Positions 1 to 64,000 of a stretch of 64,000 nt of DNA are shown piece by piece. The stretch is taken from assembly GCA_964442325.1 (NCBI GenBank), contig CAYTYX010000001.1, positions 57,485 to 121,484 on the forward strand, written 5' to 3'. The translations under genes were made by a program, and so were the position numbers. A model generated the notes under the pieces. That model was given only the letters and a program-made list of their open reading frames with translations, made no database searches and was not told where the DNA came from. This stretch comes from an uncultured Candidatus Saccharibacteria bacterium (lineage in GTDB: Bacteria; Patescibacteriota; Saccharimonadia; Saccharimonadales; UBA10212). Numbering within the stretch: position 1 is the stretch's first letter; every line of letters begins with the position of its first letter.

Positions 1-108
1 CAATTCTTCTTTCGCACTGGCCTCTAACTCTTCGGTTCTTGCTCGTGCTTCAGCTTTTGCCGATTGAACCCCACCCAAAATTTCTTCTATGCTTCTGGGG
101 TTTGTCAT
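1..108 (-). CDS. hypothetical protein, first 36 codons only (gene runs off the left edge)
   Basis: Minus-strand ATG at 108-106 with AAGGAG 5 nt upstream. Open to position 1 (MTNPRSIEEILGGVQSAKAEARARTEELEASAKEEL...). Confidence 0.45.
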   Translation of the reverse strand, partial: MTNPRSIEEILGGVQSAKAEARARTEELEASAKEEL

Positions 109-139
109 ACTCACTCCTTGTTAAGCAGATGATAGCACT

Positions 140-919
140 TCAGCCAATCAACTTCGAGCTTAAGCGTTCGTAGAAATTGAACTTGTGGGTTCGCAGCATG
201 GTAATCGATTTGCCGCTCACACTAATACTAAAAGAAGTTGGCGCTTTGATTTCATGGCCATCCGCCACGATTCTGACCGGCCTGCTTCTTGGTTCTAAAA
301 TTTCTACGCCAAGAATTGTGTCGCTGGATAGTACAAGCGGTTGGCGCAAGGCTTGGTAATTGGCCGACTGATGCGGGTTAGACGGCACGACTTCAAAAAC
401 AGATAAATCATAAGGTAGAACCGCTCCGCCGGCAGCACTGGCATATGCAGTTGAGCCTTGCGGCGTAGCGATGATTAGCCCATCGCCAATTAACTTTTCG
501 AATTTATGGCCGCCCACCGATAAGCTTAAGTGAGTGGCACGGGCACTGCCGCGCTCAATCGCAAATTCGTTAAACGCATAGCCCAAATGCCTGCTGCCAG
601 ATTTGAGTTCCAGTAGGGGCAATTGCTGCAAATTATACTTTTCAGTTTTTAGCGTTTTTGTTAGGCCCGCCAGCTCAGTAGCTTTTAATTCCTGAAAAAA
701 GCCCAAGCCTCCGGCATCGATGCCTAAAAATGGAAGCTCCGGATAGCCCAGTTTATGAATGTGGTGCAGCAAAGTTCCGTCACCGCCTACCACTAGCAGT
801 AAATCTGGATTAACTTTAGTAATGACAAAATTTTTCGACAGCAATACAATTACACGCTTAGCCAGTGCTTGCGACTTATCGCTAACTCCCGCTAAAACTC
901 TGATCCGCTTCATCTCCAT
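140..919 (-). CDS. nadK: NAD+ kinase
   Basis: 259 aa with GGDGTLL motif, NEFAIERG and DGLIIATPQGSTAYASAAGG, typical of NadK/PpnK. Confidence 0.9.
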   Translation of the reverse strand: MEMKRIRVLAGVSDKSQALAKRVIVLLSKNFVITKVNPDLLLVVGGDGTLLHHIHKLGYPELPFLGIDAGGLGFFQELKATELAGLTKTLKTEKYNLQQLPLLELKSGSRHLGYAFNEFAIERGSARATHLSLSVGGHKFEKLIGDGLIIATPQGSTAYASAAGGAVLPYDLSVFEVVPSNPHQSANYQALRQPLVLSSDTILGVEILEPRSRPVRIVADGHEIKAPTSFSISVSGKSITMLRTHKFNFYERLSSKLIG

Positions 920-1016
920 GAGACACCCCTAACGGGTTTCTCATCGCGCGGGGTCGCGAAATGAATTCGCCGACTCCGGCTGCTCTTCCTGGGGCGCAAA
1001 AATTGGTCGCACATAA

Positions 1017-1418
1017 CTATGGAGTTACGGTAACGGTGCCGGTGATGTTTGGGTCGAGCGAGTCGTGGTAATGAAATAACCCGTCTTTTACGAACTTGAA
1101 AACATAGGTTTGATTTTGGGGGATGGGGCCACTGGCTGGGCCGCCGCTTAGGCCGTCGTCTTCAGTGACTGTATAAGCCACCAGATCCATATTTGTCCAA
1201 GTTACACTCGAGCCCCTTTTGATTGTAATATCGGCTGGCGAGAAAGCGTAGTTTTGGATCGTGACGGCGTTAGTCTTGGTGGGCGGGTTCGTGTCTGAGG
1301 GCACATAGGTAACGCCGGGTGGAGTAATTGGTTTTGAGTTTTGGTGAGAATGCCAATACCAAACTCCACCAGCCGCGGCGGCCAAAATCACTACTAAAAT
1401 TATGAGCTTTTTCTTCAT
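1017..1418 (-). CDS. secreted cupredoxin-fold protein, copper ligands apparently lost
   Basis: Sec-type N-terminus MKKKLIILVVILAAAA. C-terminal ~90 aa follows the plastocyanin/amicyanin-like pattern (ITIKRGSSVTWTNMD...YTVT...FHYHDSLDPNITGTVTV). Confidence 0.6.
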   Translation of the reverse strand: MKKKLIILVVILAAAAGGVWYWHSHQNSKPITPPGVTYVPSDTNPPTKTNAVTIQNYAFSPADITIKRGSSVTWTNMDLVAYTVTEDDGLSGGPASGPIPQNQTYVFKFVKDGLFHYHDSLDPNITGTVTVTP

Positions 1419-1435
1419 CTAAAGTTTAAAACGGT

Positions 1436-1633
1436 TTAGTACAGGCTGTTACTGGTAGTGGTATTGCCGTTGGCGTCGGTGGTTGTGGTCTTGTGGAAGT
1501 GCTTGTAAGCGACAAATGCGACACCGTAAACAACTATAGCCACAACTACATAAATCAGTATCCACTGGCCGCGGGACCGTTTGCCGTAGCCTTTGGTTGG
1601 TTTAGAGTCGGGTTGGTTGCTGGTTGGTTTCAT
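1436..1633 (-). CDS. small single-pass membrane protein
   Basis: 65 aa with a basic N-terminus, one hydrophobic helix (WILIYVVVAIVVYGVAFVAY) and a Thr/Asn-rich tail. Sits between uppP and the cupredoxin gene on the same strand. Confidence 0.45.
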   Translation of the reverse strand: MKPTSNQPDSKPTKGYGKRSRGQWILIYVVVAIVVYGVAFVAYKHFHKTTTTDANGNTTTSNSLY

Positions 1634-1691
1634 AAAATTAATTTTCCTAATTTAAGTTAGAGTTACATCTTGTATTTTATCACGGCGCCCG

Positions 1692-2543
1692 CTAGGCAAA
1701 GCGGATAATCATAAGCACACCAACCACCAGCGAGTAGATGGCAAAGGGGGTCAGGGTTCTGGTTTGGAAGTAGCGGGTCAGCCACCGAACCGACAAATAC
1801 GCCGATACGCCGGCAACTAAGCTACCAACTAGTATCTGCCCGCGGATGCCGGCACCGTTGGGCCCAATCAGATCGTGTAGCTTATAAACTCCCGCTGCGC
1901 CAATAATCGGCGTAGCCAGTAGAAATGAAAAATTAGCGGCATCTTCGTGAGACAGACCACGGGCTAGACCAGCCACCATAGTTATACCCGAGCGGCTAAT
2001 GCCAGCAAGCAGCGCAAAAATCTGGGCCAGCCCAATAACTCCAGCCTCTTTATATTCAAACTCGCCTAGCTTACGGCGTGCCTGTTTGTGCATAGAATTT
2101 TTTCGATAACGCTCTCCAGCCAGTAAAATACAGCCGTTTAAGCTTAAGAAAATGGCCGCCGCCAGCGGCTTGGCAAAAACGACCCTAAACTTATGCTCAA
2201 AAATCACTCCCATCAATCCGGCTGGAATTGTTGCGACAATTAGTAGCCAAGCCAGGCGCTCAGTTGAGGTCTCGGCTTTTCTAGTTTTTAAGGTTCTAAA
2301 AAAACTTCTTATGATTTTTGCCCAAGTTTTGCGATAAAAAATCAGCAGTGCCAAAGCCGTAGCAACGTGCAGTCCTACTAAAAACGCCAGGTAGAACGAC
2401 TCGCTGGCCGACTGACTGTTAACGATATTGTGCCAGCCAAATAGCGCCGGCAAAAGCACCGAGTGCCCCAAGCTCGATACCGGAAAAAGTTCGGTCACGC
2501 CTTGCAATAGCCCTAGTACAATCGCTTGGAAAAAAGTAATCAT
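1692..2543 (-). CDS. uppP: undecaprenyl-diphosphate phosphatase
   Basis: BacA/UppP-type N-terminus MITFFQAIVLGLLQGVTELFPVSSLGHSVL plus a GISRSG motif. Start moved to Met45 of the track ORF (1692-2675), because the upstream 44 codons overlap the divergent gene region. Confidence 0.85.
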   Translation of the reverse strand: MITFFQAIVLGLLQGVTELFPVSSLGHSVLLPALFGWHNIVNSQSASESFYLAFLVGLHVATALALLIFYRKTWAKIIRSFFRTLKTRKAETSTERLAWLLIVATIPAGLMGVIFEHKFRVVFAKPLAAAIFLSLNGCILLAGERYRKNSMHKQARRKLGEFEYKEAGVIGLAQIFALLAGISRSGITMVAGLARGLSHEDAANFSFLLATPIIGAAGVYKLHDLIGPNGAGIRGQILVGSLVAGVSAYLSVRWLTRYFQTRTLTPFAIYSLVVGVLMIIRFA

Positions 2544-2621
2544 TTGCCCTGGTAGTATATCATTTGAACCCGTGGGCCTAACTCGGCGCAGGCGTATACT
2601 ACTTATTAAAGACTTATATTT

Positions 2622-4043
2622 ATGCAAAAAATAACTCGGGCTGTAGGGCCAACCGGTCTGGTAAATACCAGGCAAAAATTTGTTGGGCTAGGCGAGTTAG
2701 TGCCGCTGCTTGATGGCAGTCGCCGGCCATCCATAAATTTTGATAACGCGGCTAGTACACCGGTTTTAGCCGCAGTCCAAAAAACTGTCGACGAATTTTT
2801 ACCCTGGTATTCGTCGGTCCACCGTGGCAGTGGCTTCAAAAGCCTGCTGTCATCTAAGGCCTACGAGGATGCCCGGCAGACCGTCGCTAAGTTTTTTGGC
2901 GCTAACCGGCGTGATCACGTAGTGATCTTTGGCAAAAACTCAACCGAGGCCATTAATAAATTGTCGTACCGGTTGAACTTAAACAAACACGATATCGTGC
3001 TAGTGGGTTTAAGCGAACATCACAGTAACGACTTGCCGTGGCGGGCCAAGGCGAGTGTGCGGCATATCGGACTAGATGGTACCGGCAACCTAGATATAGC
3101 AGACTACAAAAACTTGCTTGCTAAATATAAGGGCCGGGTCAAGTTGGTGGCCATTAGCGGCGGCTCTAATGTTACCGGTTTGGTGCCGGATATGCACGGG
3201 CTTGCCCGTTTGGCCCATAGTGTCGGCGCCCAAATTCTAGTGGACTGCGCTCAACTGGCGGCGCATCGAGCGATTAATTTAAGGCCACTAAGCGATCCGA
3301 CGCACCTGGACTATATCGCCGCATCCGCCCATAAAATGTACGCGCCATTTGGTAGTGGCGCGTTAATTGGCCGGCGCGACAGCTTTGAAGTAGGTGCGCC
3401 GGAGGTGTGCGGCGGCGGCACTATCAAACTAGTCACCGAAAAAGATGTAGAGTGGGCAGCCACGCCAGACCGCGATGAGGCCGGCTCGCCCAACGTTATT
3501 GGTGCGGTTGCCTTTGCCAGAGCGCTTCAAATTCTATCAGCTATAGGTATGGATAAAATTGCCAAGCACGAGATTGAACTGACCACATATGCTCTTCAAA
3601 AACTGAGTAAGCTAGACGGTTTAATGGTTTATGGCGATAGTCGCCCGGACTCTGCTGCCAGCCGGTTGGGAGTCATCAGCTTAAACATCCACGGCAAGTC
3701 TCATGCTTTGGTAGCCGCCATCTTAAGTGCCGAGTGGGGAATCGCCGTGCGTAGCGGTTGTTTCTGCGCCCAGCCATACGTCATCAAGCTACTCAACGTC
3801 AAAGGCGCTGACTTTAATAAATTCAAAGACGAGGCAATCCATGATGACCGGCGGTCATTGCCCGGCATGGTTCGTATTAGTTTTGGGATGTATAACAATC
3901 GGGCGGAAGTAGATACGCTAGTTCAAGCCCTCGAGGCAATAGCCGCTGGTGACTATCGAGGCCAATACGTATGCGATAAACTAACTGGCCAGTATTGGCC
4001 GCGCAACTGGCAACCTGACCCCAGTCACTACTTTAGTTTGTAG
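2622..4043 (+). CDS. class V aminotransferase-fold PLP enzyme (cysteine desulfurase/SufS-like family)
   Basis: 473 aa with PLP-lysine context SAHKMYAPFGSGAL and a HHSNDLPW motif. Fold assignment is family level only. Confidence 0.75.
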   Translation: MQKITRAVGPTGLVNTRQKFVGLGELVPLLDGSRRPSINFDNAASTPVLAAVQKTVDEFLPWYSSVHRGSGFKSLLSSKAYEDARQTVAKFFGANRRDHVVIFGKNSTEAINKLSYRLNLNKHDIVLVGLSEHHSNDLPWRAKASVRHIGLDGTGNLDIADYKNLLAKYKGRVKLVAISGGSNVTGLVPDMHGLARLAHSVGAQILVDCAQLAAHRAINLRPLSDPTHLDYIAASAHKMYAPFGSGALIGRRDSFEVGAPEVCGGGTIKLVTEKDVEWAATPDRDEAGSPNVIGAVAFARALQILSAIGMDKIAKHEIELTTYALQKLSKLDGLMVYGDSRPDSAASRLGVISLNIHGKSHALVAAILSAEWGIAVRSGCFCAQPYVIKLLNVKGADFNKFKDEAIHDDRRSLPGMVRISFGMYNNRAEVDTLVQALEAIAAGDYRGQYVCDKLTGQYWPRNWQPDPSHYFSL

Positions 4044-5209
4044 GCTTGGCCGCGTACGGCCATAACCGAGTCTTCGTTGGCCGGCACTATAAAAATTTTA
4101 GCCGGAAAGTGCGGCGGACTAATTTGTGTCAATTCGCCGGGCTCAACCGACACATGGTTTTTGGCTGGGTCAATCGCTAGTCCCAAAAACATCAGCTTGT
4201 GCACGATTCGCTGACGGATAGGGCTGGAGCGTTCACCGACTGTGCCGGTAAAGACTAGCGCGTCAATGCCGCCAAGCACGGCCGCCATCTGACCAATGCA
4301 GGCCTGCACGCGGTAAACGTACATATCAAGCGCCAGCTTAGCCGCCGGCTCGTCCGATTCCAATTTGAGTAGCTCGCGGATGTCGGAGCTTTTACCGCTG
4401 ACGCCCAGCAGCCCGGATTTCTCATTCAGATATTCCAGTAGGCTGTCGCCTTTTAGCCCAAGCTCTTCTTGGAGTGCTAGCGCCGCGGCAATATCGAGGT
4501 TGCCACTGCGGGTCGACATCATCAGGCCTTCCAGTGGCGAGTAACCCATGGTTGTATCGATGCTTCTGCCACTAGCCAGCGCGGTGACACTCGAGCCACT
4601 GCCAAGATGACAAACAATAGTCCTGGCCGCTAGCTTCTTGGTCGCGCGCAGAGTTTTTACAACCGATTCCACCGACAGCCCCTGATAACCAAAGCGTTTA
4701 AGGCCCAGTCGATCGGCATCGTTTTTCGGCAGGCCGTAGCGACTAGCAAGTTCCGGCATTGTGGCGTGGAAAGCACTGTCCGAAATACCAACAAGTTGCG
4801 CCTGCGGAAAATATTTGGCTAGCAGGCTGGCTTCTTGCAAAGTAGCATTGATGTGCAGCGGTACGACTGGTTCTAGCTCGGCTAATTTAGCCAAGGTCAA
4901 TTTATTAAGCTGCCTATCTTTTTGGAAATAGACGGACGGTGCGACCACCCTAAGCGCTACCCGCTTAATTGGCTTAGCTCCTGTAATAATTTTGTGATCA
5001 ACCAGAACGTCGGCAAGCTGGCTGGCAGCAAACGACAAATGGCTAAGGTTGGTATCAACTCTTTCTTTTTTGCCGCCGGTTTCTAGCGTGCAAATCACAG
5101 CCTCACTTTCGTGCTCAAAATGCAGTTTAGCTAGGCAAGTCTTGCCGCGATATAGCGCGTACTTGCGACTGGCGCTACCCGGGTTAGAGACTAAAATCAG
5201 TTTTTCCAT
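4028..5209 (-). CDS. ackA: acetate kinase
   Basis: 393 aa with LVSNPGSASRKYALY, HLGSGSSVTA and GYSPLEGLMMSTRSGNLD signatures. Overlaps the xfp stop by 13 nt (operon). Confidence 0.9.
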   Translation of the reverse strand: MEKLILVSNPGSASRKYALYRGKTCLAKLHFEHESEAVICTLETGGKKERVDTNLSHLSFAASQLADVLVDHKIITGAKPIKRVALRVVAPSVYFQKDRQLNKLTLAKLAELEPVVPLHINATLQEASLLAKYFPQAQLVGISDSAFHATMPELASRYGLPKNDADRLGLKRFGYQGLSVESVVKTLRATKKLAARTIVCHLGSGSSVTALASGRSIDTTMGYSPLEGLMMSTRSGNLDIAAALALQEELGLKGDSLLEYLNEKSGLLGVSGKSSDIRELLKLESDEPAAKLALDMYVYRVQACIGQMAAVLGGIDALVFTGTVGERSSPIRQRIVHKLMFLGLAIDPAKNHVSVEPGELTQISPPHFPAKIFIVPANEDSVMAVRGQAYKLK

Positions 5210-7533
5210 ACCCAGTTTTCAATTTCTGGCATATCGATGCCGTTTTTCTTTATAAACTCGGTGCTTTGTTCGATTTTAGACTGGTATTTGGCAATCAGCG
5301 GTTCGGCTTCCTCGTAAGGCAAACGTCCGGAGGCCGACATTTTTTCAAAGGCCTCGATGGCCAAATGGTAGCGGCTGGTGTGGTTGCGCACATGCATATC
5401 AAACGGGGTGGTGGTGCTGCCACTTTCAATGTAGCCATGGACACTGAAGCGCTGCGGCGCACTGGCAATATAGTCAAAAATAATCGCTTTGAGGGTTTCT
5501 GGGTAGCCGTGGAAATTGCAAATTACCGGCTTATCGGCTGTAAAATATTGATTGAAACCTTCGTGAGTCAGGCAGGTGCCGCCCTGGCCAAGACCACAGC
5601 TAGTTAGGCTCATAATGTTGACAAAACGCAGTCGCAAGTCGGGTTGCTCTTGTTTGATAATACTAACTGCCGCCAAAGCCTCTTTTGTTAGGTAGTCGCC
5701 AGCCGCCGCCAGCACGACGTCCGGCTCGGTATCGGACGCAAAATCCCAAATTGCCAGCCCGTCATTCAGTTGTTTTTTGGCGAGTGCCGGTGTCAACCAG
5801 CGCGGTTCCAAAGTTTTACCGGCAACAATAATATTAATTTGACGACGGCTAGCCAGGCAGTGTTCTAAAACTGCCAGTGTCGAGTTGCCGTCGGGCGGAA
5901 AGTAAACATCTACAAAGTCGCCCTGCCGGCGCAGCACGTCGGCAATAAAGCCCGGATTTTGGTGAGAAAAACCATTATGTTCCTGCCGCCAGCCAGAGCT
6001 GGTTAGAATGTAATTTAGTGATGATATATCGCCGCGCCACTCTATCTCGCGCGACTGTTTTAAGAACTTGGCGTACTGGTCCATCATGCTGGTAACTATC
6101 GGTACAAATGCTTCGTAAGATGCGAACACGGCGTGCCGGCCGGTTAAGATATAGCCTTGGGCTAGGCCTTGCAGGTTGTGCTCCGAGAGCATTTCCATCA
6201 CCCGACCTTCAGGACTCAAATCTTTATCCCAGGCTTCAATCGGCAGCTGCCAAGCCCGACTGGTTGATTTAAAAATTTCGTCTAGCTTGTTGGAATAAGT
6301 TTCGTCAGGGCTCATTAACCGGAAGTTTTTGGTCTGGGCATTAAGCTTGAAGACTTCGTTTAGGTAAAGTCCGCTGCGGCGCATGCTGGAGCTACCAATT
6401 GTACCGGGCTTGGCAGCGTCTTCGGCAAACTGGTCGGCCGGGGGCAACTTAAGCGGTTTATAAACCGGCTTGCCGCCAAACGTGTGCTTGCTCAAACCAA
6501 GTCGCTGCTCGGCAGGCGGTAAAACCTCGTCAATAAATTGGCCAAAGCCCTTATTGCGATTAAACAGCTCGCCGACTTTATATGAGCGCAGCCAATCCTG
6601 CAGCATTTTAAGTTGCGTTTGATCGGTCTTGGCTTCGGTTAGTACAACCTGGTGGCTCAGGCAGTTGCCCTCAATTTTTTGGCCGTTAAGTTCCTTGATT
6701 CCGGTCCAGCCTTTAAGGGTGCGCATAATTATCATTGGCAAATGGGCGAAGCCACCGCCGCCGGTTTTGGCTTTTTGAATTTCGCCATAAGCCCACTCCA
6801 GAGTTTCTTGCATTTGGCTGTGAATGTCCTGATCTTTCTGATAACTGACAATCCGCGGCTGGTAGCCGTAGCCGCTAAATAGACTCATCAATTCCTCGTC
6901 GCTCATTCGCCCAAAAATGGTTGGCGCCGAAATCTTATAGCCGTTTAAGTGCAGAATTGGCAGAACTATGCCGTCAGTTTTTGGATTAAGCAATTTGTTT
7001 AGATGCCAGGCGCCGGCCGTTGGGCCGGTCTCGGCTTCGCCGTCGCCAATCAAACAAGCCACCAGCAGGTTTGGGTTATCCAGCGCCGCGCCGTAACTGG
7101 TAGACAGGCTATAGCCGAGCTCGCCGCCTTCTAAAATAACGCCGGGCGTCCCAGGGTTGCTGTGGCTGGGGAAGCCGTACGGCCAGCTGAAGTTACGGCA
7201 CAAATAACCAATCCCGTCGTAAGTTTGCTGAGCGTCCGGATAAAACTTTTGCAATGTGCCTTCCAAAAATAAATTGGCTTGCAGGGCCGGGAAGCCATGG
7301 CCGGGACCAAGCACAAACATCATTTCCTGCTTTTTCTGTTTGGCTAAAAAACTTAAGTGCGAGTAGGCAAAGTTGATGCCGGGCCCGGAACCCCAGTGAC
7401 CAAGTAGTCGCGGCTTGATATCGTCAAAGGTTAAATCTCGCTCCAGCAAAAAATTATCCTGCAAAAAAATTTGCGCGGCGGTTAGGTAGTTAGCCGTGCG
7501 CAAGTACTCATCAAACTCTCCACCACTACTCAT
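5197..7533 (-). CDS. xfp: xylulose-5-P/fructose-6-P phosphoketolase
   Basis: EGGELGYSLS and GDGEAETGP signatures, ~780 aa. The track ORF extends to 7671. A TATAAT (minus strand, 7546-7541) overlaps the Met44 ATG (7542) and lies 7 nt before the Met47 ATG (7533), so I call 7533; 7542 remains possible. Confidence 0.9.
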   Translation of the reverse strand: MSSGGEFDEYLRTANYLTAAQIFLQDNFLLERDLTFDDIKPRLLGHWGSGPGINFAYSHLSFLAKQKKQEMMFVLGPGHGFPALQANLFLEGTLQKFYPDAQQTYDGIGYLCRNFSWPYGFPSHSNPGTPGVILEGGELGYSLSTSYGAALDNPNLLVACLIGDGEAETGPTAGAWHLNKLLNPKTDGIVLPILHLNGYKISAPTIFGRMSDEELMSLFSGYGYQPRIVSYQKDQDIHSQMQETLEWAYGEIQKAKTGGGGFAHLPMIIMRTLKGWTGIKELNGQKIEGNCLSHQVVLTEAKTDQTQLKMLQDWLRSYKVGELFNRNKGFGQFIDEVLPPAEQRLGLSKHTFGGKPVYKPLKLPPADQFAEDAAKPGTIGSSSMRRSGLYLNEVFKLNAQTKNFRLMSPDETYSNKLDEIFKSTSRAWQLPIEAWDKDLSPEGRVMEMLSEHNLQGLAQGYILTGRHAVFASYEAFVPIVTSMMDQYAKFLKQSREIEWRGDISSLNYILTSSGWRQEHNGFSHQNPGFIADVLRRQGDFVDVYFPPDGNSTLAVLEHCLASRRQINIIVAGKTLEPRWLTPALAKKQLNDGLAIWDFASDTEPDVVLAAAGDYLTKEALAAVSIIKQEQPDLRLRFVNIMSLTSCGLGQGGTCLTHEGFNQYFTADKPVICNFHGYPETLKAIIFDYIASAPQRFSVHGYIESGSTTTPFDMHVRNHTSRYHLAIEAFEKMSASGRLPYEEAEPLIAKYQSKIEQSTEFIKKNGIDMPEIENWVWKN

Positions 7534-7642
7534 TGGCTTCATTATACCCTTCAAATGCTTATGGTTGCACCTTAACGCTGTCGGCGATAAACTAAGCGGC
7601 ACTAGGTTTTGAGGTACTTTTACTACGATCCGGGAGGGCACA

Positions 7643-8098
7643 ATGAGACGAGGAGTCGCAAGAAGCCTCAACGAGTTCGATCACCAAGTTGTCCTAGTTG
7701 GCGAGCTTCGTTCTCAACTAGAGACGCTCGAAGCGGAGAAAAAAGCAGTCATCGCCAAGATCGAGAAGCGACAGCAAGTTCTACGAGCTCGGCTAGAGCG
7801 GATCGAGCTCAACATCGGTCGCTTCTACTTCGCCCGTGGAGCCGAATTCTTCAAGGCAAAGACCAAGACAATCGTCACGCGCTCTGGTGGTCGGGTGTGG
7901 TCCCGCAAGTCCAGGTTCGTGCATCTGCACAGGGCCGAACAGACGGTTATCGCCGAGATCATCGCCAGTGGGAATTGGAAGCGATTCCTGCGAATCGAGC
8001 TCAACCTGACAGCCCTCAAGAACAATCCCGGGTTTGCGGCCTGCGTTCACGCGCCGATTCGGGAAAAGGAAGTGGTGATCATCACGCCGGCCGAGTAA
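7643..8098 (+). CDS. phage Mu Gam-like host-nuclease inhibitor family protein
   Basis: 151 aa. N-terminal coiled coil (ELRSQLETLEAEKKAVIAKIEKRQQVLRARLERIE) followed by the beta-rich K.K.I..RSG.V..RKS...V...AE..VI..I...G...F.R.E..L...ALK pattern of the Gam-like family. GGGAGGG SD 5 nt upstream. Much higher GC than its neighbours. Confidence 0.6.
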   Translation: MRRGVARSLNEFDHQVVLVGELRSQLETLEAEKKAVIAKIEKRQQVLRARLERIELNIGRFYFARGAEFFKAKTKTIVTRSGGRVWSRKSRFVHLHRAEQTVIAEIIASGNWKRFLRIELNLTALKNNPGFAACVHAPIREKEVVIITPAE

Positions 8099-8111
8099 GC
8101 CAAGACCTAGT

Positions 8112-8146
8112 GTGCCCCGGCAACCCGCCGGGGCACATCTCTTTTT
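8112..8146 (+). terminator. rho-independent terminator after the Gam-like gene
   Basis: GTGCCCCGG-caacccg-CCGGGGCAC stem-loop followed by a T-run (atctcttttt). Confidence 0.75.
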
Positions 8147-8175
8147 ATAGATACCTAGACTCTAGACGCTTTTAA

Positions 8176-8490
8176 TTATTTGGACCTAGATTGCTTATCC
8201 AGTGCCCATTGCACAGACGGGCTTATTGGCTTGTCCTTGCGATGAATACAACCAATCCAGCAACAGGGACGGCGCATCCCTTCTTTGAGTTCCGAAATCA
8301 CCCGCCTAACATGTCCATCCCGTGTTTTCTGTTGTTTGACTGTTATGGTCCAGCAAATCCACTCATTACGTGCCAGTGGTGTAAGGTCTTGCCACCGCTC
8401 TAGCGCCGATTTGTCAGAAATAAGTGCCTGTCGTAAATCCGCCGGCACCTTATGTACCACGCCTTCAGAAATTTTCGTAGCCATGGGCAT
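8176..8490 (-). CDS. YdeI/OmpD-associated family protein
   Basis: 104 aa with LTPLARNEWICW...KQQKTRDGHVRRVISELKEGMRRPCCW, typical of the YdeI/OmdA (DUF1905-associated) C-terminal domain. Confidence 0.65.
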   Translation of the reverse strand: MPMATKISEGVVHKVPADLRQALISDKSALERWQDLTPLARNEWICWTITVKQQKTRDGHVRRVISELKEGMRRPCCWIGCIHRKDKPISPSVQWALDKQSRSK

Positions 8491-8529
8491 ATTTTATCAA
8501 GATTTCGTGGCTCCCCGTAGTGATGGAAG

Positions 8530-9042
8530 TTAGAGCTTACTTGTCTTTTCTATAAATTCGACGGTCTCTTTAGGCGTAAATGTTTCCGGAATAACCTGCT
8601 CCAGCTTATGACCTGATGGGAAGCTGGTAGGGTACCATTTCCGTAACTCCGGCTCTCCAAATTCCAAGGGTTCGATATTCTTTTTGGTATGGCGCTTAAG
8701 TGTCTCTTCGAGGCTGGTATCAAAGTAAAAAATATAATTTTCTTCCGGATGTTCCGTGAAAATATCTTCTAAAACTTGGCCATAGGCCTTTACGCTTAGT
8801 ATGCCTTCAAGAATAACGTCGTAGCCATCTTTTAGAGCAAACAATGTATTACTCTTAATCATCTTATGAATAGTGGTTGAATTGGGTTTAGTGCCACCAC
8901 CAGCTGGCTTGAACATAAATCTATAGTGATCCTGTTCAATAAGCACAGTCCGTCTGGCGGCTTTATTAAAAAGCATCTTGGAGGCAGTACTTTTGCCGGA
9001 TGCCGAGGGTCCCCGTAGGACGATAAGTTTGGTTTGGCTCAT
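8530..9042 (-). CDS. P-loop kinase/AAA-type NTPase (small-molecule or nucleotide kinase-like)
   Basis: 170 aa with Walker A LRGPSASGKST near the N-terminus. Substrate unknown. Confidence 0.6.
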   Translation of the reverse strand: MSQTKLIVLRGPSASGKSTASKMLFNKAARRTVLIEQDHYRFMFKPAGGGTKPNSTTIHKMIKSNTLFALKDGYDVILEGILSVKAYGQVLEDIFTEHPEENYIFYFDTSLEETLKRHTKKNIEPLEFGEPELRKWYPTSFPSGHKLEQVIPETFTPKETVEFIEKTSKL

Positions 9043-9056
9043 TACATCATCATAAC

Positions 9057-9083
9057 AAAAAGCACTTATCTCAAAGTGCTTAT
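9057..9083 (-). terminator. rho-independent terminator (minus strand) next to the tRNA-Asn fragment
   Basis: AGCACTT-atctca-AAGTGCT stem. On the minus strand it is followed by TTTTTG. Lies between the tRNA 3' fragment and the kinase gene start. Confidence 0.55.
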
Positions 9084-9086
9084 GCT

Positions 9087-9104
9087 TGGCTCCGGAGGCC
9101 GGAC
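9087..9104 (-). repeat. exact 18-nt copy of the tRNA-Asn 3' end (att-like direct repeat)
   Basis: tggctccggaggccggac is identical to 10248-10265 (T-stem 3' half, acceptor 3' strand, discriminator and CCA of the intact tRNA-Asn). Confidence 0.85.
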
Positions 9105-9210
9105 AGCGGACTTCGTCCTTTTCCCTCGCTGCTCGATAAAATTATGTAAACACAATTTTATCTCTGCGGCTGCGTTCACCGAACCGCAGGTTTGCGGTTC
9201 TTGTCCGGCC
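9098..9210. repeat. ~115-nt structured element, copy A
   Basis: Closed by GGCCGGACA (9097-9105) / TGTCCGGCC (9202-9210). By eye it shares gccggacagcg, ttttcc, gctcgRataaaatt and cgYtcMaMcgaacc blocks with copy B. Boundaries approximate. Confidence 0.4.
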
Positions 9211-9220
9211 AACAAAAACA

Positions 9221-9263
9221 ATAAGCTAGGGCAATGATACTAAAAATCATTTTCCTAGCTTAT
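9221..9263 (-). terminator. rho-independent terminator of the 9368-10027 gene
   Basis: ATAAGCTAGG...CCTAGCTTAT 10-bp stem with an inner AATGAT/ATCATT stem. A T-rich run (tgtttttgtt) follows on the minus strand. Confidence 0.65.
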
Positions 9264-9367
9264 GGCTCAGCTTGTCGGTCATGAACCAAATCAGCCCTTA
9301 CTTTATATTTTGAAATATCGACCAGCACTAGTGAGCAACCAAAGGCTGTAAATCGTAACAGGCAAAC

Positions 9368-10027
9368 CTAATTGACAGAAATGTTGTGCGTTTCGCCACT
9401 GTAGAGTAGTTTGAAGTTTTTATCACTACTACCTACGATGAAGAGTAATGTGCCCTTGGCGCTGTCGCCTCCAGCCAAAGATTGACTCAAGAATTCTGCC
9501 GAGCCTAACGGGTCGTAGTACGTATTATAATAGGAGTCTTCTTTGTAGTTGGGCTGCTTCTCGTTACTAGAATTTTTTAATGTGAAGTCAAGAGGGCTGA
9601 CATAACCCCCTGAACTCGAAGTATTTTTAACTGTCACCGTTACGTATAGATATTTATGGCTATCATCTTGAATGCCGCCACTAATGATAACGTGGTCTCT
9701 GACTTTATTAATTGTGAGTTCGTAAGTTGGCGCTTGATAGTTACTAGCCGAACCTTTTTGCAGCTCTTTTATTGTGGCTTCTAAGGAGGTAATTTTTTTA
9801 TTTAAGCCAGTGGTTTGAGATTCAAGGTCAGTTAGCGTTGCTTGTTTAGTGTTAAGGTCGCTTTCGAGCTTACTTATGCTGTCATTTTTGCTTTTGACAT
9901 CTTTTTGGAGATTGCTTACCCGCATATATTGGGTTGCTGCAAGAGCCACTAATGACAAGACAAGTACAACCACCAGATACACTTGCCACTTGCGATACCG
10001 TGACAGTTTGCCATCAACGAGCTTCAT
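9368..10027 (-). CDS. membrane-anchored coiled-coil protein with DUF4352-like Ig-fold C-terminal domain
   Basis: 219 aa with an N-terminal TM helix (VYLVVVLVLSLVALAA), a coiled coil, then the YLYVTVTVKNTSS...PLDFTLKNSS...KGTLLFIV pattern typical of DUF4352. Confidence 0.55.
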   Translation of the reverse strand: MKLVDGKLSRYRKWQVYLVVVLVLSLVALAATQYMRVSNLQKDVKSKNDSISKLESDLNTKQATLTDLESQTTGLNKKITSLEATIKELQKGSASNYQAPTYELTINKVRDHVIISGGIQDDSHKYLYVTVTVKNTSSSGGYVSPLDFTLKNSSNEKQPNYKEDSYYNTYYDPLGSAEFLSQSLAGGDSAKGTLLFIVGSSDKNFKLLYSGETHNISVN

Positions 10028-10086
10028 TTATCCTAAGAATAGGCTTGGGTCTAGTTTTTAGCAATAGATACTAAATAGCCGTGGCA

Positions 10087-10202
10087 GCCGGACAGCGCAC
10101 GCTCGGCCAATGCCTCGCACTTTTCCGCTGCGGCATGCTCGGAATAAATTCCTGTGCGTGTCCTCGCTCCAACGAACCTCCGGTCCGATTCGCAAACTCG
10201 CG
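10087..10202. repeat. ~115-nt element, copy B (divergent)
   Basis: Similarity to 9098-9210 judged by eye. Lies between the tRNA terminator and the 10027 start codon. Boundaries approximate. Confidence 0.35.
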
Positions 10203-10211
10203 AAACAATTG

Positions 10212-10244
10212 AAAAACGGCCAGACATAAAGCCAGGCCGTTTTT
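10212..10244. terminator. bidirectional-looking terminator hairpin 3' of tRNA-Asn
   Basis: AAAAACGGCC-13 nt loop-GGCCGTTTTT, with A/T runs on both sides. Confidence 0.7.
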
Positions 10245-10247
10245 CAA

Positions 10248-10322
10248 TGGCTCCGGAGGCCGGACTCGAACCGGCAACATCCTCGTTAACAGCGAGGCGC
10301 TCTACCATTGAGCTACTCCGGA
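10248..10322 (-). tRNA. tRNA-Asn (anticodon GTT), CCA encoded
   Basis: Hand-folded cloverleaf: acceptor TCCGGAG/CTCCGGA, D arm GCTC-AATGGTA-GAGC, anticodon arm CCTCG-CTGTTAA-CGAGG, T arm GCCGG-TTCGAGT-CCGGC, then G-CCA. Confidence 0.9.
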
Positions 10323-10363
10323 TAGCAACCGAATTATAGGTGATACAAGAGTAGCGCGTCAAA

Positions 10364-10897
10364 CTAGGCTGGTTCGGCGGCGGTGGCTTCGGCGGGTTCG
10401 GTCTCGGGCTCGGCTGCCTCGACCTCACTATCGCTAACTAAAATGTACGCATCAGTCACTTCTTTGACTTGGTTTCGCCCAATTATGCGTGTGTCGTGAT
10501 TGCCAAAAAATTTGGTTAGTGGCGGCTCCACATATAATTGCTGTATAAACATTGATTGGTCGTCGTAGGCGTAGTCGCTGACTTTGCCCAATTTTTGCCG
10601 CTGCGTTTTGACCGGCTTGCCCACTAGCTTAAAATGAATATCTAAAATTTCTTTATGCCGCACCAGGTCGGCTGGGCTAGATAGAACCGACTCGTCATTT
10701 ACGGCCAAGCCTTGCTGGCTGTCGGCCCGGACATCTTCGGCTAGCAAAATTGTTTCTACGCCGACAGATTTGCAGCGCCAACCCAAAATTTTGAGGTTGT
10801 GTGGGTCTATCACCGGCTCGGTGGCGATGCTTAATCGGCCGCCTGTGCGCAAGCTGACTACTGGCTGGCTGGAAAGGGAACGGCTAAGCTTTAGCAT
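10364..10897 (-). CDS. PRC-barrel domain protein (two barrels) with acidic C-terminal tail
   Basis: 177 aa with two PRC-like segments (VVSLRTGGRLSIATEPVIDPHNLKILGW and KLVGKPVKTQRQKLGKVSDYAYD). Pattern-level call only. Confidence 0.5.
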   Translation of the reverse strand: MLKLSRSLSSQPVVSLRTGGRLSIATEPVIDPHNLKILGWRCKSVGVETILLAEDVRADSQQGLAVNDESVLSSPADLVRHKEILDIHFKLVGKPVKTQRQKLGKVSDYAYDDQSMFIQQLYVEPPLTKFFGNHDTRIIGRNQVKEVTDAYILVSDSEVEAAEPETEPAEATAAEPA

Positions 10898-11037
10898 AGG
10901 CTAATTATAACTCGGATTTACGGTGTTTGTATTTTTGCCAGAACTGTTATATAATTTGTTTTACTTCAAGTTCACACGGCAAGTTCCAAGCGAGCCCCGG
11001 GTGGGCTCGTACATTACAATCTGGAGAAAGGGAAGTC

Positions 11038-11394
11038 GTGGATATTGCGATAGTGGTGCTAGTGATGGCTGCGATGCTTTGCGTCATGTTCACTCGCCGG
11101 GGTAGTTCCATCAGGCGTACAGGCGCGCTGACCTACGGTGCCATCGCCACGATCCTGGCGATCTGGCACTGGCAGAACGCCATCTTCCGGCGTCCGTTCT
11201 TCCTAGGCTGGCCGCACTACGTGTGGCAAGCGATTGGCTACGGCCTTGCGGCTATCGCATTCGCAGTCGGGGTTCTGCTCCTGCGGAAACTCGAGCGATT
11301 ATCGCGGCGGGGTAAGTGCTACGCCAGCGGGCCAGGTAGTAACTGGTGCTCGCTCCCGTACAACCATCGGGGTCGGCACTCCTTCGGAGGCTAG
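11038..11394 (+). CDS. hypothetical 3-TM membrane protein (high-GC operon, gene 1)
   Basis: GTG start with GAGAAAGGGAAG upstream (Val38 of track ORF 10927-11394). GC rises sharply from about 10990. Confidence 0.5.
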   Translation: MDIAIVVLVMAAMLCVMFTRRGSSIRRTGALTYGAIATILAIWHWQNAIFRRPFFLGWPHYVWQAIGYGLAAIAFAVGVLLLRKLERLSRRGKCYASGPGSNWCSLPYNHRGRHSFGG

Positions 11395-11423
11395 CGACCC
11401 GACCACAAATAGCGAGGAGCCAG

Positions 11424-11525
11424 ATGAAAATCAAGAAACATAACGCTGCAGCGATGGCAATGCTTGCCTTCTTCGCGGTTGCGCTGCTCGTGCTTCAGCC
11501 GTACTTCGCCCACGGCCATCCCTAG
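11424..11525 (+). CDS. 33-aa hydrophobic peptide (high-GC operon, gene 2)
   Basis: ATG preceded by GAGGAG 4 nt upstream. Product is MKIKKHNAAAMAMLAFFAVALLVLQPYFAHGHP. Below the ORF-track length cutoff. Confidence 0.4.
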   Translation: MKIKKHNAAAMAMLAFFAVALLVLQPYFAHGHP

Positions 11526-11533
11526 GAGGTGAG

Positions 11534-11761
11534 ATGACAATCGAAGCCAACCAAGCGCTGGTTGTCAAAGTCGAATTCCGTTTCGATATCGACAAGATCC
11601 GAAAGGACTTCGACGAGGGCCAGCAAGATCCAGACACGTTCTACCCCGGCAGCTTCGATGACTGGGTCCGAGAGATTGCTTTGGGCACGGTCAACGAGGC
11701 GAAAGGTGCAGCACTTGATGCCAAGCTCGAGTCGTCGTGGGAGATCATCGCCAATGTCTAG
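11534..11761 (+). CDS. acidic 75-aa hypothetical protein (high-GC operon, gene 3)
   Basis: AGGAGG 5 nt upstream of the ATG. Its stop overlaps the next start (ATGTCTAG). Confidence 0.55.
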   Translation: MTIEANQALVVKVEFRFDIDKIRKDFDEGQQDPDTFYPGSFDDWVREIALGTVNEAKGAALDAKLESSWEIIANV

Positions 11762-12140
11762 GCGGCGCCGAGTGGTGAAACCCGGTGCGCCGTGGCACGG
11801 CACACCCAAGGGCTACCGGCACTACGGCTGCAGGTGCAAACGTTGCACTGCGGCTCACAGCGCAGCTTGCCTAAAGTGGTACCACGACCATGGGCGGATG
11901 ACGTTGGCCGAACGATACGCTCAGCAAGCCGCCGCCAAGAAACACGGCACAGAGAGCTGCTACAACAGCGGCTGCAACCGTGCCGAGTGCCGCAGAGTGG
12001 CAACTAGAGCTCGGCGGGAGCGGCGGCAATTACAGGCCGCAGTCTCCAGGAATAAAAAAGTCCGGCAGGGTCAGTCAAGTCCGATCCTGCCGGTGCCCTA
12101 TCGAGCACTCGCTCTAGGGTTTGGCGGTGCGTCATTTTGA
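11754..12140 (+). CDS. basic Cys-rich protein with duplicated HGT..GY..GC.C..C-type motif (high-GC operon, gene 4)
   Basis: Met65 of track ORF 11562-12140. Contains WHGTPKGYRHYGCRCKRCTAAH and KHGTESCYNSGCNRAECRRV. From memory, such repeats occur in actinobacterial phage and plasmid proteins; no family name is claimed. Confidence 0.45.
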   Translation: MSRRRRVVKPGAPWHGTPKGYRHYGCRCKRCTAAHSAACLKWYHDHGRMTLAERYAQQAAAKKHGTESCYNSGCNRAECRRVATRARRERRQLQAAVSRNKKVRQGQSSPILPVPYRALALGFGGASF

Positions 12141-12206
12141 CGTGCCGCTTTTAATTTATTAAAACACTTGTGTTTTGGGCTTTTTCTAAACTAAAATTCA
12201 GATGTA

Positions 12207-13700
12207 ATGAAACTTGCCAGGGTGGGCCTTGGGGCAATAGTGACTTCGGCCACATTGCTACTTATTCCTACTGTTGCCTTAGCAGTATCACCACCGGCCA
12301 TCGCGGCACCAGCCGGCCTGTCAATTGTCGAAATCAAATTTACCGGCAGTGAATTTGTGATGCTCCAAAATAACACCGGCTCTGATATCAATGACCTAAG
12401 CGTCTATCGGCTAACTAATTTTAATAATTCTAATCCGCTAACAGCTACCAGCAACACCACCCAACAATTGCCTGCCGCTAGCCTAGCAGTTAGCCAAACA
12501 GTCCTATTAAGCGGGGACGGTGGCGCGACGTGTGGCGCGGCCGTGACAGATAGTTTATCCATTAGCCTGACCGACTCAACCGGTTTTTTGGAAGTTGTCC
12601 AGCAAAGTTTGGTCAACGGCCAGCTGATTCAAACCGCCGGCGATGCAGTGGCCTGGGGCTCCGGCACCACCCAAGCTAGCGGCATGATTGGTACGGTCCC
12701 GTCTGCAACCTCGGCACCTCTAGCTGCTTACTATCGCTATCAAAACTCTGCGTCGACACCGCCATTTCTTTGGCAACGAGCCGACACAGCCAGCGTCACC
12801 AATACATGCCAACTGAACGTAACTGGCGCCACGCCGCCAGCTCCGTCTAACCCCGGCAACCAACTTTTGCCCGGTTCGCCGCCACCGGCCCAAATAGTCT
12901 CGCTTACGTCAAGTACTGGCACTATCGCCAGCTTGCCGCCCAGCGACGTAGGCCTAAAAGCCCCGACTATTAACGAGCTTTTACCCAACCCGGCGTCGCC
13001 AATCACTGATACCGATGGCGAATTTATCGAGCTCTACAACTCCAACTCGGCTAGCTTTGACTTGTCGGGTTTTGTGTTGCAAACCGGCACGACTACGACC
13101 CACAAGTATACCTTCCCGAGTGGAGTGAAGTTAAAACCGAACTCTTTTACCGCCTTTTCGCTAAAAGGTACCGGACTGAGCCTTAGCAATAGCAGCGGCC
13201 GAGCAGAATTATTTGACCCATTGGGTAATTTAATATCTAAAACGGACGATTATGGGACCGCCAAAGATGGGCTTTCCTGGGCGTTGGCCGATGGCAAGTG
13301 GTACTGGACCAACTCACCGACGCCCAGTGCCGAAAATGTGATTAATCAATCCAGTTCGGGCAGCGCCAGTTCTGGAGGAAGTGCGCCGCAAATTCTCGGT
13401 GCAAGCTCTAGTCAAAATTCTGGTGGTGGCTCTGGCGGTAACTCGCCCAACGCTGCCGCGACGCCACTGCACCCATGGACACTTGCTGGTGTAGGTGCGC
13501 TGGCTGTAGGATATGGTCTATATGAGTACCGGCAGGATTTGGCGAACCGTTTCCACCAGTTCCAGCGATACCGAACAGCTCGGGCAGCTGCTGGGTCGCC
13601 AGCTAACGGGCGGGGAAGTGCTGGAGTTGCGAGCCGACTTGGGCGGTGGCAAAACAACCTTCGTGCGCGGTCTGGCGGCCGGCGCGGCAAGTCAGGATAG
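12207..13700 (+). CDS. secreted, C-terminally anchored lamin-tail-domain (LTD) protein
   Basis: Signal peptide, then LTD signature INELLPNPASPITDTDGEFIELYNSNSASFDLSGFVLQTG...SLSNSSGRAELFDPLGNLIS, a weaker N-terminal LTD-like segment, and a C-terminal TM helix (LAGVGALAVGYGLYEY). The last ~60 codons overlap tsaE. Confidence 0.7.
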   Translation: MKLARVGLGAIVTSATLLLIPTVALAVSPPAIAAPAGLSIVEIKFTGSEFVMLQNNTGSDINDLSVYRLTNFNNSNPLTATSNTTQQLPAASLAVSQTVLLSGDGGATCGAAVTDSLSISLTDSTGFLEVVQQSLVNGQLIQTAGDAVAWGSGTTQASGMIGTVPSATSAPLAAYYRYQNSASTPPFLWQRADTASVTNTCQLNVTGATPPAPSNPGNQLLPGSPPPAQIVSLTSSTGTIASLPPSDVGLKAPTINELLPNPASPITDTDGEFIELYNSNSASFDLSGFVLQTGTTTTHKYTFPSGVKLKPNSFTAFSLKGTGLSLSNSSGRAELFDPLGNLISKTDDYGTAKDGLSWALADGKWYWTNSPTPSAENVINQSSSGSASSGGSAPQILGASSSQNSGGGSGGNSPNAAATPLHPWTLAGVGALAVGYGLYEYRQDLANRFHQFQRYRTARAAAGSPANGRGSAGVASRLGRWQNNLRARSGGRRGKSG

Positions 13701-14013
13701 GGTAGCCAGCCCAACCTTTACGTTGAACCGGATTTATAAAGCCCCCAAATTTGATATCCACCACTACGATTTTTACCGTTTGAACGAGCCCGGTATAGTG
13801 GCCGACCAACTGGCCGAAAGTTTAGATAATCCACGAGCCGTAACAGTGGTAGAGTGGAGCGATATTGTCCAAGACGTATTGCCGCCCGAGCATTTGATTA
13901 TAGAATTTAAGCCTACTCCGGCGGCAAGCGACGAAAGGGAAGTCGCCGTAACTTATCCTGAAGCTCTGGCGCCGCTTGTAGAGAAGTTAGAAAACGATTG
14001 GAGTAGCCGGTGA
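13513..14013 (+). CDS. tsaE: tRNA t6A37 biosynthesis ATPase TsaE
   Basis: ADLGGGKTTFVRG P-loop, SPTFTL and HYDFYRL motifs. Met4 (13522) is an equally plausible start. Confidence 0.85.
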   Translation: MVYMSTGRIWRTVSTSSSDTEQLGQLLGRQLTGGEVLELRADLGGGKTTFVRGLAAGAASQDRVASPTFTLNRIYKAPKFDIHHYDFYRLNEPGIVADQLAESLDNPRAVTVVEWSDIVQDVLPPEHLIIEFKPTPAASDEREVAVTYPEALAPLVEKLENDWSSR

Positions 14014-14402
14014 AAATCTTGGCCATTCGTACCGACAAACCTGAGGCCGAACTTTATCTTTACAACGGCCAAAAACAGCTGGCCGAGCTAAAATGGCAGG
14101 CCCACAGAGAATTATCTGACACAATTCATCTTAAAATCCAACAGATACTTGACAAGTCAAGTATTAAGCTGGAAGAGCTAGACGGGCTGATAATTTTTCG
14201 CGGTCCGGGCAGTTTTACCGGCCTGCGCATTGGCGCAACTGTTGCCAATACCCTGGCCTACGCCTACTCCATTCCAATTATTGGTTCACTTGGGCCTGAT
14301 TGGCTTAAATCTGGCATTCAAAAACTGCTGGCCGGCCAAAACGATAAAATTGCCGTGCCCGAATACGGCGCCGAGCCAAATATTACTAAACCGGTTAAAT
14401 AA
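14010..14402 (+). CDS. tsaB: TsaB-like protein, short form (N-terminal domain only)
   Basis: 130 aa with a GPGSFTGLRIG motif. GTG start overlaps the tsaE stop (GTGA). Confidence 0.75.
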   Translation: MKILAIRTDKPEAELYLYNGQKQLAELKWQAHRELSDTIHLKIQQILDKSSIKLEELDGLIIFRGPGSFTGLRIGATVANTLAYAYSIPIIGSLGPDWLKSGIQKLLAGQNDKIAVPEYGAEPNITKPVK

Positions 14403-14404
14403 TA

Positions 14405-14434
14405 TTGACCGGCTTGGCAAAATGGTCGTATAGT
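14405..14434 (+). promoter_or_regulatory. candidate sigma70-type promoter for rny
   Basis: TTGACC (14405-14410), 18-nt spacer, TATAGT (14429-14434). Leaves a ~165-nt leader before the rny ATG. Confidence 0.45.
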
Positions 14435-14605
14435 AAGTTTAGGATTTTCCGGCAGTAAAGTTTTTGGGAACATCCAATTTCATATTCATTTAACTAAAAT
14501 TTGAAAACCTTTTAACCGACAGTTTTGGCTGGCTAAAGAAGTGATAGTGATCGCCTAGGCGAACTGTTCGGCTTTAGATAGGTCTTCTTTGCGAGGGAGG
14601 ACAAG

Positions 14606-16114
14606 ATGTTAGAAGCTATTTTAGCCGTAGCCGGGCTTGCTATTGGTGCCGGCGGCGGTGTGTATTACAGCCAGACTAAAGTGACACAGGCTGGCGAGGA
14701 AGCCAAAAAAGAATTAGCTAGAGCCAAAAAAGAAGCCGAAGCCTTAGTTAAAAAAGCTCAGGAAGAAGCTGGCAACCGGGTGGACGAAGCCCGTAAAGAC
14801 GAGCAAAAACGCCGCAGTGAACTAAAAGAAGTCGAAGAACGCCTGGCCAAACGCGAGGAAATGTTCGACAAAAAACTCGACGAGCTGGACAAGCGGGCCG
14901 ATGGCCTGCGTAAATCCGAGGGCGAGCTAGAATCGCTCAAAGACGAGATCCGGGCGGTCCGCACTAAACAACAAGACAAGCTGGAAAAGATCGCCAAGTT
15001 AACCAAAGCCGACGCGGCCGACAAGTTAATGCAAATGACCGAGCGCGACATTAAAAACGACTTGCTTGGTCTGATCAGCAAATTACAAAAAGAAGCCCAG
15101 GAAAATGCCGAAGAGCAAGCCGCGCTAATAATCACCACGGCGATGGAACGCATGGCTTCCGAGGTAACCAGCGAGCGAACAGTAACGGCCGTCAAACTGG
15201 ACGACGAGGAAATGAAAGGCCGGATTATCGGCAAAGAAGGCCGAAATATCCAAGCCTTGCAACGTGCCACTGGCGTAGACATTTTGGTGGACGAAACGCC
15301 GGGTATGATTGTGCTAAGTAGCTTTGATCCGGTGCGGCGCGAAGTTGCCCGCCAAGCGATGGAGATGCTACTTAAAGACGGTCGGGTGCACCCGGGCCGG
15401 ATTGAAGAAGTTGTTGAAAAAGCCCAAAAGCAGGTTCAAAAAGAAGTGGTCCACGCTGCCGAAGACGCTGCCCGCGAAGTGGGCGTGATTGGCATCCCGC
15501 GCGAGATTTTACAGCTACTTGGTGAGCTCAAATTCCGTACCAGCTATGGCCAAAATATGCTGAAGCACTCTGTCGAGATGGCGCAGTTGGCCGGCGTTTT
15601 GGCCGACGAGCTTGGCGCAGACGTTAAGGTTGCCAAGTACGCTGCCCTAACGCACGACTTAGGCAAGGCTTTGTCACACAAAGTAGAAGGCAAGCACCAC
15701 CACATTAGTGGCGAGATGCTGCGCAAGTACGGCGCGCCCGAAGCGGTAGCCGAGGCTGCCGAGCAGCACCACGACGACATGGAAGCAACTAGCGTCGAGG
15801 CGTTAATTGTCCGAGTAGTAGACGCCATTTCCGGCGCCCGCCCCGGCGCGCGCAACATCAGCGCCGAAAACTTTGCTGAGCGCATGAAGGATCTGGAAAA
15901 CACCGCGTTAACATTCGAAGGTATCGACAAGGCCTACGCCATTAGCGCCGGCCGCGAAGTCCGGGTGTTTGTTTACCCGCAAAAAATTGACGACCTGCAG
16001 GCCATCCAACTAGCCCGCGACATTGCCAATAAAATCGAGTCAACCTTGCAGTATCCCGGTACCATCAAGGTTAATGTTATCCGCGAAACTCGCGCTGTCG
16101 AGTTCGCCAAATAG
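14606..16114 (+). CDS. rny: ribonuclease Y
   Basis: 502 aa with an N-terminal TM helix, a Lys/Glu-rich coiled coil, a KH domain (GRIIGKEGRNIQAL) and an HD domain (LTHDLGKA). GAGGGAGG SD. Confidence 0.92.
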   Translation: MLEAILAVAGLAIGAGGGVYYSQTKVTQAGEEAKKELARAKKEAEALVKKAQEEAGNRVDEARKDEQKRRSELKEVEERLAKREEMFDKKLDELDKRADGLRKSEGELESLKDEIRAVRTKQQDKLEKIAKLTKADAADKLMQMTERDIKNDLLGLISKLQKEAQENAEEQAALIITTAMERMASEVTSERTVTAVKLDDEEMKGRIIGKEGRNIQALQRATGVDILVDETPGMIVLSSFDPVRREVARQAMEMLLKDGRVHPGRIEEVVEKAQKQVQKEVVHAAEDAAREVGVIGIPREILQLLGELKFRTSYGQNMLKHSVEMAQLAGVLADELGADVKVAKYAALTHDLGKALSHKVEGKHHHISGEMLRKYGAPEAVAEAAEQHHDDMEATSVEALIVRVVDAISGARPGARNISAENFAERMKDLENTALTFEGIDKAYAISAGREVRVFVYPQKIDDLQAIQLARDIANKIESTLQYPGTIKVNVIRETRAVEFAK

Positions 16115-16133
16115 TTTATTTAGTCCTCTAGCT

Positions 16134-16565
16134 ATGTATCGGACTAGAAAAAACACCAAAGCCTATAAACCGGCTAGCCAAAAGAAAAAACTAGAAGCTG
16201 GTATAAAAGCCTGCCCTTTTTGTAATCCCAAAGCAAGAGAAATAGTCGAGCAGGGTAAATTTAGCTATGTAACCAAAAACACATATGGCTATCAATACTG
16301 GGAGTTTATGGGTGTTGCTGATCATTTGATGATTGTGCCTAAACGCCATGTCGAAGGATTGTCTGATTTAAATTCAGCCGAACGAAACGAGATTATGGAT
16401 ACTATCAGTCGCTTCGAGGCCAAAGGCTATAACGTGTATGCCCGCGAAAAAAATAATCCGGTAAAGTCGGTACCCCATCAACACACCCACTTACTTAAAA
16501 CCGATAATCGTCTAGCCCGATTCGCTGTCTACTTTAAAAAGCCGTATCTGCTAATCACAAGATAA
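16134..16565 (+). CDS. HIT-family nucleotide hydrolase/transferase
   Basis: Histidine triad HQHTHLL. Start moved to Met38 of track ORF 16023-16565, which otherwise overlaps the rny 3' end. Confidence 0.75.
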   Translation: MYRTRKNTKAYKPASQKKKLEAGIKACPFCNPKAREIVEQGKFSYVTKNTYGYQYWEFMGVADHLMIVPKRHVEGLSDLNSAERNEIMDTISRFEAKGYNVYAREKNNPVKSVPHQHTHLLKTDNRLARFAVYFKKPYLLITR

Positions 16566-16625
16566 ATCTCTTCTGGTCAATCGGGAGCAAATAACTCCGA
16601 GCCCAACTAGCCTATAATAGGTGGT

Positions 16626-18233
16626 ATGAAAATATGGCCAAGGGCTTGGCCAAGGCGGCTGACCTACCTGCTAAGTGCCGGTTTACTGGGATTGGCGTTG
16701 CTAGGTGGCTGGAGCTGGTACCACTACAGCAAAATTAATATTAGCGGCCCAACGGTCCATATAAACAAATTGCAGTTTGACCAGTCGCTTACAATTGGTG
16801 AACAAGCTCTGATTAGCCAATCAATTGCCGGTCTTCAGCCAAAGTCAAATTTTAGCGGCCCAGTTTTTGCCTATTCCGCCACTAGCTTAAACCCTTCAGC
16901 TGGCAGCTCGTTGCTAAGTGTTTATGTGCCGGTGACCGATCCCTACGCGATCAAGCAAAGTATCACTAGCCAGGAGATAAGTGCCGAACAAAAAATATAC
17001 ATACCAAATGAACTTAATCCGGTCGTGTCGGCGGCGCTAGCGACTACGCTCAACCTAGATCCACAAAAATTTAGCCCAACCAGCGATATAGCAACAACCC
17101 TATTGCAAAACCCAGGCAGCTTGGCATTTATTAATGCCAAGGATTTAACGCCGGCGCTAAAGCTGTTGCGCCTAAACAACCACTACTATTTGGACGATTT
17201 TAGTAGCGGCGCGGTGTTTCGCTCTGTTCAGTTTAGTGGCACAAGTGCATCGCAGCTACCAGCCCTAAAACTCGGCAACTTTGCGACTTCCAGTAATGTT
17301 CTGAAACTGAATATGAGCGGGGTTACTGCCCTAACCCGTGCACTGATGCTCAAAATAAACGCCTCCGGCGACCCGGCTTACCCAGCTAAAAACATCGGCG
17401 GTTTTTTGGCCGATGCCGACTTTACCCAAACATCCGACGAAGTTTCTTTTAAAACCGGCTGCGTGGTTTCCGACACTGTCTTTTGCGCTACGCCAAGTTC
17501 TATCAAGACGCTAAAAGCTAGCGGTATCAATATTGTCGAGCTAACCGGCAATCACAATAACGATGCCGGCACTACGGCCGGCACCAACACAATTAATCTA
17601 TATCACTCTTTGGGCTGGGGAACATTTGGCGGGGGACTAAATGCTGCCGCTGCCGCCAAACCTTACGTTATTAATAAAAAGGGTAGCCAGGTAGCTTTGC
17701 TTGGCTACAATTACTACGACACTGTCTATAGAAGCGCGGCTTTGGCCGGGCCAACTAGCCCCGGTGCGGCTAGCTTTAGTTTTGCAAAAATCAAGGCGGC
17801 CATTGCTGCTGCAAAAGCTTTAGGCAACTTTGTGATTGTTGATGTTCAGTATCAGGAATGCTACTCCTATCCGGATGGCTATGTACTCGACCCGGCTTGC
17901 TATAAACCACTAGCCTCGCCTGATCAAAAAGCTGACTTTGAGCGCATCATTAACGAGGGGGCGGATATGGTGATTGGCACTCAAGCCCACCAGCCACAAA
18001 CCTATGAGATGTACAAGGGTAAGCCGATTTACTTTGGGCTTGGTAATTTATATTTCGACCAATTTGAGTGGCCCGGCACTGAGCAGGGAATAATCCTAAC
18101 CCACTATTTTTTAAATGGCCGCTTACTGCAAACCAAATTATCGCCAACAATTTATAACCAGACCATGCAGCCACGGCTAATGACTGACTCCGAAGCCACT
18201 AACTTTCTAAAACTTCTTCAACAAGCCAGATAA
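16626..18233 (+). CDS. CapA-family (PGA_cap) metallophosphoesterase-like membrane-anchored protein
   Basis: 535 aa with an N-terminal TM helix. C-terminal half carries ELTGNHNNDAG, VALLGY, and IINEGADMVIGTQAHQPQ...YFGLGNLYFDQ, typical of CapA. Confidence 0.7.
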   Translation: MKIWPRAWPRRLTYLLSAGLLGLALLGGWSWYHYSKINISGPTVHINKLQFDQSLTIGEQALISQSIAGLQPKSNFSGPVFAYSATSLNPSAGSSLLSVYVPVTDPYAIKQSITSQEISAEQKIYIPNELNPVVSAALATTLNLDPQKFSPTSDIATTLLQNPGSLAFINAKDLTPALKLLRLNNHYYLDDFSSGAVFRSVQFSGTSASQLPALKLGNFATSSNVLKLNMSGVTALTRALMLKINASGDPAYPAKNIGGFLADADFTQTSDEVSFKTGCVVSDTVFCATPSSIKTLKASGINIVELTGNHNNDAGTTAGTNTINLYHSLGWGTFGGGLNAAAAAKPYVINKKGSQVALLGYNYYDTVYRSAALAGPTSPGAASFSFAKIKAAIAAAKALGNFVIVDVQYQECYSYPDGYVLDPACYKPLASPDQKADFERIINEGADMVIGTQAHQPQTYEMYKGKPIYFGLGNLYFDQFEWPGTEQGIILTHYFLNGRLLQTKLSPTIYNQTMQPRLMTDSEATNFLKLLQQAR

Positions 18234-18244
18234 TTTATCTGCCT

Positions 18245-18321
18245 TGGTCGGGGTGAGAGGACTCGAACCTCCGGCCTCCGCGTCCCAAACGCGGCGCGCT
18301 AGCCAACTGCGCCACACCCCG
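18245..18321 (-). tRNA. tRNA-Pro (anticodon TGG), CCA encoded
   Basis: Hand-folded: acceptor CGGGGTG/CACCCCG, D arm GCGC-AGTTGGCTA-GCGC, anticodon arm CCGCG-TTTGGGA-CGCGG, T arm GGAGG-TTCGAGT-CCTCT, then A-CCA. Confidence 0.9.
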
Positions 18322-18359
18322 ATCAACTTTGCGAGTATAGCAAATAACAGAGGTAGAAG

Positions 18360-19190
18360 CTAGAGCTGTTTGTGAGTTACTTTGTAGTAGAGAGTCGTGG
18401 TTAAAACTGTACTAATAACTTTGGCCAGTACAAATGAGCCGGCACCCAGTAGGGCTGCCAAAAACCAACCGACCAGCCGGGCGGTATGGCCGTCGAACCA
18501 ATAGTGCTGGACTAGCTTTGGCAAAAAACTAAGCAGGCCAAGCACTAACACGCTTAATATCGTAGTTACCCGGATTACCAAACTTTCGTGCCAAGCCCCG
18601 CCCAGAGTTTTTACCGAATGGGCAACTGTACCAAACAGCCCTTCGCTTTTATTCATAATCGCTGGCGCTAGCTGGCTGGTGCTCATCGAAAACGAACTAC
18701 CAACAACGCCGACAATGCCGCGCGGCAGCTTGCGCCACTGGGCGATGACGGCCAGCGGAAAGAAAAAGACCGACAAAATCGAAAAGAAAGTGACTCTAAA
18801 AAATCTGCGGCCGACTGCCCGTAGTCCAAATAGCAACGTAGTTGGCTGACCGTCGAGCTTGGCCCACGTGCTGGCGCTGACGGCGCAGGTAAAATAAGCG
18901 GTTATAAAAAAGGTGTAAAAAACCGGGAAGGCCACTAGGCCTAGATGCGCCAGCAAAGTATGAGGCGCGCTTTGATCAACTTTATTCAGGATTTGCCAGC
19001 GGTCTACGTGTCGCCAGCCGTGCAGTACAAAGCCGGTGACCAGTGGCGAGGTTATCCATATAAAACCAACTGCCATATAGGCGTAAATCGCAATTTGCGG
19101 GTCACGGATTAGCGCTTTGAGTCCAGAGGCCGTGGCAGTTCCGGCATTTTTTATGGCCTTGTCGCCGGTTCTGATAAATCTGCCAAACAC
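18360..19190 (-). CDS. multi-pass membrane protein, unknown function
   Basis: 276 aa with about 6 hydrophobic segments. No recognisable motif. Confidence 0.5.
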   Translation of the reverse strand: MFGRFIRTGDKAIKNAGTATASGLKALIRDPQIAIYAYMAVGFIWITSPLVTGFVLHGWRHVDRWQILNKVDQSAPHTLLAHLGLVAFPVFYTFFITAYFTCAVSASTWAKLDGQPTTLLFGLRAVGRRFFRVTFFSILSVFFFPLAVIAQWRKLPRGIVGVVGSSFSMSTSQLAPAIMNKSEGLFGTVAHSVKTLGGAWHESLVIRVTTILSVLVLGLLSFLPKLVQHYWFDGHTARLVGWFLAALLGAGSFVLAKVISTVLTTTLYYKVTHKQL

Positions 19191-19204
19191 TGTTTTAAAT
19201 ACCC

Positions 19205-20968
19205 CTAAGATTTAGGCCGCAGGCCCGCTAGGTTTTTAACAATCGTCTGAGTGAGTTTCTGGCTTTCTCCTTCAGCTGCGGGAGCATCTACCAGCTTTTT
19301 TTGCTGAGCCCGCAAGCGGTTTAAGTGCCCTGCCCGGTACTTATTAAATGGACGTTTGGCCAGCCCGGATTTTTTAATGAACGCGCCAATTTGCTCGCTG
19401 CCGATGTAGTGCGGCAGCATTACATATGACGCACCTCGCTCGTATAACTCAACTGCCGCCTTAGCGCTCTCGGCCTGGCAAATCACTACAGCCTCGGGAT
19501 TTTGGCTGGAGATATAATCGAGCAGTTGCAAGTTGGTGTTTTGGTCGGTGATAGACGACACAACTAGCCTAGCCTTATCTACGCCGGCTTCGGCCAGCAG
19601 TTCAGGGTCGGTGGCATCGCCGTACAAACTGCTAATTTTAAGTCGCTCTAAATGCTCAATGATTTCCGGGTCGTAATCTATTACTACAAACGGCCGCCCG
19701 AGTTGTTTAAAGGTTTTAATAAATTCGTGGCCGCCTTTTTGGTAGCCAAATAGCACTAGTTCGTAGCGCGGCGGCACGGCTGGTTCGCCGTGGGGCCGGC
19801 GCCGCTCAAATAATCCTAAGCGAGTTTCGGTGAGCTTAAACAGCCGGTCGCTGAAATCGACAAGGTAGCTGGAGACGGCAATCGACAGTAAAGCAATCAG
19901 TGTGATGGCCGAGGTCACATCTTGGCTGATTAGCCCGCGCTTTTGAGCCAAAATTACCAAGACGATTGAAAACTCGCTGACTTGAGCCAGGGCAATAGCG
20001 GTTTTGAACGACGTGCGTTTGGTATAACCCAGCCAGCCCATCGAGGCAATGGCCACCAGCGGTTTGGCAATGACCACAATGGCCACTGCCGCTAGTATTA
20101 TCGGCAGCTGCGAAGCAAAGTGGGTAAAGCCTAGGCCGGCGCCAAGAGTTATAAAGAAGATGACTAGAAAGAAATCGCGCAAGGGCCGCAAGCGCGAAGC
20201 AATCTCTTGGGCATAAGGGGCTTGGGCCAAACAAACACCAGCCAGCAGAGCGCCGATTTCACTACTCAAACCAATTTTGGCAAATAGCGCGGCGCTACCC
20301 AGCCCGGCGGCGATAGCAAATAAAAACAAAAACTCCTGGCTAGAGGCCACTAATTTATGGTATCTAGGCAAAAACTCAACGCTAAACCAGTAAATCAGAC
20401 CAGCAATCACCAGGCCCTTAAAAGCAAGTGAGATAGTTGAGCCAAACTGAACGCTGCTGCCACTGCCAGCGCTAGTAACAATTACTAGAGCAATGGCAAT
20501 TAGGTCCTGCACCAGCGATACACCAATCGCAATTTTGCCGTACAGCCGGTTTTGTTCATGCTTATCGCTCAACAACTTTAGGATGATAATCGTCGAAGAA
20601 AACGCTACGCTGGCACCCAAAAAGGCCGCGGCGGTATGGCTTAATCCCAAGGCCGAACCTACTAAATAGCCCAGCGCCGTAATCACGCCCACCTGTATCG
20701 TGCCCACTAGCGCGGCGGTACGGCCTACCTCGCTAATCGCCTTTGGGTTTAGCCCCAGGCCGACTATAAAAAGTAGTAGGGCGATGCCAATTTCGGAAAA
20801 TACAGCTAGCGCGTCGGGTGATTTAGTTATGCCTAAAATCGCCGGGCCGGCCACGATGCCGGTTAAAATATAGCCAATAATCAGCGGCTGGCGCATAGCC
20901 CGCATCGCGGCTGCCATTAGCGCACCAATTACCAGCACTACACTTAGGGTGTAAAAAATACTATCCAC
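19205..20968 (-). CDS. Kef-type cation:proton antiporter with C-terminal RCK/TrkA-N domain
   Basis: 587 aa with a CPA2-like membrane domain (~390 aa) followed by a Rossmann-like segment (VLFGYQKGGHEFIKTF...VVIDYDPE). Confidence 0.8.
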   Translation of the reverse strand: MDSIFYTLSVVLVIGALMAAAMRAMRQPLIIGYILTGIVAGPAILGITKSPDALAVFSEIGIALLLFIVGLGLNPKAISEVGRTAALVGTIQVGVITALGYLVGSALGLSHTAAAFLGASVAFSSTIIILKLLSDKHEQNRLYGKIAIGVSLVQDLIAIALVIVTSAGSGSSVQFGSTISLAFKGLVIAGLIYWFSVEFLPRYHKLVASSQEFLFLFAIAAGLGSAALFAKIGLSSEIGALLAGVCLAQAPYAQEIASRLRPLRDFFLVIFFITLGAGLGFTHFASQLPIILAAVAIVVIAKPLVAIASMGWLGYTKRTSFKTAIALAQVSEFSIVLVILAQKRGLISQDVTSAITLIALLSIAVSSYLVDFSDRLFKLTETRLGLFERRRPHGEPAVPPRYELVLFGYQKGGHEFIKTFKQLGRPFVVIDYDPEIIEHLERLKISSLYGDATDPELLAEAGVDKARLVVSSITDQNTNLQLLDYISSQNPEAVVICQAESAKAAVELYERGASYVMLPHYIGSEQIGAFIKKSGLAKRPFNKYRAGHLNRLRAQQKKLVDAPAAEGESQKLTQTIVKNLAGLRPKS

Positions 20969-21013
20969 GCTTAGTTACAGTATAGCCCAGCTGAGCAGGG
21001 CAGTTAAAAAATC

Positions 21014-21205
21014 TTACTTGCCGTAAGGGCCGCTGCCGTATCCGGAACTGGCTTGATGATTACTTGGACTATCCAAAAGGCCCTTATGTCCAAGTAGTTT
21101 CAGTATGGTAGAAAGCCCCATAATCGACAGCAATCCGGCGCCAAGAATAGTTAAAAACTCTTTGCGGGTAACTTCTTTTTGCTGGATTTTGTCTAGCTGG
21201 CTCAT
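21014..21205 (-). CDS. 63-aa protein with Tat-like (RK variant) signal/anchor
   Basis: VTRKEFLTILGAGLLSIMGLSTI resembles the S/T-R-R-x-F-L-K motif plus h-region. Lies immediately downstream of tatC on the same strand. Confidence 0.45.
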   Translation of the reverse strand: MSQLDKIQQKEVTRKEFLTILGAGLLSIMGLSTILKLLGHKGLLDSPSNHQASSGYGSGPYGK

Positions 21206-21231
21206 ATTTGCTTAAAATTATAACATAATGT

Positions 21232-22131
21232 TTATGCTTGCCGCACCGGCGGTATAATATCCCACACCAGCTTGGCTGGTCGGGGACTGGTGGGTTGTAC
21301 AATTACCCCCACGTTTGGCACAGGTTCTATGAATGTATCGGTAGCAGTATCTGTAACAACCACCGGCGATTCAACTCGCCGCCGATTGTGCAGGTAAACT
21401 GCCAGCACCGAGATTTGATACATCGCCAGAATCGGCAGCGTAAAGAAAACCAGATTGGTAATATCGGTAGTTGGTGCCATTACCGCCGCGGCAATAAAGG
21501 CAAAGGCAATCACGTAACGCTCCCAGCCCAGAAGCCTTCGCGGGCTAAGCGGCTTGATGCGATTAATAAACGTGATAATTAGCGGCAACTGGAACAATAT
21601 GGCCGAACCAAGCAAATACATCGTGATAAAGCTCATATATTCCTGGATGGTCAATAGCGGTCTAATTTGGGTAGTCGTAAATTGATGCGATAGAAAATGC
21701 AGCAGCAAGGGCAGGCCGAGGTAGTAGCCAAAAACGCCACCGGCTATGGCAAAGACAAACGAGTAAAAACTATAGCGCAGTATTAGCGAACGCTTATGAT
21801 GGCCTAGCAGCGGCTCAAGGTAGCGCACAATCTGATAAACAATTACCGGGATGCTTAAAGCGATTCCAAAATACAGGCACACTTGGAACAAAAAATTGAG
21901 TCCACCGCCCGGCGTGGTGTAAATAAATTGCTGGCCATGCGACGGTTTGAGTAGCCAGGTTACAATTTGCTGCTGAATAAAATAGCCGGCCAGCGTGAAA
22001 CCAACTACCGAAACTGCGACATAAAACAATCGTCGGCGCAGTTCGTGCACGTGCTCTATAAACGGCCGTTTTAGATCAAGCCGCGTGTGAAGCTGGTGGT
22101 TGATCGTCTGATTTTGGTTTGTCGCTTCCAT
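21232..22131 (-). CDS. tatC: twin-arginine translocase subunit TatC
   Basis: 299 aa, 6 TM, with an N-terminal FIEHVHELRRRL motif. Its 5' end overlaps tatA by 56 nt if Met1 is used. Confidence 0.88.
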   Translation of the reverse strand: MEATNQNQTINHQLHTRLDLKRPFIEHVHELRRRLFYVAVSVVGFTLAGYFIQQQIVTWLLKPSHGQQFIYTTPGGGLNFLFQVCLYFGIALSIPVIVYQIVRYLEPLLGHHKRSLILRYSFYSFVFAIAGGVFGYYLGLPLLLHFLSHQFTTTQIRPLLTIQEYMSFITMYLLGSAILFQLPLIITFINRIKPLSPRRLLGWERYVIAFAFIAAAVMAPTTDITNLVFFTLPILAMYQISVLAVYLHNRRRVESPVVVTDTATDTFIEPVPNVGVIVQPTSPRPAKLVWDIIPPVRQA

Positions 22132-22303
22132 TTTTGGTGTTTTCGTTTACATCTCCACTTATACCCTTGCGCAGCTCGCGCATCGATTGGCCAATGCTCT
22201 TGCTAAGCTCAGGCAGTTTCTTACTACCAAATAGAAGTAGCAAGATAACTAAAATTATTATTAATTCCGGCGTGCCGATGTCTAGTAGACCAAATGTTGC
22301 CAT
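22076..22303 (-). CDS. tatA: twin-arginine translocase subunit TatA/E
   Basis: 75 aa with GTPELIIILVILLLLFGSKKLPELSKSIGQSMRELRKG, the canonical TatA TM helix plus amphipathic helix. Confidence 0.9.
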   Translation of the reverse strand: MATFGLLDIGTPELIIILVILLLLFGSKKLPELSKSIGQSMRELRKGISGDVNENTKNGSDKPKSDDQPPASHAA

Positions 22304-22396
22304 TAAATTTCCCCTGCCTTGTTAATTATTTTCTCCACCAAGCTTATAGATATATAATATTATCATTAGCAATATAGGGCAAGAGGACTTTCTAAT

Positions 22397-22723
22397 ATGC
22401 AGCAATCGATAGTAGCTGATGTTTACGGTGGTGGCAACTACGGCGCTGGCCAATATTCGGCCACGGGCGTAACTGGCTCTTCTAGCTCTACAACTTCTGG
22501 CTCCGGTAGCAGCACAACCGGCACTTCGAGCTCTCCAACCACCACTCCAAGCTCCCCGACTACCACTACTCTGCAGCCGGCCGCTGGTAGCCCAGCCCCA
22601 ACAACTGTCGCATCGGCTAGCCACGTATGGTTGTGGTCGGCGATTATTGTATTTGCAGTCGTGGTGGTAGTACTGCTGTGGCGGCGACTTCGTCGCCATA
22701 AACAACTTGACGTTTACTATTAA
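22397..22723 (+). CDS. Ser/Thr/Pro-rich C-tail-anchored small protein (first gene of the fibre locus)
   Basis: 108 aa with a low-complexity STP-rich stretch, a C-terminal TM helix (VWLWSAIIVFAVVVVVLLW) and a basic tail. GCAAGAGGA 9 nt before the ATG resembles the leader motif of the paralog genes. Confidence 0.55.
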   Translation: MQQSIVADVYGGGNYGAGQYSATGVTGSSSSTTSGSGSSTTGTSSSPTTTPSSPTTTTLQPAAGSPAPTTVASASHVWLWSAIIVFAVVVVVLLWRRLRRHKQLDVYY

Positions 22724-22733
22724 TCCTCATCTC

Positions 22734-22845
22734 AATCTCTTGTATAATAACCTCAAGCACTTAAAGTAGCGCAAGAGGGAGTTTTTAAAGACAAACAATG
22801 GCTAGACTGCCAATACCTGGTTCTGATGACGGCACCTGGGGAGAT
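22734..22845 (+). repeat. 112-nt block identical to 30863-30974 (promoter, 5' leader and first 16 codons)
   Basis: Base-by-base comparison by eye. Identity runs from aatctcttgtataat... through ...ggcacctggggagat. Confidence 0.85.
22741..22748 (+). promoter_or_regulatory. TG-TATAAT promoter -10 element of paralog 1
   Basis: cttgTGTATAATaacctcaagcac is conserved upstream of four paralogs, about 50 nt before the ATG. Confidence 0.5.
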
Positions 22846-25125
22846 ATCCTCAATTCTTTTTTAGAAGTTGAGCATAATGCTGACGGCAGCCAAAAGACTC
22901 TACCAATAACCAAAGGCGGCACTGGTGCGACTGATTCTACCGCCGCCCGAACCAATCTAGACGTTCCATCAACCTCCGACTTAGGCTCTAAAGCTGACGA
23001 CTCCACTGTTGTCCACCTCGCCGGCACCGAAACCATCACCGGCAATAAAGACTTCACTGGCTCCATAACCAAGAACAGCGCCAACCTCATCACTAGAATC
23101 CAGGATGCGACGGATGTCAACCTAGCCGGCGCGGCTGATGGTGATCCGGTCGTCTTCGACTCGGCATCGGGCGGGGCGAAGCACACATCCCCTTCATTTA
23201 TTAGTGCCTACAGGCTAACTAGTGACGGTACGACCGTAAGGGCGTACGACAAAACGGGTGCGCAGATTGCTTCTAACGCTGACGGCGGGGCTGTCTTGCA
23301 AGCAGTCTTCACGGCCATGCCCGCCGCAGGCGCACATATTGCATTCCGCAACGACGGCAATGTTTTCCCCTGGGCAACGACGCCACTCATCCCGAAGAAC
23401 ATAAGTAAGAAACTACTAATTCAAGGAAATGGTGCCACTGTTATACTGTCTGCTACCGCTCCGATCTTCCTTGATGTTAACCGCACTCTTCCCGGTGACA
23501 CGTTCCAGAACTTCGAAGTCTCCGATTTCATCATTAACCGCAACAACGTGAACCCGGCCCTTGGTGCTCCCGTCGTCCTCGGCGCATCCACCTCGTTCCG
23601 GATCAACTGGAACCACATCACCATTCGCCGGATCAAGACAATCAACGTCCCGACGAACGCAGGTACCGGTGCGATCAACCGAAACGTAGAAATCATCAGC
23701 TACCATACGGATGCTGGCGAAGCGCAGACCAACGTTACCGACATCCTTATCGAGGACTGCGATTTCGGGGGCGGAAACTACGGCGTTTTTGTCGGCGGGT
23801 TGGTTGTAAATGGTCGCTCCTGTGAAGTGCTTGTAGACCGGATCAAAGTCTACCGAGTCAAGCACGACACGCTTTCACTTAACAATACCAACACACTGCG
23901 TGGCGACGTACATGTGCATATCGGTGGTTTCGGCTTTGGCGGGAGCTGCGTCATCCGCGATTGTGAAGGCTTCAATACAGGCGACACCGGCTACGAGATT
24001 GACTCGATGATGTTTGCCATAGTTGATGGCTGTATCGCCTCTGATTACTGGTCAAAGGGCTTCCTTCTTCGCAACTTCCGGGCTGTACAAGATGTTAATT
24101 CTCAGCTTTACGTCGTTCGTGGTTGCAAAGCAGCAATCGTCAATTTGGTTGGAAATGAATGTCCACCGATTCAGTCGCAGAACGGTTTCTGCCTTCCAGT
24201 GCTGAATACAGACACTCCGTTTGGGCACATCGTTATTTCAGACTGTGAGTGGCATACCAAGCAATCTCAATTGGGGGACGGCACCGGAGATATGCTTGGC
24301 TTGGCAATACTGAATCTCTGGCAGATTCAGAGCATCACTGTACGTGATTTCACCATGGTTGCCGATTCACTTGCTGATACCTATGTAGGCGGGACGCTTA
24401 GGTTTGATACTGCGATCATGCTTTTTCCTGCAACTGATAATGCAAAAATCAGACTTGAAAACATCCAGGTAATCACGGCTGGAACGGTAACTACACAGCG
24501 ACGTTTGTGGTGGATTCGGGTTGGTTCAACTGGCAGCCACCCAGTTTCTTTTACCTGCGACGGCATTTGGTTCTCACCTGGTACTACGGGCGGTGGTAAT
24601 GGGCATCAACGGCTCGTCAGCCTCGGCGCGGCTCTCCCGGATGTTACAACTATGCGCGGGGTAATGCGTCGGGTTGGTGTCATCAACTACACCTCCGACG
24701 ACACACAGCCAGCCGGGATCGGAATAGAGGGCCAGAACCAGCTTGTCGTTGACGGGCAACTAGTTTTCGAAGACTGCGACTTCCGCAAGTTCCCAGGCAG
24801 TGCGGCTGATATTCAGTTCGAGGCGACCGGTACGTCGAATGCGGCATTCGTTAACGCCGTACGTATAAAAGGCCACATTTACCCATATAGCGCTACAGTC
24901 ATCACACCCAACGGCTCACCGTTCATCTGGCAGAACCTGCTCGGATATAGGGCGAAGCTACTGATCTTCGGCGGCACCGTCTCGGATATCCAGTGGTCGA
25001 ACGACGGTAGCACATACCGAGACACGGGATTCATAACCGGAGCAACTATCGATGTTGATCCTGGAGACTACGTGCAGGTCACCTACACCGGAGCGCCAAC
25101 GATGCGTGCCTTCCAGGTCAAATAG
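22798..25125 (+). CDS. tail-fibre/tailspike-like paralog 1 (constant N-module plus beta-helix-like body)
   Basis: 775 aa starting MARLPIPGSDDGTWGDILNSFLEVEHNADGSQK. Carries KGGTGATDSTAARTNL and KADDSTVVHLAGTETITGNKDFTG motifs, then repetitive Asn/Gly/Val-rich segments (ILIEDCDFGGGNYGVFVGG, CVIRDCEGFNTGDTGYEID) suggesting a parallel beta-helix. No signal peptide or TM helix. Confidence 0.75.
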   Translation: MARLPIPGSDDGTWGDILNSFLEVEHNADGSQKTLPITKGGTGATDSTAARTNLDVPSTSDLGSKADDSTVVHLAGTETITGNKDFTGSITKNSANLITRIQDATDVNLAGAADGDPVVFDSASGGAKHTSPSFISAYRLTSDGTTVRAYDKTGAQIASNADGGAVLQAVFTAMPAAGAHIAFRNDGNVFPWATTPLIPKNISKKLLIQGNGATVILSATAPIFLDVNRTLPGDTFQNFEVSDFIINRNNVNPALGAPVVLGASTSFRINWNHITIRRIKTINVPTNAGTGAINRNVEIISYHTDAGEAQTNVTDILIEDCDFGGGNYGVFVGGLVVNGRSCEVLVDRIKVYRVKHDTLSLNNTNTLRGDVHVHIGGFGFGGSCVIRDCEGFNTGDTGYEIDSMMFAIVDGCIASDYWSKGFLLRNFRAVQDVNSQLYVVRGCKAAIVNLVGNECPPIQSQNGFCLPVLNTDTPFGHIVISDCEWHTKQSQLGDGTGDMLGLAILNLWQIQSITVRDFTMVADSLADTYVGGTLRFDTAIMLFPATDNAKIRLENIQVITAGTVTTQRRLWWIRVGSTGSHPVSFTCDGIWFSPGTTGGGNGHQRLVSLGAALPDVTTMRGVMRRVGVINYTSDDTQPAGIGIEGQNQLVVDGQLVFEDCDFRKFPGSAADIQFEATGTSNAAFVNAVRIKGHIYPYSATVITPNGSPFIWQNLLGYRAKLLIFGGTVSDIQWSNDGSTYRDTGFITGATIDVDPGDYVQVTYTGAPTMRAFQVK

Positions 25126-25150
25126 CGCCTACTCACTCCTAGCCGATTCT

Positions 25151-25158
25151 TGTATAAT
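25151..25158 (+). promoter_or_regulatory. TG-TATAAT promoter -10 element of paralog 2
   Basis: Same ttcttgtataataacctcaagcac context as at 22741. Confidence 0.5.
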
Positions 25159-25207
25159 AACCTCAAGCACTAACTAGTGATGAGAGGGAGTTATTTAAAG
25201 ACAAACA

Positions 25208-26803
25208 ATGGCTAGACTACCAATACCCGATTCCGATGATGGCACCTGGGGAGATATATTAAACTCCTTTTTGCTGGTTGGTCATAGCACCGATGGCTCA
25301 CTCAAGAACGCCGAAACTCCAGCAGGTGCACAAGCTAAAGCTGACGTCGCCCAAAGCGCCGCCGAAGCAGCCTCTATCCCAACCACCGCCCTAGACACCG
25401 ACACTACCCTAGCTGCCAATAGTGATAGCCGAGTTTCTTCGCAAAAGGCCGTAAAGTCATACGCGGATGCGCTTGGCGATTCGATTCCCTCCGTGGGGAA
25501 GACGTATCCGCTTGACGCAGATAATAATATGGGAATCGGCGACCAGCTTGCATTTCTGCAGATTGGTGCCACAGGCACCGGACAAACGCGCGTAACTTCT
25601 AGAAACATCGCATTAGGTTCGCTTGCAGGTGATTCATGGACAACCGATACCGAAGAGACCGCGGTTGGCTATCAGGCGATGCAGCATATGCAAAACGGTC
25701 GTGCCAATACCGCGCTCGGGCAGGGTGCGATGCAAAACGCGACTGGTGGCGATCGCAACGTTGCTGTTGGCACCGGGACGCTCAATTCACTCACCGGTGG
25801 TCTGTTCCCGGGCACGACCAACGGAACGTTCAACACCGCTGTAGGCGATGCCGCCTGCACGAGTCTGACAACTGGGTACTCCAACGTTTCGGTTGGTAGT
25901 GCGTCGATGTCGGCCGCTACGACCGGTTACCATAACACAGCCGTTGGCGAATCGGCCCTGACGGCACTGACGAACGGATTTGAGAACGTAGCGATTGGCA
26001 GCAGTGCTCTCAGCCATGCGACTGCGGACGCAGATCTTGTGGCAGTTGGTCCTTTCGCGATGCAGAACACGAACGGAGGTGCGGGAGGCGTCGCGGTCGG
26101 TTATTCAGCAATGAACGCCAACACCACTGGCTCAGACAACACCGCCGTTGGCTCTAACTCGCTGCACGCCAACCAAACTGGGACGCAGAACACCGCACTT
26201 GGTTCAAACGCACTAGCCTCATCCACTGCAGGTGGCAGCACAGCAGTCGGCTACAAGGCACTTAACTCGTCCGTAACTGGGCTGCACAACGTTGCCGTCG
26301 GTAACGCTGCGGCCAAGAACCTAACCACAAGCGATAACACGGCGATTGGCTTCAATGCGCAGAACGCAAACACTACGGGCGCGCAGACAGTCGCAATCGG
26401 CAGCAGTGCGCTTTTGAATCATAGTGGTGGTGATGGCAACGTCGGTGTTGGTTACCAGGCTGGAAACGCGATTACAGCGGGTGCATTCAATACAATTATG
26501 GGCCGCAATGCCGGCAACACCGGCTCGTCGAATGCATCCAATATGACGCTCCTGGGCTACACAACTGTAGGTGGCGGTAACTACGCAACCGCTGTTGGCA
26601 GTAGTGCTTCGGCTGGCGCCGCTGGCGCGGTTGCCATTGGCACCGACCATACCGGGGCTGGTGCCAGCGCCGGAACACAAGACTACTTCGTGCTCGGAAC
26701 CGCCAACCATAAACTGTTCATACCCGGTCTGCCGACAGCTAACCCGCACGTTGTCGGACAGTTGTGGTTGAACGCCGGCGTTCTGAATGTGAGTGCAGGC
26801 TAA
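25208..26803 (+). CDS. tail-fibre-like paralog 2 (constant N-module plus YadA-head/Hep_Hag-like repeat body)
   Basis: 531 aa with the same N-module and a DTDTTLAANSDSRVSSQKAVKSYAD motif. About 20 degenerate NTA(V/I)G..A(L/M)...T.G repeats follow. C-terminus is HVVGQLWLNAGVLNVSAG. Confidence 0.75.
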   Translation: MARLPIPDSDDGTWGDILNSFLLVGHSTDGSLKNAETPAGAQAKADVAQSAAEAASIPTTALDTDTTLAANSDSRVSSQKAVKSYADALGDSIPSVGKTYPLDADNNMGIGDQLAFLQIGATGTGQTRVTSRNIALGSLAGDSWTTDTEETAVGYQAMQHMQNGRANTALGQGAMQNATGGDRNVAVGTGTLNSLTGGLFPGTTNGTFNTAVGDAACTSLTTGYSNVSVGSASMSAATTGYHNTAVGESALTALTNGFENVAIGSSALSHATADADLVAVGPFAMQNTNGGAGGVAVGYSAMNANTTGSDNTAVGSNSLHANQTGTQNTALGSNALASSTAGGSTAVGYKALNSSVTGLHNVAVGNAAAKNLTTSDNTAIGFNAQNANTTGAQTVAIGSSALLNHSGGDGNVGVGYQAGNAITAGAFNTIMGRNAGNTGSSNASNMTLLGYTTVGGGNYATAVGSSASAGAAGAVAIGTDHTGAGASAGTQDYFVLGTANHKLFIPGLPTANPHVVGQLWLNAGVLNVSAG

Positions 26804-27042
26804 TGAAGCGCCTACGTCTTGTTAAGGTGATTGTCCAACCAGTGTTTGTGCTCGACGATGGCAATACCATCACCGAGGTCGACCATTCGCCGGTTGTAAT
26901 CCCAGCCGCCGACTGGCCAACTTATAGCGGCGAACGCTTCCCGCGCGAAGTCAAAGAATGGCAAGAGCGCCTAGATGCCGAGACAAAGCCCGGCCAACCC
27001 CAAGACCTCTCTCCGCTAAAGGACGAGCCCAATAAAAAGTAA
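26803..27042 (+). CDS. small fibre-associated protein, single-domain member (candidate assembly chaperone)
   Basis: 79 aa; its ATG overlaps the paralog-2 stop (TAATG). LVKVIVQPVFVLDDGNTITEVDHSPVVIPAADWPTYSGERFP aligns by eye with the PYKFIV...FP domains at 28844-29245. Confidence 0.55.
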   Translation: MKRLRLVKVIVQPVFVLDDGNTITEVDHSPVVIPAADWPTYSGERFPREVKEWQERLDAETKPGQPQDLSPLKDEPNKK

Positions 27043-27074
27043 ATAAACTAGTCTTAAACCTCACCTCAATCTCT

Positions 27075-27082
27075 TGTATAAT
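27075..27082 (+). promoter_or_regulatory. TG-TATAAT promoter -10 element of paralog 3
   Basis: The cctcaatctcttgtataat context is shared with 22727-22748. The leader diverges and contains a ccttaagcttttaagg hairpin. Confidence 0.5.
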
Positions 27083-27134
27083 AGCCTTAAGCTTTTAAGG
27101 AGTGGCTAGGAGCTTTTGATAAAGATAAACACAT

Positions 27135-28847
27135 ATGGCTAGACTACCAATACCTGGAGGAGATGACGGCACATGGGGAGATATATTAAACTCTTTCCTG
27201 GTTGTCTCTCATAATACTGACGGAACTCTAAAGAGCAATTCACTGAGCTTCCCGGGTGACGCCACGATTACCTCCGATTCGGATGCATCTGGTGCCGGCG
27301 ATATCATCCTTAAAACCGCTACCACCGAACGTCTCCGCTTTAATACAGCCGGGTCGATGCTGTGGAAGAACCAAGTTCTAGTCACCCGAACCTTTCAGTC
27401 GCTGCCAAGCGCAGATATCCCCGCCGGCACCAACGTCTTAGAAATCGACGAGTATGGAAACGTGCTTTTTGGCCCTAATGACTTCCTTTTTACGCGTCAA
27501 GGCAACATCTTCCAACTGGGATCCATCGCTGACTTTATGTATCACCAGGAGACGCGGCGTATTTATACTCGTTCTGCCGCCTTCGTCGAGTTCGGCGATC
27601 CGCCGGATGTAATTATCGCTCGTGCTGGACCCGACAATATATATCCGGGCGTTGCTGGCGGCCTAGCTGGTATCCCTAGCGGCACGACCTTAGGTGTAAT
27701 CCGCTGGCAGGGCTCGTTTACACCGCAAGGTGGTACGGTCGGTGTGACGCAAGGCGGTGCGTTCCATAACGACAGCGCCCAGATATACGCCAAGGCCGCC
27801 GAGGACAATAACTTCAATGGCGGCACGTCTTATAGTCAGGGTGGTGAGCTGCATTTCGCAACAACCCCAAATGGCACAGCCACGCCCGTCGATGCGCTGG
27901 TCATCTCGAGCGACCAAACGGTGACCGCGAAGAAGGCTCTCACCGTCGCGGGACTGACTGGGGCGACCGCAACGTCCCGGTTGACTGGCGCGACGACGTC
28001 CGGTCCTCCGACAACTGGAACCTTCGCGGTCGGCGACACCGTGATCGACCGGTCGGGGTCGCTGTGGATTTGCGTAGGCGCTGGTACACCCGGCACCTGG
28101 AAACAAGTCGGGGGCACGTTCCCTGGCGGAGCGCCTGGACTCAAAAATGCCAAGTATGTGCCAATCTTTGGCTCTAACCTTGGTACTGGTGACCACGATC
28201 TCTACACTGTTCCGGTAGGCCGCCAGGCTCTCGTCGATCGTAACCTGGTCGCTTACAACATCGCCGGGTCGGGCGGAAACATCGTCTGCTACTCAGAGAT
28301 CAAGGTCGGTGGTGTTTACTACCGCGTCAGTCCGAACGTCACCATCGCGGATGGTGCCGGTGGGTCACCCGGAATGGCAGTGCATATGGTTCTCGCCGCA
28401 GGAGAAAAGTTTGCTGCCAACACCGCGACCACGGCCGGACTCAATGTGCGAGGCGGCGTCTGGGAATTCGACGCTGACGACACGAGGGTTTTCACGGCAC
28501 GCATCCTCGGGCTCGCGTCTGGAGACAATCTCCTCTACACCGTCCCTGCTGGCAAGTCGGTCGTGTTCCTTCAGGGCGCCGAGTTCGTCCCCTCGATGAC
28601 TGCCCAGATTCAGATCGTGAACAACACGGGCGGCTCGCTCAACTACTACGCGAACGCAGTGCCCTCAGGCGGCACAGTCGGCCCAACCAACCGCTGCTTT
28701 TCAGCAGTCGCGGTCGGCGACAAAGCGCTCGGCCAGATCTTCGGCGCACAACCGCTATCGCCGGGCGATTTCATCAGTGTCAACGCATCGGGTCCCGACG
28801 CGGGCGGCCACCACATCGCATGGGTTACCGGATATCAACTTCCATGA
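27135..28847 (+). CDS. tail-fibre-like paralog 3 (constant N-module, shared shaft, unique distal domain)
   Basis: 570 aa. The first ~245 aa are roughly nine-in-ten identical to paralog 4 by eye. Contains FAVGDTVIDRSGSLWICVGAGTPGTWKQVG, then a unique C-terminal ~230 aa. Confidence 0.75.
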   Translation: MARLPIPGGDDGTWGDILNSFLVVSHNTDGTLKSNSLSFPGDATITSDSDASGAGDIILKTATTERLRFNTAGSMLWKNQVLVTRTFQSLPSADIPAGTNVLEIDEYGNVLFGPNDFLFTRQGNIFQLGSIADFMYHQETRRIYTRSAAFVEFGDPPDVIIARAGPDNIYPGVAGGLAGIPSGTTLGVIRWQGSFTPQGGTVGVTQGGAFHNDSAQIYAKAAEDNNFNGGTSYSQGGELHFATTPNGTATPVDALVISSDQTVTAKKALTVAGLTGATATSRLTGATTSGPPTTGTFAVGDTVIDRSGSLWICVGAGTPGTWKQVGGTFPGGAPGLKNAKYVPIFGSNLGTGDHDLYTVPVGRQALVDRNLVAYNIAGSGGNIVCYSEIKVGGVYYRVSPNVTIADGAGGSPGMAVHMVLAAGEKFAANTATTAGLNVRGGVWEFDADDTRVFTARILGLASGDNLLYTVPAGKSVVFLQGAEFVPSMTAQIQIVNNTGGSLNYYANAVPSGGTVGPTNRCFSAVAVGDKALGQIFGAQPLSPGDFISVNASGPDAGGHHIAWVTGYQLP

Positions 28848-29245
28848 TAGAAAAAGAAGAAATTATGCCAAATACCCTATTTCCCTACAAATTCATCGTT
28901 CAAGCTGTTGTCCAGCAACTATCAAAAGATGGCCAAGTTCTGGGCGAAGTATCTTCCGAGCCGGTCCAGCTTTTTAGCACAGATCAACTGGCGGCGTGGG
29001 CCTCCAACTTCCCAGATTCCTTGGCTGATCTAAAAGAGGCTCAGACTACCGGTACAAAACTAGCACCGTATAAATTTATTGTTGAGGCAGTCGTTCAAGA
29101 AAAGGGTAAGGGTGGAAAAGTCATTGCTGAGCACAACTCGCAGCCAGCCACTCTTTTTGGATGTGATAACTTGGCTGCTTGGGCAAAAGAATTCCCAGAC
29201 AGACTAAGTAAAGCCGTAGCTCAAGAAAAATCTAAAGCTAAATAA
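28844..29245 (+). CDS. small fibre-associated protein, tandem two-domain member (candidate assembly chaperone)
   Basis: 133 aa; its ATG overlaps the paralog-3 stop (ATGA). Two repeats: PYKFIVQAVVQQLSKDGQVLGEVSSEPVQLFSTDQLAAWASNFPD and PYKFIVEAVVQEKGKGGKVIAEHNSQPATLFGCDNLAAWAKEFPD. Its stop lies 2 nt before the paralog-4 ATG. Confidence 0.6.
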   Translation: MIEKEEIMPNTLFPYKFIVQAVVQQLSKDGQVLGEVSSEPVQLFSTDQLAAWASNFPDSLADLKEAQTTGTKLAPYKFIVEAVVQEKGKGGKVIAEHNSQPATLFGCDNLAAWAKEFPDRLSKAVAQEKSKAK

Positions 29246-29247
29246 CA

Positions 29248-30807
29248 ATGGCCCGTCTACCAATACCTGGCTCTGATGACGGCACTTGGGGAGATATCCT
29301 TAACTCCTTCCTGGTTGTTGCCCATAATACTGACGGAACTCTAAAGGGCAATTCGCTGACCTCTCCAGGTGATATTACGATTAGCTCCGACTCGGACGCA
29401 TCCGGCGCTGGCGATATCGTCCTTAAAACTGGCACCACCGAACGCCTTCGTTTTAATACGGATGGGTCAATGCTGTGGAAAAACCAAGTTCTAGTCACGC
29501 GAACCTTTCAGTCGAACCCGCGCGCGGATATCCCCGCCGGCACCAACGTCTTCGAAATCGACGAATATGGGAACGTCCTCTTTGGCCCTAATGACTTCCT
29601 TTTTACGCGTCAAGGCAACATCTTCCAGATGGGATCCATCGCCGACTTTATATATCACCAGGAGACCAGGCGCATCTACACACGCTCTGCCGCTTTCGTC
29701 GAGTTCGGCGATCCGCCGGATGTCATCATCGCTCGTGCTGGGCCGGATAATTCTTATCCCGGTGTCGCTGGCGGACCCGCCGGCATCCCCGGCGGCACGA
29801 ACTTAGGCGTGATCCGTTGGCAGGGCTCGTTTACACCGCAGGGTGGTACGCCAGACGTAACTCTTGGTGGCGCATTCTATAAAGACAGCGCGCAGATATA
29901 TGCCAAGGCCGCCGAGGACAATAAGTTCAACGGTGGCACGTCATACAGCCAAGGCGGTGAGCTTTATTTTGCAACTACTCGGAGCGGCACTTCTCAGTCT
30001 GTGGCCGGTTTAGCACTTTTAAACGATCAAACCTTGCAGATCCTTGGCCCGAGAGTTGTCTATAGCGGTGGAGATTTTGAGTTCTCGGGCACCCAACCAC
30101 AACTCCGCTTCGACGCTGTCACAGACTCGAGTCGCGCGATTGTGCTCTTCAAACTCGCCGGCGAGGCGCAGTCCCTCTTCGTGATGCGCATGAGCGGCGC
30201 TTTGGAATGGGGACCTGGTGGCAATACACCCTCAGACACATTCCTTGAAAGGGGAGCGGCCGGCCAGATGAAGGTCACCGGCGATCTGAACGTTACAGGC
30301 AATATTGGTGGTAGCCAGTACCGGCGTATCTCTGGCCTACCATCGACCTCGAACAACACCAACGCCGTGGTCAGCGCAGCAGATGTATATGGGATGCAAA
30401 CAAACGGCAACTTGAATACCCAGAGTGCTTCCGGTAACGTGCCAGCAATCTTCTATCTTAACCCAACCGACTTTGCGATTACTGGCAAAACGACAAAGAT
30501 GCGGCTAAGAATCGGGACACTCGTCAACGACACTGCTCCGGCCAACACAATGACCTGGGGACTTTACCCGGTGGGTAACCAAACAGGAGGTAGTGGTATC
30601 TTAAACCCCACCCTTGGTACTGTGGTGTCAGGGTCAACGGTCGCGCAGACGACCCCGGCAGCCAACGCCAAAATTACTCCTGTTTCGAGCAGTGACTTCA
30701 CTATGCCCTCGGCTGGCTTTTATATGATTGGGGCGGCGTCGAGCGGTGCGATGGCTGCCAACTCGAAGGTTGCAACGACCATCAGCCTCGAAGTCAGAAA
30801 TGTGTAG
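29248..30807 (+). CDS. tail-fibre-like paralog 4 (constant N-module, shared shaft, unique distal domain)
   Basis: 519 aa starting MARLPIPGSDDGTWGDILNSFLVVAHNTDGTLK. It has no promoter box of its own and is coupled to the preceding small gene. The C-terminal ~270 aa are unrelated to paralog 3. Confidence 0.75.
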   Translation: MARLPIPGSDDGTWGDILNSFLVVAHNTDGTLKGNSLTSPGDITISSDSDASGAGDIVLKTGTTERLRFNTDGSMLWKNQVLVTRTFQSNPRADIPAGTNVFEIDEYGNVLFGPNDFLFTRQGNIFQMGSIADFIYHQETRRIYTRSAAFVEFGDPPDVIIARAGPDNSYPGVAGGPAGIPGGTNLGVIRWQGSFTPQGGTPDVTLGGAFYKDSAQIYAKAAEDNKFNGGTSYSQGGELYFATTRSGTSQSVAGLALLNDQTLQILGPRVVYSGGDFEFSGTQPQLRFDAVTDSSRAIVLFKLAGEAQSLFVMRMSGALEWGPGGNTPSDTFLERGAAGQMKVTGDLNVTGNIGGSQYRRISGLPSTSNNTNAVVSAADVYGMQTNGNLNTQSASGNVPAIFYLNPTDFAITGKTTKMRLRIGTLVNDTAPANTMTWGLYPVGNQTGGSGILNPTLGTVVSGSTVAQTTPAANAKITPVSSSDFTMPSAGFYMIGAASSGAMAANSKVATTISLEVRNV

Positions 30808-30862
30808 GCGGGTCGCTTACTCCAGCGCTCGAATCCATCCTGTTCCTATTATCCTTCCCCTT

Positions 30863-30974
30863 AATCTCTTGTATAATAACCTCAAGCACTTAAAGTAGCG
30901 CAAGAGGGAGTTTTTAAAGACAAACAATGGCTAGACTGCCAATACCTGGTTCTGATGACGGCACCTGGGGAGAT
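30863..30974 (+). repeat. 112-nt block identical to 22734-22845
   Basis: See 22734-22845. Confidence 0.85.
30870..30877 (+). promoter_or_regulatory. TG-TATAAT promoter -10 element of paralog 5
   Basis: Lies within the 112-nt identical block. Confidence 0.5.
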
Positions 30975-32075
30975 GTATTAAACGCTTTTCTTAAAGTCGA
31001 ACATCACTCTGACGGCACTCAAAAAACCTTGTCTGTAAGTAAGGGTGGCACTGGTGCGACCAACTCTACTACCGCCAGAACCAATTTAGGGGCTATCAAT
31101 AAAGTAGCTGATGCGGCGGATGTCGCCATTACTTCGCCAGCCGACGGCGAGCCGCTTGCCTGGGATGAAGCAACCTCGAAGTTCACAAGTGGCCAGCCGA
31201 TCAAGCTGCGGAACTCTCTCGCCGTTGTCGCGGACCTGTCGCCCACTGGCGACATTTCGCCTGGGACGATCACTTTCCGGCATGACGCCTACGGCAATGC
31301 TTTCCTCGGCCCGAACGTCTACCTCCCGGCACCCGATAACTCCCTGAGCGCCGCCATCGTCATCGCGGACTTCTTCTACTCGCAACGGTTTCGACGTCTG
31401 TTCACGAGGTCAATCTGCGTCAGAGATCTCGGCGATCCCCCTGACCTCATAATCGGGCGCGCTGGTCCGGATGGCGGTTGGCCGGACAACGGAGGTCTAG
31501 GCCTAGCCGGTGTCATGAGCAACGACTCGCTCGGCAGTATCCGCTGGCAGGGATCTTTCCAGCCCAGCGGTGTAGGAATAGACACCGTTTCTGGCTTCCA
31601 GGGCGATAGCGCCACAATCTACGCGCGCGCTTCTGAGGACAACAGGCGCACTTCCGATAGCGTCTATCACCAGGGTGGTGAGCTGCATATCGCCACGACC
31701 CCGAACGGGACGTCTTCTCCGGTCGATCGACTCATCATCCAGAACGATGGAGTGTTCGATTTCCGGGGAAATAATATCAAGGTCGGATCGGCCGACTTCT
31801 CCGGAGCAGCTGAAGCCCATACGACGCTGCGGGTCGACGGCATACTAACCGCGGCGAGCGAGGTCGATGCGAACAGCGACATTAGGTTCGGAGAAGGATC
31901 CAACATCATCGTCGGCACGACAAGCGGCACAAGGATCGGCACATCAGCGACCCAGAAGCTCGGCTTCTTCGGCAAGTCGGCCATCGTGCAGCCGCTTCTT
32001 GCAACTGGGGCGGGCCACACCGTCGACGACGTCATCACAGTCCTCCAGAACCTCGGACTAGTGAGGCAGACATGA
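30927..32075 (+). CDS. tail-fibre-like paralog 5 (mosaic: paralog-1-like head, paralog-3/4-like shaft, short distal end)
   Basis: 382 aa. Residues 1-55 resemble paralog 1 (KVEHHSDGTQKTLSVSKGGTGATNSTTARTNLG). Residues ~100-275 are homologous to the paralog 3/4 shaft (GDPPDLIIGRAGPD...IRWQGSF...YHQGGELHIATTPNGT). C-terminus is QKLGFFGKSAIVQP...VLQNLGLVRQT. Confidence 0.75.
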   Translation: MARLPIPGSDDGTWGDVLNAFLKVEHHSDGTQKTLSVSKGGTGATNSTTARTNLGAINKVADAADVAITSPADGEPLAWDEATSKFTSGQPIKLRNSLAVVADLSPTGDISPGTITFRHDAYGNAFLGPNVYLPAPDNSLSAAIVIADFFYSQRFRRLFTRSICVRDLGDPPDLIIGRAGPDGGWPDNGGLGLAGVMSNDSLGSIRWQGSFQPSGVGIDTVSGFQGDSATIYARASEDNRRTSDSVYHQGGELHIATTPNGTSSPVDRLIIQNDGVFDFRGNNIKVGSADFSGAAEAHTTLRVDGILTAASEVDANSDIRFGEGSNIIVGTTSGTRIGTSATQKLGFFGKSAIVQPLLATGAGHTVDDVITVLQNLGLVRQT

Positions 32076-32194
32076 CCCTCCATCCCTACAAATTTATCGC
32101 CACGAACAATCGTAGGTGGCGTGACTGGCTCAAAGATTTGGATCAGACTCAACGGATCATGGAAGAGCGCGGCGGTCGCATGAAAAGCCTATGA
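32072..32194 (+). CDS. truncated or divergent member of the small fibre-associated family
   Basis: 40 aa; its ATG overlaps the paralog-5 stop (ATGA). It begins MTLHPYKFIA, matching the PYKFIV motif, then diverges. Below the ORF-track cutoff. Confidence 0.4.
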   Translation: MTLHPYKFIATNNRRWRDWLKDLDQTQRIMEERGGRMKSL

Positions 32195-32195
32195 G

Positions 32196-33560
32196 TTAAA
32201 ACAGTGACCAGATGGCGGCTAGGCCGGCTAGGGCCATCACGCCGGTAACACCCCAGCCCAAGGCTGTGGTTGAGCGCCGGTTGGTCCAGTCGCCCATAAT
32301 GTGCTTATTACTGCTAATCAAAACAATCAGAACCAAAACTATTGGCGCAACAATGCCATTGGCGATAGCGGCATAAATCAGCGCTTTAATTGGGTCTAGG
32401 CCAATAAAGTTTAGGCCTAAACCAACCAACATCGACACAATAATAGTGCCGTAAAAAGCGTGGGCCTGTTTGAACTTACGGTACAAACCTTCGCGTTGCT
32501 TAAAGCTTTCGGCCAAGGCATAAGAACTTGAACCGGCCAGTACCGGAATAGCCAGCAGGCCGGTGCCAATAATTCCAACCGCAAATAATAGGTAGGTCGC
32601 ATTACCGGCAAAAGGTCTAAGCGCTTCGGCGGCCTGAGCGGCCGATTTTATGTTAGTTATGCCGTGGGTAAACAGCAGAGCGCCGCAAGCGGCGATAATA
32701 AAGAACATCACCAGGTTAGACAAAAACATCCCACTCCAAACGTCAATTCGCATACTGCGAATATCTTTGTGCTTAGTAGCCTGGCGCAGCGGGATATTGG
32801 TTTTGCCTTGCAAAATTTCTTCTTCGACTTCTTGGGAAGTTTGCCAAAAAAACAGATACGGTGAGATAGTTGTACCTAAGATGCCACAAATCAGCAACAA
32901 CTGGTCTTTGCTGAAAGTAAGGTGAGGGATAACCGCATGCTTGGCTACATCACTCCAATTCAAGTGTGCCAGTAACGCCGAGGCGACATAGGCAAAAAGT
33001 ACCATCGCTAACCATTTAAGATATCTGGCGTAGCGGGCATAGGGAGTAAAAATTTGCAGCAGTGCGGTCAGCAAGCTAAAGCCAATTACCAGCATCGAAA
33101 AATCAAGACTAGGCCGCAGTAGCTGAACGCCTTTAGCCATGGCTCCTAAATCCGCGCCGATATTAAAGGCATTAGCCGCAAAAAGTAGCGTAGTACAAAG
33201 GTATAAAACTTTTTTAGAAAAATGGGTGCGGATTGTGCCGGCTAGCCCTCGGCCAGTCACTAGGCCGATGCGGGCGCACATTTCTTGCACAATCGCCATT
33301 AGCGGAAAAGTAAAAGCGGCCAGCCATAGCAAACCAAAGCCATACTGTGCGCCGGTTTGGGAGTAGGTGGCAATGCCGGACGGGTCGTCGTCGGATGCCC
33401 CGGTGGTTAGGCCGGGCCCAAGCATATGCCAGTAGTCACGGCCTTCTTTGACTACTTTTGACGGTGGTAAGTTTTGGCCAAGTTGTTCGCCAATGGCAAC
33501 TCCCTCGTCAATAACTTCACCCGGTACCTCGGCGATTCTACCCAGTAAATCCTTAGACAT
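32196..33560 (-). CDS. mntH: NRAMP-family divalent metal (Mn/Fe) transporter
   Basis: 454 aa, ~11 TM, with a GASDDDPSGIATYSQTGAQYGF motif equivalent to the NRAMP DPGN signature. Confidence 0.85.
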   Translation of the reverse strand: MSKDLLGRIAEVPGEVIDEGVAIGEQLGQNLPPSKVVKEGRDYWHMLGPGLTTGASDDDPSGIATYSQTGAQYGFGLLWLAAFTFPLMAIVQEMCARIGLVTGRGLAGTIRTHFSKKVLYLCTTLLFAANAFNIGADLGAMAKGVQLLRPSLDFSMLVIGFSLLTALLQIFTPYARYARYLKWLAMVLFAYVASALLAHLNWSDVAKHAVIPHLTFSKDQLLLICGILGTTISPYLFFWQTSQEVEEEILQGKTNIPLRQATKHKDIRSMRIDVWSGMFLSNLVMFFIIAACGALLFTHGITNIKSAAQAAEALRPFAGNATYLLFAVGIIGTGLLAIPVLAGSSSYALAESFKQREGLYRKFKQAHAFYGTIIVSMLVGLGLNFIGLDPIKALIYAAIANGIVAPIVLVLIVLISSNKHIMGDWTNRRSTTALGWGVTGVMALAGLAAIWSLF

Positions 33561-33799
33561 TTATTAATCATATTATCTTACAGGCGTAAGCTTTTTACTA
33601 ACTTTTTAGGCTTGCCCACCTAAGCGTAAGCCTATATAATTACCATTACTTGAGGTGGTCCACTGACCGCTATCAAAAACAAAAAAGGGAGGAAAATAAA
33701 AAATGCCAATTGAGGTAGTTGCCGTGCCATCGCGGCCAACCAAAATTTTAGTAAATATCGTCCGCCCCAGCTGGCGCGAATTTATTTTGTGCTAAAGCT

Positions 33800-34465
33800 C
33801 TAATGAATCTTGGCGGTGATTTCGGCTTGCAAGACCTGAACAATCTTGGTGGCGCTCGGGCCGGTAGCCGGGTCTATAAACTGGCTGTTGTCTATAAACT
33901 TGCCGTCTAGAAAGAAAGTCGGCGTAGCTTGGGCTTGGCCGGTCTTACCAAACGCGGTCATATCGGCGCTGATTGAATCGTTGACCTGGCTGCTGGCGTA
34001 GTCTTGATCGAACTTGGTGACGTTTAACCCTAACTGCCGGGCGTAGCCATCGAATATAGTTTGAGCTTTTGAGCTGCTGGCCCAAGCGCTCTGGTTGGCG
34101 TAAAGCAAGTCGTGCATCTGCCAATACTGGTTTTGCAAACCAGCGGCCTCAGCAGCACGGGCGGCACCGTAGGCATTGGGGTGAATGCTGGTGAGGGGCA
34201 GGTTGCTAAACTGGAAATAAATTTGGCTAGACAGCTGACTCTCGGCTTGTTTAAGTGGCAGGTAGTATTCGCTGCAAACCGGACATTCATAATCGCCGTA
34301 TTCAACCAAAGTCACTCCAGCCTTACCTTGGCCCTCGATGTGTTTGGTTGGTTGGCCGCCCGAGCTCGTGCCGTCGGAACTACCGGTTTTATGTTGGCTT
34401 ACGGCAAAAATACCGCCAAAAATTATCACTAGTCCGGCCAGAATCGCTAAAAATCGCCTATCCAT
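33800..34465 (-). CDS. DsbA-family thiol:disulfide oxidoreductase, membrane-anchored
   Basis: 221 aa with an N-terminal TM helix, a CPVC active site (YGDYECPVCSEYY) and a thioredoxin-like fold pattern. Confidence 0.8.
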   Translation of the reverse strand: MDRRFLAILAGLVIIFGGIFAVSQHKTGSSDGTSSGGQPTKHIEGQGKAGVTLVEYGDYECPVCSEYYLPLKQAESQLSSQIYFQFSNLPLTSIHPNAYGAARAAEAAGLQNQYWQMHDLLYANQSAWASSSKAQTIFDGYARQLGLNVTKFDQDYASSQVNDSISADMTAFGKTGQAQATPTFFLDGKFIDNSQFIDPATGPSATKIVQVLQAEITAKIH

Positions 34466-34542
34466 AACTTATCTTAAGAGTATAACATTTGCCACCACTA
34501 ATCAACCGCGTCGGCACGAGGTGCAGGCAGTAGAATATAGAT

Positions 34543-35469
34543 ATGCACTTAGTGATTGTGGCTATATCGGCAATTGTTCTGGCACTAACTATGATAGTGG
34601 CCCGTGGCTTAGAGCAGTTTCCGGTGATTGAACTGCGGCGTCGCGCCCGGGCAGGACACGATAGTAGCCTGTACCGTTTAAAGGCGCATGGCCGCCAAGG
34701 CGAGTGGCTGTTAGTAGTTATTGGCAGCGTTAGCCTGATAGTTTTATTAAAACAGTTTAGCGGCTGGCCATTTTGGATTGTTTTGGCTGCAAGTTTAGCG
34801 GTAATAATCTGGCCGTTTACGTTAAGTAAGGGCGGCTACTTGTGGCGACTAGTAAATATAACGTCCGGCTGGCTGGCTAAGGCCTTAACCCACCTGCCGC
34901 TTAGTCCGTCTACTACCCACCGCCCCAGCTACACCAAACTTTACGAAAAAGACGACTTGCTAGAGCTACTGCAGCGTCAAACTCGCCAGCCCGATAGCCG
35001 TATCAGCGAAGCCGAACTTAAAATTGCTGCCTCGGCGCTAACATTTGGTGACAAAAAAGTCCGCGACGCTATGGTGCCGCTATCTAAAACCAAGCGCGTA
35101 GCCGAGACCGACGACATCGGCCCGCACCTACTGGACGAACTCCATAAAACTAAAGCCGATAGCTTTATGGTCGTTAAAGACACCGGCAAAAGCGTCAAAC
35201 TCCAACCTACCGGCATACTGTATTTGCAAGACGCGCTGGCCCATTCCGATGGCGGCGTGGTCCGCACCGCTATGAAACCAATTGTTGAATTTATAGATGA
35301 AGACCTAGGTCTACTGCCAGCACTCGAAGCTTTTTTAGCTCGCAAGCAACACGTGTTTGTGGTTCAAAACAATTTTGAAGAGATTGTAGGTATGCTCAGT
35401 TTGCAAAACGTGCTCGAGCAGATTTTTGGCTCGCCGGCCAAGCCCGAACCAACCCCGGCCAAAAAGTAA
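34543..35469 (+). CDS. DUF21/CBS-pair (CNNM/HlyC-type) membrane protein without CorC_HlyC domain
   Basis: 308 aa with 3-4 N-terminal TM helices, then LKIAASALTFGDKKVRDAMVP...and EEIVGMLSLQNVLEQIFG, typical of the CBS pair of this family. Confidence 0.65.
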   Translation: MHLVIVAISAIVLALTMIVARGLEQFPVIELRRRARAGHDSSLYRLKAHGRQGEWLLVVIGSVSLIVLLKQFSGWPFWIVLAASLAVIIWPFTLSKGGYLWRLVNITSGWLAKALTHLPLSPSTTHRPSYTKLYEKDDLLELLQRQTRQPDSRISEAELKIAASALTFGDKKVRDAMVPLSKTKRVAETDDIGPHLLDELHKTKADSFMVVKDTGKSVKLQPTGILYLQDALAHSDGGVVRTAMKPIVEFIDEDLGLLPALEAFLARKQHVFVVQNNFEEIVGMLSLQNVLEQIFGSPAKPEPTPAKK

Positions 35470-35534
35470 AAATTACTCTTGCCAACCCCGCTCGCCGCCT
35501 CTATACTTTCCCTCAATTTGTGCACTGAGCATAT

Positions 35535-36047
35535 ATGAGCGAATTTCGTTTTAGCCCGCCCAACATTGCCAAAGAGCTAGCAGCCGAGCGGCTTAAGTCT
35601 ATTTTGGCACTGGATTTTCCTAGCTTGGAAACCTTGGCACCGCCATCCGAACTGGCAGAAGAGCAAAAACAGCTGATGCTCTACGTTATGACCCAGCACT
35701 TTATTGACGAAAATTGGATACCCCAATATCTAAGTCATCTTGCCTACACTTTTGGCTCGGAACAAAAAAGAATCGAAATGCCGGGATTTTCGCTAGATCT
35801 TCTCAGCAAAAGACTAGATGAGCATACTCTACGCAATATTCCGTCGTTGTTACATATTCAAGCCGAAGAACAAGCCGGCATGCCTGCTTTTGCCGCTTCA
35901 ATTCCAATCTGGCCGGACTATTCGCTAGATACCAGTCGCAAAATGCTTTTCTCGTTTAACAAGCACGAACTGCTAGAAAATGCCGGGCCAATTCTAAAAC
36001 GCATTCTCGTCAAAACAGCTGAAGCCATCAATCTGCCAATCGAGTAG
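35535..36047 (+). CDS. hypothetical protein
   Basis: 170-aa ORF with no recognisable motif. Confidence 0.5.
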   Translation: MSEFRFSPPNIAKELAAERLKSILALDFPSLETLAPPSELAEEQKQLMLYVMTQHFIDENWIPQYLSHLAYTFGSEQKRIEMPGFSLDLLSKRLDEHTLRNIPSLLHIQAEEQAGMPAFAASIPIWPDYSLDTSRKMLFSFNKHELLENAGPILKRILVKTAEAINLPIE

Positions 36048-36085
36048 ACTACCTAACCCATTAATTAACTGTTAAAATAACACCG

Positions 36086-37393
36086 ATGGAACGTGTACTC
36101 TCCCGCGATGTGGCTAAGCATGTCGGCAAGCAAATTACTATCCAAGGCTGGTTGCACAAAAAGCGCCTAATTGGCGGCATTAACTTTATTGTGGTGCGCG
36201 ACCGCGGCGGCTTAACCCAAGCTGTACTGCAAGATGAAAAAGAAGTAGAAAAACTGCGCGGCATGCAAATCGGCACAGTGCTGGCGATTACCGGCACGGT
36301 TAAAGATGAGTCGCGAGCGCCGGGCGGGGCCGAACTGCACGATGCCAAGATTGAAGTAATGGTGCCGGTTACCGACGAGTCACCAATCGAGATAGATAAA
36401 CCCATCAGCCATAAGTCCGACAACCTAGACACTCTTTTTGACACGCGCCACATCGGCCTGCGTAGCCCTCAGGAACAAAAAGTCTTTTTAGTCCGGGCAG
36501 CGCTACTGCGCTACATCCGCGAATTTTTATATAAAAATGAATTTGTAGAAATCAACACGCCCAAACTTTTGGCCGGTGCAACCGAAGGCGGCGCCGAAGT
36601 TTTTAAAACCGACTATTTTGGCAAAGAAGCCACGCTGGCCCAAAGCCCGCAGCTTTATAAACAGATGTTGGTTGGCGCGTTTGAACGTGTGTTTGAGATC
36701 GCGCCGGCCTTCCGCGCCGAGCCAAGCGCCACCACCCGCCATATGACCGAAGTTTATATGCTCGACATCGAATTTGGCTTTATCAAAGATCACGACGAAG
36801 TTTTAGACATGGTCCAAGATATGACCTACGACGCACTAACCAAAGTTTATAAAGACTACGCCGATGAACTTAAAAGCTGGAACGCGCCGGAGCTGGTGCT
36901 CAAAGAAAAATTCCCACGCTTTACGGTCAAGCAAGTCCACGAGCTCTACAGTAAAGCTACCGGTACCGACACCACTAAAGAAAAAGACTTACTGCCAGAC
37001 GAAGAGCGCTGGATTTGCGAACACTCTAAAAAAGAGCAGGGCTGCGAAGCCGTGTTTGTAACTAACTTCCCCAAAGAAGCGATGAAGTTCTACCACAAAC
37101 TGGCCGACGACGGCACGGTGCTGTGGGGCGACTTATTGTTCCGCGGGCTCGAGATTGCTACTTGCCCAGTGCGCGAAAACGACTATAAAAAGTTAACGCA
37201 GCAAATCAAAGACGCCGGCTTAAATGTCGAGAACCCATTATTCAAAACCTTCTTAGAGGCGATGAAGTACGGCCTGCCGCCACACGGCGGTTGCGGCTTT
37301 GGCATCGACCGGCTGGTCGAAAAAACAGTTGGCCTAGGCAATGTCAAAGAAGCCGCTTTGTTCCCGCGCGACATGAACCGTCTAACGCCATGA
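36086..37393 (+). CDS. aspS: aspartate--tRNA ligase, archaeal/type-2 (possibly non-discriminating)
   Basis: 435 aa with an N-terminal OB fold. Class IIb motifs: ATEGGAEVF, LAQSPQLYKQ, FRAEPSATTRHMTEVYMLDIE and GGCGFGIDRLV. Confidence 0.85.
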   Translation: MERVLSRDVAKHVGKQITIQGWLHKKRLIGGINFIVVRDRGGLTQAVLQDEKEVEKLRGMQIGTVLAITGTVKDESRAPGGAELHDAKIEVMVPVTDESPIEIDKPISHKSDNLDTLFDTRHIGLRSPQEQKVFLVRAALLRYIREFLYKNEFVEINTPKLLAGATEGGAEVFKTDYFGKEATLAQSPQLYKQMLVGAFERVFEIAPAFRAEPSATTRHMTEVYMLDIEFGFIKDHDEVLDMVQDMTYDALTKVYKDYADELKSWNAPELVLKEKFPRFTVKQVHELYSKATGTDTTKEKDLLPDEERWICEHSKKEQGCEAVFVTNFPKEAMKFYHKLADDGTVLWGDLLFRGLEIATCPVRENDYKKLTQQIKDAGLNVENPLFKTFLEAMKYGLPPHGGCGFGIDRLVEKTVGLGNVKEAALFPRDMNRLTP

Positions 37394-37923
37394 GTGAACA
37401 AGCTGCGTCTACAAAAATTGAGATAGAAGCACAAGACGGTATGTCACTTCACCAGCTAGGACCATACGACGCCCAGGCTTATTTTGATTTGATTGACGCT
37501 GACAGAGAACACTTAAGTCAATTTGGCGACGGTACTGCCATTAAATATCCTTCAGTTGACACGGTCAGAGAAAGCATCGTTAACCCTGAATATCCAACTA
37601 AGCTAAGGTTTGGTATCTGGCAAGGTGGGGCAATGGTGGGTAGCATAAATCTTTCTCCCGATACAGGCGCAAACTCTGCCGAAGTTGGTTATTGGATAGG
37701 TAAGCCTTACATCGGGTACGGTTATGCCCGCAAAGCTACCGAGGCGCTAATCGAGTACGTTTTTGAAGTGACGGATCTAGAAGTGCTATACGCGGAGGTG
37801 GCGGTGGGAAATGAAGCCAGTCGTAAAACTTTAGAAAGAGCTGGCTTTCAGCTCAAAGACGTTGGAAAGCACTGGTATTTTGAATTAACGCGCCCTAGCA
37901 ACACCAACCGTTTAGCTCCGTAA
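37390..37923 (+). CDS. GNAT-family N-acetyltransferase (RimJ/RimL-like)
   Basis: Met34 of track ORF 37291-37923. Its ATG overlaps the aspS stop (ATGA). Contains YWIGKPYIGYGYARKATEALIEYVF...GNEASRKTLERAGFQ. Confidence 0.75.
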   Translation: MSEQAASTKIEIEAQDGMSLHQLGPYDAQAYFDLIDADREHLSQFGDGTAIKYPSVDTVRESIVNPEYPTKLRFGIWQGGAMVGSINLSPDTGANSAEVGYWIGKPYIGYGYARKATEALIEYVFEVTDLEVLYAEVAVGNEASRKTLERAGFQLKDVGKHWYFELTRPSNTNRLAP

Positions 37924-37925
37924 TT

Positions 37926-38339
37926 ATGAGTGCCGAAGCAATAACCAGCTATGAATCATGGGCTGGTCATAAAGTCAGTGTAGTGAGTATGGAGATTGAG
38001 CCTAATTCCATAGCGCTAGGCGAAATTGGCCGAAACTTCTGGCTTACTAGCCAAAAAGAAGTAAATGCTCCAAGCTTTCTAGTAAAAAGCTGGGACGGTC
38101 GGGTAAGTTACCACGACGACGAAGCCCACATAGAAATCGAGCCGGTGCTTGGCGCTAAAGACGAAAGCCGACATTTAGTAGTTCCAATTAGCTACGACGA
38201 GTTTTTAGAAATCGTAAGTGGTAGTGCTCACCACAATAATTTTGTTGAAGTGAATGACACGCTGGATAGTACACGCCAATTTATCGAAACTTACGTTACC
38301 GCCGAACTAGACGGCTGCCCAGAGATAAGCATCATCTGA
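37926..38339 (+). CDS. hypothetical protein
   Basis: 137-aa ORF starting 2 nt after the GNAT stop. No recognisable motif. Confidence 0.5.
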   Translation: MSAEAITSYESWAGHKVSVVSMEIEPNSIALGEIGRNFWLTSQKEVNAPSFLVKSWDGRVSYHDDEAHIEIEPVLGAKDESRHLVVPISYDEFLEIVSGSAHHNNFVEVNDTLDSTRQFIETYVTAELDGCPEISII

Positions 38340-38346
38340 CAAAAGT

Positions 38347-38364
38347 CTCAAAAACCTAAATCCC
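38347..38364 (+). repeat. 18-nt intergenic motif ctcaaaaacctaaatccc, copy 1
   Basis: Exact match to 38944-38961. Lies 8 nt after a stop codon. Confidence 0.8.
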
Positions 38365-38391
38365 CCAGTCTAGCGTAAAATTAATGCAAAG

Positions 38392-38943
38392 ATGAAAAAC
38401 GTTTCGATCGAGTATGCCCATATTTACACAAAAGACAAAATCAGCGAGGAGCACGAGACCTCGCTTAAAATCCTAGGCGAACTTAGCAAGGAACTTAATG
38501 GCCAAACCACCAGTCTGGTAGTTATGGTCGACGATTACTCTTTTCCTGATCCGAGTTTTGACTATGGTGAGTTTACTAGTTGGCTAACAGTCAAAGGTTT
38601 TGAGCCGGACTTAATAATTAGAGAATCGCAGCTTATTCCTTTGTGCGACCAAGTCATCAGCCTGGTTGAAAAACCAAAACTACAAGCGCAAATATCAGAA
38701 TATATCCGTAACAAAAAATACCCATGCTCATTGTTTATAGCCGCTTGGTATTTGCTTAGACTTGGGCACTTAAGTTTTGATGGATTTAACCCCGAGCTTG
38801 TCGCCGGGAGGCTCATTAATATATTGCCAAAAAGTTTTAAGCCATTTGAGGACCAAGGCCTAGAAATAATTGCTTCAACTAAATTTGCCGAGGCAAAAGA
38901 CAGAATCGAGTATAAGTTTTTTGAAGGTCGACTAATCGCCTAA
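38392..38943 (+). CDS. hypothetical protein
   Basis: 183-aa ORF with no recognisable motif. Confidence 0.5.
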   Translation: MKNVSIEYAHIYTKDKISEEHETSLKILGELSKELNGQTTSLVVMVDDYSFPDPSFDYGEFTSWLTVKGFEPDLIIRESQLIPLCDQVISLVEKPKLQAQISEYIRNKKYPCSLFIAAWYLLRLGHLSFDGFNPELVAGRLINILPKSFKPFEDQGLEIIASTKFAEAKDRIEYKFFEGRLIA

Positions 38944-38961
38944 CTCAAAAACCTAAATCCC
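38944..38961 (+). repeat. 18-nt intergenic motif, copy 2
   Basis: Exact match to 38347-38364. Starts directly after the stop codon. Confidence 0.8.
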
Positions 38962-38974
38962 GGGTGGTTTAAAA

Positions 38975-39039
38975 ATGAAAAGGCCCGCTAACGAAAAAGC
39001 GGGTGTTGCGAACAATGATTCGTTCGCGAGCCTTTTCAT
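38975..39039 (-). terminator. branched (three-way) stem structure, probable terminator of the 39062-39547 gene
   Basis: Perfect 10-bp outer stem ATGAAAAGGC/GCCTTTTCAT enclosing two hairpins (CCGC..GCGG and GCGAAC..GTTCGC). TTTT follows on the minus strand. Confidence 0.5.
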
Positions 39040-39061
39040 AAGCGGGCTTGTTGGGTGGCGT

Positions 39062-39547
39062 TCAGCCGCCGACCCAGTGGTTCTCTCGTTGAGGTACGAA
39101 GTTGACCTCGACCTGACGGTCAGTTCCGAGCGTCTTCTTTAGGCGATCCCTCACCAGCCCCAACCGTTCTCCTGGGAAATGCATGAGGCCGAGCCGCCGA
39201 ATCAGTTCCTGATCGTCTGGGCCGAACTGATTGATCTCGTTCATAGACCCGACACCGTTACGGCTGGGGTAGTCGAACGCCCAGATGTGAACGATTGCAG
39301 CGACATCAGGCGTTGCAATCTCGATCGCGTCGCCCAACGTGATGTCGCCGGCCAGCATGATCACCGGCGTGATCTGCTTGTCCGGGTCGAGGAGACGCAG
39401 CTCCTTGTTGTCCCAGTCGAGCGAGTTCATCGCCTTGGCCGTTGCCGTCTTGAGGGTCTCGCGCACGAGCTCGACTTTCGGGCGGCTGATGTTGAAGGCA
39501 CGATCCTCTAAACACGCCCTGTCGATGACCGCGGTTACGCCTGGCAT
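39062..39547 (-). CDS. hypothetical protein, high-GC orphan (weak tautomerase-superfamily resemblance)
   Basis: 161 aa with GGAGG 5 nt upstream. The N-terminal Met-Pro and the C-terminal VEVNFVPQRENHWVGG are reminiscent of 4-OT-family ends; this is very tentative. GC is clearly above its neighbours. Confidence 0.5.
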   Translation of the reverse strand: MPGVTAVIDRACLEDRAFNISRPKVELVRETLKTATAKAMNSLDWDNKELRLLDPDKQITPVIMLAGDITLGDAIEIATPDVAAIVHIWAFDYPSRNGVGSMNEINQFGPDDQELIRRLGLMHFPGERLGLVRDRLKKTLGTDRQVEVNFVPQRENHWVGG

Positions 39548-39675
39548 TAGGCCTCCAAAGTTCGTGCACGGTTGTCTGCCGTGCCAGCTCTACTCCTCGA
39601 GTTGAGGACTATAAAATAACATAAAACCAATATTTTAACAACTAGCCGTGAACCGGAATCTTGCAGAGGTTGGGC

Positions 39676-40392
39676 CTATAAACCAGCCGCACCGATGGCG
39701 TGGCCGATTGAATACGTAACAGCCATAGCTAGCGCGCCACCAATCGCTACCCGCAAAATCGCCTGCTTCATTGGCGCCCGGCCAAATTTGGCACTTAAGG
39801 CACCAGTTAAAATCAAAGCCACAATCACACTAACAAAAGTAACGATAACCCGGCTATGCGCGGGCGGAATTAAAATAGCCAACAGCGGCAGAGCAGCGCC
39901 AGCCAAATAAGCGCCAGCTGAAGCGCTGGCCGCTTGCAACGGATTGGCCAAATCGTTAGGGTTGATGCCTAGCTCGGCGTCCAAATGCGCGGCGTAAGCG
40001 TCTTTGCTAGAAAGTTCTTTGACCACTTCGCTGGCAGTATGGACAGACAGTCCTTTGGCCTGATAAATCTGGGCCAATTCCTGCCGCTCTTCCTTGGGGA
40101 AATTATCTAGCTCGTACTTTTCTTTTTTAATCATTGCCCGTTCAGTGTCACGCTGACTGCTGACCGACACATATTCGCCAGTGGCCATTGACACCGCGCC
40201 GGCAACTACGCCGGCCAAGCCGGCAGTCAAAATTGGCGTGCGACTGTTGGTTGCACCGGCTACGCCAACCACCAAACCGGCGATGGAAACAATGCCGTCG
40301 TTTGCCCCCAGTACGGCGGCTCGCAACCGGTTCAGTTGTTTAGTTGAGCTTTGGTCGAGGGCTTCGGCATTTTTGTTTTGGCTTTTATTCAC
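39676..40392 (-). CDS. VIT1/CCC1-family iron/manganese transporter
   Basis: LRAAVLGANDGIVSIAGLVVGVAGA motif and C-terminal TM helices. The track ORF starts at a TTG (40455). I prefer the in-frame GTG at 40392, which lies 6 nt after a minus-strand TATAAT. Confidence 0.75.
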   Translation of the reverse strand: MNKSQNKNAEALDQSSTKQLNRLRAAVLGANDGIVSIAGLVVGVAGATNSRTPILTAGLAGVVAGAVSMATGEYVSVSSQRDTERAMIKKEKYELDNFPKEERQELAQIYQAKGLSVHTASEVVKELSSKDAYAAHLDAELGINPNDLANPLQAASASAGAYLAGAALPLLAILIPPAHSRVIVTFVSVIVALILTGALSAKFGRAPMKQAILRVAIGGALAMAVTYSIGHAIGAAGL

Positions 40393-40406
40393 ACCAAAAT
40401 TATACG

Positions 40407-40424
40407 CCCAAAAATCTAAATCCC
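40407..40424 (+). repeat. 18-nt intergenic motif, copy 3 (16/18 match)
   Basis: cccaaaaatctaaatccc, in the divergent intergenic region between the VIT gene and the 40477 gene. Confidence 0.6.
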
Positions 40425-40476
40425 CGGATTCACGCGAACATTGCCATTTATACAAAAACAGTATATTATAATCAAA

Positions 40477-41490
40477 ATGAAATTACTCCACAGGGGCCAA
40501 GCCCCAGAGTCTTCTACTGGTTTATCGGCCGAACAAATTGTAGCCGATACTAACAAGGATAACTTCGACCAAGCCGTTACACCGGAACAATTCTTAAGTG
40601 TTAACCAAGAGCTTTTAGAGCGATCTACCGGACTATGGGGCTCTATAGCAAAAGTTGCCGATTTTGCTTCTAATAAAGACATCTTGGAAAGGCTTCAGTC
40701 TAATATGTCTACTTACAACCGCCCAGAATTCACCACCGAAACCAAAGGTGGTGTAATACGAACCTTCGTAAGCCACGAACTTTCCGGACTTGACGCCTCT
40801 AGGCTAGCGGCAGAGGCAGGCATACTCTTGCTGGTTGGGGCCCGCTATTACGCTCATACAGAAGGTAATTTTATAAAAGCTGGAGTTAGGTCAGCCAAAG
40901 AGCTGCATTTAGTTCCTAACCCCTTTGTCCGCAAAGTACTAAAAGAAACCTTCCCCCGCACAGACATTGCCAAGCACAGCTCGGATATCGTAGGTAATCT
41001 GGGTAGAGCAGATAGTGTAGCCAAAGAGGTATTGGGGGCTTTAGTTACCGAACTGTGGCAAGCACCGGACTTTGCTCAAGAATTGATAGCCTACACCAAA
41101 AACGGCGGATCTGATTCATCTCTTTGCCAAGAACTCAGTAGAATAATTGCCGTTGACTTGAGACGGCCTGATGACGAGCAAAGTATCCTACGGGCATTCC
41201 TCCAGGAGGTTAGAGACAGACCCGATTATTATCTGGACAATTTTGTAAAAGAAGTAAGTGAAAATGAAAAAAATCGCCGATACTCCCAAATTAGAGATAT
41301 GGCTCGTTTTGCCCTAATCCATGATGGGGTAGATACTCCGGATGGCGTAAATATAAGAGAAGCACTTAAAAATACATTCCCGAGATGGAAATCATTTGAA
41401 CAAATATCTGAAGCCTTTAGCGAATTCAGCAAGGCCTCGACCGGGCCAACTGGAAGCATCCTTAGCTATATTGGCTGGGCCTATAAATGA
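40477..41490 (+). CDS. hypothetical protein
   Basis: 337 aa counted from Met13 of track ORF 40441-41490. No recognisable motif. Confidence 0.5.
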   Translation: MKLLHRGQAPESSTGLSAEQIVADTNKDNFDQAVTPEQFLSVNQELLERSTGLWGSIAKVADFASNKDILERLQSNMSTYNRPEFTTETKGGVIRTFVSHELSGLDASRLAAEAGILLLVGARYYAHTEGNFIKAGVRSAKELHLVPNPFVRKVLKETFPRTDIAKHSSDIVGNLGRADSVAKEVLGALVTELWQAPDFAQELIAYTKNGGSDSSLCQELSRIIAVDLRRPDDEQSILRAFLQEVRDRPDYYLDNFVKEVSENEKNRRYSQIRDMARFALIHDGVDTPDGVNIREALKNTFPRWKSFEQISEAFSEFSKASTGPTGSILSYIGWAYK

Positions 41491-41539
41491 CCTACACTTT
41501 AAGATACGGACTCATCGCACAAGAGAAGAGGTTGTGGAT

Positions 41540-42055
41540 ATGATTTGTGTCGTATCTGACATTTTTCTAGACCGTTATGACCGTAAACGATTTGATTCCA
41601 GAAAGCGCGCCTCATTGCCAGACCAACACGACCTACTGGCCGAAGAAGCTAAGAGTGTTATTGAGGAATCCGCTCCCGTGAAAACGCTATATGGAGTGAA
41701 ACGAGCGATTAATAATGGCTACGAGCTACAGGCCGTAGAAATGGAAAAGCTTGGTGATGAGTTTAGGCTCGAACGATTTGGTCCGGACACGCAGGCGGAT
41801 ATAAAATTGATGATTGAAAGTATTATGAAACAACCGCTGGGTAGAGGGACCAAAAAGATGGTGTCTTCCAACGCAAAAGTACGCATAAACGGTAATCATG
41901 TGGTCCTAAGGCGGCTATCTCCGTTAGACAGGAAGATAGAGGGTAGAAACTCCAAAGAATCTATCCGGATTCGAATAAGCTACGCCATCACCAGTGGCGG
42001 CGTTGCCATTGTTGACATCCTAGGGCACGATGAATTTGATAAAAAATATAGCTAA
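41540..42055 (+). CDS. hypothetical protein, C-terminal part faintly RelE/ParE-like
   Basis: 171 aa counted from Met49 of track ORF 41396-42055, with GAGAAGAGG upstream. The C-terminus IRIRISYAITSGGVAIVDILGHDEFDKKY resembles the YR.R.GDYR.IY......V.I..IGHR...Y ending of RelE/ParE toxins. Confidence 0.45.
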   Translation: MICVVSDIFLDRYDRKRFDSRKRASLPDQHDLLAEEAKSVIEESAPVKTLYGVKRAINNGYELQAVEMEKLGDEFRLERFGPDTQADIKLMIESIMKQPLGRGTKKMVSSNAKVRINGNHVVLRRLSPLDRKIEGRNSKESIRIRISYAITSGGVAIVDILGHDEFDKKYS

Positions 42056-42153
42056 CTAGGTTCCTTGGTAGAAAAACAAGGCTCGGTGGCTGTGGACTAT
42101 AGATTCAGAAAATCTAAATTTCAGTTTTAGCCACCAAGGAATATAATTTGCTT

Positions 42154-42390
42154 ATGAGATCAGAAAATATAAGAAATTACGCAATAGCAATTGCTGTGCT
42201 GGTTGCTGGAATTGGTTACGGCGTGCATCAAATGCAAGTGGTAGCAGAAAACCACCGGTTTTTCGCGGCCCAAGTTCTTTGTGGGCGCCAAAAAGATAAC
42301 GCCTCTAACTTCAACGGCTACAATATCTGCATGGCCTGGCAAGGTTTCGGCAGTGGCAACTATAACATCGTCAACTCTTCTGGCCTGTAG
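42154..42390 (+). CDS. small membrane protein
   Basis: 78 aa from an ATG located 6 nt after TATAAT (42142-42147). One TM helix (YAIAIAVLVAGIGYGV). Confidence 0.4.
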   Translation: MRSENIRNYAIAIAVLVAGIGYGVHQMQVVAENHRFFAAQVLCGRQKDNASNFNGYNICMAWQGFGSGNYNIVNSSGL

Positions 42391-42432
42391 CTTTCCGTAA
42401 ACATAAGCAGAGCTTGATTTACGCTTAAGCTT

Positions 42433-43044
42433 ATGGTTAAGTTGGCGCATAGGTTAAAAACAAAAATGCCATTATTTAAACGAAGAACACCAGAACAGCC
42501 TCCATCCGAACCGCCCGAGCCACCCGAGCAGGAAATGGCGCCTACTTTACCGCCGCCGATTGAGCTTGAGTCTAGGCCAGAGCCGGAAGAAATCAGACTG
42601 GTTGGCGAGCTAAGCGCCGAGTACCTTCAATATATAAGAGAGCGATTTCACCAGCAAAAAAGCAGATTTATAAGAATTGGCGATGTGATACTGCTTGCGG
42701 CACCAAACAATCCAGATGCCCAGGACGGAAGATTGGAGCATATCCAGATGATTGGGTTGGCGTCGGACGACAAGGAACTTGCCCAAAAAATTGCCGCGGC
42801 CAAACCAACCGAACCTATCCCGGCTACAGGGCAACTAAGAGAGGAAGCTATTAGAGACGGTGTGACCGATGCCGGCTGGTTTGACTTTACAGCCAACGAC
42901 AAGGGCGAGATAAAAACCTTTGGAGTTGCTGGTGCGAGTACGGTGTATGGTGTGGCCGACGAAGCCGGCCGAAAAAAGACATTGAAAGTTGCCGCTCAAC
43001 AACTCGGACCAAATATAGAAATTGTTTGGGGCGACCCGCATTAA
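42433..43044 (+). CDS. hypothetical protein with Pro/Glu-rich N-terminus
   Basis: 203-aa ORF with no recognisable motif. A partial copy of the 18-nt motif (cttaaatccc) lies 10 nt after its stop. Confidence 0.5.
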   Translation: MVKLAHRLKTKMPLFKRRTPEQPPSEPPEPPEQEMAPTLPPPIELESRPEPEEIRLVGELSAEYLQYIRERFHQQKSRFIRIGDVILLAAPNNPDAQDGRLEHIQMIGLASDDKELAQKIAAAKPTEPIPATGQLREEAIRDGVTDAGWFDFTANDKGEIKTFGVAGASTVYGVADEAGRKKTLKVAAQQLGPNIEIVWGDPH

Positions 43045-43139
43045 ATCAATTAGCTTAAATCCCGAATCAAAAAAGTTATAATCTAGCTTTTTAGCTTAAT
43101 GGCGAGCAGGGTGCGGCTGGGCAGTGTAAAATGGTAGTG

Positions 43140-45320
43140 ATGTTTGCTAAAATTGCCCGATTTTCGGTTAGGTTTCGTTGGCTGATAATCATTGCGTGGC
43201 TAGTCGCCATACCACTGGTTGTTTCTAATTTCCCAAATATCAGCAGTGTCGAAAAAGACAATGTTTCTGATTTTTTGCCCGCCAACACGCCGACCAACCA
43301 AGGTGCCCAGCTAGAGCAAGCCTTTCAGCTAAAACAAACTGCCAGTAACGCGCTGATTGTATATAGCCGCTCGGGCAGCAAACTTACCACTGCCGATAAC
43401 GCGACGATTGCCAGCATCAGCGCCAAAGTAAAAAACGTTGCCGAGATAACTCAAATTCAAGATTTGGGCACTAGCGCCGACGGCCAAGCTCACGAGTTGA
43501 TGGTGGGGCTTTCTGGCGCGTCTTTTGGCCAAGGCGCAACAGCCATAGTTGATAACATTCGCGGCGCTATTACCCGATCCGGTGTGCCAGCCGGCGCCAA
43601 AGCCAATTTAACCGGCGACTTGCCGTCGCAGATAGACCAAGAAACCGCCAACAACCAAGGCAAAGATAAAACCGAAGGCTACACGGTACTTTTGATTTTG
43701 GCGTTACTGTTTTTGGTATTCCGCTCGGTTTTGGCACCGATTGTGACGCTGGTGCCGGCCGCCATTGCGCTAATTGTTGCCCAACCAGTAATTGCCGAGG
43801 CTACCAAAATCGGCGTAAAAGTCGGCTTTATTACCCAAATACTTTTGATTGTGTTGCTGCTTGGGGCAGGCACCGATTACGGCCTATTCTTGGTATTTAG
43901 AACCCGCGAAGAGTTGCGCAATGGCCTGGCGCCAAAAGACGCTGTTATTAAAGCTTTGTCTAAAGTTGGTGAATCAATTACCTTTTCGGCGGCTACGGTT
44001 ATGGCGGCGCTGCTGGCGCTACTACTAGCAAGCTTCGGTCTTTATAAAGGCTTAGGCCCAGCGCTGGCGATTGGTCTGGGGATAATGCTTCTGATTGCGA
44101 TGACTTTTTTACCAGCCGTCTTGGCCGTACTGGGCCGCGCTGTTTTTTGGCCGGCCAAAACCACTAAACGTGACCAAAAAGTTGGCTTGTGGGGCAGGCT
44201 GGCCGACAAAGCCGCCGCCAAAACTAAACTAATGATGATACTTGGTGTGCTGGTGTTTGGTGGTTTGATGCTAGGATTGCTGGGTTATAAGTCGGCCGGT
44301 TTTGGCAACCAAAGCGCGCCCTCAGGTAGTGACTCGGCTATTGGTCAGCAAGTTTTAACTCAGCACTTTCCGGCGGCCAATAACAATCCGGACCTATTGA
44401 TTATGCACTTTCCTAAACCTGTCTGGGATAATCTGGCCCAGCTCAAGCAGGCCCAAACTGAGCTATCGAGCTCCAGCGTCTTCTCGGCCATTAGCGGCCC
44501 ATTCAACGCTAACGGCTTTAACCTAACCTCGGCGCAACTTTTACAACTGCATAAAAACGGCAGCGGGCCGGAGCTGGAGGCCATCAACCAGTTTATTGCT
44601 GCCGACGGCAAAACAGTCCAGTTTTACGGCGTGCTCGCGGCCGGACCGTCCGGTAGCACGGCGGCTATGCAGGCTGTTCCGGCGGCCAGGTCAACGTTGC
44701 AAGCCATTGCCGCAGAAGTGGGCGCCGATCAAAATACGGTTTATGGCGCGGATTCAGTTGCCTACGACATTAACCTTACCAACAATAACGACCTTAAAAA
44801 GATTATCCCGATTGTACTGCTGATAATCGCCGGTTTGCTGGCATTGATGCTACGTAGTTTGGTGGCGCCGTGGTATCTAATTTTGACAGTTGGGCTGTCT
44901 TATTTGGCATCGCTTGGTTTTGCAATGTTGGTGTTTGTGCATATTTTTCACCAAGACGGCCTAAACTTTGTCTTGCCGTTTTTGATGTTTGTGTTTGGGA
45001 TGGCGCTGGGCGAGGACTACAACATTTTGGTGATGAGCCGAATCCGCGAAGAGTCGCACCACCGTTCGGTTAGCGAGGCGGTGATAAAAGCCATAGGTAT
45101 TACGGGCACAACTGTCACATCAGCCGGGCTGATTTTAGCTGGCACGTTTAGTATCTTGGGAATTGTTGGCGGTAATCAGCAAGTCGAACAAATTGGTTTT
45201 GGCGTGGCGTTTGGCATTTTGCTCGACACGTTTTTTGTCCGGACACTACTTGTGCCGGCGATTGTTGTGATGCTGGGGCGGTGGAACTGGTGGCCCTCCA
45301 AGCTCGGCGACAGGACCTGA
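43140..45320 (+). CDS. MMPL-family (RND superfamily) transporter
   Basis: ~726 aa with two 6-TM bundles, each preceded by a periplasmic loop, and GTDYGLFLVFRTREE and GEDYNILVMSRIREE motifs. Start taken at Met4 of the track ORF, 7 nt after TAAAAT; 43131 remains possible. Confidence 0.85.
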   Translation: MFAKIARFSVRFRWLIIIAWLVAIPLVVSNFPNISSVEKDNVSDFLPANTPTNQGAQLEQAFQLKQTASNALIVYSRSGSKLTTADNATIASISAKVKNVAEITQIQDLGTSADGQAHELMVGLSGASFGQGATAIVDNIRGAITRSGVPAGAKANLTGDLPSQIDQETANNQGKDKTEGYTVLLILALLFLVFRSVLAPIVTLVPAAIALIVAQPVIAEATKIGVKVGFITQILLIVLLLGAGTDYGLFLVFRTREELRNGLAPKDAVIKALSKVGESITFSAATVMAALLALLLASFGLYKGLGPALAIGLGIMLLIAMTFLPAVLAVLGRAVFWPAKTTKRDQKVGLWGRLADKAAAKTKLMMILGVLVFGGLMLGLLGYKSAGFGNQSAPSGSDSAIGQQVLTQHFPAANNNPDLLIMHFPKPVWDNLAQLKQAQTELSSSSVFSAISGPFNANGFNLTSAQLLQLHKNGSGPELEAINQFIAADGKTVQFYGVLAAGPSGSTAAMQAVPAARSTLQAIAAEVGADQNTVYGADSVAYDINLTNNNDLKKIIPIVLLIIAGLLALMLRSLVAPWYLILTVGLSYLASLGFAMLVFVHIFHQDGLNFVLPFLMFVFGMALGEDYNILVMSRIREESHHRSVSEAVIKAIGITGTTVTSAGLILAGTFSILGIVGGNQQVEQIGFGVAFGILLDTFFVRTLLVPAIVVMLGRWNWWPSKLGDRT

Positions 45321-45333
45321 CAGGAGTCAAAAG

Positions 45334-45675
45334 TTAATCGGGCTGGCCGGTCTCGATGGCGTGGATGGCCCGTAGACTAAGTTTTCCAATTACGCCGATT
45401 TCGGTCAGGATTTCTACGGATTGAGTAAACATTTGCACTTCATCGTTGCCAATATGACTTGCTCCCTCAGTCACGGCTACAAAAAAGGCCACGGCGGCTA
45501 CTCCGATTTTGGCACCAGCAATCACTTTTCGTTTTAAATCAGAATCTTCAAGCTGCACATCTGCCACAGTCGGCCTACCCTCGGCCATGGGCGGAGTAGG
45601 CATTTGCCAATCGAGCCGCCTGTCCATTGGTAGGTCTAACATTGACTGTATTATACCTCGCTTTACCTTGCTCAA
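45334..45675 (-). CDS. hypothetical protein with one TM helix
   Basis: 113-aa ORF with a central hydrophobic segment (IGVAAVAFFVAV). Confidence 0.4.
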   Translation of the reverse strand: MSKVKRGIIQSMLDLPMDRRLDWQMPTPPMAEGRPTVADVQLEDSDLKRKVIAGAKIGVAAVAFFVAVTEGASHIGNDEVQMFTQSVEILTEIGVIGKLSLRAIHAIETGQPD

Positions 45676-45739
45676 TTTATGACCAACGACCTACTTAAAT
45701 TTTTATACTGTTTATGCTAAATTAAAATCAAGTAATAAA

Positions 45740-45988
45740 ATGATTGAAACACCAAAATCAGACTCATCTCTTGATACACGTTCGGAAGCTGAGCAAACCG
45801 CGGCCGAGGCTCTAATACGCAACACTATCCGTCCGCGTCTTAGCGTAAAAATTGACCCGGTTGAACCGCGCCGGCCAATCGAATCGATTAGATTGGCGGA
45901 AGTTATACCGCTAGCTCGCCGCGCTGCCGAAACCACTATCGCTATTGAGAATCAGGAGCATAATAAGGAAGAAAGGAGAGCAGTATGA
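45740..45988 (+). CDS. hypothetical protein
   Basis: 82-aa ORF whose stop overlaps the next ATG (ATGA). Confidence 0.4.
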   Translation: MIETPKSDSSLDTRSEAEQTAAEALIRNTIRPRLSVKIDPVEPRRPIESIRLAEVIPLARRAAETTIAIENQEHNKEERRAV

Positions 45989-46167
45989 AAAACTGGAAAA
46001 ACAACAAAAATATGGGCGGCAAACCTATGGGCGGTTACGGCCTTGGCATAATCGGCGCGGCCGTTTACTATCTGCACACCACTACCGGCTTTTGGCCTAG
46101 TGTTGTGGCGCTACTTAAAGCGCTAGTTTGGCCGGCCTACTTGGTCTACCACTTACTCGGCTTGTAG
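45985..46167 (+). CDS. small two-TM membrane protein
   Basis: 60 aa, with GAAAGGAGAG upstream. Hydrophobic segments GLGIIGAAVYYL and VVALLKALVWPAYLVY. Confidence 0.45.
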   Translation: MKNWKNNKNMGGKPMGGYGLGIIGAAVYYLHTTTGFWPSVVALLKALVWPAYLVYHLLGL

Positions 46168-46225
46168 AAAGCTGCCCTACTGCGCCATTTTTGGCGTAAG
46201 ATAGAAGTAAAAGGGGACAAATTAA

Positions 46226-46792
46226 ATGAAACAATCGCAAAAACTTTACGCGCTAATGAGTGTTGGCGCGGGCGTAGGCTTGATTGCATCTTTTTGGCAG
46301 ATGCTCGAGAAATTAACGCTGCTAAAAAATGCCCACGCTGTTTTAAGCTGCAACCTCAACTCGGTATTTAATTGCACTAACATACTCAATGCCCACCAAA
46401 GTTCGGTTTTTGGCTTTCCAAATTCGCTAATGTGCATAGTTTTCTTTGCTTTGATGCTGTCGGCCGGTTTGATAGGCCTGGGCGGCGCGCAACTTCATAA
46501 AAGAGTTCGTTTTGCCTATCAAGCCTTTGCACTATTCTTCGTAGGTTTTGGTTTTTGGTATCTCTGGCAAAGCATTTTTAACATCGGTGCTCTATGTATT
46601 TTCTGCATCTTTTGCTACGGCGGGCTACTGCTGGTTAATGGCTCGTGGTTCAGGCTCAATTACCGCGAACTGCCACTGCGCAAGAAAACAATCGCGCTGC
46701 TTGACGAGTGGGTAGGAAGAGGAGCCGATATTTTTGTATGGTGCCTTGTAGCTGCCGCAATAACCCTAGAAGCTATCATTAAGTTCGCTTAA
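46226..46792 (+). CDS. vitamin K epoxide reductase (VKOR) family protein
   Basis: 188 aa, 4-5 TM, with a loop cysteine pair (LSCNLNSVFNC) and a CxxC (CIFC) in a TM helix, as in bacterial VKOR homologs. Confidence 0.8.
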   Translation: MKQSQKLYALMSVGAGVGLIASFWQMLEKLTLLKNAHAVLSCNLNSVFNCTNILNAHQSSVFGFPNSLMCIVFFALMLSAGLIGLGGAQLHKRVRFAYQAFALFFVGFGFWYLWQSIFNIGALCIFCIFCYGGLLLVNGSWFRLNYRELPLRKKTIALLDEWVGRGADIFVWCLVAAAITLEAIIKFA

Positions 46793-46868
46793 AATTTTTT
46801 ACCTAACAAAAACTAAAGTCGACTTTACTAGACGGGATTTGCCAGCCGGTTTATAGTTCAAATCAAGT

Positions 46869-47567
46869 ATGGCGTATGAGGCAAAAATTCACGAAGCCCA
46901 AACCAGCATTTTGCGCGAGCTGTTATTTCAGCCCGAGGCCGGCTACGCCGAGCTTCAAAAACCTACCGGCTTATCTAGCGATCATTTTAATTTTCATATC
47001 GCCCGACTGGTAGAAATCGGCTATGTAGAAAAAATTCGGCGCGGCAAATATAGCCTAACGCCGCGCGGTAAAGAATACGCCAACAAGCTAGACACCGACG
47101 CCAACGTAATTGAGCGCCAACCCAAAAGCGGCGTGATACTAGCCATTAAAAAAGACGACAAGTTTTTATTCCAGGAGCGATTGAAACACCCGTATTACGG
47201 TTTTTGGGGATTCCCGAGCGGTAAAATTCGCTGGGGCGAAACAATTATAGAAACCGCGGCCCGCGAGCTTAAGGAAGAAACCGGACTAGAGGCCGACCAT
47301 GAGTGGAAGGGTATTTATCACGAACAAGTTTTTCAGGCCGAGACCGGGGAGCAGCTGGAAGACAAAATATTCCACATTGTTTTATGTACCAATGTGCGCG
47401 GCGAGCTGATTGAACAATTCGAAGGCGGCCGAAACGCCTGGCTAAGCCTGGCCCAAGTCGGTAAACAAGCCAAAAAATTCGAAAGCTATAAATTCGAGGC
47501 CGATATTGCCCGCGGCAAACAAATATTTATTGAACGTATAGTTGAATATTCCAAACAAGAATTCTAA
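46869..47567 (+). CDS. Nudix hydrolase with N-terminal winged-helix domain
   Basis: Nudix box GKIRWGETIIETAARELKEETGL. The N-terminal ~70 aa are wHTH-like (LSSDHFNFHIARLVEIGYVEK). Confidence 0.8.
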   Translation: MAYEAKIHEAQTSILRELLFQPEAGYAELQKPTGLSSDHFNFHIARLVEIGYVEKIRRGKYSLTPRGKEYANKLDTDANVIERQPKSGVILAIKKDDKFLFQERLKHPYYGFWGFPSGKIRWGETIIETAARELKEETGLEADHEWKGIYHEQVFQAETGEQLEDKIFHIVLCTNVRGELIEQFEGGRNAWLSLAQVGKQAKKFESYKFEADIARGKQIFIERIVEYSKQEF

Positions 47568-47621
47568 CCACTAGATAATTTAGACCAAAATGCTTATAGT
47601 TTTAGGCAAGACTCTAAGACT

Positions 47622-49427
47622 ATGGACCAAAACTCCCAACCTGAACCCGAGCTGCCCGTGCCGCCTGAACCTATCGTGGAAAGTCCGCCTCCGGAACCCA
47701 CGGCTACACCCACACCACCGGAACCTGCGCCAGCCAAGCCAACCGCCGAGCCGGCCGCCCAACCAGCTACCACCAAGTCGTCTCGGCTTCAGCGATTAAG
47801 GAGCTGGTCTAAAAATCATAAGAAATTATCTATCCCGCTGGCGGTTTTTATTGTTTTAGTGCTGCTAGCGGCGGTACCGACAACCCGCTACCAGGGCGCT
47901 GGTTTGTTTCTGAGCCGGAATATGACCATCAAGGTGGTAGACTCGGCAACTGGCAAACCGGTTAGCGGCGCAACCGTCAGCTTCGCCGGCCAAACCGCCC
48001 AAACCAATGGCGATGGCCAAGCATCACTAAAACTTAAAGACGGCTACCGCCAGGTACAGGTCGCCTTGCAGTACTATCAAACCGGCTCGGCCAAAATATT
48101 AGTACCGATTCTCTCGCCCAAAGCAATCCCGACTATCTCGATGGTAGCTACCGGCCGGCAAACCGACGTAACGATTGACGATTTGATCTCCGGCGATGCA
48201 CTTGCCGGCGTAATCATTAAAGTTGCCGGCATTACCGCTACAACCGATAAATCCGGCGGCGCGGCGCTGGTTTTGCCAGTCGGGCAGGCCACCCAAAAAG
48301 CTACGCTAAGTCTAGCTGGCTACAACGACTCCACAGTCAATCTGCAGGTTAGCGACACAGACGTGAAAGTTAACACCTTTAACTTAGTGCCATCCGGTAA
48401 GCTCTATTTCTTAAGTGACGCCTCCGGGAAGATTGACGTGATGGCGGCCAATCTCGACGGCAGCAGCGCCAAAGTTTTGCTGGCCGGTACCGGAAATGAA
48501 GAAAACGGCTCAACTTCAATATTTGTCTCGCCAGATAGCAAATACATTGCGCTAGAAACCAACCGAAGCGGCGCCACCCCCTTGATTTACCTAGTTAATA
48601 CTTCAACCGGCGCTGCTAGTCTAGTAGACAGCTCGAATGCCAGCTACACGATGTATGGCTGGATGAGCGATAAATTGATCTACTCGGCTTCTAGCTCAGC
48701 TGTCCATACTTGGCAGGCCGGTCGCAATAAACTCAAAAGCTACGATACTGCTTCTGGTGCTAAGCTAACGCTAGACCAAAGTTTGGCCACCGGCAGTAGT
48801 GCTTCAGCGGCCGATGAGGGGTATTCGCAAGTCTTTTTACTGCATAGCAGCAGTCAGATTGCCTATTATAAGAGCTGGCAAGTGGACTTTTCCTTAGCCA
48901 GCACACCCAGCCTTATCTCTAAGCAAAACAGCTTTAACGTAGTTAATCTCGACGACAGCAACTTGCAAAACATCGCCAAATATCCTGCCTCTCACTCGGT
49001 GTTTTTTGGCCAATATTCGCCAACGGCTTACTACATCAGTGATGGTAGTAGTAGCACTCCGACTAAATATTACAGCTGGAAGGCTGGCACGCTTTCGCCA
49101 CTCGCTGTAAGTATAAGCAGTAGCCAGTTCGACAAAACTACGCCATATTATTACTCACCCAACTTGCAAAAAACCGTTTGGAGTGAGGCGCGCAATGATG
49201 CCAATGCCAGCTTTATAGGCGATAGTAGCGGCGCTAATGCTAAGCAAATTGGTGGTAGCCAAGACCTTTCTGCCCAAGCTGCGTTTGGCTGGATTAATAA
49301 CAACTACGCGCTACTAGATATAGTTGGCGGCTGTAACTTACAAGTTGTCTCTACCAACGCGGCCGATACCCACCAAGTGGCGGTCAAGGATTGCCTGAGA
49401 TCATACAGTTCGTATAACGGTAATTAA
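47622..49427 (+). CDS. membrane-anchored protein: Pro-rich N-terminus, CarboxypepD_reg-like domains, TolB-like beta-propeller region (paralog A)
   Basis: 601 aa. TIKVVDSATGKPVSGATVSFAGQTAQTNGDGQASL is typical of carboxypeptidase-regulatory-like domains. The KLYFLSDASGKIDVMAANLDGSSAKVLL...SPDSKYIALE pattern is PD40/TolB-like. Confidence 0.6.
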   Translation: MDQNSQPEPELPVPPEPIVESPPPEPTATPTPPEPAPAKPTAEPAAQPATTKSSRLQRLRSWSKNHKKLSIPLAVFIVLVLLAAVPTTRYQGAGLFLSRNMTIKVVDSATGKPVSGATVSFAGQTAQTNGDGQASLKLKDGYRQVQVALQYYQTGSAKILVPILSPKAIPTISMVATGRQTDVTIDDLISGDALAGVIIKVAGITATTDKSGGAALVLPVGQATQKATLSLAGYNDSTVNLQVSDTDVKVNTFNLVPSGKLYFLSDASGKIDVMAANLDGSSAKVLLAGTGNEENGSTSIFVSPDSKYIALETNRSGATPLIYLVNTSTGAASLVDSSNASYTMYGWMSDKLIYSASSSAVHTWQAGRNKLKSYDTASGAKLTLDQSLATGSSASAADEGYSQVFLLHSSSQIAYYKSWQVDFSLASTPSLISKQNSFNVVNLDDSNLQNIAKYPASHSVFFGQYSPTAYYISDGSSSTPTKYYSWKAGTLSPLAVSISSSQFDKTTPYYYSPNLQKTVWSEARNDANASFIGDSSGANAKQIGGSQDLSAQAAFGWINNNYALLDIVGGCNLQVVSTNAADTHQVAVKDCLRSYSSYNGN

Positions 49428-49509
49428 TTTTTAACCTAACTACCTCTATTGGCAAGGTGAGCCAAACCGCTTATAGTAAAAGCTTATAGACCTATAAATA
49501 TATTTGATT

Positions 49510-51414
49510 ATGCAAGACGAGCCCGACAATTTACGCCAAGTACCAACCCCGCCATCGGCTGGCCCGATGCCAACACCGATTACATCGTCACCAGCCGACA
49601 AACCGATCGAGGCTAAGCCCTTAAACCAAGCAGTTTTAGCCGAGATGCTCAAAAAAGCCGACTCTATTGGCATAGTGCCGCCCAGTCAACACCCGCCGTC
49701 CGATGCCTCAACCCCGCGCCCCGGCAATGTTATAAAACCAACTGTTCCGCCGGCTGGTATAGCCAGTCAACCAACCCAACCTGCAGCTCCAAGCGCACCG
49801 CCAGCCATCCCGCTAAAGTCGTTCGTACGGCCGCTGCAGCGACCGGTGCCAACCGGGCCGCCACCCATCCAGACTGATGTAGTCGTACCCCCACTACCCA
49901 AACCGCCTGAGCCGGTGCCGGTTCAACCTCCTCCCAAAACACAAAAGCCAATTGATGTATCTAAACTGGACGCTACGCCTATGCCATTGCCGCAACCGGT
50001 TATACTACCACCAGCGCCTGAGCCAGAGCCACTACCACCTCCGCTGCCCCCAACGCCTCCAGTCCCGGAGCCAGTCCCATCGGCCCCAGAACCTGAGCCA
50101 ATACCTCCATCGCCAAAACCGCCTGAGCCGGCGCCAGAGCCTTTTATGCAGCCAGAGCCCGAACTCGCTCCGCCACCAGCCAAACCGCCTCGCCAACCAA
50201 TCAATCTATCTGGCTGGCTTAGTGGCCGCGGCGTGCTGTTATGGCCGCTGTTGGGCCTAGCTTTATTACTGCTACTAGTAACTATGCCATCAGTCCGCTA
50301 TAACGCAGCGGCGCTGGTTCTAAAGAAAGACTTTACGCTCACGGTCACCGATTCTACCACCGGCGATCCGGTTAGTGACGCCGTACTGAGTGTTGGCTCG
50401 GTCACCGCTATGACAGACGGTGAGGGCAGGGCGACTTTAGTCGGTGTAAAGCCGGGCAATCGCGCCATTAGTATTTCCAAGCCATACTACCAAGCCGAGC
50501 AAGTCCAAACACTAATTCCGATTTTGAGCCAAAAAACCTCACCCACTTTGCAAATTAGCACCTCTGGTAGCCTAGTCAAAATCAGTCTGGCCAATCTAAT
50601 TACCAAGCAGTCGTTGGCTGGAGCTGATATTGCGGCTGGCAGTGTCAACGCCATAACCGACGCTAGCGGCGAAGCGCTGGTGGCTCTGCCAAATACTGGC
50701 GTTCCTCAGCTAGCTAAGCTCTCGATGGCTGGCTACAACTCTAAGTCCGTCAATTTAGTTACCGCCACCGGCATCATTAAACAAACTACAACTATGTTGA
50801 CGCCGGTTGGCAAGCTCTACTACTTAGCCAAGCCAGTCGCCAGAGTCAATGTAATGAGGGCTAATCTGGATGGCACCTCAGCCAAAACGCTGGTGGCGGG
50901 AAGCGGTTTTGAAAACAACCAAACCACGCTAATAGCCTCGCCAGATAACAAATACTTGGCTCTACTAGCACGACATACCACTGACCCGCATCCCCAAATT
51001 TATGTGGTCGATGCTTCGAAGGGTAGTTTTGTCGAAGCAGCGTTTGGCGATAACTTAAAACTACTTGGCTGGATTGGCAGTAGCGTATTTTGGCAGGATG
51101 GCAATGCGCTTAAAAGTTTTGATGCGCCTTTGCAAAAAGCCAATTCGCTCAATGCTCTAGCTAGCGCCAGCCAGCTGGAGCAGTTGAGTTCGAGCCACAA
51201 ACTTTCGCCTGCTGGCACGCGCGAAGCTTGGTCGAGTAGCGGCAAGGTGGTTGTTGCGGCTAAAGGCGGCGGCGGAGCACAGGTAGTAGCGACTGGCTTT
51301 AGTCTGGTTGGCTGGTATAACGATCAATATATTCTACTAACTAAAAGTAGCGTTCTATATATCTCGTCTGCCGATGCGCCGAGCGCGCCAGTTAGAGTCG
51401 CCAATATTTTCTAA
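49510..51414 (+). CDS. paralog B of 47622-49427, with a ~230-aa Pro-rich N-terminal region
   Basis: Same architecture (LTVTDSTTGDPVSDAVLSVGSVTAMTDGEGRATL; KLYYLAKPVARVNVMRANLDGTSAKTLV...SPDNKYLALL). The ATG is Met3 of the track ORF, which starts at a TTG. Confidence 0.6.
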   Translation: MQDEPDNLRQVPTPPSAGPMPTPITSSPADKPIEAKPLNQAVLAEMLKKADSIGIVPPSQHPPSDASTPRPGNVIKPTVPPAGIASQPTQPAAPSAPPAIPLKSFVRPLQRPVPTGPPPIQTDVVVPPLPKPPEPVPVQPPPKTQKPIDVSKLDATPMPLPQPVILPPAPEPEPLPPPLPPTPPVPEPVPSAPEPEPIPPSPKPPEPAPEPFMQPEPELAPPPAKPPRQPINLSGWLSGRGVLLWPLLGLALLLLLVTMPSVRYNAAALVLKKDFTLTVTDSTTGDPVSDAVLSVGSVTAMTDGEGRATLVGVKPGNRAISISKPYYQAEQVQTLIPILSQKTSPTLQISTSGSLVKISLANLITKQSLAGADIAAGSVNAITDASGEALVALPNTGVPQLAKLSMAGYNSKSVNLVTATGIIKQTTTMLTPVGKLYYLAKPVARVNVMRANLDGTSAKTLVAGSGFENNQTTLIASPDNKYLALLARHTTDPHPQIYVVDASKGSFVEAAFGDNLKLLGWIGSSVFWQDGNALKSFDAPLQKANSLNALASASQLEQLSSSHKLSPAGTREAWSSSGKVVVAAKGGGGAQVVATGFSLVGWYNDQYILLTKSSVLYISSADAPSAPVRVANIF

Positions 51415-52103
51415 GCGCTGTGCCGGGTTGACTTGGCTGGCGAATTATCCAAGCTTTGCCATAAATACCAAGCCGCCACCGACTCATATGGGTGCCATTT
51501 GTTGCGACTAGCGATGGTTATAATTTGCTCTCGAAGAGGTAGTTCCGGCAGCTTATATAAATTTTGAATTGCTTTGCGGATGCCTAGGTCACCAACCGGT
51601 AAAATATCCAGCCGCCCAAGGCCAAATAGCATAAACATATGAGCGCTCCACTCGCCAATGCCTTTAACGGCCGTTAACTGCTCGATTAGTTGGTCGTTGG
51701 GCATAGTGGCAATATGGGCCAAGTCCAGCCGGCCATCCAGCACGTGCTCGGCTAAATCTTTGACGTACTTAACTTTGGCCCAAGACAAACCTGCATCGCG
51801 CAGTTTTTGGCCGTCGATTTTAACTAGAGCTTCGGGCGTTGGCATTTTGCCGCCAAATAAATCTAGGACTCTGCGCCAAATTGCGCCGGCTGCCTTGGCG
51901 CTAAGCTGCTGGCCAACAATGCTACCAACTAGCTCACCGTAGTGATCGCTATGCGGCTTGATGGTGCACGGGCCGCTTACTTTGATTACGTCTGCCAGCC
52001 GCTTGTCGCTGCGGGTCAAATGCACAGCCGCTTTTTGGAGCTCTTTGCTAAAAACTACCCGGTTCATCTTAAGTTCAAGTTTAGCAGCTAGGCGGCAACT
52101 CAT
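51411..52103 (-). CDS. HhH-GPD DNA glycosylase (AlkA-like 3-methyladenine glycosylase II)
   Basis: LTAVKGIGEWSAHMFMLFGLGRLDILPVGDLGIRKA helix-hairpin-helix/GPD motif with a catalytic Asp. Met13 (52067) is an alternative start. Confidence 0.8.
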   Translation of the reverse strand: MSCRLAAKLELKMNRVVFSKELQKAAVHLTRSDKRLADVIKVSGPCTIKPHSDHYGELVGSIVGQQLSAKAAGAIWRRVLDLFGGKMPTPEALVKIDGQKLRDAGLSWAKVKYVKDLAEHVLDGRLDLAHIATMPNDQLIEQLTAVKGIGEWSAHMFMLFGLGRLDILPVGDLGIRKAIQNLYKLPELPLREQIITIASRNKWHPYESVAAWYLWQSLDNSPAKSTRHSA

Positions 52104-52116
52104 TTACAATATTGAT

Positions 52117-52701
52117 ATGCCACTAAAAATTAAAAACGCCTGCTCATATCTTGTTCGGCTGCATTGGGCAGTTTGGCTGGTACTTTTCTTGATTAGCGCA
52201 AGCGTGAGTGTGGTGGCGCTTCGGCACAACAACCTAGAAATGGTTAGCTTGCGCGACGCGGTATATACAGCCGACAAAAATAATAAAAATCTAGAGCCGG
52301 CCATAGACAGCTTGAGCTCCTACGTCCATTCGCATATGAATACCTCTATGACAGCGCCCAATGGTATCTACCCGCCACTGCAGCTAAGTTACACCTATGC
52401 TCGCCTTGCTAAAGCTCAAACTACCCAGAACTCTAAAGATAACTACGCCGCCGCTCAGGCTTACTGCCAAGCTCACGCCACATCGCCCCTGTTTAGTCTC
52501 TACGTCAGCTGCATCCAGGCCTATGTGCAGCGGCATCCAGTCAAAACCGTGACTGCAGCCGATATCTCGCCGGCCTTATACGAGTTTGATTTTATTAGCC
52601 CAAGCTGGAGCCCAGACTTAGCCGGCTGGAGCCTAGCAGCCAGCGGACTATTTTTGCTTGGCGGCGCACTTAGACTAGCGGCCGATCGTTTACGGGCCTA
52701 A
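52117..52701 (+). CDS. membrane protein, unknown function
   Basis: 194 aa counted from Met54 of track ORF 51958-52701. N- and C-terminal TM helices flank a Cys-containing extracytoplasmic region. Confidence 0.5.
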   Translation: MPLKIKNACSYLVRLHWAVWLVLFLISASVSVVALRHNNLEMVSLRDAVYTADKNNKNLEPAIDSLSSYVHSHMNTSMTAPNGIYPPLQLSYTYARLAKAQTTQNSKDNYAAAQAYCQAHATSPLFSLYVSCIQAYVQRHPVKTVTAADISPALYEFDFISPSWSPDLAGWSLAASGLFLLGGALRLAADRLRA

Positions 52702-52761
52702 ATACCGACCGACCCCTGCGGGCCGGTTAAGGCTTAAAAAAGTCTTTTTCGATTTTCTAGG

Positions 52762-53337
52762 CTACTGGCCGGTTGTGCTTTGTACGGTACTGCTGGAGTT
52801 AGCGGCGCTTGGGTTGGCGATGTATTGCTTAATCGCGCTGACCACCTTGCTGCTATCTTTCATATTTTCCCAGAACGATACCTGGCTTTGGTTGATGACC
52901 ATCTTGTCTTCTGGTGCGTGCAACTCACTGACACCCAGTTTGACCAGCGTCAAATTGTTATTTTTAGTACTGCTCTGCGGGTTACTGGTTGAACTGGTGC
53001 TGGAATTTGACTGCAAGTAAAAGACACTACTCAGCGTCAGGTAGTCGTGGTTAAGTGCATTGATTTTGCCAAAATACACCTGGCCGTTGGTCAAAAAGAC
53101 TGCCTGATACTCGCTGGAGTTAATCTGCGAAGATTCGCCAAGTGGGCCGGAACTCCACAGCCATACAGCCAGCGAAGCCACAATCAAGGCGGCGCCGACA
53201 ATAACAATAAAGGCCGATATTCTTAGTTCTCTAGTAATCCAGCTTAATCTTCTCTTCTTAGCCCTGGCGGCTAAGCCCGTAATGGGATTGTGTCGTTGTG
53301 GTGGCACGGATTGAGGCCCCCTAGCATCAGGTTGCAT
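52762..53337 (-). CDS. N-terminally anchored extracytoplasmic protein, unknown function
   Basis: 191 aa with a basic N-terminus, a TM helix (ISAFIVIVGAALIVASLAVWLW) and a Ser/Thr-rich segment. Confidence 0.5.
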   Translation of the reverse strand: MQPDARGPQSVPPQRHNPITGLAARAKKRRLSWITRELRISAFIVIVGAALIVASLAVWLWSSGPLGESSQINSSEYQAVFLTNGQVYFGKINALNHDYLTLSSVFYLQSNSSTSSTSNPQSSTKNNNLTLVKLGVSELHAPEDKMVINQSQVSFWENMKDSSKVVSAIKQYIANPSAANSSSTVQSTTGQ

Positions 53338-53508
53338 TATAAAAAACCCTCTCTTTAAATTTAACTTTTGCTAAGGTTATCATAACGCAAATGCTTATAC
53401 GGGCGCAACCCTAAGACGCTCAGCGTTGTGCTAAATACCTGTTGACAAGTGAAAAGGGGGCAGAGTATGTTAGGGGTACATTAGTAATATAAGGAGAGGG
53501 AACAGACA

Positions 53509-53715
53509 ATGGCTTATCAACACACGAATAGCAAAGGTGTAAAGTACTACCTTAACTCCAAAGAGGTAACTCTGCGGGGCGGCAAAGTACAAACAATCTA
53601 CTACTTTTCTAAAGACGAGCGAGCCGACACTGGCCTAGATGAACTACCAGCTGGCCGCGTAGTTGGCGAAAACCCACGCAACGGCTTCCTAACTTTGAAG
53701 CGCAGCGACAAGTAG
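53509..53715 (+). CDS. small basic hypothetical protein
   Basis: 68 aa with AAGGAGAGGG upstream. A candidate TTGACA-18 nt-TATGTT promoter lies at 53442-53471, and a terminator follows. Confidence 0.55.
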   Translation: MAYQHTNSKGVKYYLNSKEVTLRGGKVQTIYYFSKDERADTGLDELPAGRVVGENPRNGFLTLKRSDK

Positions 53716-53735
53716 TTTTAAAATAAAATTTTTAA

Positions 53736-53775
53736 AGATCCCACTTCGGCAGTCGCCGGGGTGGGTCTTTTTTTT
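53736..53775 (+). terminator. rho-independent terminator
   Basis: CCCAC...GTGGG stem with flanking AGA/TCT pairs, followed by T8. Confidence 0.6.
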
Positions 53776-53808
53776 GGCCGCCAAATCGGTGTAGAATGGT
53801 CGAGGCGT

Positions 53809-54576
53809 ATGAGCACTCCTATAGTAAAAGTTGAAAAACTTCGCAAAAGCTATGACGACAAAGAAGTCGTTAAGGGCATTAGTTTTGAAGTGGGCCAGGG
53901 CGAGATATTTGGAATTTTAGGGCCTAATGGCGCTGGTAAAACTACGACTCTCGAGATGATAGAAACCTTGCGGCCAATCGACGGCGGCACGGCTACCATC
54001 AACGGCATTGATGTTGCTAAAGAGCCACAAAAAGTCAGGTATATGATTGGCGTCCAAACCCAATCCACTGCTTTTATGGATAAAGTAAAACTGACCGAGC
54101 TGTTGGAGCAACAAGCCGCCGCTTACGGTGAAAAAGTAAATACGATGGCGCTGCTCAAAGACGTTCACTTACAGGAAAAGGCCAGTAGTTTTATCGAAAG
54201 TTTGTCCGGCGGCCAAAAGCAGCGATTTTCTATTGCCGCCGCGCTGGTGCATCAGCCCAAAATCTTTTTTATGGACGAGCCAACAACTGGCCTAGATCCG
54301 CAGGCCCGTCGCAACCTGTGGAACTTGGTGCAAAAAATCAACCAAGCCGGCAAAGGCATAACTATTATCCTAACCACCCACTATATGGAAGAGGCCGAAA
54401 TGCTGTGTAATCGGGTAGCGATTATGGACGATGGCAAAATCGTGGCTATGGATACGCCACAGAAGCTAGTGCAGGATTTACTAAAGAAAGGTTTTAAAAA
54501 GAAGCACCGGGTCGAACAAGCCAACCTGGAAGACGTGTTTATTGATTTAACCGGCAAGGAGCTAGGCCGCCAATGA
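53809..54576 (+). CDS. ABC transporter ATP-binding protein (ABC-2/DrrA-like)
   Basis: Walker A GPNGAGKTT, signature LSGGQKQR, Walker B FFMDEPTTGLD. Start is Met17 of the track ORF. Confidence 0.88.
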   Translation: MSTPIVKVEKLRKSYDDKEVVKGISFEVGQGEIFGILGPNGAGKTTTLEMIETLRPIDGGTATINGIDVAKEPQKVRYMIGVQTQSTAFMDKVKLTELLEQQAAAYGEKVNTMALLKDVHLQEKASSFIESLSGGQKQRFSIAAALVHQPKIFFMDEPTTGLDPQARRNLWNLVQKINQAGKGITIILTTHYMEEAEMLCNRVAIMDDGKIVAMDTPQKLVQDLLKKGFKKKHRVEQANLEDVFIDLTGKELGRQ

Positions 54577-55688
54577 AAAGCTCCTGGCGACGTGATTTAT
54601 TTACGGTTGGAGTGTTTGCTAAAATTTCGGTGCGGCGCTATTTTCGCGACCGGCTGGCGATTTTCTTCACGGTAGTATTTCCGCTTATTTTCCTGTTTGT
54701 CTTTGGCAGTATCAGTAAGGGCAACAATGTCAGTTTCCACGTCGGGCTACTTAACCAAAGCAGTAGCGCCTTTGCTACCAAGTTTACTAGCGATACCAAG
54801 GCCAACAAGTTATTTAACGTTGATTCAACTGTCACTGATTTGACCACAGCCAAAGACAGAATGAGCAAAAGCGAAATCGACGCCACCATTATTTTGCCGC
54901 CCAGCTTTGGTGTGCTTAAGGGTGGCGTCCCGTCTGGCCAAGCTCAGATTTTATACGACGAGAACAATGCGCCGGCGGCCCAAACCATTAGTTCGGTTAT
55001 CCAGGGCGAACTGGAAGGCGTTAACGCCCAGCTGGTAAAAATCACGCCGCCGTTTAGTGTCAACGCTCAATCGACTAACACCAAGGGTCTGTCTAAACTC
55101 GATTACACAGTATCTGGTCTGCTTGGCTTTTCCATAATCGGCTTGGGTATTTTTGGGCCGGTCAACTACTTTCCGGAGATGAAAAAACAAGGCGTACTGC
55201 GCCGATTGCATATCACGCCCCTGCGGGTTTGGCAGTTTTTTGTCAGCAGCGTGCTATCTAACGCCGTGATTGGCTTATTTTCGATTGGCATCATGATAGC
55301 GGTAGCTTCCAGCCCGCTGTTCCATTTTAAAATCGTCGGCAATTATTTTGAGCTTGGACTATTTATAATTTTGGGTATTTTGATGATATTTGGAATTGGT
55401 CTGGCAATTGGTGGTTGGGCTAAAAACGAACGCCAAGCTGCGCCGCTATCTAACATTGTGGTTTTTCCGATGATGTTTTTGTCGGGTACATTCTTTCCGC
55501 GCTACGCTATGCCGCTATGGTTGCAGCACGTTAGTGCCTATTTGCCACTCACTCCGGTAATCGATGGTATCCGATCGATTGCAACCGAGGGCCAGCATAT
55601 TACCCAAATTGGCCCACAACTAGGGATGATGGCCATTTGGACAGTGATTATTTACGCGATAGCCTTCCGCGTCTTCCGCTGGGAATAA
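54573..55688 (+). CDS. ABC-2 type transporter permease
   Basis: 371 aa. Its start overlaps the ATPase stop (ATGA). It has an N-terminal TM helix, a large loop and 5 C-terminal TM helices, typical of ABC-2 permeases. Confidence 0.8.
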   Translation: MKSSWRRDLFTVGVFAKISVRRYFRDRLAIFFTVVFPLIFLFVFGSISKGNNVSFHVGLLNQSSSAFATKFTSDTKANKLFNVDSTVTDLTTAKDRMSKSEIDATIILPPSFGVLKGGVPSGQAQILYDENNAPAAQTISSVIQGELEGVNAQLVKITPPFSVNAQSTNTKGLSKLDYTVSGLLGFSIIGLGIFGPVNYFPEMKKQGVLRRLHITPLRVWQFFVSSVLSNAVIGLFSIGIMIAVASSPLFHFKIVGNYFELGLFIILGILMIFGIGLAIGGWAKNERQAAPLSNIVVFPMMFLSGTFFPRYAMPLWLQHVSAYLPLTPVIDGIRSIATEGQHITQIGPQLGMMAIWTVIIYAIAFRVFRWE

Positions 55689-55748
55689 CCGCTCGCATAA
55701 TAATTTCTGGGTTCTAAAAAGCGAGCCCGCTCTTTATACTTAAGGTAA

Positions 55749-57377
55749 ATGAGAAATTGGTTCGTTGGCCGCATCCGCCCCCGCCATATATCCTTAACTG
55801 GTATAGCAGCACTCTTGGTTGGTTCGGCGTTTGCCGGCCAACTGCTCGGCATTTTGCGTGTCCACCTAATTAACGCTAACTTCTTGACATATGGGCCCAA
55901 CAGTACCGACAGCTACTTTGCCGCCTTTAGTATCCCCGATTTCTTTTTCTATACCTTGGCCGCTGGTGCCTTGGGCGTAGCCTTTATGCCAGTACTGGCC
56001 GAGTATCTGCACCGTGGCGACCGCAAGGGTATGTGGGAAATCGCCAACAGTTTAATGAACCTTCTAACTATTGTAATGGCAGCAGTGGCGGTTGTGATTT
56101 TGATATTTGCTCAGCCGCTTATTCATCATATTGTGGCGCCAAACTTGCCGCCCGAGCAATTGCATAAAGCCGCGGCAATTATGCGCTTACTGGCTATCAA
56201 CCCGCTGCTATTTACGATTTCAGGTGTGCTAACCAGCGCGCAGCAATCTTTAGGCCGCTTCTTCTTTTATGCCGCGGCGCCACTGTTTTATAACGCCAGT
56301 ATTATCATCAGTGCGATTATTTTTAGTACGGTTCATGGTCACACCGGCGGCCCCGGGAATCTGGGCATTGTTGGCTTGGGTGTTGGCGCTGTGATTGGCG
56401 CAGTCTTCCAACTACTGGTCGTAGCCTCTGGTGTTTTTGGCTTGAGTTTCCGCTGGAGTCCAAAGATTTTATGGCGCAGTTCTGATTTTCGTTTGATCTT
56501 GCGTAACCTGCCGCCGCGCTCGCTAGATCAAGGCTTAGACCAAATCGAGAGCGTAGTCGAAACCAATATTGCCAGCCGTATTGGCCTAGGGGCGATTACT
56601 AATTATTCTAATGCCTATGTTCTATCTACGGCGCCGGTAATTTTAGTTGGCACGGCTATTTCTACCGCTGCTTTTCCGCAGTTAAATAACCGTCTGGCTC
56701 AAAATCGTCCGGACCTATTTCGCTCCGACTTCTTGAAGATTTTCAGGGTGATTCTTTGGATAGCTCTGCCGATTGTCGTTGTCAGTTATTTAGGCCGTGG
56801 TTATTTTGCCCACATGATTTATTCCAATAACTCCGACGAGATAGCCACAATCTTTGGCTTGCTGGCCGGCGCCATTTTATTCCGCACACTTTACGCATTG
56901 GTGTCCCGCTGGTTTTATGCCCAAAAGGACACGATTACTCCGCTAATGATATCGGTCTTTGCAATTGGGCTTAACATCGTGCTGGCTACGCTGCTAGCCC
57001 GCCGCCCGCCGGCTGGGTTTGGCATAGAGGGTCTAGCCATCGCCCAGTCGCTAGTGGCAACTGCCGAAGTGTTAATCCTTATGAGTATTATGGTTTGGCG
57101 CGACCACCACTTGCTTACGCGCGATTTCTGGGCGGGGGTTATCAAAATCCTGTCGGTTACCGGCTTTACGGCTATGACCGCCTATATTATGGTCAAACTG
57201 GTGCCGCTAACAGTTGGCGATAAGGGCTTTATAACCCTTGGCACTAAGCTGCTGCTAATAGTTGTCCCAACAGCCATCGTGCATGTTTTGGTGTCGTATC
57301 TTTATGGCTTGGAGGAATCACAGCCAATTATGAACCGGCTGCGCAATCTTATCTTCAAACCCGTCCAAATCCAGTGA
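55749..57377 (+). CDS. murJ: lipid II flippase MurJ (MviN family)
   Basis: 542 aa, ~14 TM, with an N-terminal pattern (DSYFAAFSIPDFFFYTLAAGALGVAFMPVL) typical of MurJ. Confidence 0.85.
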   Translation: MRNWFVGRIRPRHISLTGIAALLVGSAFAGQLLGILRVHLINANFLTYGPNSTDSYFAAFSIPDFFFYTLAAGALGVAFMPVLAEYLHRGDRKGMWEIANSLMNLLTIVMAAVAVVILIFAQPLIHHIVAPNLPPEQLHKAAAIMRLLAINPLLFTISGVLTSAQQSLGRFFFYAAAPLFYNASIIISAIIFSTVHGHTGGPGNLGIVGLGVGAVIGAVFQLLVVASGVFGLSFRWSPKILWRSSDFRLILRNLPPRSLDQGLDQIESVVETNIASRIGLGAITNYSNAYVLSTAPVILVGTAISTAAFPQLNNRLAQNRPDLFRSDFLKIFRVILWIALPIVVVSYLGRGYFAHMIYSNNSDEIATIFGLLAGAILFRTLYALVSRWFYAQKDTITPLMISVFAIGLNIVLATLLARRPPAGFGIEGLAIAQSLVATAEVLILMSIMVWRDHHLLTRDFWAGVIKILSVTGFTAMTAYIMVKLVPLTVGDKGFITLGTKLLLIVVPTAIVHVLVSYLYGLEESQPIMNRLRNLIFKPVQIQ

Positions 57378-57520
57378 GTAAAATCAAAAAAATAACCCTG
57401 GCAGCTCTTATGCTAGTGTTGCTAATTGTAGCGGTCGCCCGCTGGGAAAACGACAGATCAATACACCAAAATATTTACTCCTGCGGCGTGCTTAACGGCT
57501 ACCAAGTCTGCAACACTTGA
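57374..57520 (+). CDS. possible 48-aa membrane peptide coupled to murJ
   Basis: GTG overlaps the murJ stop (GTGA). Product is VSKIKKITLAALMLVLLIVAVARWENDRSIHQNIYSCGVLNGYQVCNT. Below the ORF-track cutoff and speculative. Confidence 0.3.
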   Translation: MSKIKKITLAALMLVLLIVAVARWENDRSIHQNIYSCGVLNGYQVCNT

Positions 57521-57544
57521 GTCACCTCTGTTATACTGGGGTGA

Positions 57545-59323
57545 ATGAACCAAGACCATATCCGGAATTTTTGTATCATTGCGCATATCGACCATGGCAA
57601 ATCCACACTGGCCGATAGGCTTTTGGAATTAACCGGCACGGTCGAGAAGCGCAATATGAAAGCCCAGTTGCTAGACAAAATGGATCTAGAACAAGAGCGA
57701 GGCATTACCATCAAGTTGGCACCGGTCCGGATGAAGCATAAAGACTACGAACTAAACCTTATAGATACACCGGGCCACGTCGATTTTAGCTACGAAGTTA
57801 GCCGCAGCCTCGAAGCCGTTGAAGGCGCAATCTTAGTGGTTGACGCCAGCCAAGGTATCCAGGCCCAGACCTTAGCCAATGTTTACTTGGCGCTAGAAGC
57901 TAACCTTACAATCATACCGGTGCTTAATAAAATTGACCTGCCAGCCGCCAATATCGAGAAGGTAAGCGCCGAGATTATTAGCCTGCTAGGCTGTCAGCGC
58001 CAAGATATCTTGGAAGTTTCGGCCAAAACCGGGCAGGGCGTAGAGGCTCTACTGGACAAGCTAGTGGAGCTAGTGCCACCGCCTAGCGGCGCTGCCGATT
58101 CACCAACCAGAGCATTAATATTTGATAGTTATTACGACGATTACCGCGGCGTAATTTTATACCTGCGAGTCGTCGACGGGCAGATTGACAAAAACGATTC
58201 TATAAAAATGATGGCCACCGCCGCACCGGGCCTGGCACTAGAAGTCGGCTCGCTCAATCCAGATATGAGCCTGGCTCTTAAGTTAAGGGCTGGCGAAATC
58301 GGATACATTGTGACTAACCTTAAAACCGCCCGCGAAGCTAAAGTCGGCGACACAGTCACGCTATCAAACCGCCCGGCCCAGACTCCGTTGCCGGGTTATA
58401 AGGAAGTTAACCCATTTGTCTACGCCGGCTTTTTCCCAGACAGCCACGAAAATTACCCGCTGCTTAAAGATGCCGTCGAGCGGTTGAGCCTTAGCGATTC
58501 GGCCCTGCAATTTGTCCCCGAAAACTCGCCAGTGCTTGGTTTTGGTTTTCGCATCGGTTTCTTGGGTCTACTACATATGGATATTGTGCGCGAGCGCCTG
58601 ACCCGCGAATATAACCTAGAGTTAATCGTCACCAACCCCTCAACCGACTATAAAATTAATCTAACAAACGGCGAAGAGCTCGATATAAAATCGGCTGGCG
58701 AGTTGCCCGACCCAAGCCAAATCGCCCAAATCCGCGAGCCGTGGGTCAAAGGCGAAATTGTTTGCCCCAGCCAATACGTCGGTTCGGTATTGCAGCTGGT
58801 CGTGGGCACCCGCGGTTCCCAAAAACACATCAGCTATATGGATGCACTGGCGGTGATTGATTTTGAAGCGCCGCTAGCCAATCTGTTGACTGATTTTTTT
58901 GACCAGCTCAAAAGCGTTACTAGTGGCTACGGCTCGTTTAATTACGAACTGGCCGACTACCGGGCCGAAGATTTAGTGCGGCTGGATTTTTACGTGGCTG
59001 GCGACAGAGTTGATGCACTTAGCATAATGACGCACCGCAGCGAGGCCGACAGACTGGCTCGCAGCGCCGTCGCCAAACTCAAGGAAGTAATTCCTCGCCA
59101 AAACTTCAAGGTCAGCTTGCAAGCTGGCATTGGCGGTAAGTTTATTGCCCGCGAAGATCTTAGTGCTTACCGCAAAGATGTTACCTCTGGTCTATATGGC
59201 GGTGACGTCAGCCGCAAAAAGAAGGTGCTGGCCAAGCAGAAAAAAGGCAAAGAGCGGTTGAAGCGCTTTGGTAAGGTAGACATCCCCGCCGAAGCTTTTG
59301 CTGTGATGCTACGTCGCGACTAA
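57545..59323 (+). CDS. lepA: elongation factor 4 (LepA)
   Basis: 592 aa with IRNFCIIAHIDHGKSTLADRLL, DTPGHVDF and NKIDL GTPase motifs and a LepA C-terminal domain. Confidence 0.95.
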   Translation: MNQDHIRNFCIIAHIDHGKSTLADRLLELTGTVEKRNMKAQLLDKMDLEQERGITIKLAPVRMKHKDYELNLIDTPGHVDFSYEVSRSLEAVEGAILVVDASQGIQAQTLANVYLALEANLTIIPVLNKIDLPAANIEKVSAEIISLLGCQRQDILEVSAKTGQGVEALLDKLVELVPPPSGAADSPTRALIFDSYYDDYRGVILYLRVVDGQIDKNDSIKMMATAAPGLALEVGSLNPDMSLALKLRAGEIGYIVTNLKTAREAKVGDTVTLSNRPAQTPLPGYKEVNPFVYAGFFPDSHENYPLLKDAVERLSLSDSALQFVPENSPVLGFGFRIGFLGLLHMDIVRERLTREYNLELIVTNPSTDYKINLTNGEELDIKSAGELPDPSQIAQIREPWVKGEIVCPSQYVGSVLQLVVGTRGSQKHISYMDALAVIDFEAPLANLLTDFFDQLKSVTSGYGSFNYELADYRAEDLVRLDFYVAGDRVDALSIMTHRSEADRLARSAVAKLKEVIPRQNFKVSLQAGIGGKFIAREDLSAYRKDVTSGLYGGDVSRKKKVLAKQKKGKERLKRFGKVDIPAEAFAVMLRRD

Positions 59324-59369
59324 GCTCAATCATTATTATTTTCAACCGCCATCGGCTTTAATTAAACCA

Positions 59370-59963
59370 ATGAGTTATCTGACCAAGACTAAAATGAAGC
59401 TGGAATTACCAGCGCTAGGTTATGTGGCTGATGGACCAAAACTTAGAGTCGGCCAAAGAGAATTTTTGTTCGAGCCTAACCTACATAAAGAAGCTAGCCC
59501 CTGGAATTTAGTTGAGGTTGACGATGAAAATGAACTGGCAACCGCGGCGGTTTGTCTCAATATACTGGGTAAAGTGATAGGTGCCCCAAAATTTCACGAA
59601 TGGTTAGGCGTAGTTAAGGCTGATCGGGACTTAGCTCAAGCAGTCAAGACCGATACCACAGAGGTCATCGGCTCAACCTTCAGGATTTTCAATCCGGAGT
59701 TTAAATTTCCTCGGACAGATGCGCCACTATGGATGGGCTGTGATATGCGGATCAATAATTACAATCACGTAACCCTTCAAACCATCGGTGACTGTGCTTG
59801 TTTAGGTCCACATGCAGATGGACACTGGGTAGGCTGGCAAGATTGGGAAACGGAAGGCTATTGCGAATACGACTTCCATAACAACGACGACGATTCTCAG
59901 ACCTGGAGTTTACTGGCAGGAATGGGGCACTTGGCTGCACTTTGCCTGGAAGCAGCCAGTTAG
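59370..59963 (+). CDS. hypothetical protein (Cys/His/Trp-rich C-terminal half)
   Basis: 197-aa ORF with no recognisable motif. Confidence 0.5.
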   Translation: MSYLTKTKMKLELPALGYVADGPKLRVGQREFLFEPNLHKEASPWNLVEVDDENELATAAVCLNILGKVIGAPKFHEWLGVVKADRDLAQAVKTDTTEVIGSTFRIFNPEFKFPRTDAPLWMGCDMRINNYNHVTLQTIGDCACLGPHADGHWVGWQDWETEGYCEYDFHNNDDDSQTWSLLAGMGHLAALCLEAAS

Positions 59964-59986
59964 CACTCTTGACGGGTGAGTGCCAA
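59960..59986 (+). promoter_or_regulatory. CIRCE operator (HrcA binding site)
   Basis: TTAGCACTC-ttgacgggt-GAGTGCCAA versus consensus TTAGCACTC-N9-GAGTGCTAA (one mismatch). Lies directly upstream of hrcA. Confidence 0.88.
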
Positions 59987-59990
59987 TTTA

Positions 59991-59999
59991 TGATATAAT
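59991..59999 (+). promoter_or_regulatory. extended -10 promoter element (TGaTATAAT) of the hrcA operon
   Basis: TGATATAAT lies 5 nt after CIRCE. A TTGACG -35-like hexamer sits inside the CIRCE spacer (59969-59974). Confidence 0.6.
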
Positions 60000-60034
60000 C
60001 AAAGTACTTGGCAGTGAACCTGCCGGAGTGCCAG

Positions 60035-60739
60035 ATGACACCGAGACAAGAAAAAATCTTAGCCGCGATTGTGGAACAATACGCCGAGGTAGCAGCCCCG
60101 GTGGGCTCCAGCTTACTAGCCAAAGCTTTTGGTGTAAGCAGCGCTACCATCCGGGCCGAAATGGCCGATCTAGAACGCCGTGGTTTTATTGCCCAGCCTC
60201 ACACCAGTGCTGGCCGTGTGCCAACCGATACAGGCTACCGTTTTTACGTTAACCACCTTGCCAAAATCAAAACCTCTCCGCGCGAAGTTCGGGCCGAACA
60301 GGCATTGAGCGCCCGAATTGCCAGCGGTGGCTTGCCGGAGCGGACTATTCGTAACGCCGTTGATACGCTTGTGGAACTGACTCATAACTTAGGCCTGGCC
60401 ACTATTGGCCCCGAGCTTTATATGAGCGGCCTATCTAATCTGTTTGGCCAGCCGGAATTTGTCCATCCGGGCCAGGTTCAGGAAGTTGCCAGACTTCTAG
60501 ACAATATTCAGCCGTGGTTAAACGAGACCGCACCAAATGAACCGCTAAGTGTTTATATAGGTAGCGAGAACCCAATCGGCCGCTCGGCCGGTGCTAGTTT
60601 GATAATCAGCCGCTTCCGCAGCCCGTTTAGTGATCGCAGCTACATCGGTGTGTTGGGCCCAACCCGCCAAAGTTACCGCGATGTTATGAATTTAGTTAGC
60701 CGCGCCGGCCAAACTCTGGAGGAGACACTCTATGTCTAG
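60035..60739 (+). CDS. hrcA: heat-inducible transcription repressor HrcA (short form)
   Basis: MTPRQEKILAAIVEQYAEVAAPVGSSLLAKAFGVSSATIRAEMADLERRGFIAQPHTSAGRVPTDTGYRFYV. 234 aa counted from the ATG (Met10 of the track ORF), versus ~340 aa in typical HrcA as I recall. Confidence 0.85.
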   Translation: MTPRQEKILAAIVEQYAEVAAPVGSSLLAKAFGVSSATIRAEMADLERRGFIAQPHTSAGRVPTDTGYRFYVNHLAKIKTSPREVRAEQALSARIASGGLPERTIRNAVDTLVELTHNLGLATIGPELYMSGLSNLFGQPEFVHPGQVQEVARLLDNIQPWLNETAPNEPLSVYIGSENPIGRSAGASLIISRFRSPFSDRSYIGVLGPTRQSYRDVMNLVSRAGQTLEETLYV

Positions 60740-61049
60740 TCCTGATGTGGTGGACCGATACACTCCTTTTGCGGAGGCTCCCGAGATGGTGGAATTGCTA
60801 GATTTAGCCGTCGAGTTGGTCGACTACCGCCAATCCCGTGATGTAGATACTGCTCGCGTAGCTCTGGAAAAAATGGAACACAGGGCAGAGGAGTTATTCC
60901 CCGCGGATGAAGCTGAGCAATATAAATGGCTTAACCTTGCAAGTGCAGCTGCAACCGATATGTATTACGATCGAGAGAATCTGACACCAGAAGATTTCAG
61001 AGTCGCCAAGACTAGAAGGGTCGGAAAATGGCTAAGAAGCCTACTCTAA
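60732..61049 (+). CDS. acidic hypothetical protein inside the heat-shock operon
   Basis: 105 aa. Its ATG overlaps the hrcA stop (ATGTCTAG) and its 3' end overlaps the grpE start by 22 nt. Confidence 0.5.
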   Translation: MSSPDVVDRYTPFAEAPEMVELLDLAVELVDYRQSRDVDTARVALEKMEHRAEELFPADEAEQYKWLNLASAAATDMYYDRENLTPEDFRVAKTRRVGKWLRSLL

Positions 61050-61492
61050 GTGAATTAGAGCAGAAAATTGCTGAGCTCACCGAGGCGCTGCAGCGCGAAC
61101 GCGCAGATGCCGTTAATTTGCGCCAGCGAGTAGAAAAAGAGCGCGCCGAGCTAGGCAATTTTTATAAAGCGGCGGTGGTGCAAGAACTTTTGCCAGCGCT
61201 AGATAATTTAGACCGTGCCATCAAACACACGCCTAAAGACTTGGCCGGACACGACTATTCCAAAGGGGTCCAAGGCGTGGCCAAACAATTCGAAGCCAGC
61301 CTTGCCCAGCTTGGAATCGAACGCATCAAGACCGTTGGCGAAGTCTTTGACCCCAAACTGCACGAAGCAGTCCATATGGAAGACGGCGACGGCACGATTG
61401 AAGTTGTTTGCGAGGAACTTCAACCCGGCTATAAAATCGGCGACGAAGTCATTCGCCACGCCAGAGTCAAAGTAAGAATGGAGAAAAAATAA
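61028..61492 (+). CDS. grpE: nucleotide exchange factor GrpE
   Basis: 154 aa with an N-terminal coiled coil and a C-terminal FDPKLHEAVHMED...GYKIGDEVIRHARVKV. Confidence 0.88.
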   Translation: MAKKPTLSELEQKIAELTEALQRERADAVNLRQRVEKERAELGNFYKAAVVQELLPALDNLDRAIKHTPKDLAGHDYSKGVQGVAKQFEASLAQLGIERIKTVGEVFDPKLHEAVHMEDGDGTIEVVCEELQPGYKIGDEVIRHARVKVRMEKK

Positions 61493-61713
61493 TGGCTAGG
61501 ATGGTGCAAGGCAACCGGCAATATACTCAAGAACAGAGCTTAGTTAACGGTGCCAACGACCTGGCATGGGTAGATAGACTTGAAGGGCAAATCTTGCGTG
61601 ACGCCGAAAGGGAGGCTTATGGCCGCCGACCAACTAAAATTGGCGAAAGTGATTTGGTGGCCGAGCTAACCTACCAAGTTTTGTTAGCCAAGAACAAGAC
61701 GGAGAAAAAGTAA
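61492..61713 (+). CDS. hypothetical protein inside the heat-shock operon
   Basis: 73 aa, coupled by TAATG to grpE upstream and by TAATG to the next ORF. Confidence 0.45.
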   Translation: MARMVQGNRQYTQEQSLVNGANDLAWVDRLEGQILRDAEREAYGRRPTKIGESDLVAELTYQVLLAKNKTEKK

Positions 61714-62117
61714 TGTTGGCTGATATATACAGAGTAGATTTTAGCAAAGGTCAGTTGCTGGAAATTGAACCAGGCAATGTTTCGCCATTGTGCCGTCCGC
61801 TAAATCGATTAAGACAGCTCGGTGGCGAGACTGTGCGCCGGCTGTCACTAGTTGAAGAACCAGAAAGTTCATCAGAAGAAAACATCAGGCGAGCTGTAAT
61901 GCTTTGGTTGGCCGCAGAGGCGCTACGTCAAGAGGCTATAACCGGCCAGCTGGATGAGGATGGGAAGATTGAAATGATAGATTTAGTGCTAAAAAAAGAA
62001 GCTATCGTGGACGGGCTTTCTGCCGCCGACCGAATGGAAGTCGTCCGGCAGGCTCAGATAGCTCTTGGCGAAGATGAAGCCACAATATTAACTAAGATAA
62101 AAGGAGAAACATTCTAA
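61713..62117 (+). CDS. acidic hypothetical protein inside the heat-shock operon
   Basis: 134 aa, coupled by TAATG at both ends (to ORF73 and to dnaK). Confidence 0.5.
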
Positions 62118-64000
62118 TGGCAAAAATTATAGGGATCGATTTAGGAACAACTAACAGCGCGATGGCGGTGATGCAGTCTGGCAAGCCGGAAATTATCGCT
62201 AACTCTGAGGGCAACCGCACTACGCCTAGCGTAGTGGCAATCAATAAAAACGGTGAGCGCCTAGTAGGCCAGGTGGCCAACCGCCAGCGGGTTACTAACC
62301 CAACCAATACTATTTTTGGCATCAAGCGTTTGATTGGTCGCAAGTTCGAGGACGAAGAAGTTCAACGTGATCTCAAGCTGATGCCCTACAAAATTGTCAA
62401 AGCCGGCAGCGGCGTCAAAGTCGAAATGGCCGACAAAGAATACAGCCCCGAAGAAGTGTCGGGTATGATTTTATCTAAACTTAAAGCCGATGCCGAGGCG
62501 TACCTTGGCGAGCCGGTTACTGAAGCCGTCATTACCGTGCCGGCCTACTTTGACGATAGCCAGCGCCAAGCCACCAAAGACGCCGGTAAAATTGCCGGCC
62601 TGGAAGTCAAGCGCATCATCAACGAGCCAACTGCCGCCGCACTGGCCTATGGCCTAGATAAGGGCAAAGAAGAAAAAATTGTCGTCTTTGACCTAGGTGG
62701 CGGTACGTTCGACGTATCAATCTTGCAACTAGGCGACGGCGTGTTTGAAGTTTTAAGCACCAACGGCGATACCCACCTGGGCGGCGAAGATTTTGATATG
62801 CGCATTGTTAATCACTTTGTCGAGCAGTTCAAAAAAGATTCCGGCATAGACGTCCGCGAAGACAAAGCTGCTATGCAGCGCCTCAAAGAAGAGGCCGAAA
62901 AAGCTAAAAAAGAGCTGTCTACAACAGAGGTTGCCGACATTAACCTACCGTTTCTAACGGCCGATGCCGAAGGCCCTAAGCACTTTGAGTACAAACTGAC
63001 CCGCGCCAAGTTAATTGAGCTAGTGCAAGAACTCATCGACAAAGTCGAGAGTCCGTGCCAAAAAGCAATTAAAGACGCCAAGCTAACTAACGCCGACATT
63101 AACGAGATTGTGCTGGTTGGTGGTATGACCCGCATGCCGGCCGTCATTGAAAAAGTTAAACAAATTTTTGGCAAGGATCCGTTGCAGGGTGTCAACCCGG
63201 ACGAAGTCGTGGCCGTGGGCGCTGCCATTCAGGGCGGCGTGTTGCAGGGTGATGTCAAAGACGTGTTGCTGCTAGATGTCACGCCTTTGTCTCTAGGAAT
63301 CGAGACGCTTGGAGGTGTGACCACCAAGCTAATCGAGCGCAACACCACCATCCCAACCAGTAAGAACGAAACTTTCTCTACAGCTGCTGATAACCAGCCG
63401 AGTGTGGAAATTCACGTACTGCAGGGCGAGCGCGAAATGGCCGCCGACAATAAATCGCTAGGCAGATTTGTGCTAGACGGCATTCCACCGGCGCCGCGCG
63501 GTGTGCCACAAATCGAAGTCACATTTAACACTGACGCCAACGGCATTTTAAACGTGACAGCCAAAGATAAAGGGACCGGAAAAGAGCAATCAATCACCAT
63601 CCAGGGTAGCGGCAATCTAGATAAAGTCGAAGTTGAAAAAGCCGCCAAAGAAGCCGAGGTTCACGCCAAAGAAGATAAGAAAAAGCGCGAAGCCATAGAA
63701 GTTAAAAACCAGCTAGACAACGCGGTTTACCAGGCCGAGAAAATGAAAACCGACTACAAAGACAAGCTAGCCGAGGATGATCTAAAGAAAATCGACGAAG
63801 CCATTACCGAAGCTAAAACGCACTTGGAAGCGACCGACAAAGACGAGTTGGAAAAAGCTGCTAAAGCTTTGAGCGAGGCTATAATGCCTATCGGTGCCAA
63901 AATGTACGAAGCTGCTCAAAAAGATGCTCCGGCAGAAGATACTAAAGACGACAAGAAAAAGAAGTCCGACAAAGAAGAGCCAATTGAGGGCGAAGTCGTC
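62117..64000 (+). CDS. dnaK: molecular chaperone DnaK (Hsp70), 3' end beyond the window
   Basis: [49 protein letters not shown]..., [12 protein letters not shown] and [10 protein letters not shown] motifs. Open to position 64000 (628 codons). Absent from the ORF track because there is no stop in the window. Confidence 0.95.

Follow-up and report, generated by a model that had tools for sequence, protein, structure and literature searches.

Cell-encoded proteins resembling phage tail fibres have been described in Bdellovibrio bacteriovorus, a bacterium living on bacteria, whose 21 mosaic adhesive trimer (MAT) proteins are located on the cell surface (Caulton et al. 2024, PMC10769870). MAT fibres carry Sec signal peptides and combine an invariable, beta-rich N-terminal domain of ~130 amino acids with swappable C-terminal tips, and one of them binds prey glycans (PMC10769870). 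According to a 2024 study of a Saccharibacteria pilus, little is known about how ultrasmall CPR episymbionts locate their bacterial hosts and stay attached to them (PMC11623550). Here, we describe an array of five genes for phage tail-fibre-like proteins located on a soil Saccharibacteria chromosome, for which the portion of the genome covered is the 64-kb stretch of DNA analysed in this study (the window).

HybOC and DmsAB of E. coli are examples of 'hitchhiker' co-export by the Tat system, and phoD-tatAd-tatCd of B. subtilis represents a minimal Tat operon linked to its substrate. A further hitchhiker example from E. coli, PaoABC, is given in a published source (PMC4273604). According to a published survey, the occurrence of Tat in Saccharibacteria is patchy (PMC6031116), and in freshwater CPR the system was reported in Microgenomatia, Paceibacteria, and Saccharimonadia (PMC9166423).

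Results

Gene array and N-terminal module

Five intact open reading frames of 775, 531, 570, 519, and 382 amino acids were confirmed on the + strand at the positions given in the original prediction. As described there, they share the start MARLPIPG.DDGTWGD.LN.FL and continue with divergent bodies. In the alignment, 23 columns were invariant within the first 36 residues, and divergence sets in past residue ~36. For 33 codons of this N-module compared among the five paralogs, pS was 0.39–0.78 and pN 0.07–0.17, with pN/pS ratios of 0.12–0.39. By this measure, the N-module is a real unit under strong purifying selection, with synonymous sites near saturation. Recent gene conversion as the source of the module similarity was ruled out by the pS values. 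The N-termini of all five paralogs are acidic (net charge −2 to −4 over 35 amino acids). Neither a signal peptide nor a TM-like segment was detected in any of them (maximum Kyte-Doolittle mean over 19 residues ≤1.44), and all motifs listed earlier were found, specifically GGTGAT..ARTNL, KADDSTVVHLAGTETITGNKDF, DTDTTLAANSD..SQKAVKSY, GTPGTW, and KLGFFG.

The surrounding genes are cellular and no phage gene is present in the 64-kb window, in accordance with the original prediction. Upstream of the array, XFP phosphoketolase, acetate kinase, TsaE/TsaD, RNase Y, a Na/H exchanger, and TatC/TatA are encoded. Downstream genes code for Nramp, a DsbA-like protein, AspRS, and VIT1 and, farther away, for MMPL, VKOR, NUDIX, an ABC transporter, MurJ, and LepA. 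Sheath, tube, baseplate, tail, capsid, or lysis genes were not found within the window. PADLOC models gave no match for the five paralogs, o63 (see below), TatC, or the small ORFs, and a weak low-complexity match only for orf108. A comparison of synteny at the tat-Nramp junction, which had been suggested as a check, revealed that the equivalent tatC-to-Nramp locus of the related genome L008 contains only two paralogs vs. five here.

The span described earlier does contain the five paralogs, but orf108 (22397–22723, + strand, 108 amino acids) and three small 'PYKFIV' ORFs inside it had been omitted. An 83-nt block containing CTTGTATAAT was identified upstream of paralogs 1, 2, 3, and 5 (22715–22797, 25125–25207, 27049–27131, and 30844–30926, all on the + strand; repeat family D4), with identities of 60–92%. 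The first block comprises CTTGTATAAT as an extended -10-like element together with the leader, and the fourth is 92% identical to it. Paralog 4 lacks such a block and is preceded instead by an ORF of 141 amino acids (28820–29245, + strand), which lies between paralogs 3 and 4, contains two 'PYKFIV.AVVQ...LAAWA..FP' repeats, and has an ortholog only in L008, the closest relative. The ATG of a small 'PYKFIV-like' ORF (26803–27042, + strand, 79 amino acids) overlaps the stop codon of paralog 2; searches including PADLOC yielded no family match for it. A 'PYKFI' ORF remnant of 40 amino acids is located at 32072–32194 (+ strand, repeat family D9).

Sequence and predicted structure of the paralogs

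Paralog 1 (22798–25125, + strand) consists of the N-module, GGTGAT and BppL_N-like motifs, a right-handed beta-helix, and a C-terminal beta domain. Its AlphaFold2 model is confident for residues 135–775 and of low confidence for residues 1–134. The top Foldseek matches of the model were the phage tailspike depolymerases 9k4a, 6tku, HK620 6gvp, and Sf6 2vbe (E ~1e-5, probability 1.0), and matches in BFVD include pectate-lyase, tailspike, and pre-neck appendage proteins. The two methods agree with the beta-helix-like body proposed earlier and point to a predicted tailspike/depolymerase-like fold.

In paralog 2 (25208–26803, + strand), the N-module is followed by at least 13 NTAVG-type repeats. 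Residues 167–394 contain 13 strict N[TV]A[VIL]G repeats with a period of 17, plus degenerate copies. The protein matched the PHROG tail-spike family phrog_4636 at 6e-49, and no Pfam match was obtained at E≤1, YadA included. Of the ~20 YadA-head-like repeats claimed for this protein, the repeats as such are present, but 13 are strict and the likeness to YadA is not reflected in Pfam.

Paralog 3 (27135–28847, + strand) comprises the N-module, a shaft, the GTPGTW motif, and, as its tip, a double beta-sandwich. Its AlphaFold2 model is confident only for approximately residues 335–570, residues 1–289 being of low confidence. Foldseek matched the tip to PHM, PNGase F, and neuropilin b1b2-like sandwiches. 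Paralog 4 (29248–30807, + strand) carries a different tip on the same shaft behind the N-module; the sharing noted earlier amounts to 86% identity across ~46% of paralog 3. The shaft is also present in paralog 5 (30927–32075, + strand) in a diverged form with ~41% identity, together with the N-module, a GGTGAT motif, and a KLGFFG C-terminal end that resembles a tail protein of Staphylococcus phage SAP3. Models of the paralog shafts are of low confidence. PHROG matches of the array proteins were to tail-spike and tail-fibre families, and in predicted fold the five genes are phage receptor-binding-protein-like. In our best reading of the locus, which, taken as a whole, we consider an even bet, paralog 1 would be a tailspike/depolymerase-like beta-helix and paralog 2 a repeat protein, and the remaining three would be fibres ending in lectin-like tips.

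Distribution and phage origin of the N-module

In the search with the N-module that had been recommended, at least 6,008 protein clusters matched at E≤1e-3, of which 2,363 also passed the stricter threshold of E≤1e-10. The genes are mostly located on chromosomes of Saccharibacteria and other CPR, and a few belong to Actinobacteria. The match starts at residue 1 in nearly all of the best 150 of the 6,008 matches. No match to the shared N-module was found in the copies of Pfam-A, NCBIfam, and PADLOC searched. Among 86 sampled family members, Pfam identified DUF5907 (33), BppL_N (33), Pect-lyase_RHGA_epim (23), and Beta_helix (10), and additionally GDSL hydrolase, polysaccharide deacetylase, and carbohydrate-binding modules. 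PF05658 was found in one family member (P0440), and Peptidase_S74 in none of the 86 members or the five paralogs. Elsewhere, each locus contains 1–4 N-module genes, several such loci being found in a genome, and most of the carriers are Saccharibacteria.

The family is thus much larger than one array; it extends over several phyla plus a few Streptomyces phages, which the original prediction had missed.

Of 50,697 isolate phage records, four, all from Streptomyces phages, contain the N-module, which was also detected in eight IMG/VR contigs. In the IMG/VR phage contigs (L104–L111 and L115), the genes are situated next to tape-measure/Dit genes: directly after the tape measure in L107, and after the tape measure plus Dit in L109. 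Because the module heads the receptor-binding protein beside tape-measure and Dit genes, the N-module is a phage docking handle by origin, which bears out the earlier idea of a constant N-terminal adaptor. Judged by its sequence, the N-terminal anchor is homologous to that of proteins in true tail gene clusters. The array as part of such a virion tail gene cluster was rejected: none is present in the window and none is recurrent near 77 loci with N-module genes sampled from 55 genomes, almost all of them metagenome-assembled.

The original prediction had also considered a fibre arsenal used with a phage or tailocin encoded elsewhere. In this case, the genes would be spare fibres for the phage, tailocin, or another tail-like particle, the N-module would dock on the baseplate of that particle, and the adjacency of tat would be incidental. 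The position of the module at the head of receptor-binding proteins in phage tail clusters, a diverged form within a virion module in L006, the four Streptomyces phage records, and a view of the genome limited to 64 kb are in line with such an arsenal. However, virion genes are lacking in the window, and de novo clustering of the neighbours at the 77 loci revealed no recurrent phage family. The enriched neighbours are features of the cellular envelope, namely tatA, tatC, o63, and membrane-anchored YG proteins, some of them with Sec signals. Furthermore, genomes of only ~1 Mb hold several dispersed loci, and cellular modules (70–94% identical) are more uniform than phage modules (46–65%). A fibre arsenal is therefore disfavoured, and we regard it as unlikely.

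Linkage to tatA, tatC, and o63

The original prediction treated tatC (21232–22131, − strand; PF00902; TIGR00945 at 5.5e-40, above the curated cut-off) and tatA (22076–22303, − strand; PF02416; TIGR01411 at 1.7e-16) as a neutral flank. Instead, they proved to be the most enriched neighbours of N-module genes: TatC (15 loci) and TatA (10 loci) were the top recurrent neighbours among the 77 loci, and no other export gene family was found among the top clusters. At least one of tatA, tatC, or o63 was present in 21 of the 77 loci, corresponding to a binomial P of 3e-18 at a 2% chance per random locus and of 2e-12 at 4%. In four of five blindly chosen TatC loci, N-module genes were located within 6 kb; none was found in the vicinity of L091, a tat-o63 locus of the blind set. 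Approximately 73% of the N-module loci are without a tat gene inside 10 kb, as expected for genomes in which a single tat locus is accompanied by several loci with fibre genes; a looser association fits too. The linkage was found across Saccharibacteria, Parcubacteria, Levyibacteriota, Peribacteria, and Acidithrix. Most of the CPR matches (Levyibacteriota, Parcubacteria, Saccharibacteria) belong to the three classes with reported Tat, Microgenomatia, Paceibacteria, and Saccharimonadia.

Directly downstream of tatC, o63 (21014–21205, − strand) encodes 63 amino acids, in which a Tat-type signal made up of EVTRKEFL and a hydrophobic region is combined with the C-terminal tail SGYGSGPYGK, which contains the motif GYGSGPYG. 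This gene is kept after tatC or before N-module genes at ~20 loci including Acidithrix, and it matched NCBIfam NF038009 'Tat system-associated protein' at 3e-14, below the curated cut-off of the model. A canonical RR was found in o63-like genes of L015, L045, and L062, the second Arg usually being Lys, Thr, Ser, or Gln elsewhere; in L062, the gene lies beside an N-module gene at a locus without tatC. The genes are co-oriented, the distance between the o63 stop and the start of the N-module being 2–6 nt in L015, L019, and L029, and the operon order tatA-tatC-o63-cargo recurs across loci. At the gene level, signal-less fibre genes are co-encoded with a Tat-signal partner, as for hitchhiker cargo. 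The membrane topology of o63 is ambiguous, and instead of acting as a carrier, the protein could represent a TatB-like subunit.

The recurrence of this near-abutting, operon-like order across phyla also speaks against the notion that the array is a set of decaying prophage tail-fibre remnants without present function, inserted at a recombination or integration hot spot at the tatAC site. The differing number of paralogs in close relatives (five vs. two), the truncated small ORF at 32072–32194, and short N-module fragments of 41–45 amino acids in L019 and L029 could be taken as signs of decay. Against this, all five ORFs (382–775 amino acids) are intact, strong purifying selection acts on the module, whose synonymous sites are near saturation, the promoter-like blocks are conserved, and thousands of intact family members exist, so that we regard decay as very improbable.

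A canonical Tat signal within the N-module was rejected: MARLPIPGSDDGTWG... contains one Arg, is net acidic, and lacks a hydrophobic stretch and an AxA site. The earlier guess of a docking or export handle gained support from the linkage to tatA/tatC and YG anchors, but the N-module itself is not a Tat signal. The missing Tat features, the majority of N-module loci without tat nearby, and T4SS genes near N-module genes in L086 and L088 would suit surface fibres that leave the cell by another route and are anchored through the N-module to wall, S-layer, or pilus, Tat and o63 being merely co-regulated. On the other hand, the paralogs have no Sec signal or TM segment either, TatC and TatA rank first among the recurrent neighbours with no other export family in the top clusters, and o63 shares its YG motif with the phage partner protein. 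We consider another export route improbable.

YG motif and orf108

In the protein encoded by orf108, a putative stalk or anchor protein, period-5 YG repeats (VYGGGNYGAGQYS) at the N-terminus are followed by a linker rich in Ser and Thr, a single C-terminal TM helix (TM score 2.77), and the basic tail RRLRRHK. Genes of this architecture adjoin tat or N-module genes in L008, L012, L014, L019, L040, L042, and L082, and some copies have a Sec-type signal peptide. In L106–L109 and L115, the phage gene directly downstream of the phage N-module gene begins with MPSLYGSGPYGLGLYG or similar. The YG motif is common to the o63 tail, the orf108 N-terminus, and the phage gene following the N-module gene. 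YG repeats are low-complexity sequence; three-repeat YG motifs were found in only 14 ORFs in 1.13 million six-frame ORF residues, nearly all of them beside N-module or tat genes. In BRock-type Streptomyces phages, neither YG nor tat neighbours were found beside the N-module genes.

Secreted soluble enzymes that degrade or bind glycans, serving nutrition, host-wall remodelling, or as bacteriocin-like weapons, and released from the cell instead of being displayed, with the N-module as an export or assembly tag only, were considered as well. Such a role would be compatible with the pectate-lyase-like, SGNH/GDSL, deacetylase, alpha-1,3-glucanase, and CBM domains of many family members, the depolymerase likeness of paralog 1, the suitability of Tat for exporting folded enzymes, and the location of the Acidithrix cassette in an accessory island. 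However, tethering is suggested by recurrent neighbours that combine a YG motif with a Ser/Thr stalk and a TM anchor, paralogs 3–5 are predicted fibre-plus-lectin proteins without an enzyme domain, and the module is a docking domain in phages. Soluble enzymes therefore seem a rather doubtful explanation to us.

Discussion

Proposed mechanism and significance

In our best reading, which we judge to have roughly equal chances of being right or wrong, the array encodes domesticated, cell-owned phage receptor-binding proteins that are exported in folded form by Tat and docked on YG-peptide anchors. Gene content and order suggest an exchangeable set of fibres for recognising other cells; export, docking, surface location, and host recognition are what we infer from them. 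Each fibre would have kept the ~35-residue N-terminal docking module used by phages at the tail tip, and the cellular partner set of this module would be encoded adjacently by tatA-tatC, o63, and orf108. The fibres would fold and probably trimerise in the cytoplasm, after which the N-modules would bind the YG peptide. TatC may then recognise the complex of o63 and fibre, which would be exported in its folded state as in hitchhiker transport. At the cell surface, the fibres would be tethered to YG-bearing membrane anchors, and their variable ends may bind or cut surface glycans of host or neighbour bacteria.

More tentatively, a phage docking pair consisting of the 35-amino-acid N-module and the period-5 YG peptide may have been domesticated into a modular, Tat-dependent surface display of CPR and some Actinobacteria, with o63 as universal carrier and anchor. 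We consider this broader proposal possible, with the chances leaning against it. Being little beyond a Tat signal and a YG tail, o63 would carry any folded N-module fibre through TatAC, YG-tipped Ser/Thr-stalk proteins would offer further docking sites, and the cell would swap its host-recognition fibres the way a phage swaps tail fibres. If true, fibre display would be the main reason why reduced genomes keep Tat, and the array would be a candidate host-recognition apparatus of episymbiotic Saccharibacteria.

The N-module family with its at least 6,008 clusters provides candidate determinants of specificity whose tips are exchangeable, by analogy with MAT fibres. The linkage of tatAC, o63, and YG proteins suggests a testable route for the export of folded, phage-type trimeric fibres without lysis, and fibre export may explain the retention of Tat in some reduced genomes. 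Since the cassette occurs in Acidithrix ferrooxidans PY-F3, a cultivable actinobacterium, experiments are possible now. Additionally, modular tools for display or targeting could be built on the pair of N-module and YG peptide, and the pair could mark phage receptor-binding proteins for annotation.

Comparison with known systems

The array resembles R-type and F-type tailocins in that phage tail fibres are cell-owned and exchangeable, but sheath, tube, baseplate, and lysis genes are neither present in the window nor recurrent near the family. The NTAVG-type repeats of paralog 2 recall the head repeats of YadA-type trimeric autotransporters, whereas a Pfam YadA match, a signal peptide, and a C-terminal beta-barrel anchor are lacking. 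Saccharibacteria are not known to have an outer membrane.

The Tat hitchhiker systems are similar with respect to signal-less predicted cargo encoded beside tatA/tatC and a small Tat-signal protein (S/T-R-[KR]-E-F-L plus hydrophobic region). Known carriers, however, are full-size redox subunits, in contrast to a 63-residue peptide here, and a large, variable fibre family takes the place of one cofactor enzyme as cargo.

Among siphophage receptor-binding proteins and tailspikes (BppL/BppU of TP901-1; the depolymerases of HK620, Sf6, and Klebsiella phages), a beta-helix like that predicted for paralog 1 is found, and the array further shares BppL_N-like and GGTGAT motifs as well as an N-module that is 46–65% identical in IMG/VR contigs. 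It differs by its conserved chromosomal locus beside tatAC without tail, baseplate, capsid, or lysis genes, and by a cellular N-module family far larger than the phage one.

MAT fibres, compared here by description only, differ in their signal peptides, which are absent from the array, and in their N-terminal domain, as opposed to a module of ~35 amino acids starting at residue 1. Furthermore, the carriers are Gram-positive-type CPR and Actinobacteria in the present case, and the genes are linked to tatAC, o63, and YG anchors. What the array and the MAT fibres have in common is a repertoire of proteins with a constant N-terminus and mosaic C-terminal tips.

The array and its shared N-module

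The five fibre-like genes were confirmed as ORFs on the + strand: paralog 1 at 22798-25125, paralog 2 at 25208-26803, paralog 3 at 27135-28847, paralog 4 at 29248-30807, and paralog 5 at 30927-32075. As the original prediction had it, one N-terminal module (N-module) is followed by divergent bodies: the first 36 residues align without gaps across all five proteins, with 23 invariant columns in 36 (MARLPIP..DDGTWGD.LN.FL.V.H..DG..K), and divergence sets in thereafter. Between the paralogs, the N-module codons showed pS values near saturation (0.39-0.78) and low pN values (0.07-0.17), so the peptide is maintained by selection and not by recent gene conversion. The only structural information on the module is a predicted helix at residues 13-22; Pfam and NCBIfam hold no model for it, and PADLOC gave no match. 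The N-termini of all five paralogs are acidic, and none of the proteins contains a hydrophobic segment, in agreement with the claimed lack of signal peptides and transmembrane (TM) helices.

A conserved 83-nt block with CTTGTATAAT lies 5' of paralogs 1, 2, 3, and 5. A generic promoter and terminator scan did not rise above the shuffled background, and this block is the one feature that would point to promoters in the array.

Bodies of the paralogs

From sequence and model comparisons, the paralog bodies are phage receptor-binding-protein-like. The beta-helix body proposed for paralog 1 was borne out by the AF2 model, which predicts a beta-helix at residues 135-775 (mean pLDDT 69.6, 473 residues ≥70). 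The Foldseek check suggested earlier was run on this model, and its best matches were phage tailspike depolymerases (Klebsiella phage K64-1 S2-4, 6tku, HK620, Sf6, and a K1 capsule lyase). Pectate-lyase, tailspike, and pre-neck appendage proteins were found in BFVD. Three small proteins of uncultured Caudovirales (106-178 aa; BFVD ranks 9, 21, and 35) also matched the model, over a 76-column stretch of paralog 1 (rmsd ~1.0-1.2, 28-36% identity).

Paralog 2 matched the PHROG tail-spike family phrog_4636 (6e-49). Its YadA-head-like repeats are present as 13 strict period-17 repeats, not the roughly 20 first estimated, and there was no Pfam YadA match. Paralogs 3 and 4 share a shaft, as predicted (86% identity over ~46% of paralog 3), of which paralog 5 carries a diverged copy. 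The AF2 model of paralog 3 was confident only distally (~residues 335-570), where the fold is similar to tandem beta-sandwiches of the PHM, PNGase F, and neuropilin b1b2 type. Such sandwiches are typical carbohydrate- or ligand-binding modules. AF2 gave no useful model of the first 134 residues of paralog 1 or of the shaft in paralogs 3-5, and PDB sequence searches with paralogs 1, 2, 3, and 5 returned nothing meaningful.

Genomic setting of the array

The claim that no phage surrounds the array was upheld, the remainder of the 64-kb window consisting of cellular genes. Upstream are phosphoketolase, acetate kinase, TsaE/D, RNase Y, and a Na/H exchanger; downstream are Nramp, DsbA-like, AspRS, MMPL, VKOR, MurJ, and LepA. 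Soil-metagenome contigs from ENA and JGI match the window; among genomes, the closest relative is L008, an uncultured Candidatus Saccharibacteria MAG. Synteny was compared at the tat-Nramp junction, as had been proposed. The L008 locus from tatC to Nramp holds orthologues of paralogs 1 and 3 only; two of five members at a syntenic locus indicate that the array gains and loses members.

Small ORFs follow paralogs 2, 3, and 5 (26803-27042, 28820-29245, and 32072-32194), their starts overlapping the preceding stop codons. They share the motif PYKFIV.AVVQ...G.V..E..S.P..LF..D.LAAWA..FP, present as two repeats after paralog 3 and as a 40-aa remnant after paralog 5. No family match was obtained, and an orthologue was found solely in L008. 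Because they are confined to the window and its closest relative, these ORFs are not a general component of the system and were rejected as general fibre chaperones; they may be fibre-specific assembly factors.

The window's only faintly mobile-element-like genes, a weak Phage_Mu_Gam-like ORF (7643-8098) and a Zeta_toxin/AAA_33-like ORF (8530-9042), lie near tRNA-Asn (10248-10322), 13 kb from the array. Two adjacent ORFs at 47622-49427 (601 aa) and 49504-51414 (636 aa) each contain a CarboxypepD_reg domain, are otherwise unannotated, and may encode further surface proteins.

The N-module family

The HMM search that had been recommended revealed a large, mostly cellular family, not one of virion tail fibres only. 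At E≤1e-3 the 36-residue profile matched at least 6,008 clusters (each represented at 50% identity), of which 2,363 reached E≤1e-10, and the match started at residue 1 in nearly all of the best-scoring 150 matches listed. The downstream parts of 86 sampled members were extremely varied, with Pfam matches to DUF5907 (33), BppL_N (33), pectate-lyase-like (23), Beta_helix (10), and endosialidase N-extension (3) families, and further to GDSL hydrolase, alpha-1,3-glucanase D2, polysaccharide deacetylase, and carbohydrate-binding modules.

As the broad alignment (A3) was too variable for a genome scan, the single pattern PGSDDGTW was used, and the resulting counts (77 loci in 55 genomes) are therefore lower bounds, biased to close variants. 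The loci belong mostly to Saccharibacteria/Saccharimonadales MAGs; Levyibacteriota, Parcubacteria, Peribacteria, Actinomycetes and Pseudonocardiales MAGs, and a few other MAGs were also represented, along with the isolate Acidithrix ferrooxidans PY-F3. Most hits in CPR bacteria belong to the classes Microgenomatia, Paceibacteria, and Saccharimonadia. Loci carried 1-3 copies, with several loci per genome, and the five copies in the window form the largest array among them.

In other CPR, short N-module proteins (135-284 aa) adjoin tatAC (L089 877-3360, L094 7492-9953, and L092 7498-11673). What comes next is either separate Mtd_N-type fibre genes together with an ORF of 149 aa and a Gly-rich protein of 300 aa, or a protein of 1106 aa, a layout that looks like a split adaptor-plus-fibre arrangement. 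At two loci, L086 (1-9355) and L088 (identical to L016; 2521-9769 and 16746-19469), type IV secretion genes adjoin N-module genes (TrbL, TraG-like and VirB4-like ATPases, TrbC, multiple T4SS_pilin, and a coupling-protein-like gene). Although labelled Limnocylindrales, L016 is similar to Saccharibacteria in gene content.

Linkage to Tat genes

The tatA and tatC genes had been regarded as mere flanks of the array, whereas they are enriched beside N-module genes and thus part of the story. A tblastn search of the 77 loci with TatA and TatC from the window placed tat next to N-module genes in 18 of the 55 genomes. When all ORFs ≤6 kb from N-module genes were clustered without supervision, the neighbours that recurred most often were TatC (15 loci) and TatA (10 loci), and there was no recurrent phage family. 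In total, 21 of the 77 loci carried tatA, tatC, or the small gene o63 (binomial P 3e-18 at a 2% random chance per locus, 2e-12 at 4%). The tat and N-module genes were usually co-oriented; the orders seen include tatA-tatC-o63-N-module gene, N-module gene-tatA-tatC-o63, and tatCA between fibre genes (L016, L031, and L090). For a reverse check, TatC homologues on long contigs were chosen without knowing their context; N-module genes lay within 6 kb in four of five species-level loci (L089, L090 with four such genes, L092, and L094). Several matches to TatC and to an N-module gene fell on same-sized metagenome contigs of 2-8 kb, which were taken to be the same contigs. Tat has been described as patchy in Saccharibacteria (PMC6031116), and in freshwater CPR it was reported from Microgenomatia, Paceibacteria, and Saccharimonadia (PMC9166423).

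TatC proteins of Acidithrix and Actinomycetes are 57-58% identical to that of the window, compared to 34-49% for many Saccharibacteria TatCs, and the Acidithrix cassette is surrounded by CBASS-like, SIR2-like, and S8/AAA genes. Taken together, these sequence data suggest a mobile accessory cassette. In the cultivable actinobacterium Acidithrix ferrooxidans PY-F3 (L040, NZ_JXYS01000026.1, 3323-20013), the cassette comprises an N-module pectate-lyase protein, a YG/Ser-Thr/TM protein, tatA, tatC (58% identical to Saccharibacteria TatC), and an o63 homologue (67 aa). It sits amid SMODS/AGS_C (CBASS-like), subtilase plus AAA, and SIR2_2 genes, surroundings reminiscent of a defence island.

Alignment of the window TatC (21232-22131) with 133 homologues showed that E15 is conserved. 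E. coli E103 belongs to the twin-arginine binding site; at the equivalent position, where the alignment is uncertain, most members of the clade have T, S, or A and the window has K. A parallel is seen in o63, whose motif usually has K, T, S, or Q in place of the second Arg. A change in how TatC binds signals was considered, and given this alignment no conclusion was drawn.

o63, orf108, and the YG motif

Directly after tatC, o63 (21014-21205) encodes a 63-aa protein with a Tat-type motif, (S/T)-R-(K/R/T/S/Q)-E-F-L, a hydrophobic region, and a tail that terminates in GYGSGPYG(K). The HMM made from ten copies matched 15 of the 77 genome-scan loci, the window, and three blind TatC loci (L089-L091). 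o63 also occurs beside N-module genes in loci that contain no tatC (L062, with a canonical RR motif, L066, and L049). In L015, L019, and L029, 2-6 nt separate its stop from the start of the N-module. It scored 3e-14 to 6e-18 against NCBIfam NF038009 ('twin-arginine translocation system-associated protein'), below the curated cut-off. Its topology is ambiguous, and it may be a TatB-like subunit.

Between tatA and paralog 1, orf108 (22397-22723) combines N-terminal period-5 YG repeats (VYGGGNYGAGQYS) with a Ser/Thr-rich linker, one TM helix, and a basic tail. Proteins built in this way also adjoin tat or N-module genes in L008, L012, L014, L019, L040 (Acidithrix), L042, and L082. In several orf108-like proteins a Sec-type signal peptide immediately precedes the YG repeats, which should therefore be extracellular. 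Among 1.13 million residues of six-frame ORFs, a three-repeat YG pattern was found in only 14 ORFs (~0.5 expected from composition), nearly all in N-module, tat, orf108-like, or phage-neighbour contexts.

The N-module in phages

Eight IMG/VR contigs carry an N-module with 46-65% identity, within co-oriented structural modules that include a major head protein. The N-module gene follows the tape-measure gene in L107, and the tape-measure and Dit genes in L109; the virion module of L006 holds a more diverged copy. Concerning the module's origin, these tail gene clusters speak for the constant adaptor of the original prediction, and it is to origin that this support extends. In five phage contigs (L106-L109 and L115), the gene immediately downstream of the N-module gene opens with the YG repeat, with starts such as MPVVYGVSPYGASLYG, MPSLYGSGPYGLGLYG, and VSGYGSGLYGSGVYGSGPYS. 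The motif is absent at the C-termini of phage proteins encoded upstream of the N-module gene.

Only five isolate-phage records matched paralog 5. Four are Streptomyces phage records with the N-module (BRock under two accessions, pSt2308, and GiJojo); with the fifth, Staphylococcus phage SAP3, only the C-terminus of paralog 5 matches. The N-module gene of BRock and of GiJojo lies in a tRNA-rich region outside the tail gene cluster. BRock gp186 (L003, 7791-8738), annotated as 'collagen triple helix repeat-containing protein', has an apparently mis-called start overlapping tRNA-Lys; the true start is probably MTRLPIPDSDSGTWDDILNDFL.

Proposed mechanism

The simplest account of these facts would be that N-module and YG peptide form a docking pair. 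In phages, the pair would mount receptor-binding proteins on a tail protein. In cells, the YG peptide would be presented on o63, with its Tat signal, and on stalked membrane anchors. The fibres could then be exported as folded cargo via TatAC, hitchhiking on o63; this would be the most economical route, because proteins of the tailspike type normally reach their folded, trimeric state in the cytoplasm and the paralogs have no Sec signal. YG anchors would tether the fibres, so that interchangeable binding or depolymerising ends would be displayed on the surface of the episymbiont.

Several observations count against this model: the N-module has no Tat-signal features, o63 is of ambiguous topology and may be TatB-like, the YG repeats are of low complexity, most N-module loci are not beside tat, and the blind tat-o63 locus L091 has no N-module gene nearby. 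The analysis shows the folds, the family with its taxonomy, the lack of phage context, the linkage of the genes, and the motif they share; from these we infer that the partners bind, that the fibres are exported and displayed, and that they act in host recognition. We consider the odds of this whole chain to be even; the specific version with hitchhiker and anchor is tentative and rather unlikely to hold in full.

Comparison with known systems

The array does not belong to the virion fibre class, since there is no tail gene cluster, and it also falls outside the tailocins. The N-module proteins are not canonical Tat substrates, since they have no RR signal, and the paralogs are distinct from trimeric autotransporter adhesins. 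In the literature searched on Saccharibacteria/Patescibacteria surface or phage-like proteins and on TatC with tail fibres, we found no description of the N-module family or of its Tat linkage.

The closest functional analogue of the family is the MAT repertoire of Bdellovibrio, which comprises 21 surface-located fibres; these have a signal peptide, a constant ~130-aa N-domain whose partner is unknown, and mosaic tips (PMC10769870). The N-module family differs from it in the module itself, the lack of a signal peptide, the taxonomy, and the Tat and YG neighbourhood. A cell-owned arsenal of phage-fibre-like proteins is of a kind already known; the export and anchoring logic of the N-module fibres could be categorically new.

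Follow-up and report, generated by a model that had tools for sequence, protein, structure and literature searches.

Organization of the locus

The window, the 64,000-nucleotide stretch of DNA analysed here, comes from an uncultured Saccharibacteria genome and contains five tandem paralogs on the plus strand, designated g1 to g5 (Table 1), rather than the four counted in the initial annotation. All five open reading frames start with MARLPIPGSDDGTWGDILNSFL, and their products share at the N-terminus a protein module that begins MARLPIPGSDDGTWGDILN, referred to here as the N-module. The g1 and g5 products carry a longer form of about 55 residues, with a GGTGAT..ARTNL motif (KGGTGAT..ARTNL) in its second half. 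A 112-nt block of sequence is present at both the first gene of the array (g1) and the last (g5).

The array is flanked by a divergent tatA-tatC pair and by an Nramp transporter gene, and is surrounded by housekeeping genes, including those for RNase Y, TsaE, TsaD, a DsbA-like protein and an AsnRS-type synthetase; there are no phage structural genes within 10 kb of it. Neither the small ORFs downstream of the array genes nor the 108-aa ORF has a significant match in Pfam or PHROG, and an exact look-up of the 108-aa ORF returned no record, although small proteins analogous to it are encoded at two related loci (L059 and L070). Homologs with a source name are mostly attributed to Candidatus Saccharibacteria, Saccharimonadales or Patescibacteria.

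Table 1. Features of the array and its surroundings, in coordinates of the window.
Feature	Coordinates	Strand	Remarks
tatC and tatA	21232..22303	-	tatC 21232-22131, tatA 22076-22303; Pfam TatC and TatA_B_E; divergent from the array
108-aa ORF	22397..22723	+	N-terminal YGGGNYG motif, Ser/Thr-rich linker, C-terminal membrane helix with basic tail
Full g1/g5 homology, g1 side	22714..22960	+	flanks of the block ~70% identical
Repeat copy 1: -10-like box, leader, g1 codons 1-16	22734..22845	+	exact identity with 30863-30974; promoter and leader also in strain ERZ27245386
TATAAT -10-like boxes	22743..22748 (g1), 25153-25158 (g2), 27077-27082 (g3), 30872-30877 (g5)	+
g1	22798..25125	+	775 aa; N-module and large C-terminal body; PHROG tail-fibre matches, weak BppL_N match
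g2	25208..26803	+	531 aa; N-module (first 33 aa only) and repeat-rich body; PHROG tail spike protein, E 6e-49
79-aa ORF	26803..27042	+	overlaps g2 stop codon
g3	27135..28847	+	570 aa; ortholog in L008/L012, leader 1 nt different from the window's
47-nt exact repeat, g3 copy	27468..27514	+	g4 copy 29581-29627; switch point of the L007 mosaic
133-aa ORF	28844..29245	+	overlaps g3 stop codon; two PYKFIV-type motif copies; conserved in L008, L011, L091, L092
g4	29248..30807	+	519 aa; no promoter box; starts 3 nt after the 133-aa ORF
Full g1/g5 homology, g5 side	30843..31089	+
Repeat copy 2: -10-like box, leader, g5 codons 1-16	30863..30974	+	contig L006 of ERZ27245386 differs here
Strain-difference patch at g5 5' end (putative recombination tract)	30879..31005	+	19 differences in 127 nt
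g5	30927..32075	+	382 aa
40-aa ORF	32072..32194	+	overlaps g5 stop codon; motif start same as in the 133-aa ORF

A perfect 112-nt direct repeat

Exact-repeat comparison across the 64-kb window shows that 22734-22845 and 30863-30974 are identical base for base over 112 nt, as the initial annotation had reported, and that the match is maximal, with the bases flanking the block differing at both ends. Apart from this block, exact repeats of 30 nt or more are limited to one of 47 nt at 27468 and 29581, shared by g3 and g4. The block had been described as a promoter box, a leader and the first 16 codons, and reading of the sequence agrees: it contains the TATAAT box, a leader of ~49 nt, and codons 1-16 of g1 and g5. 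The sequence TTGTATAAT lies at 22740-22748, 6 nt inside the start of the block, with TATAAT forming its last six positions (22743-22748), and the spacer between the box and the ATG of g1 at 22798 is 49 nt.

Nucleotide homology between g1 and g5 extends over 247 nt with 41 mismatches, none of which falls within the block, and the flanks of the block are 70% identical. When the mismatches were permuted, a clean run of at least 112 nt arose in 0 of 10^6 random placements (the longest run was 83), so that the identity is beyond chance; the analytic probability of such a run is ~2e-7. The coding regions beyond the block had been thought to be completely diverged, but identity between g1 and g5 stays at ~70% through the next 115 nt (codons 17-54), and the two share another motif reaching approximately residue 88 of g5. 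The corresponding copies at g2 and g3 are indeed diverged, as had been proposed, but by more than the slight extent then suggested, with identities of 81% and 75%, respectively, and with indels.

A close strain that lacks the identity

A near-identical strain is represented in sample ERZ27245386 and differs from the window by ~0.2-0.3% outside of a single patch. Contig L090, which covers the 3' end of g1, all of g2 and the 5' end of g3, has 4 differences in 2283 nt, and contig L145, which runs from tatC to 7 nt into g1 and includes the whole g1 promoter and leader, has none in 1192 nt. Contig L006 spans the 3' end of g4, g5 and the Nramp gene and differs at 26 positions in 2.3 kb, of which 19 fall between 30879 and 31005. 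This patch extends from just downstream of the -10 box to codon 27 of g5 and corresponds to a strain difference of 15% over 127 nt. Fourteen of the differences are inside the 112-nt block. The g5 leader of this strain is thus unlike its g1 leader, and its g1 promoter and leader are the same as those of the window, with the reservation that L145 could belong to a window-type strain present alongside it in that sample. On these data the species is polymorphic for the 112-nt identity, and the clustering of the L006 differences is the signature predicted for a recombination tract.

Five of the strain differences, at 30975-31005, fall beyond the block, in a segment where neither g5 allele matches g1, and a single g1-to-g5 event after the two strains split is therefore insufficient to account for the pattern. 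A donor for the L006 patch was not found among g1 to g4 or the sister-species copies. Mutagenesis of the DGR type was considered for the differences at 30975-31005 and rejected, as the changes are not adenine-specific and there is no reverse transcriptase nearby.

Exchange and cassette turnover among related loci

Paralog pairs at 77 related loci fetched from other genomes mostly show 70-95% identity in their first 50 nt, with no long exact run. At locus L043, three tandem members of the family are exactly identical for 107-122 nt starting at the ATG, an independent case of the same kind, and contig L007, from another sample, is 100% g4-like for ~560 nt and then 100% g3-like, with the switch at the 47-nt repeat. 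Because such runs and mosaics stand against a majority of diverged pairs, conversion in this family appears to be recurrent but sporadic, and not continuous. Some genomes also contain orphan 5' fragments (L043 at 11801, L050 at 11903 and L036 at 8439).

The number of array genes between TatAC and Nramp varies among sister species, with two in one of them (L008, L012 and L092; one g1-like and one g3-like, plus the small ORF), three in another (L011), and five in the window. The g1 ortholog of L011 (64% amino acid identity) is the last gene of its array, and follows a small ORF through a promoterless junction of the g4 type. At this junction the similarity to the g4 upstream region and the similarity to the g1 body overlap within the first ~33 codons, inside the N-module. 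The shared 5' homology is thus a likely means by which whole genes have been gained, lost and re-ordered among sister species. Gene order does not differ between the two close strains over the extent of their contigs, and a junction of g1 flank to g5 body, as would result from an 8.1-kb deletion between 22.8 kb and 30.9 kb, was not present among the four contigs that match the 23-nt leader/ATG junction in a metagenome scan. The proposal that the repeats serve as recombination substrates that reshape the gene repertoire is therefore supported in part, at the level of sister species, which have two, three or five genes and a relocated g1 ortholog.

Promoter box and leader

The sequence TTGTATAAT occurs four times in the window, against an expectation of 0.43, and all four occurrences are 49-52 nt upstream of the ATGs of g1, g2, g3 and g5. 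The TATAAT box is also conserved in L008 and L011, and similar boxes precede two tRNA genes. No -35 hexamer was detected 16-18 nt upstream in a consensus scan, the best candidate by eye being TTAATC with 3/6 matches, and it is for want of a good -35 that the consensus promoter scan missed these boxes. We infer that the TATAAT box acts as a promoter, and for g1 the transcript is predicted to begin at about 22755-22757.

Conservation among the box-bearing paralogs and two sister species involves the box, AACCTCAAGC just after it, GAGGGAG, and TAAAGAYAAACA just before the ATG; GAGGGAG and TAAAGAYAAACA are at fixed distances in three species. The motifs GAGGGAG and TAAAGACAAACA are also apparent in the leader. 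The GGGAG is 16-19 nt from the ATG and, as the initial annotation correctly stated, is too distant for a Shine-Dalgarno sequence. An upstream start codon that would make it a normal one was considered and rejected, as there is an in-frame TAA 12 nt before the ATG and the homologs all start at this methionine. Among the 31 other genes of the window, a Shine-Dalgarno core is found 3-12 nt upstream of only five (~4.6% at random positions), and 13 have a -10-like box whose end lies 4-16 nt upstream of the start codon (~4.6% at random positions), such that the genome seems to rely largely on leaderless or short-leader mRNAs. The leaders of the array genes stand out as being long (~42-49 nt), unstructured and A-rich. 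Their conserved motifs could be a standby or enhancer site, or a protein-binding site, although these are guesses.

The leader had also been suggested to be a regulatory RNA structure, and this is not supported. The g1, g2 and g3 leaders fold no better than shuffled sequences (z from +0.45 to +1.4), and when eight leaders from three species are folded together the consensus has an energy of -1.47 kcal/mol and no compensatory pair. Rfam contains no match to the leader either at the gathering threshold, at which two tRNAs are the only matches in the window, or at E<=1 for the interval 22600-22900.

Sequence variation among the copies bears on how strongly the region is constrained. Within the first 16 codons, 3-6 sites, mostly synonymous, distinguish each of g2, g3, g4 and the L006 allele from g1, and box-bearing copies share 49-70% identity in the variable part of the leader. 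The g3 leader differs at 1 of ~75 nt from that of a species whose genes are ~83% identical. The leader and promoter are thus clearly under purifying selection, which adds to the similarity of the copies, but not to their perfect identity.

Origin of the identity

The 112-nt block most probably records interlocus gene conversion, a recent homologous recombination event of short extent and without reciprocal transfer, in which the 5' ends of two of the five paralogs took part. This reading is built on the identity itself, on the older flanking homology of ~70%, and on the g5 allele without g1 sequence in a near-identical strain in which g1 is unchanged. The common 5' homology of the paralogs would let the recombination machinery, presumably of the RecA type, copy a promoter, leader and first codons onto another gene, and in this instance g1 sequence would have been pasted in front of g5. 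We favor g1 as the likely donor and g5 as the recipient because the g1 leader is the same in both strains, and because the shared block is nearer than the L006 allele to the sister-species g1 ortholog (84% versus 80% over the block, and 61% versus 46% over the variable leader). As the strain differences extend ~30 nt beyond the block, to 31005, the g5 5' end would have been hit by at least two exchanges, or else the identity is older and was lost from the other strain through one 127-nt import. The latter alternative, in which the identity is ancestral to both strains and the sole recent event is an import from another paralog or organism, for example by natural transformation, is a realistic possibility. 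It has the merit that one contiguous tract (30879-31005) accounts for all 19 clustered differences, and natural competence is documented in Saccharibacteria (PMC10633639), but the patch has no donor among the copies available, and an earlier conversion between g1 and g5 is still needed, so that the timing changes while the mechanism is the same. Both of these readings fit the data, and both involve homologous exchange at the same 5' cassette.

Explanations that do not invoke such an exchange fare less well. The initial annotation had offered strong selection as an alternative to conversion, and there is constraint, in that the box and three leader motifs are kept across three species, the g3 leader is nearly invariant between species, and the N-terminal peptide is ~80% identical in hundreds of family members. 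Purifying selection alone, without recombination, is nonetheless a very unlikely cause of the g1/g5 identity because functional copies vary freely at synonymous and leader sites, with box-bearing copies differing over 30-50% of the variable leader; moreover, the 14 differences within the block in a strain that is ~0.2-0.3% diverged conflict with this reading, and the sharp drop from 100% to 70% identity is not a product of selection. Conversion, by comparison, is favored by the 19 differences in 127 nt in L006 and the unchanged g1 leader. It is likewise very improbable that the identity is kept for a purpose, with the block acting as a cis-regulatory RNA or as part of a programmed switch between an expression site and cassettes. 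The unusual length of the leader, in a genome where many genes have a -10-like box close to the start, and the fixed spacing of its motifs would be in keeping with a function of this sort, but there is neither a stable fold, nor covariation, nor an Rfam family; none of the five genes is truncated and four come with a box of their own, leaving no silent cassettes; and the annotation within 10 kb includes neither a recombinase or reverse transcriptase nor an inverted repeat, the repeats found being direct only and the Pfam lists for the genes on either side containing no programmed-switching enzymes. Least probable of all is an assembly or binning artefact, with the sequence of one copy threaded into the other locus. 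It is true that short-read contigs end within or close to the repeated 5' cassettes (L145 at 22804, L146 at 22719, and k141 contigs at ~29059-29090), but in a MEGAHIT k=141 assembly (ENA ERZ27245400) g1 and g5 are on separate contigs, with unique flanks on both sides of a block that is shorter than the final k-mer, and a separately assembled JGI contig (3300028556) carries the same g5 copy, being 100% identical over 30826-32971. The 112-nt identity is therefore real and not an artefact of assembly.

The N-module family

The N-module is absent from Pfam and NCBIfam, and searches of these databases with the five array proteins returned almost nothing. A 56-aa N-module query nevertheless matches 4237 cluster representatives at E<=0.001, and among the best 150 of these most match at residues 1-56 of the hit, the remainder matching the second half of the module as internal repeats. 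Family members range from fewer than 100 to ~1400 aa, and their C-termini include rhamnogalacturonase/pectate-lyase-like beta-helices, GDSL esterases and a polysaccharide deacetylase, with DUF5907 repeats and interior BppL_N motifs also present.

Comparison of an N-module profile with the PDB shows that the second half of the module (GGTGA..AR.NLG) matches 7z47_D (E 7.7e-9), 6cl5_A (an R1 pyocin fibre), 8vbx_R and 8hqz_d; among the PDB matches is a chain with the name L-shaped tail fiber assembly. The array proteins further match tail fibre and tail spike families of PHROG. Sequence searches of the PDB with g1 and g2 gave no matches, and an AlphaFold2 monomer model of g5 has a mean pLDDT of 55.7, too poor for a fold search. 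Viral contigs mostly contain the second half of the module only, and a few have a distant full-length N-terminal relative (L093, 48%). At the level of sequence resemblance, the label 'fibre-like' is justified. In the literature searched we found no description of the N-terminal module, its arrays or its Tat linkage.

Linkage to the Tat system

The proximity of tatA and tatC to the array is not peculiar to the window. TatC is encoded inside 29 of the 77 fetched related loci (~38%) and TatA inside 30, where a rough estimate, made with no computed control, puts chance TatC linkage at ~2% for genomes of ~1 Mb. At ~22 loci the distance between TatC and the N-module gene is 55-720 nt, with the two in the same direction or divergent, and the taxa with linked TatC include Saccharimonadales, Parcubacteria, Levyibacteriota, Peribacteria and Limnocylindrales. 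A complete Tat system was reported to be unique among the Saccharibacteria genomes then analysed (Starr et al., PMC6031116).

The N-module itself does not contain a twin-arginine signal of the S/T-R-R-x-F-L-K form; MARLPIPGSDDGTWGD has one arginine, followed by an acidic, non-hydrophobic stretch. Many loci have, in the interval separating tatC from the N-module gene, a gene for a protein of 58-77 aa that combines an S/T/N-R-[RK]-x-F-L signal with a hydrophobic segment and a tail of the GYGSSSYGG type. All nine of these small proteins that were compared with NCBIfam NF038009 ('twin-arginine translocation system-associated protein') align with the whole of it, in matches (E 1e-6 to 1e-17) that lie below the curated cut-off of the family. 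Other loci, including the window with its ORF at 22397-22723, encode a small protein with an N-terminal Tyr/Gly motif and a C-terminal membrane helix, and at three loci TatA ends in GYG..GYG.

A role for the N-module in Tat-linked export or docking is at present only a hypothesis. We also advance, with some doubt, the view that the module has two roles: as DNA, it would be a handle through which an epibiotic bacterium converts, gains, loses and re-orders genes for fibre-like surface proteins, retuning the host surfaces that are bound or digested, and as protein it would serve a dedicated Tat system as a tag for docking or export. Under this dual-role proposal the signal-less proteins would fold in the cytoplasm and exit through TatAC as hitch-hikers on the small Tat-signal membrane protein with a Gly/Tyr-rich tail, or dock to it later; in many Patescibacteria the gene for this small protein separates tatC from the fibre gene.

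Discussion

We have described here a probable case of gene conversion seen at strain resolution in an uncultured lineage, at a repeat that would mark a fast-evolving, tail-fibre-like locus in Saccharibacteria. Saccharibacteria live attached to other bacteria, and their host-recognition molecules are largely unknown. If the array proteins are indeed fibres that bind hosts or degrade host walls, then recombination at the 5' module would provide a simple route to host-range change, and the repeated adjacency to tatAC would indicate how folded proteins without signals reach the surface in minimal cells.

The events proposed here have counterparts in several well-known systems. Interlocus gene conversion and concerted evolution of bacterial paralogs are familiar from, for example, the Neisseria opa genes and tufA/tufB, and the array resembles these in having a short perfect tract within older diverged homology, a putative donor in the same genome, and polymorphism among close strains. 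It differs in that the tract comprises a promoter, a leader and only 16 codons, and in that homogenisation is sporadic, most pairs being 70-95% identical at the 5' end. The combination of a conserved N-terminal module with unrelated C-termini is like that of modular phage tail fibres and receptor-binding proteins; solved tail-fibre chains share the GGTGA..AR.NLG motif, and the small overlapping downstream ORFs are positioned where fibre chaperones would sit. Unlike phage fibre genes, however, those of the array are situated among cellular housekeeping genes and have no phage structural gene as a neighbour within 10 kb, phage relatives of the full N-module are all distant, and the resemblance to fibres is one of sequence.

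Antigenic-variation and polymorphic-toxin cassette arrays, such as pilE/pilS, vlsE and the orphan modules of CDI and Rhs systems, provide a third comparison. As in these, there is a tandem array of genes with conserved 5' and variable 3' parts, 5' homology that can act as a recombination handle, and orphan 5' fragments in some genomes. In contrast to them there is no single expression site, every gene being complete and most having their own box, and the small downstream ORFs are mutually similar rather than polymorphic as in arrays of the CDI/Rhs type, with no dedicated recombinase. Short-tract conversion between tandem paralogs is an already known mechanism, and it is the gene family and its association with tatAC that form the more interesting part of these findings.

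Mosaicism and assembly breaks in the fibre-like gene array

Contig L007 is a mosaic of g3 and g4, two of the five tandem fibre-like paralogs (g1-g5) that open with a shared N-terminal module (N-module). Its first ~560 nt are 100% identical to the upstream region and 5' part of g4, followed by about 250 nt of 100% identity to g3 and then a diverged g3-like 3' half, and the switch point lies at the 47-nt repeat common to g3 and g4. The first 49 nt of this contig are the same as its last 49 nt, suggesting a tandem or collapsed unit. Seven differences between the window and its near-identical strain fall outside the main patch at the start of g5, and four of these are packed into 22 nt at the g4 3' end, where a second short tract may have been exchanged.

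In several samples the short-read contigs stop inside or beside a repeated 5' cassette, or else in the spacer between g3 and g4, so draft assemblies of this region will probably be broken up or wrongly joined.

Coordinates of features in the window and in loci from other samples or genomes
Feature	Sequence	Position
tatC, tatA	Window	21232-22303
108-aa ORF	Window	22397-22723
Short-read contig breakpoints	Window	about 22719, 22804, 29059-29090
g1 41-aa insertion (residues about 55-95)	Window	22960-23085
Small ORFs overlapping the stop codons of g2, g3, g5	Window	26803-27042, 28844-29245, 32072-32194
Strain-difference cluster, g4 3' end	Window	30714-30735
Mosaic contig, 2159 nt	L007 (ENA ERZ27245619)	
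58-77-aa small proteins	L018, L026, L033, L036, L043	9785, 8850, 9588, 9658, 7952
58-77-aa small proteins, further loci	L044, L050, L063, L077	1348, 9801, 3718, 5191
Reversed-layout small proteins	L059, L070	9701, 9640
Tandem family members	L043	8144, 10001, 11801
Orphan 5' fragments	L043, L050, L036	11801, 11903, 8439
Sister-species g1-like gene	L091 vs L092	9509-11713 vs 10001-12205

Family members in other genomes

Another Saccharibacteria genome (L043) carries three tandem family members with exact identity over 107-122 nt from the ATG, and in several genomes orphan 5' N-module fragments of 18-44 codons lie 3' of full-length genes. In a sister species, one sample has an intact g1-like gene (734 aa) and another has it split into two called ORFs (140 and 570 aa), the 5-kb regions differing at only two positions; either pseudogenisation at strain level or a sequencing error accounts for the split.

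Linkage to Tat genes

Of the 77 loci recovered with the N-module profile, 29 encode TatC inside the stretch fetched; in about 22 of these the distance to the N-module gene is 55-720 nt, a close pairing that spans several Patescibacteria classes and one Limnocylindrales MAG. The N-module itself contains no twin-arginine signal. Between tatC and the N-module gene are encoded small proteins with a Tat-type signal and a C-terminal tail rich in Gly, Tyr and Ser; their matches to NCBIfam NF038009 score below the family's cut-off. The window's 108-aa ORF and two further loci have the reversed layout, with the same Tyr/Gly motif N-terminal and a membrane helix C-terminal, and in L020, L023 and L029 the C-terminus of TatA itself reads GYG..GYG.

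N-module genes are also present in a few non-Patescibacteria genomes (L088, Acidithrix ferrooxidans; L078, an Actinomycetes MAG; L035; L047), with tatA and tatC 2.7-3.7 kb away in L088 and L078. The Saccharibacteria in culture have Actinobacteria as their known hosts, so these occurrences may reflect transfer or bin contamination.

Gene starts across the window

A TATAAT-like box ends 4-16 nt 5' of the start codon in 13 of the 31 non-fibre genes and a Shine-Dalgarno core lies 3-12 nt 5' of the start in only five, each compared with a random-position rate of about 4.6%. This combination suggests that the mRNAs would be mostly leaderless or short-leader.

Resemblances to phage tail components

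Relative to its L011 ortholog g1 has a 41-aa insertion, which the 734-aa copies in L008 and L012 also lack, judged by length; a stretch within it weakly matches the N-terminal domain of lactococcal phage BppL. The small ORFs at the g2, g3 and g5 stops have in common a motif of ~50 aa (PYKFIV...); the 133-aa ORF at the g3 stop holds two copies of it and has counterparts in L008, L011, L091 and L092. None has a significant family match, and their placement recalls that of chaperone genes for phage tail fibres.

Follow-up and report, generated by a model that had tools for sequence, protein, structure and literature searches.

In the window (the whole stretch of 64,000 nucleotides that was analysed, from an uncultured Candidatus Saccharibacteria bacterium), five fibre-like paralogs lie on the same strand (Table 1). 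They have an N-terminus of about 30 residues in common and diverge downstream of it, and a small ORF follows three of them. Paralog 1 carries the shared N-terminus MARLPIPGSDDGTWGDILNSFL; its PHROG tail-fibre matches are weak and confined to this part. Paralog 2 matched the tail spike family phrog_4636 with an E-value of 6e-49 in the PHROGs search. The pair formed by paralog 3 and ORF B is kept at 85% identity in the syntenic loci L003-L008, and paralog 4 is 86% identical to paralog 3 over its first 263 aa. Over its last 40 aa, paralog 5 shows 72% identity to the fibre of viral contig L021, and its C-terminal module recurs in gp6 of Bacillus phage Silence and gp4 of Gordonia phage Yikes.

A conserved 83-nt element containing TCTTGTATAATA (an extended −10-like motif) and a GAGGGAG ribosome-binding site precedes four of the paralogs. 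It is a putative promoter; sites of this element were not among the matches of a consensus promoter scan. Since paralog 4 follows ORF B so closely and has no such element of its own, the three genes paralog 3, ORF B and paralog 4 probably form one operon and share a transcript. The first-pass annotation had described paralogs 1 and 4 as lacking a partner. No small ORF indeed follows either gene, but paralog 4 probably shares the transcript of paralog 3 and ORF B.

Table 1. Coordinates of the fibre-like genes, small ORFs and upstream elements in the window.
Feature	Position	Strand	Remarks
83-nt conserved upstream element, copy 1	22715..22797	+	precedes paralog 1; direct-repeat family D4
Fibre-like paralog 1, 775 aa	22798..25125	+	without small partner
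83-nt upstream element, copy 2	25125..25207	+	D4 repeat family
Fibre-like paralog 2, 531 aa	25208..26803	+	N[TV]A[IV]G-repeat body; ORF A partner
ORF A, 79 aa	26803..27042	+	one A-type domain (residues ~3-60), then disordered tail
83-nt upstream element, copy 3	27049..27131	+	D4 repeat family
Fibre-like paralog 3, 570 aa	27135..28847	+	ORF B partner
ORF B, 133 aa (126 aa if start is 28865)	28844..29245	+	two tandem B-type domains
Fibre-like paralog 4, 519 aa	29248..30807	+	begins 2 nt past ORF B; upstream element absent
83-nt upstream element, copy 4	30844..30926	+	D4 repeat family
Fibre-like paralog 5, 382 aa	30927..32075	+	C-terminal module ..KLGFFGKSAIVQP..VITVLQNLGLV
Truncated B-type small-gene remnant, 40-codon ORF	32072..32194	+	MTLHPYKFIA, unrelated sequence after

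It can be seen that the start codon of each small ORF overlaps the stop codon of the fibre gene before it, as had been claimed. The stop TAA of paralog 2 (26801-26803) gives its last A to the ATG at 26803 (TAATG), and ATGA overlaps join the ATG at 28844 to the TGA of paralog 3 (28845-28847) and the ATG at 32072 to the TGA of paralog 5 (32073-32075). The overlap at 28844 is not certain to be the start of ORF B, because single-domain homologues begin MTLRPYKF; the true start may be the ATG at 28865 (MPNTLFPYKF). A family HMM, in which ORF A is included and the B type is represented by homologues of ORF B taken from other genomes, was searched against all six-frame fragments of the window. This gave exactly three domain copies: one, with E 4e-38, belongs to ORF A, and the other two, each with E about 1e-16, lie at approximately 28874-29038 and 29057-29224 in ORF B. 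The tandem arrangement proposed for ORF B was thus recovered, with 48% identity between the two copies. The proposal that ORF A carries a diverged copy of the same domain was supported, not overwhelmingly: A-type and B-type profiles, built separately, matched over the beta part in hhalign with an E-value of 9.6e-6 and a probability of 83%. The ORF at 32072, described in the first-pass annotation as a 40-aa stub, is a truncated remnant and not a 40-residue member. It has MTLHPYKFI(A) in common with the family, but only over its first ~10 codons; with 9-10 matching residues it gave no significant (below detection) family-HMM match, and its tail has no homology to the gene at the same position in the syntenic relative L003. 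Substitutions relative to homologues fall mostly at third codon positions, both in ORF A (16/7/39 against L020) and in ORF B (17/12/34 against L003), which indicates that these two are coding genes.

An undescribed family of small proteins

Judged by their sequences, ORF A and ORF B are members of an undescribed and widespread family of ~60-residue proteins with a domain of ~55 residues, whose genes are nearly always found behind one for a phage-type fibre or spike. Conservation beyond this locus was found in 485 clusters at 50% identity, and ORF A is 60-75% identical to most retrieved homologues (Solirubrobacterales, viral contigs). The profile cores read LRLVKVIVQPVFVxDDGxxLTE...P..V.A..W and PYKFIVQAVVQ..D.DG.V.GE...EP...FG.D.L..WA..FP, and homologues open at a conserved Met (MTLRPYKF, MxxLRLVKV). 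Within the A type, Q12, D18, H28, R45 and E49 are invariant across 18 sequences, and polar surface positions are highly conserved. The best 150 family members are all 52-138 residues long, none being fused to a fibre or another large protein. Tandem two-domain forms are of independent origin in the window, P0139 and P0186, and some members have basic C-terminal tails.

The family had been suspected to be new, and the domain was without a match in Pfam, PHROGs, NCBIfam, the PDB sequences, or the PDB by Foldseek. With E-values up to 1, the Pfam scan gave no family for ORF A and unrelated sub-threshold matches only for ORF B. Neither a signal peptide nor a membrane segment was found in the small proteins, nor a DNA-binding or other known fold. 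The two subtypes, as modelled by AlphaFold, have four short strands and then a helix. The AF2 model of ORF A has a pLDDT of 81.5, with strands at 8-34 and the helix at 35-60, and that of ORF B domain 1 (pLDDT 85.9) has the same topology. Against the PDB, Foldseek gave best E-values of 1.5 (A model) and 1.2 (B model), with no chaperones among the matches. Against BFVD the sole notable match was an uncharacterised 77-aa protein of phage Barsten, the size of gp26 (E 4.5e-3, TM 0.56).

Homologues in cultured phages form a fourth subtype, comprising Barsten gp26, Sixama gp86, Dorito gp29 and PrincePatrick gp32 (Gordonia), Silence gp7 (Bacillus) and an ORF of Yikes. Every one stands after a fibre- or spike-like gene. 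Family-HMM E-values were 3e-8 for Silence gp7 and 6e-4 for the Yikes ORF (both at Z = 1e5), and the latter matched Barsten by tblastn with E 3e-12. The Yikes gene is unannotated, the others are annotated only as 'hypothetical', and no PHROG was found for any of them.

Pairing and co-variation with fibre genes

Fibre accessory genes classically lie directly downstream of a fibre gene. This position, pointed out in the first-pass annotation for the window, where ORF A, ORF B and the 32072 remnant each lie directly 3' of a fibre-like gene, is repeated in ~30 independent phage and cellular loci, with the small gene on the same strand as the fibre- or spike-like gene. The cellular loci (L003-L009, L012-L019) include chromosomes of Solirubrobacterales and Streptomyces; the others are viral contigs (L020-L027, L031-L039) and the cultured phages Silence, Yikes, Barsten, Dorito and Sixama. 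ATGA overlaps are common, and in most loci the spacing ranges from an 8-nt overlap (L012) to a few tens of nucleotides, as in Silence (a 13-nt gap with an annotated ribosome-binding site); it is 64 nt in L029 and 216 nt in L034. Exceptions are L010/L011, where the small gene lies ~200 nt upstream of the fibre gene, and L001/L002, where an orphan copy, located within a degraded methyltransferase gene, belongs to a glycan cluster without a fibre. L027 also has a distinct PF16778 gene, located further downstream.

In phage genomes the pair may follow the portal gene, the tape measure gene or the lysis cassette, or be placed in a baseplate module or between the capsid and adaptor genes. Since this position varies, the constant link is the fibre gene and not a virion module. 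The small gene and a phage-type fibre or spike gene travel as a mobile two-gene cassette. A Pfam scan of 15 partner or paralogous fibres gave no domain above the curated cut-off, Peptidase_S74 (PF13884) included. Twin-arginine signals are present on some cellular partner fibres (L009, L010, L012).

The subtype of the small protein follows the fibre body, not the N-terminal module. A-type proteins go with the N[TV]A[IV]G-repeat body in 15 of the 16 pairs compared; apart from paralog 2, 14 of 15 A-type partners have it, the one of Streptomyces (L019) being without. The 'RPYKFLVVPVVQ' subtype pairs with fibres ending ..GAADSGGxGxRMLRVxN, and the 'LVQPVLVWDDGTEL' subtype with the body type of Silence gp6 and Barsten gp25. 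When 21 pairs were compared by a Mantel test, similarity among the small proteins tracked that of the fibre middle (rho 0.60, p about 5e-4) far more closely than that of the N-terminal 60 residues (rho 0.14); shared descent and the repeats confound this correlation.

Possible roles of the small proteins

The best available reading is that the small proteins may be trans-acting fibre assembly factors, specific to the type of fibre body. We consider it plausible, with a probability of about 0.45. The small protein would be made from the fibre transcript directly after the fibre, often via coupled translation, would bind the fibre body in the cytoplasm while this is still nascent or unassembled, and would promote or protect its correct folding and oligomerisation; we infer the binding, the chaperone role and the stoichiometry. 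The conserved adjacency and the co-variation of subtype with fibre body point to this reading, as do the lack of a built-in Peptidase_S74 intramolecular chaperone in the 15 fibres scanned and the resemblance of the beta unit plus C-terminal helix to a miniature of the chaperone gp25 of myocyanophage Pam3. In addition, the Tat pathway exports already folded proteins, so partner fibres with a Tat signal are presumably folded in the cytoplasm before export, and the small protein has no signal peptide.

The small proteins have several features in common with lambda Tfa, Mu U and P2 G (Pfam Caudo_TAP): the gene comes directly after that of the fibre within one operon, the two genes move together as a host-range cassette that recombines, and the product is small, cytoplasmic and non-enzymatic. 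However, Tfa-type proteins have ~175-200 aa, and the small proteins (55-90 aa) are about a third of this size. Their core is highly conserved whereas the fibre-binding half of the Tfa type is variable, and, unlike the Tfa type, they occur in Gram-positive and actinobacterial phages and in cellular loci. A member of the Tfa type would bind the distal end of its cognate fibre and be needed for the folding of that fibre. By sequence, no match to Caudo_TAP was obtained in Pfam (E up to 1), PHROGs or NCBIfam, and Phage_tail_APC (PF16778) was not matched in the Pfam scan.

Pam3 gp25 consists of a fibre-binding beta-sandwich and a helical trimerisation domain, and forms with the fibre gp24 a 3:3 complex around the fibre that drives trimer formation (PMC9608196). 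An N-terminal beta domain and a C-terminal helical part are also predicted for the small proteins, for which we consider a mechanism of this kind the likeliest; their beta unit, however, has four short strands only and gave no significant Foldseek match in the PDB. The chaperones of Alteromonas phages V22/A5, described as 'transient chaperone caps', resemble intramolecular chaperone domains, and their fibre-chaperone module is horizontally shared by morphologically unrelated phages, chaperone dependence differing between related fibres (PMC10579305). The latter parallels the window paralogs with and without a partner; in contrast, no similarity to intramolecular chaperone domains was detected in the small proteins (Pfam, Foldseek). 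Several observations count against the assembly reading: the small proteins resemble no known fibre chaperone in sequence or fold (Pfam, Foldseek); the A-type protein, at 60-75% identity across distant genomes, is more conserved than its fibre partners; paralog 1 has no partner; and the upstream placement in L010/L011 and the orphan of L001/L002 depart from the rule.

Adjacency and co-variation would also fit if the small protein remained attached to the mature fibre, serving as a cap, collar or adaptor subunit and hitch-hiking out alongside the fibre where this is exported by Tat. The invariant A-type residues are in line with a permanent specific interface, the independent tandem forms suggest an oligomeric building block, and some described fibre chaperones do stay bound as transient caps (PMC10579305). 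We regard such a structural partner as unlikely, given that fusions to a fibre or large protein are absent from the 150 best family members and that some paralogous fibres do without the small protein. A function unrelated to fibre folding, for example in regulating cassette expression or as a host-directed factor, is rather improbable: the order of fibre and small gene and the start/stop overlap are kept over very distant lineages, subtype tracks fibre body type, which a fibre-independent function would not predict, and neither a DNA-binding nor another known fold was found. Such a passenger would agree with the cassette acting as a mobile unit at many sites, sometimes with its own terminator (Silence) or promoter element (window), with the orphan copy of L001 and with the basic tails of some members.

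The shared N-terminus and divergent remainder of the paralogs, three of five being followed by small ORFs, also recall immunity proteins of a polymorphic-toxin-like system. This is effectively refuted, since the small proteins are one conserved family rather than hypervariable cognate sets, no toxin domains were found in the partner fibres by the Pfam scan, and homologous pairs lie in phage structural modules by tape measure, baseplate W/J-like, portal and capsid genes. The many stop/start overlaps (ATGA, TAATG) could in principle reflect programmed frameshifting that extends the fibre C-terminus, yet the spacing and relative frame vary from locus to locus, gene order is reversed in L010 and homologues open at their conserved Met; the probability of this is negligible.

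Taken together, the small proteins are classed as a new family within a functional niche that is already known. The expression and engineering of receptor-binding fibres and spikes are often hampered by missing assembly partners; a partner as small and conserved as this one would be of practical help in producing them if the assembly role is true. Several fibre classes are accompanied by the family, which is present in phages of Actinomycetota and Bacillota and in uncultured lineages, and which is a marker for finding fibre genes without Pfam or PHROG annotation. It also represents a missed gene class, as seen from its annotation in phages. A broader and doubtful proposal is that the family may be a general, body-type-specific trans assembly factor for trimeric fibres, serving phages of Gram-positive-type hosts and cells with domesticated fibres, which would be folded in the cytoplasm together with the small protein and exported by Tat as oligomers. 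Candidate cellular cases are the five-paralog island of the window and the Solirubrobacterales fibres with Tat signals; the small protein possibly hitch-hikes with the exported folded oligomer. Chromosomal modules of fibre and partner, some with Tat signals, suggest that cells use phage-type fibres themselves. Folding in the cytoplasm followed by Tat export, if true, would be a previously undescribed route for placing phage-derived fibres on the cell surface.

Fibre cassettes and their small genes

The five fibre-like paralogous genes lie between tatC and an Nramp transporter gene (see table), and their products have the N-terminus MARLPIPGSDDGTWGD(I/V)LN(S/A)FL in common. Around the island are genes of ordinary cell functions, among them those for RNase Y, phosphoketolase, MMPL, a Na+/H+ exchanger, a DsbA-like protein and tRNA; the stretch is chromosomal and not a prophage. 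A conserved 83-nt element, made up of TCTTGTATAATA (extended −10-like), GAGGGAG and a conserved leader, precedes paralogs 1, 2, 3 and 5, and the first ~100 nt of the fibre genes are also common (repeat family D1). Paralog 4 is without the element, and its start is separated by 2 nt from the end of ORF B, the small gene behind paralog 3. Judged from this sequence layout, the likely transcription units would be paralog 1; paralog 2 with ORF A, its own small gene; paralog 3, ORF B and paralog 4; and paralog 5 with a remnant. Because the element and the beginning of the genes are shared, each unit is a cassette with an identical 5′ end, and recombination or gene conversion could act on such ends. 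The copy number of the island is variable, since syntenic contigs from other metagenomes (L003–L008; 85% protein identity) have, between tatA/tatC and Nramp, only two fibre genes and one small gene of two domains, against five fibre genes in the window. Three units are found in the window in addition: paralog 2 and its ORF A, paralog 4, and paralog 5 followed by the remnant. Another short contig carries an ORF A that is nearly identical (P0012). Just upstream of the first cassette there is a putative gene of 108 residues, rich in Ser, Thr and Gly and with a hydrophobic anchor at the C-terminus of its product; an ORF of 127 codons on the other strand overlaps it.

Small ORFs follow three of the five paralogs, with the ATG overlapping the fibre stop codon. 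The overlaps described in the first-pass annotation (TAATG at 26803, ATGA at 28844 and 32072) are all present, and its count of domains, one in ORF A and two in tandem in ORF B, agrees with the family HMM, which detected exactly three copies among all six-frame fragments of the window (E of 4e-38 for ORF A and about 1e-16 for each copy in ORF B). The third, 40-codon ORF had also been counted with them; its overlap and its match to MTLHPYKFI(A) stand, but it falls below HMM significance and cannot be kept as a family member. As only these residues match, and the other 30 codons are unrelated in alignment to the B-type gene at the same place in a syntenic relative, it is regarded as a truncated remnant. 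For ORF B there are two candidate starts, 28844 and the ATG at 28865 (MPNTLFPYKF); single-domain homologues begin MTLRPYKF. Substitutions between ORF A or ORF B and their homologues are mostly at third codon positions. This indicates that both are protein-coding and under purifying selection, and it rules out spurious ORFs. A holin or lysis protein is likewise ruled out, the small protein having no membrane segment.

Coordinates of the fibre island and of related features in other loci
Feature	Location	Strand	Remark
tatC	21232-22131	minus	flank of island
Ser/Thr/Gly-rich ORF	22397-22723		putative
83-nt element	22715-22797		before paralog 1
Paralog 1	22798-25125	plus	fibre-like
83-nt element	25125-25207		before paralog 2
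Paralog 2	25208-26803	plus	fibre-like
ORF A	26803-27042		79 aa
83-nt element	27049-27131		before paralog 3
Paralog 3	27135-28847	plus	fibre-like
ORF B	28844-29245		133 aa, tandem domains
ORF B domain copies	about 28874-29038, 29057-29224		
Paralog 4	29248-30807	plus	fibre-like
83-nt element	30844-30926		before paralog 5
Paralog 5	30927-32075	plus	fibre-like
GFFG C-terminal module	31950-32075		in paralog 5
Remnant	32072-32194		
Nramp transporter gene	32196-33560	minus	other flank
Island compared with L003	22798-32194		L003 1267-5675
Tandem small proteins	L003 5280-5675; L031 3981-4385; L029 220-636		
GFFG module elsewhere	L021 7880-8004; L028 5870-5987; L040 3370-3489		
Tat-type partners	L009 4808-6004; L010 6403-8154; L012 4650-6008		Solirubrobacterales
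Yikes small gene	L040 3486-3710		MN586003.1 4573-4797
Dorito gp25-gp26	L042 1975-3248		
B-type ORF without fibre	L001 8001-8378		

Extent and subtypes of the family

No match to the small proteins was found in scans of Pfam, PHROGs and NCBIfam, in a profile search of PDB sequences, or by Foldseek against the PDB with models of ORF A and ORF B domain 1; a literature search on the motif and related terms brought up no account of the family. The one meaningful match by Foldseek against BFVD was an uncharacterised 77-aa protein of phage Barsten with the size of gp26, and Barsten gp26 was tied to the family by subsequent sequence search. While a word-indexed profile search collected 212 proteins and a contig search by a narrow back-translated pattern returned 6 loci, exhaustive HMMER against 1.84 billion cluster representatives gave 485 with E ≤1e-3, of which 109 were ≤1e-10. 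Conservation of the domain beyond this locus, the lack of which the first-pass annotation had named as a point against its proposal, is thus evident. The best 150 of the 485 representatives are 52–138 residues long, and none of these is fused to a large protein.

The family divides into at least four subtypes. Subtype A (LRLVKVIVQPVFVLDDGxxITEVxHxPxxIPAAxWPTYSxERFPREVxxWQ) includes ORF A and subtype B (PYKFIVQAVVQQxDxDGxVxGExxxEPxxxFGCDxLxxWAxxFP) ORF B; a B-like subtype (RPYKFLVVPVVQ...FGVDGLxRFAxxFE) is found on viral contigs, and the fourth (RRLRIAHxLVQPVLVWDDGTELT) in cultured Gordonia and Bacillus phages. Profiles of A and B built separately match each other (hhalign E 9.6e-6). MAFFT spread single-domain homologues over both ORF B repeats, which in a two-domain model would have led to false inter-domain couplings, and ORF B was modelled as domain 1. 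The AlphaFold2 models of ORF A (pLDDT 81.5) and ORF B domain 1 (pLDDT 85.9) have the same topology, with four short strands followed by a helix and a disordered tail.

A few tandem members resemble ORF B (P0139, P0186), and two-domain genes occur in the window and at L003, L031 and L029; this form arose more than once. In all three readable cases (paralogs 3-4 of the window, L003 and L031) it goes with a neighbouring pair of fibre or spike genes. Each fibre may have one domain to itself, though the cases number only three.

Pairing with fibre genes and co-variation with the fibre body

In all readable loci except two, the small gene comes immediately after a fibre- or spike-like gene, and the pairing, whose conservation in other genomes had also been put forward for checking, recurs in cellular loci, viral contigs and cultured phages. 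The cellular loci are those of Solirubrobacterales (L009, L012–L018), with partners of 394–452 residues that carry N[TV]A[IV]G repeats and in some cases twin-arginine signals, and of Streptomyces hygroscopicus (L019). On uncultured viral contigs the locus follows a portal gene (L020), a tape-measure-sized gene directly (L021, L027), a BNR sialidase-like spike (L031) or collagen-like fibres (L037, L038), precedes an SU10-type adaptor (L026) or baseplate W/J-like genes (L032, L033), or lies between terminase-like and portal-like genes (L025). Among cultured phages the pair is present in Bacillus phage Silence (gp6/gp7) and in Gordonia phages Barsten (gp25/gp26), Sixama (gp85/gp86), Dorito (gp28/gp29) and PrincePatrick. 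In Gordonia phage Yikes an unannotated 74-codon ORF overlaps by ATGA the stop of gp4 ('tail spike protein' in RefSeq) and precedes gp5 (esterase), and gp4 and gp5 have their N-terminal ~90 residues in common; the layout mirrors that of paralog 3, ORF B and paralog 4. Just upstream of Dorito gp28/gp29 there is a second such pair (gp25-gp26), of ~350 and 78 residues, whose genes overlap by 4 nt; gp26 is assigned to another PHROG (phrog_24626) and has no similarity to the family, and other small-partner families may occupy the same position.

One exception is L010/L011, where the small gene comes first, about 200 nt before the fibre gene. The other is L001 (and L002), where a B-type ORF (MTLRPYKFIVQAVVQ...) is joined in frame, as a fusion, behind a fragment of a degraded methyltransferase gene, among glycosyltransferase, methyltransferase and Wzy_C genes of a glycan-synthesis cluster, with no fibre gene nearby. 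The first 30 nt of the L001 ORF are identical to the window remnant at 24/30 positions. Glycan-synthesis genes also adjoin the module in L012, L025, L031 and Sixama.

All-against-all comparison of 24 partner fibres found a body of N[TV]A[IV]G repeats in 15 of 16 A-type partners, L019 being the exception, and in no B-type partner. The B-like subtype pairs with fibres ending ..GAADSGGxGxRMLRVxN, and the fourth with a distinct body common to Silence gp6, Barsten gp25, Sixama gp85, Dorito gp28 and Yikes gp4. N- and C-terminal modules of the fibres shuffle independently of each other, and a ..KLGFFG...LGL tail is found on paralog 5 and on partners of the A, B and fourth subtypes. A C-terminal GFFG module (..(K/Q)(L/I)GFFG(A/K)..PV......(L/I)...L..LGL(I/V)..) moves independently of the remaining fibre; it is carried by paralog 5, by the fibre of a viral contig (72% identity with paralog 5 over 40 aa), by Silence gp6, by Gordonia phage fibres and by a tail protein of Staphylococcus phage SAP3. 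In a Mantel test over 21 pairs, uncorrected for phylogeny and with scores inflated by repeats, small-protein similarity correlated with the fibre middle (Spearman rho 0.60, p about 5e-4), less with the last 80 residues (0.33, p about 5e-4) and least with the first 60 (0.14, p 0.04). The contrast between regions is still informative, and argues for a link of the small protein with the fibre body rather than with the virion-docking module.

A proposed role in fibre assembly

Our preferred reading, with a probability of about 0.45, is that the small protein would act in the cytoplasm as an assembly factor for the fibre made just before it, close to the chaperone role first suggested. It fits a protein that is small, soluble and without export signal, encoded after the fibre and often overlapping its stop codon, that co-varies with the fibre body and occurs with virion fibres and cell fibres alike. 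No recognisable intramolecular chaperone domain was found in the partner fibres, which fits as well; PDB sequence searches with these fibres gave nothing useful. Proteins exported by the Tat pathway fold before export. The cellular partners with Tat signals presumably do so too, again in keeping with an assembly factor.

The closest mechanistic model is Pam3 gp25, in which a beta domain holds the fibre and a helical domain drives trimerisation (PMC9608196). Chaperones of Alteromonas phages behave as a 'transient cap' (PMC10579305), so the boundary between chaperone and structural cap is not sharp. A persistent structural role for the small protein is considered unlikely. That it is a passenger with a function independent of the fibre seems improbable; part of the probability is assigned to none of these readings. 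A polymorphic-toxin/immunity pair and a frameshift extension of the fibre are effectively excluded. The family occupies the same niche as tail-fibre assembly proteins but fails every sequence or fold membership test run against them; the most fitting description is a new family within an already known class of accessory genes. That fibres should have partners comes as no surprise; the novelty lies in the family as such, in its very small size and strong conservation, and in its breadth, with members in phages of Bacillus and of actinobacteria, on a low-GC contig and in modules on chromosomes.

The Tat-type signals of Solirubrobacterales partners (for example TRRRALVGITAAATGALL and VRRRQFLRTLGMVGAATVG) suggest that cells export phage-type fibres in folded form. 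The window fibres have no signal peptide, yet adjoin tatA/tatC, an adjacency that may be coincidence. The family has good practical value and, in cultured Gordonia phages, offers a hypothesis that lends itself to a clean test; it would be a conceptual upset only if the cellular, Tat-linked reading were true.
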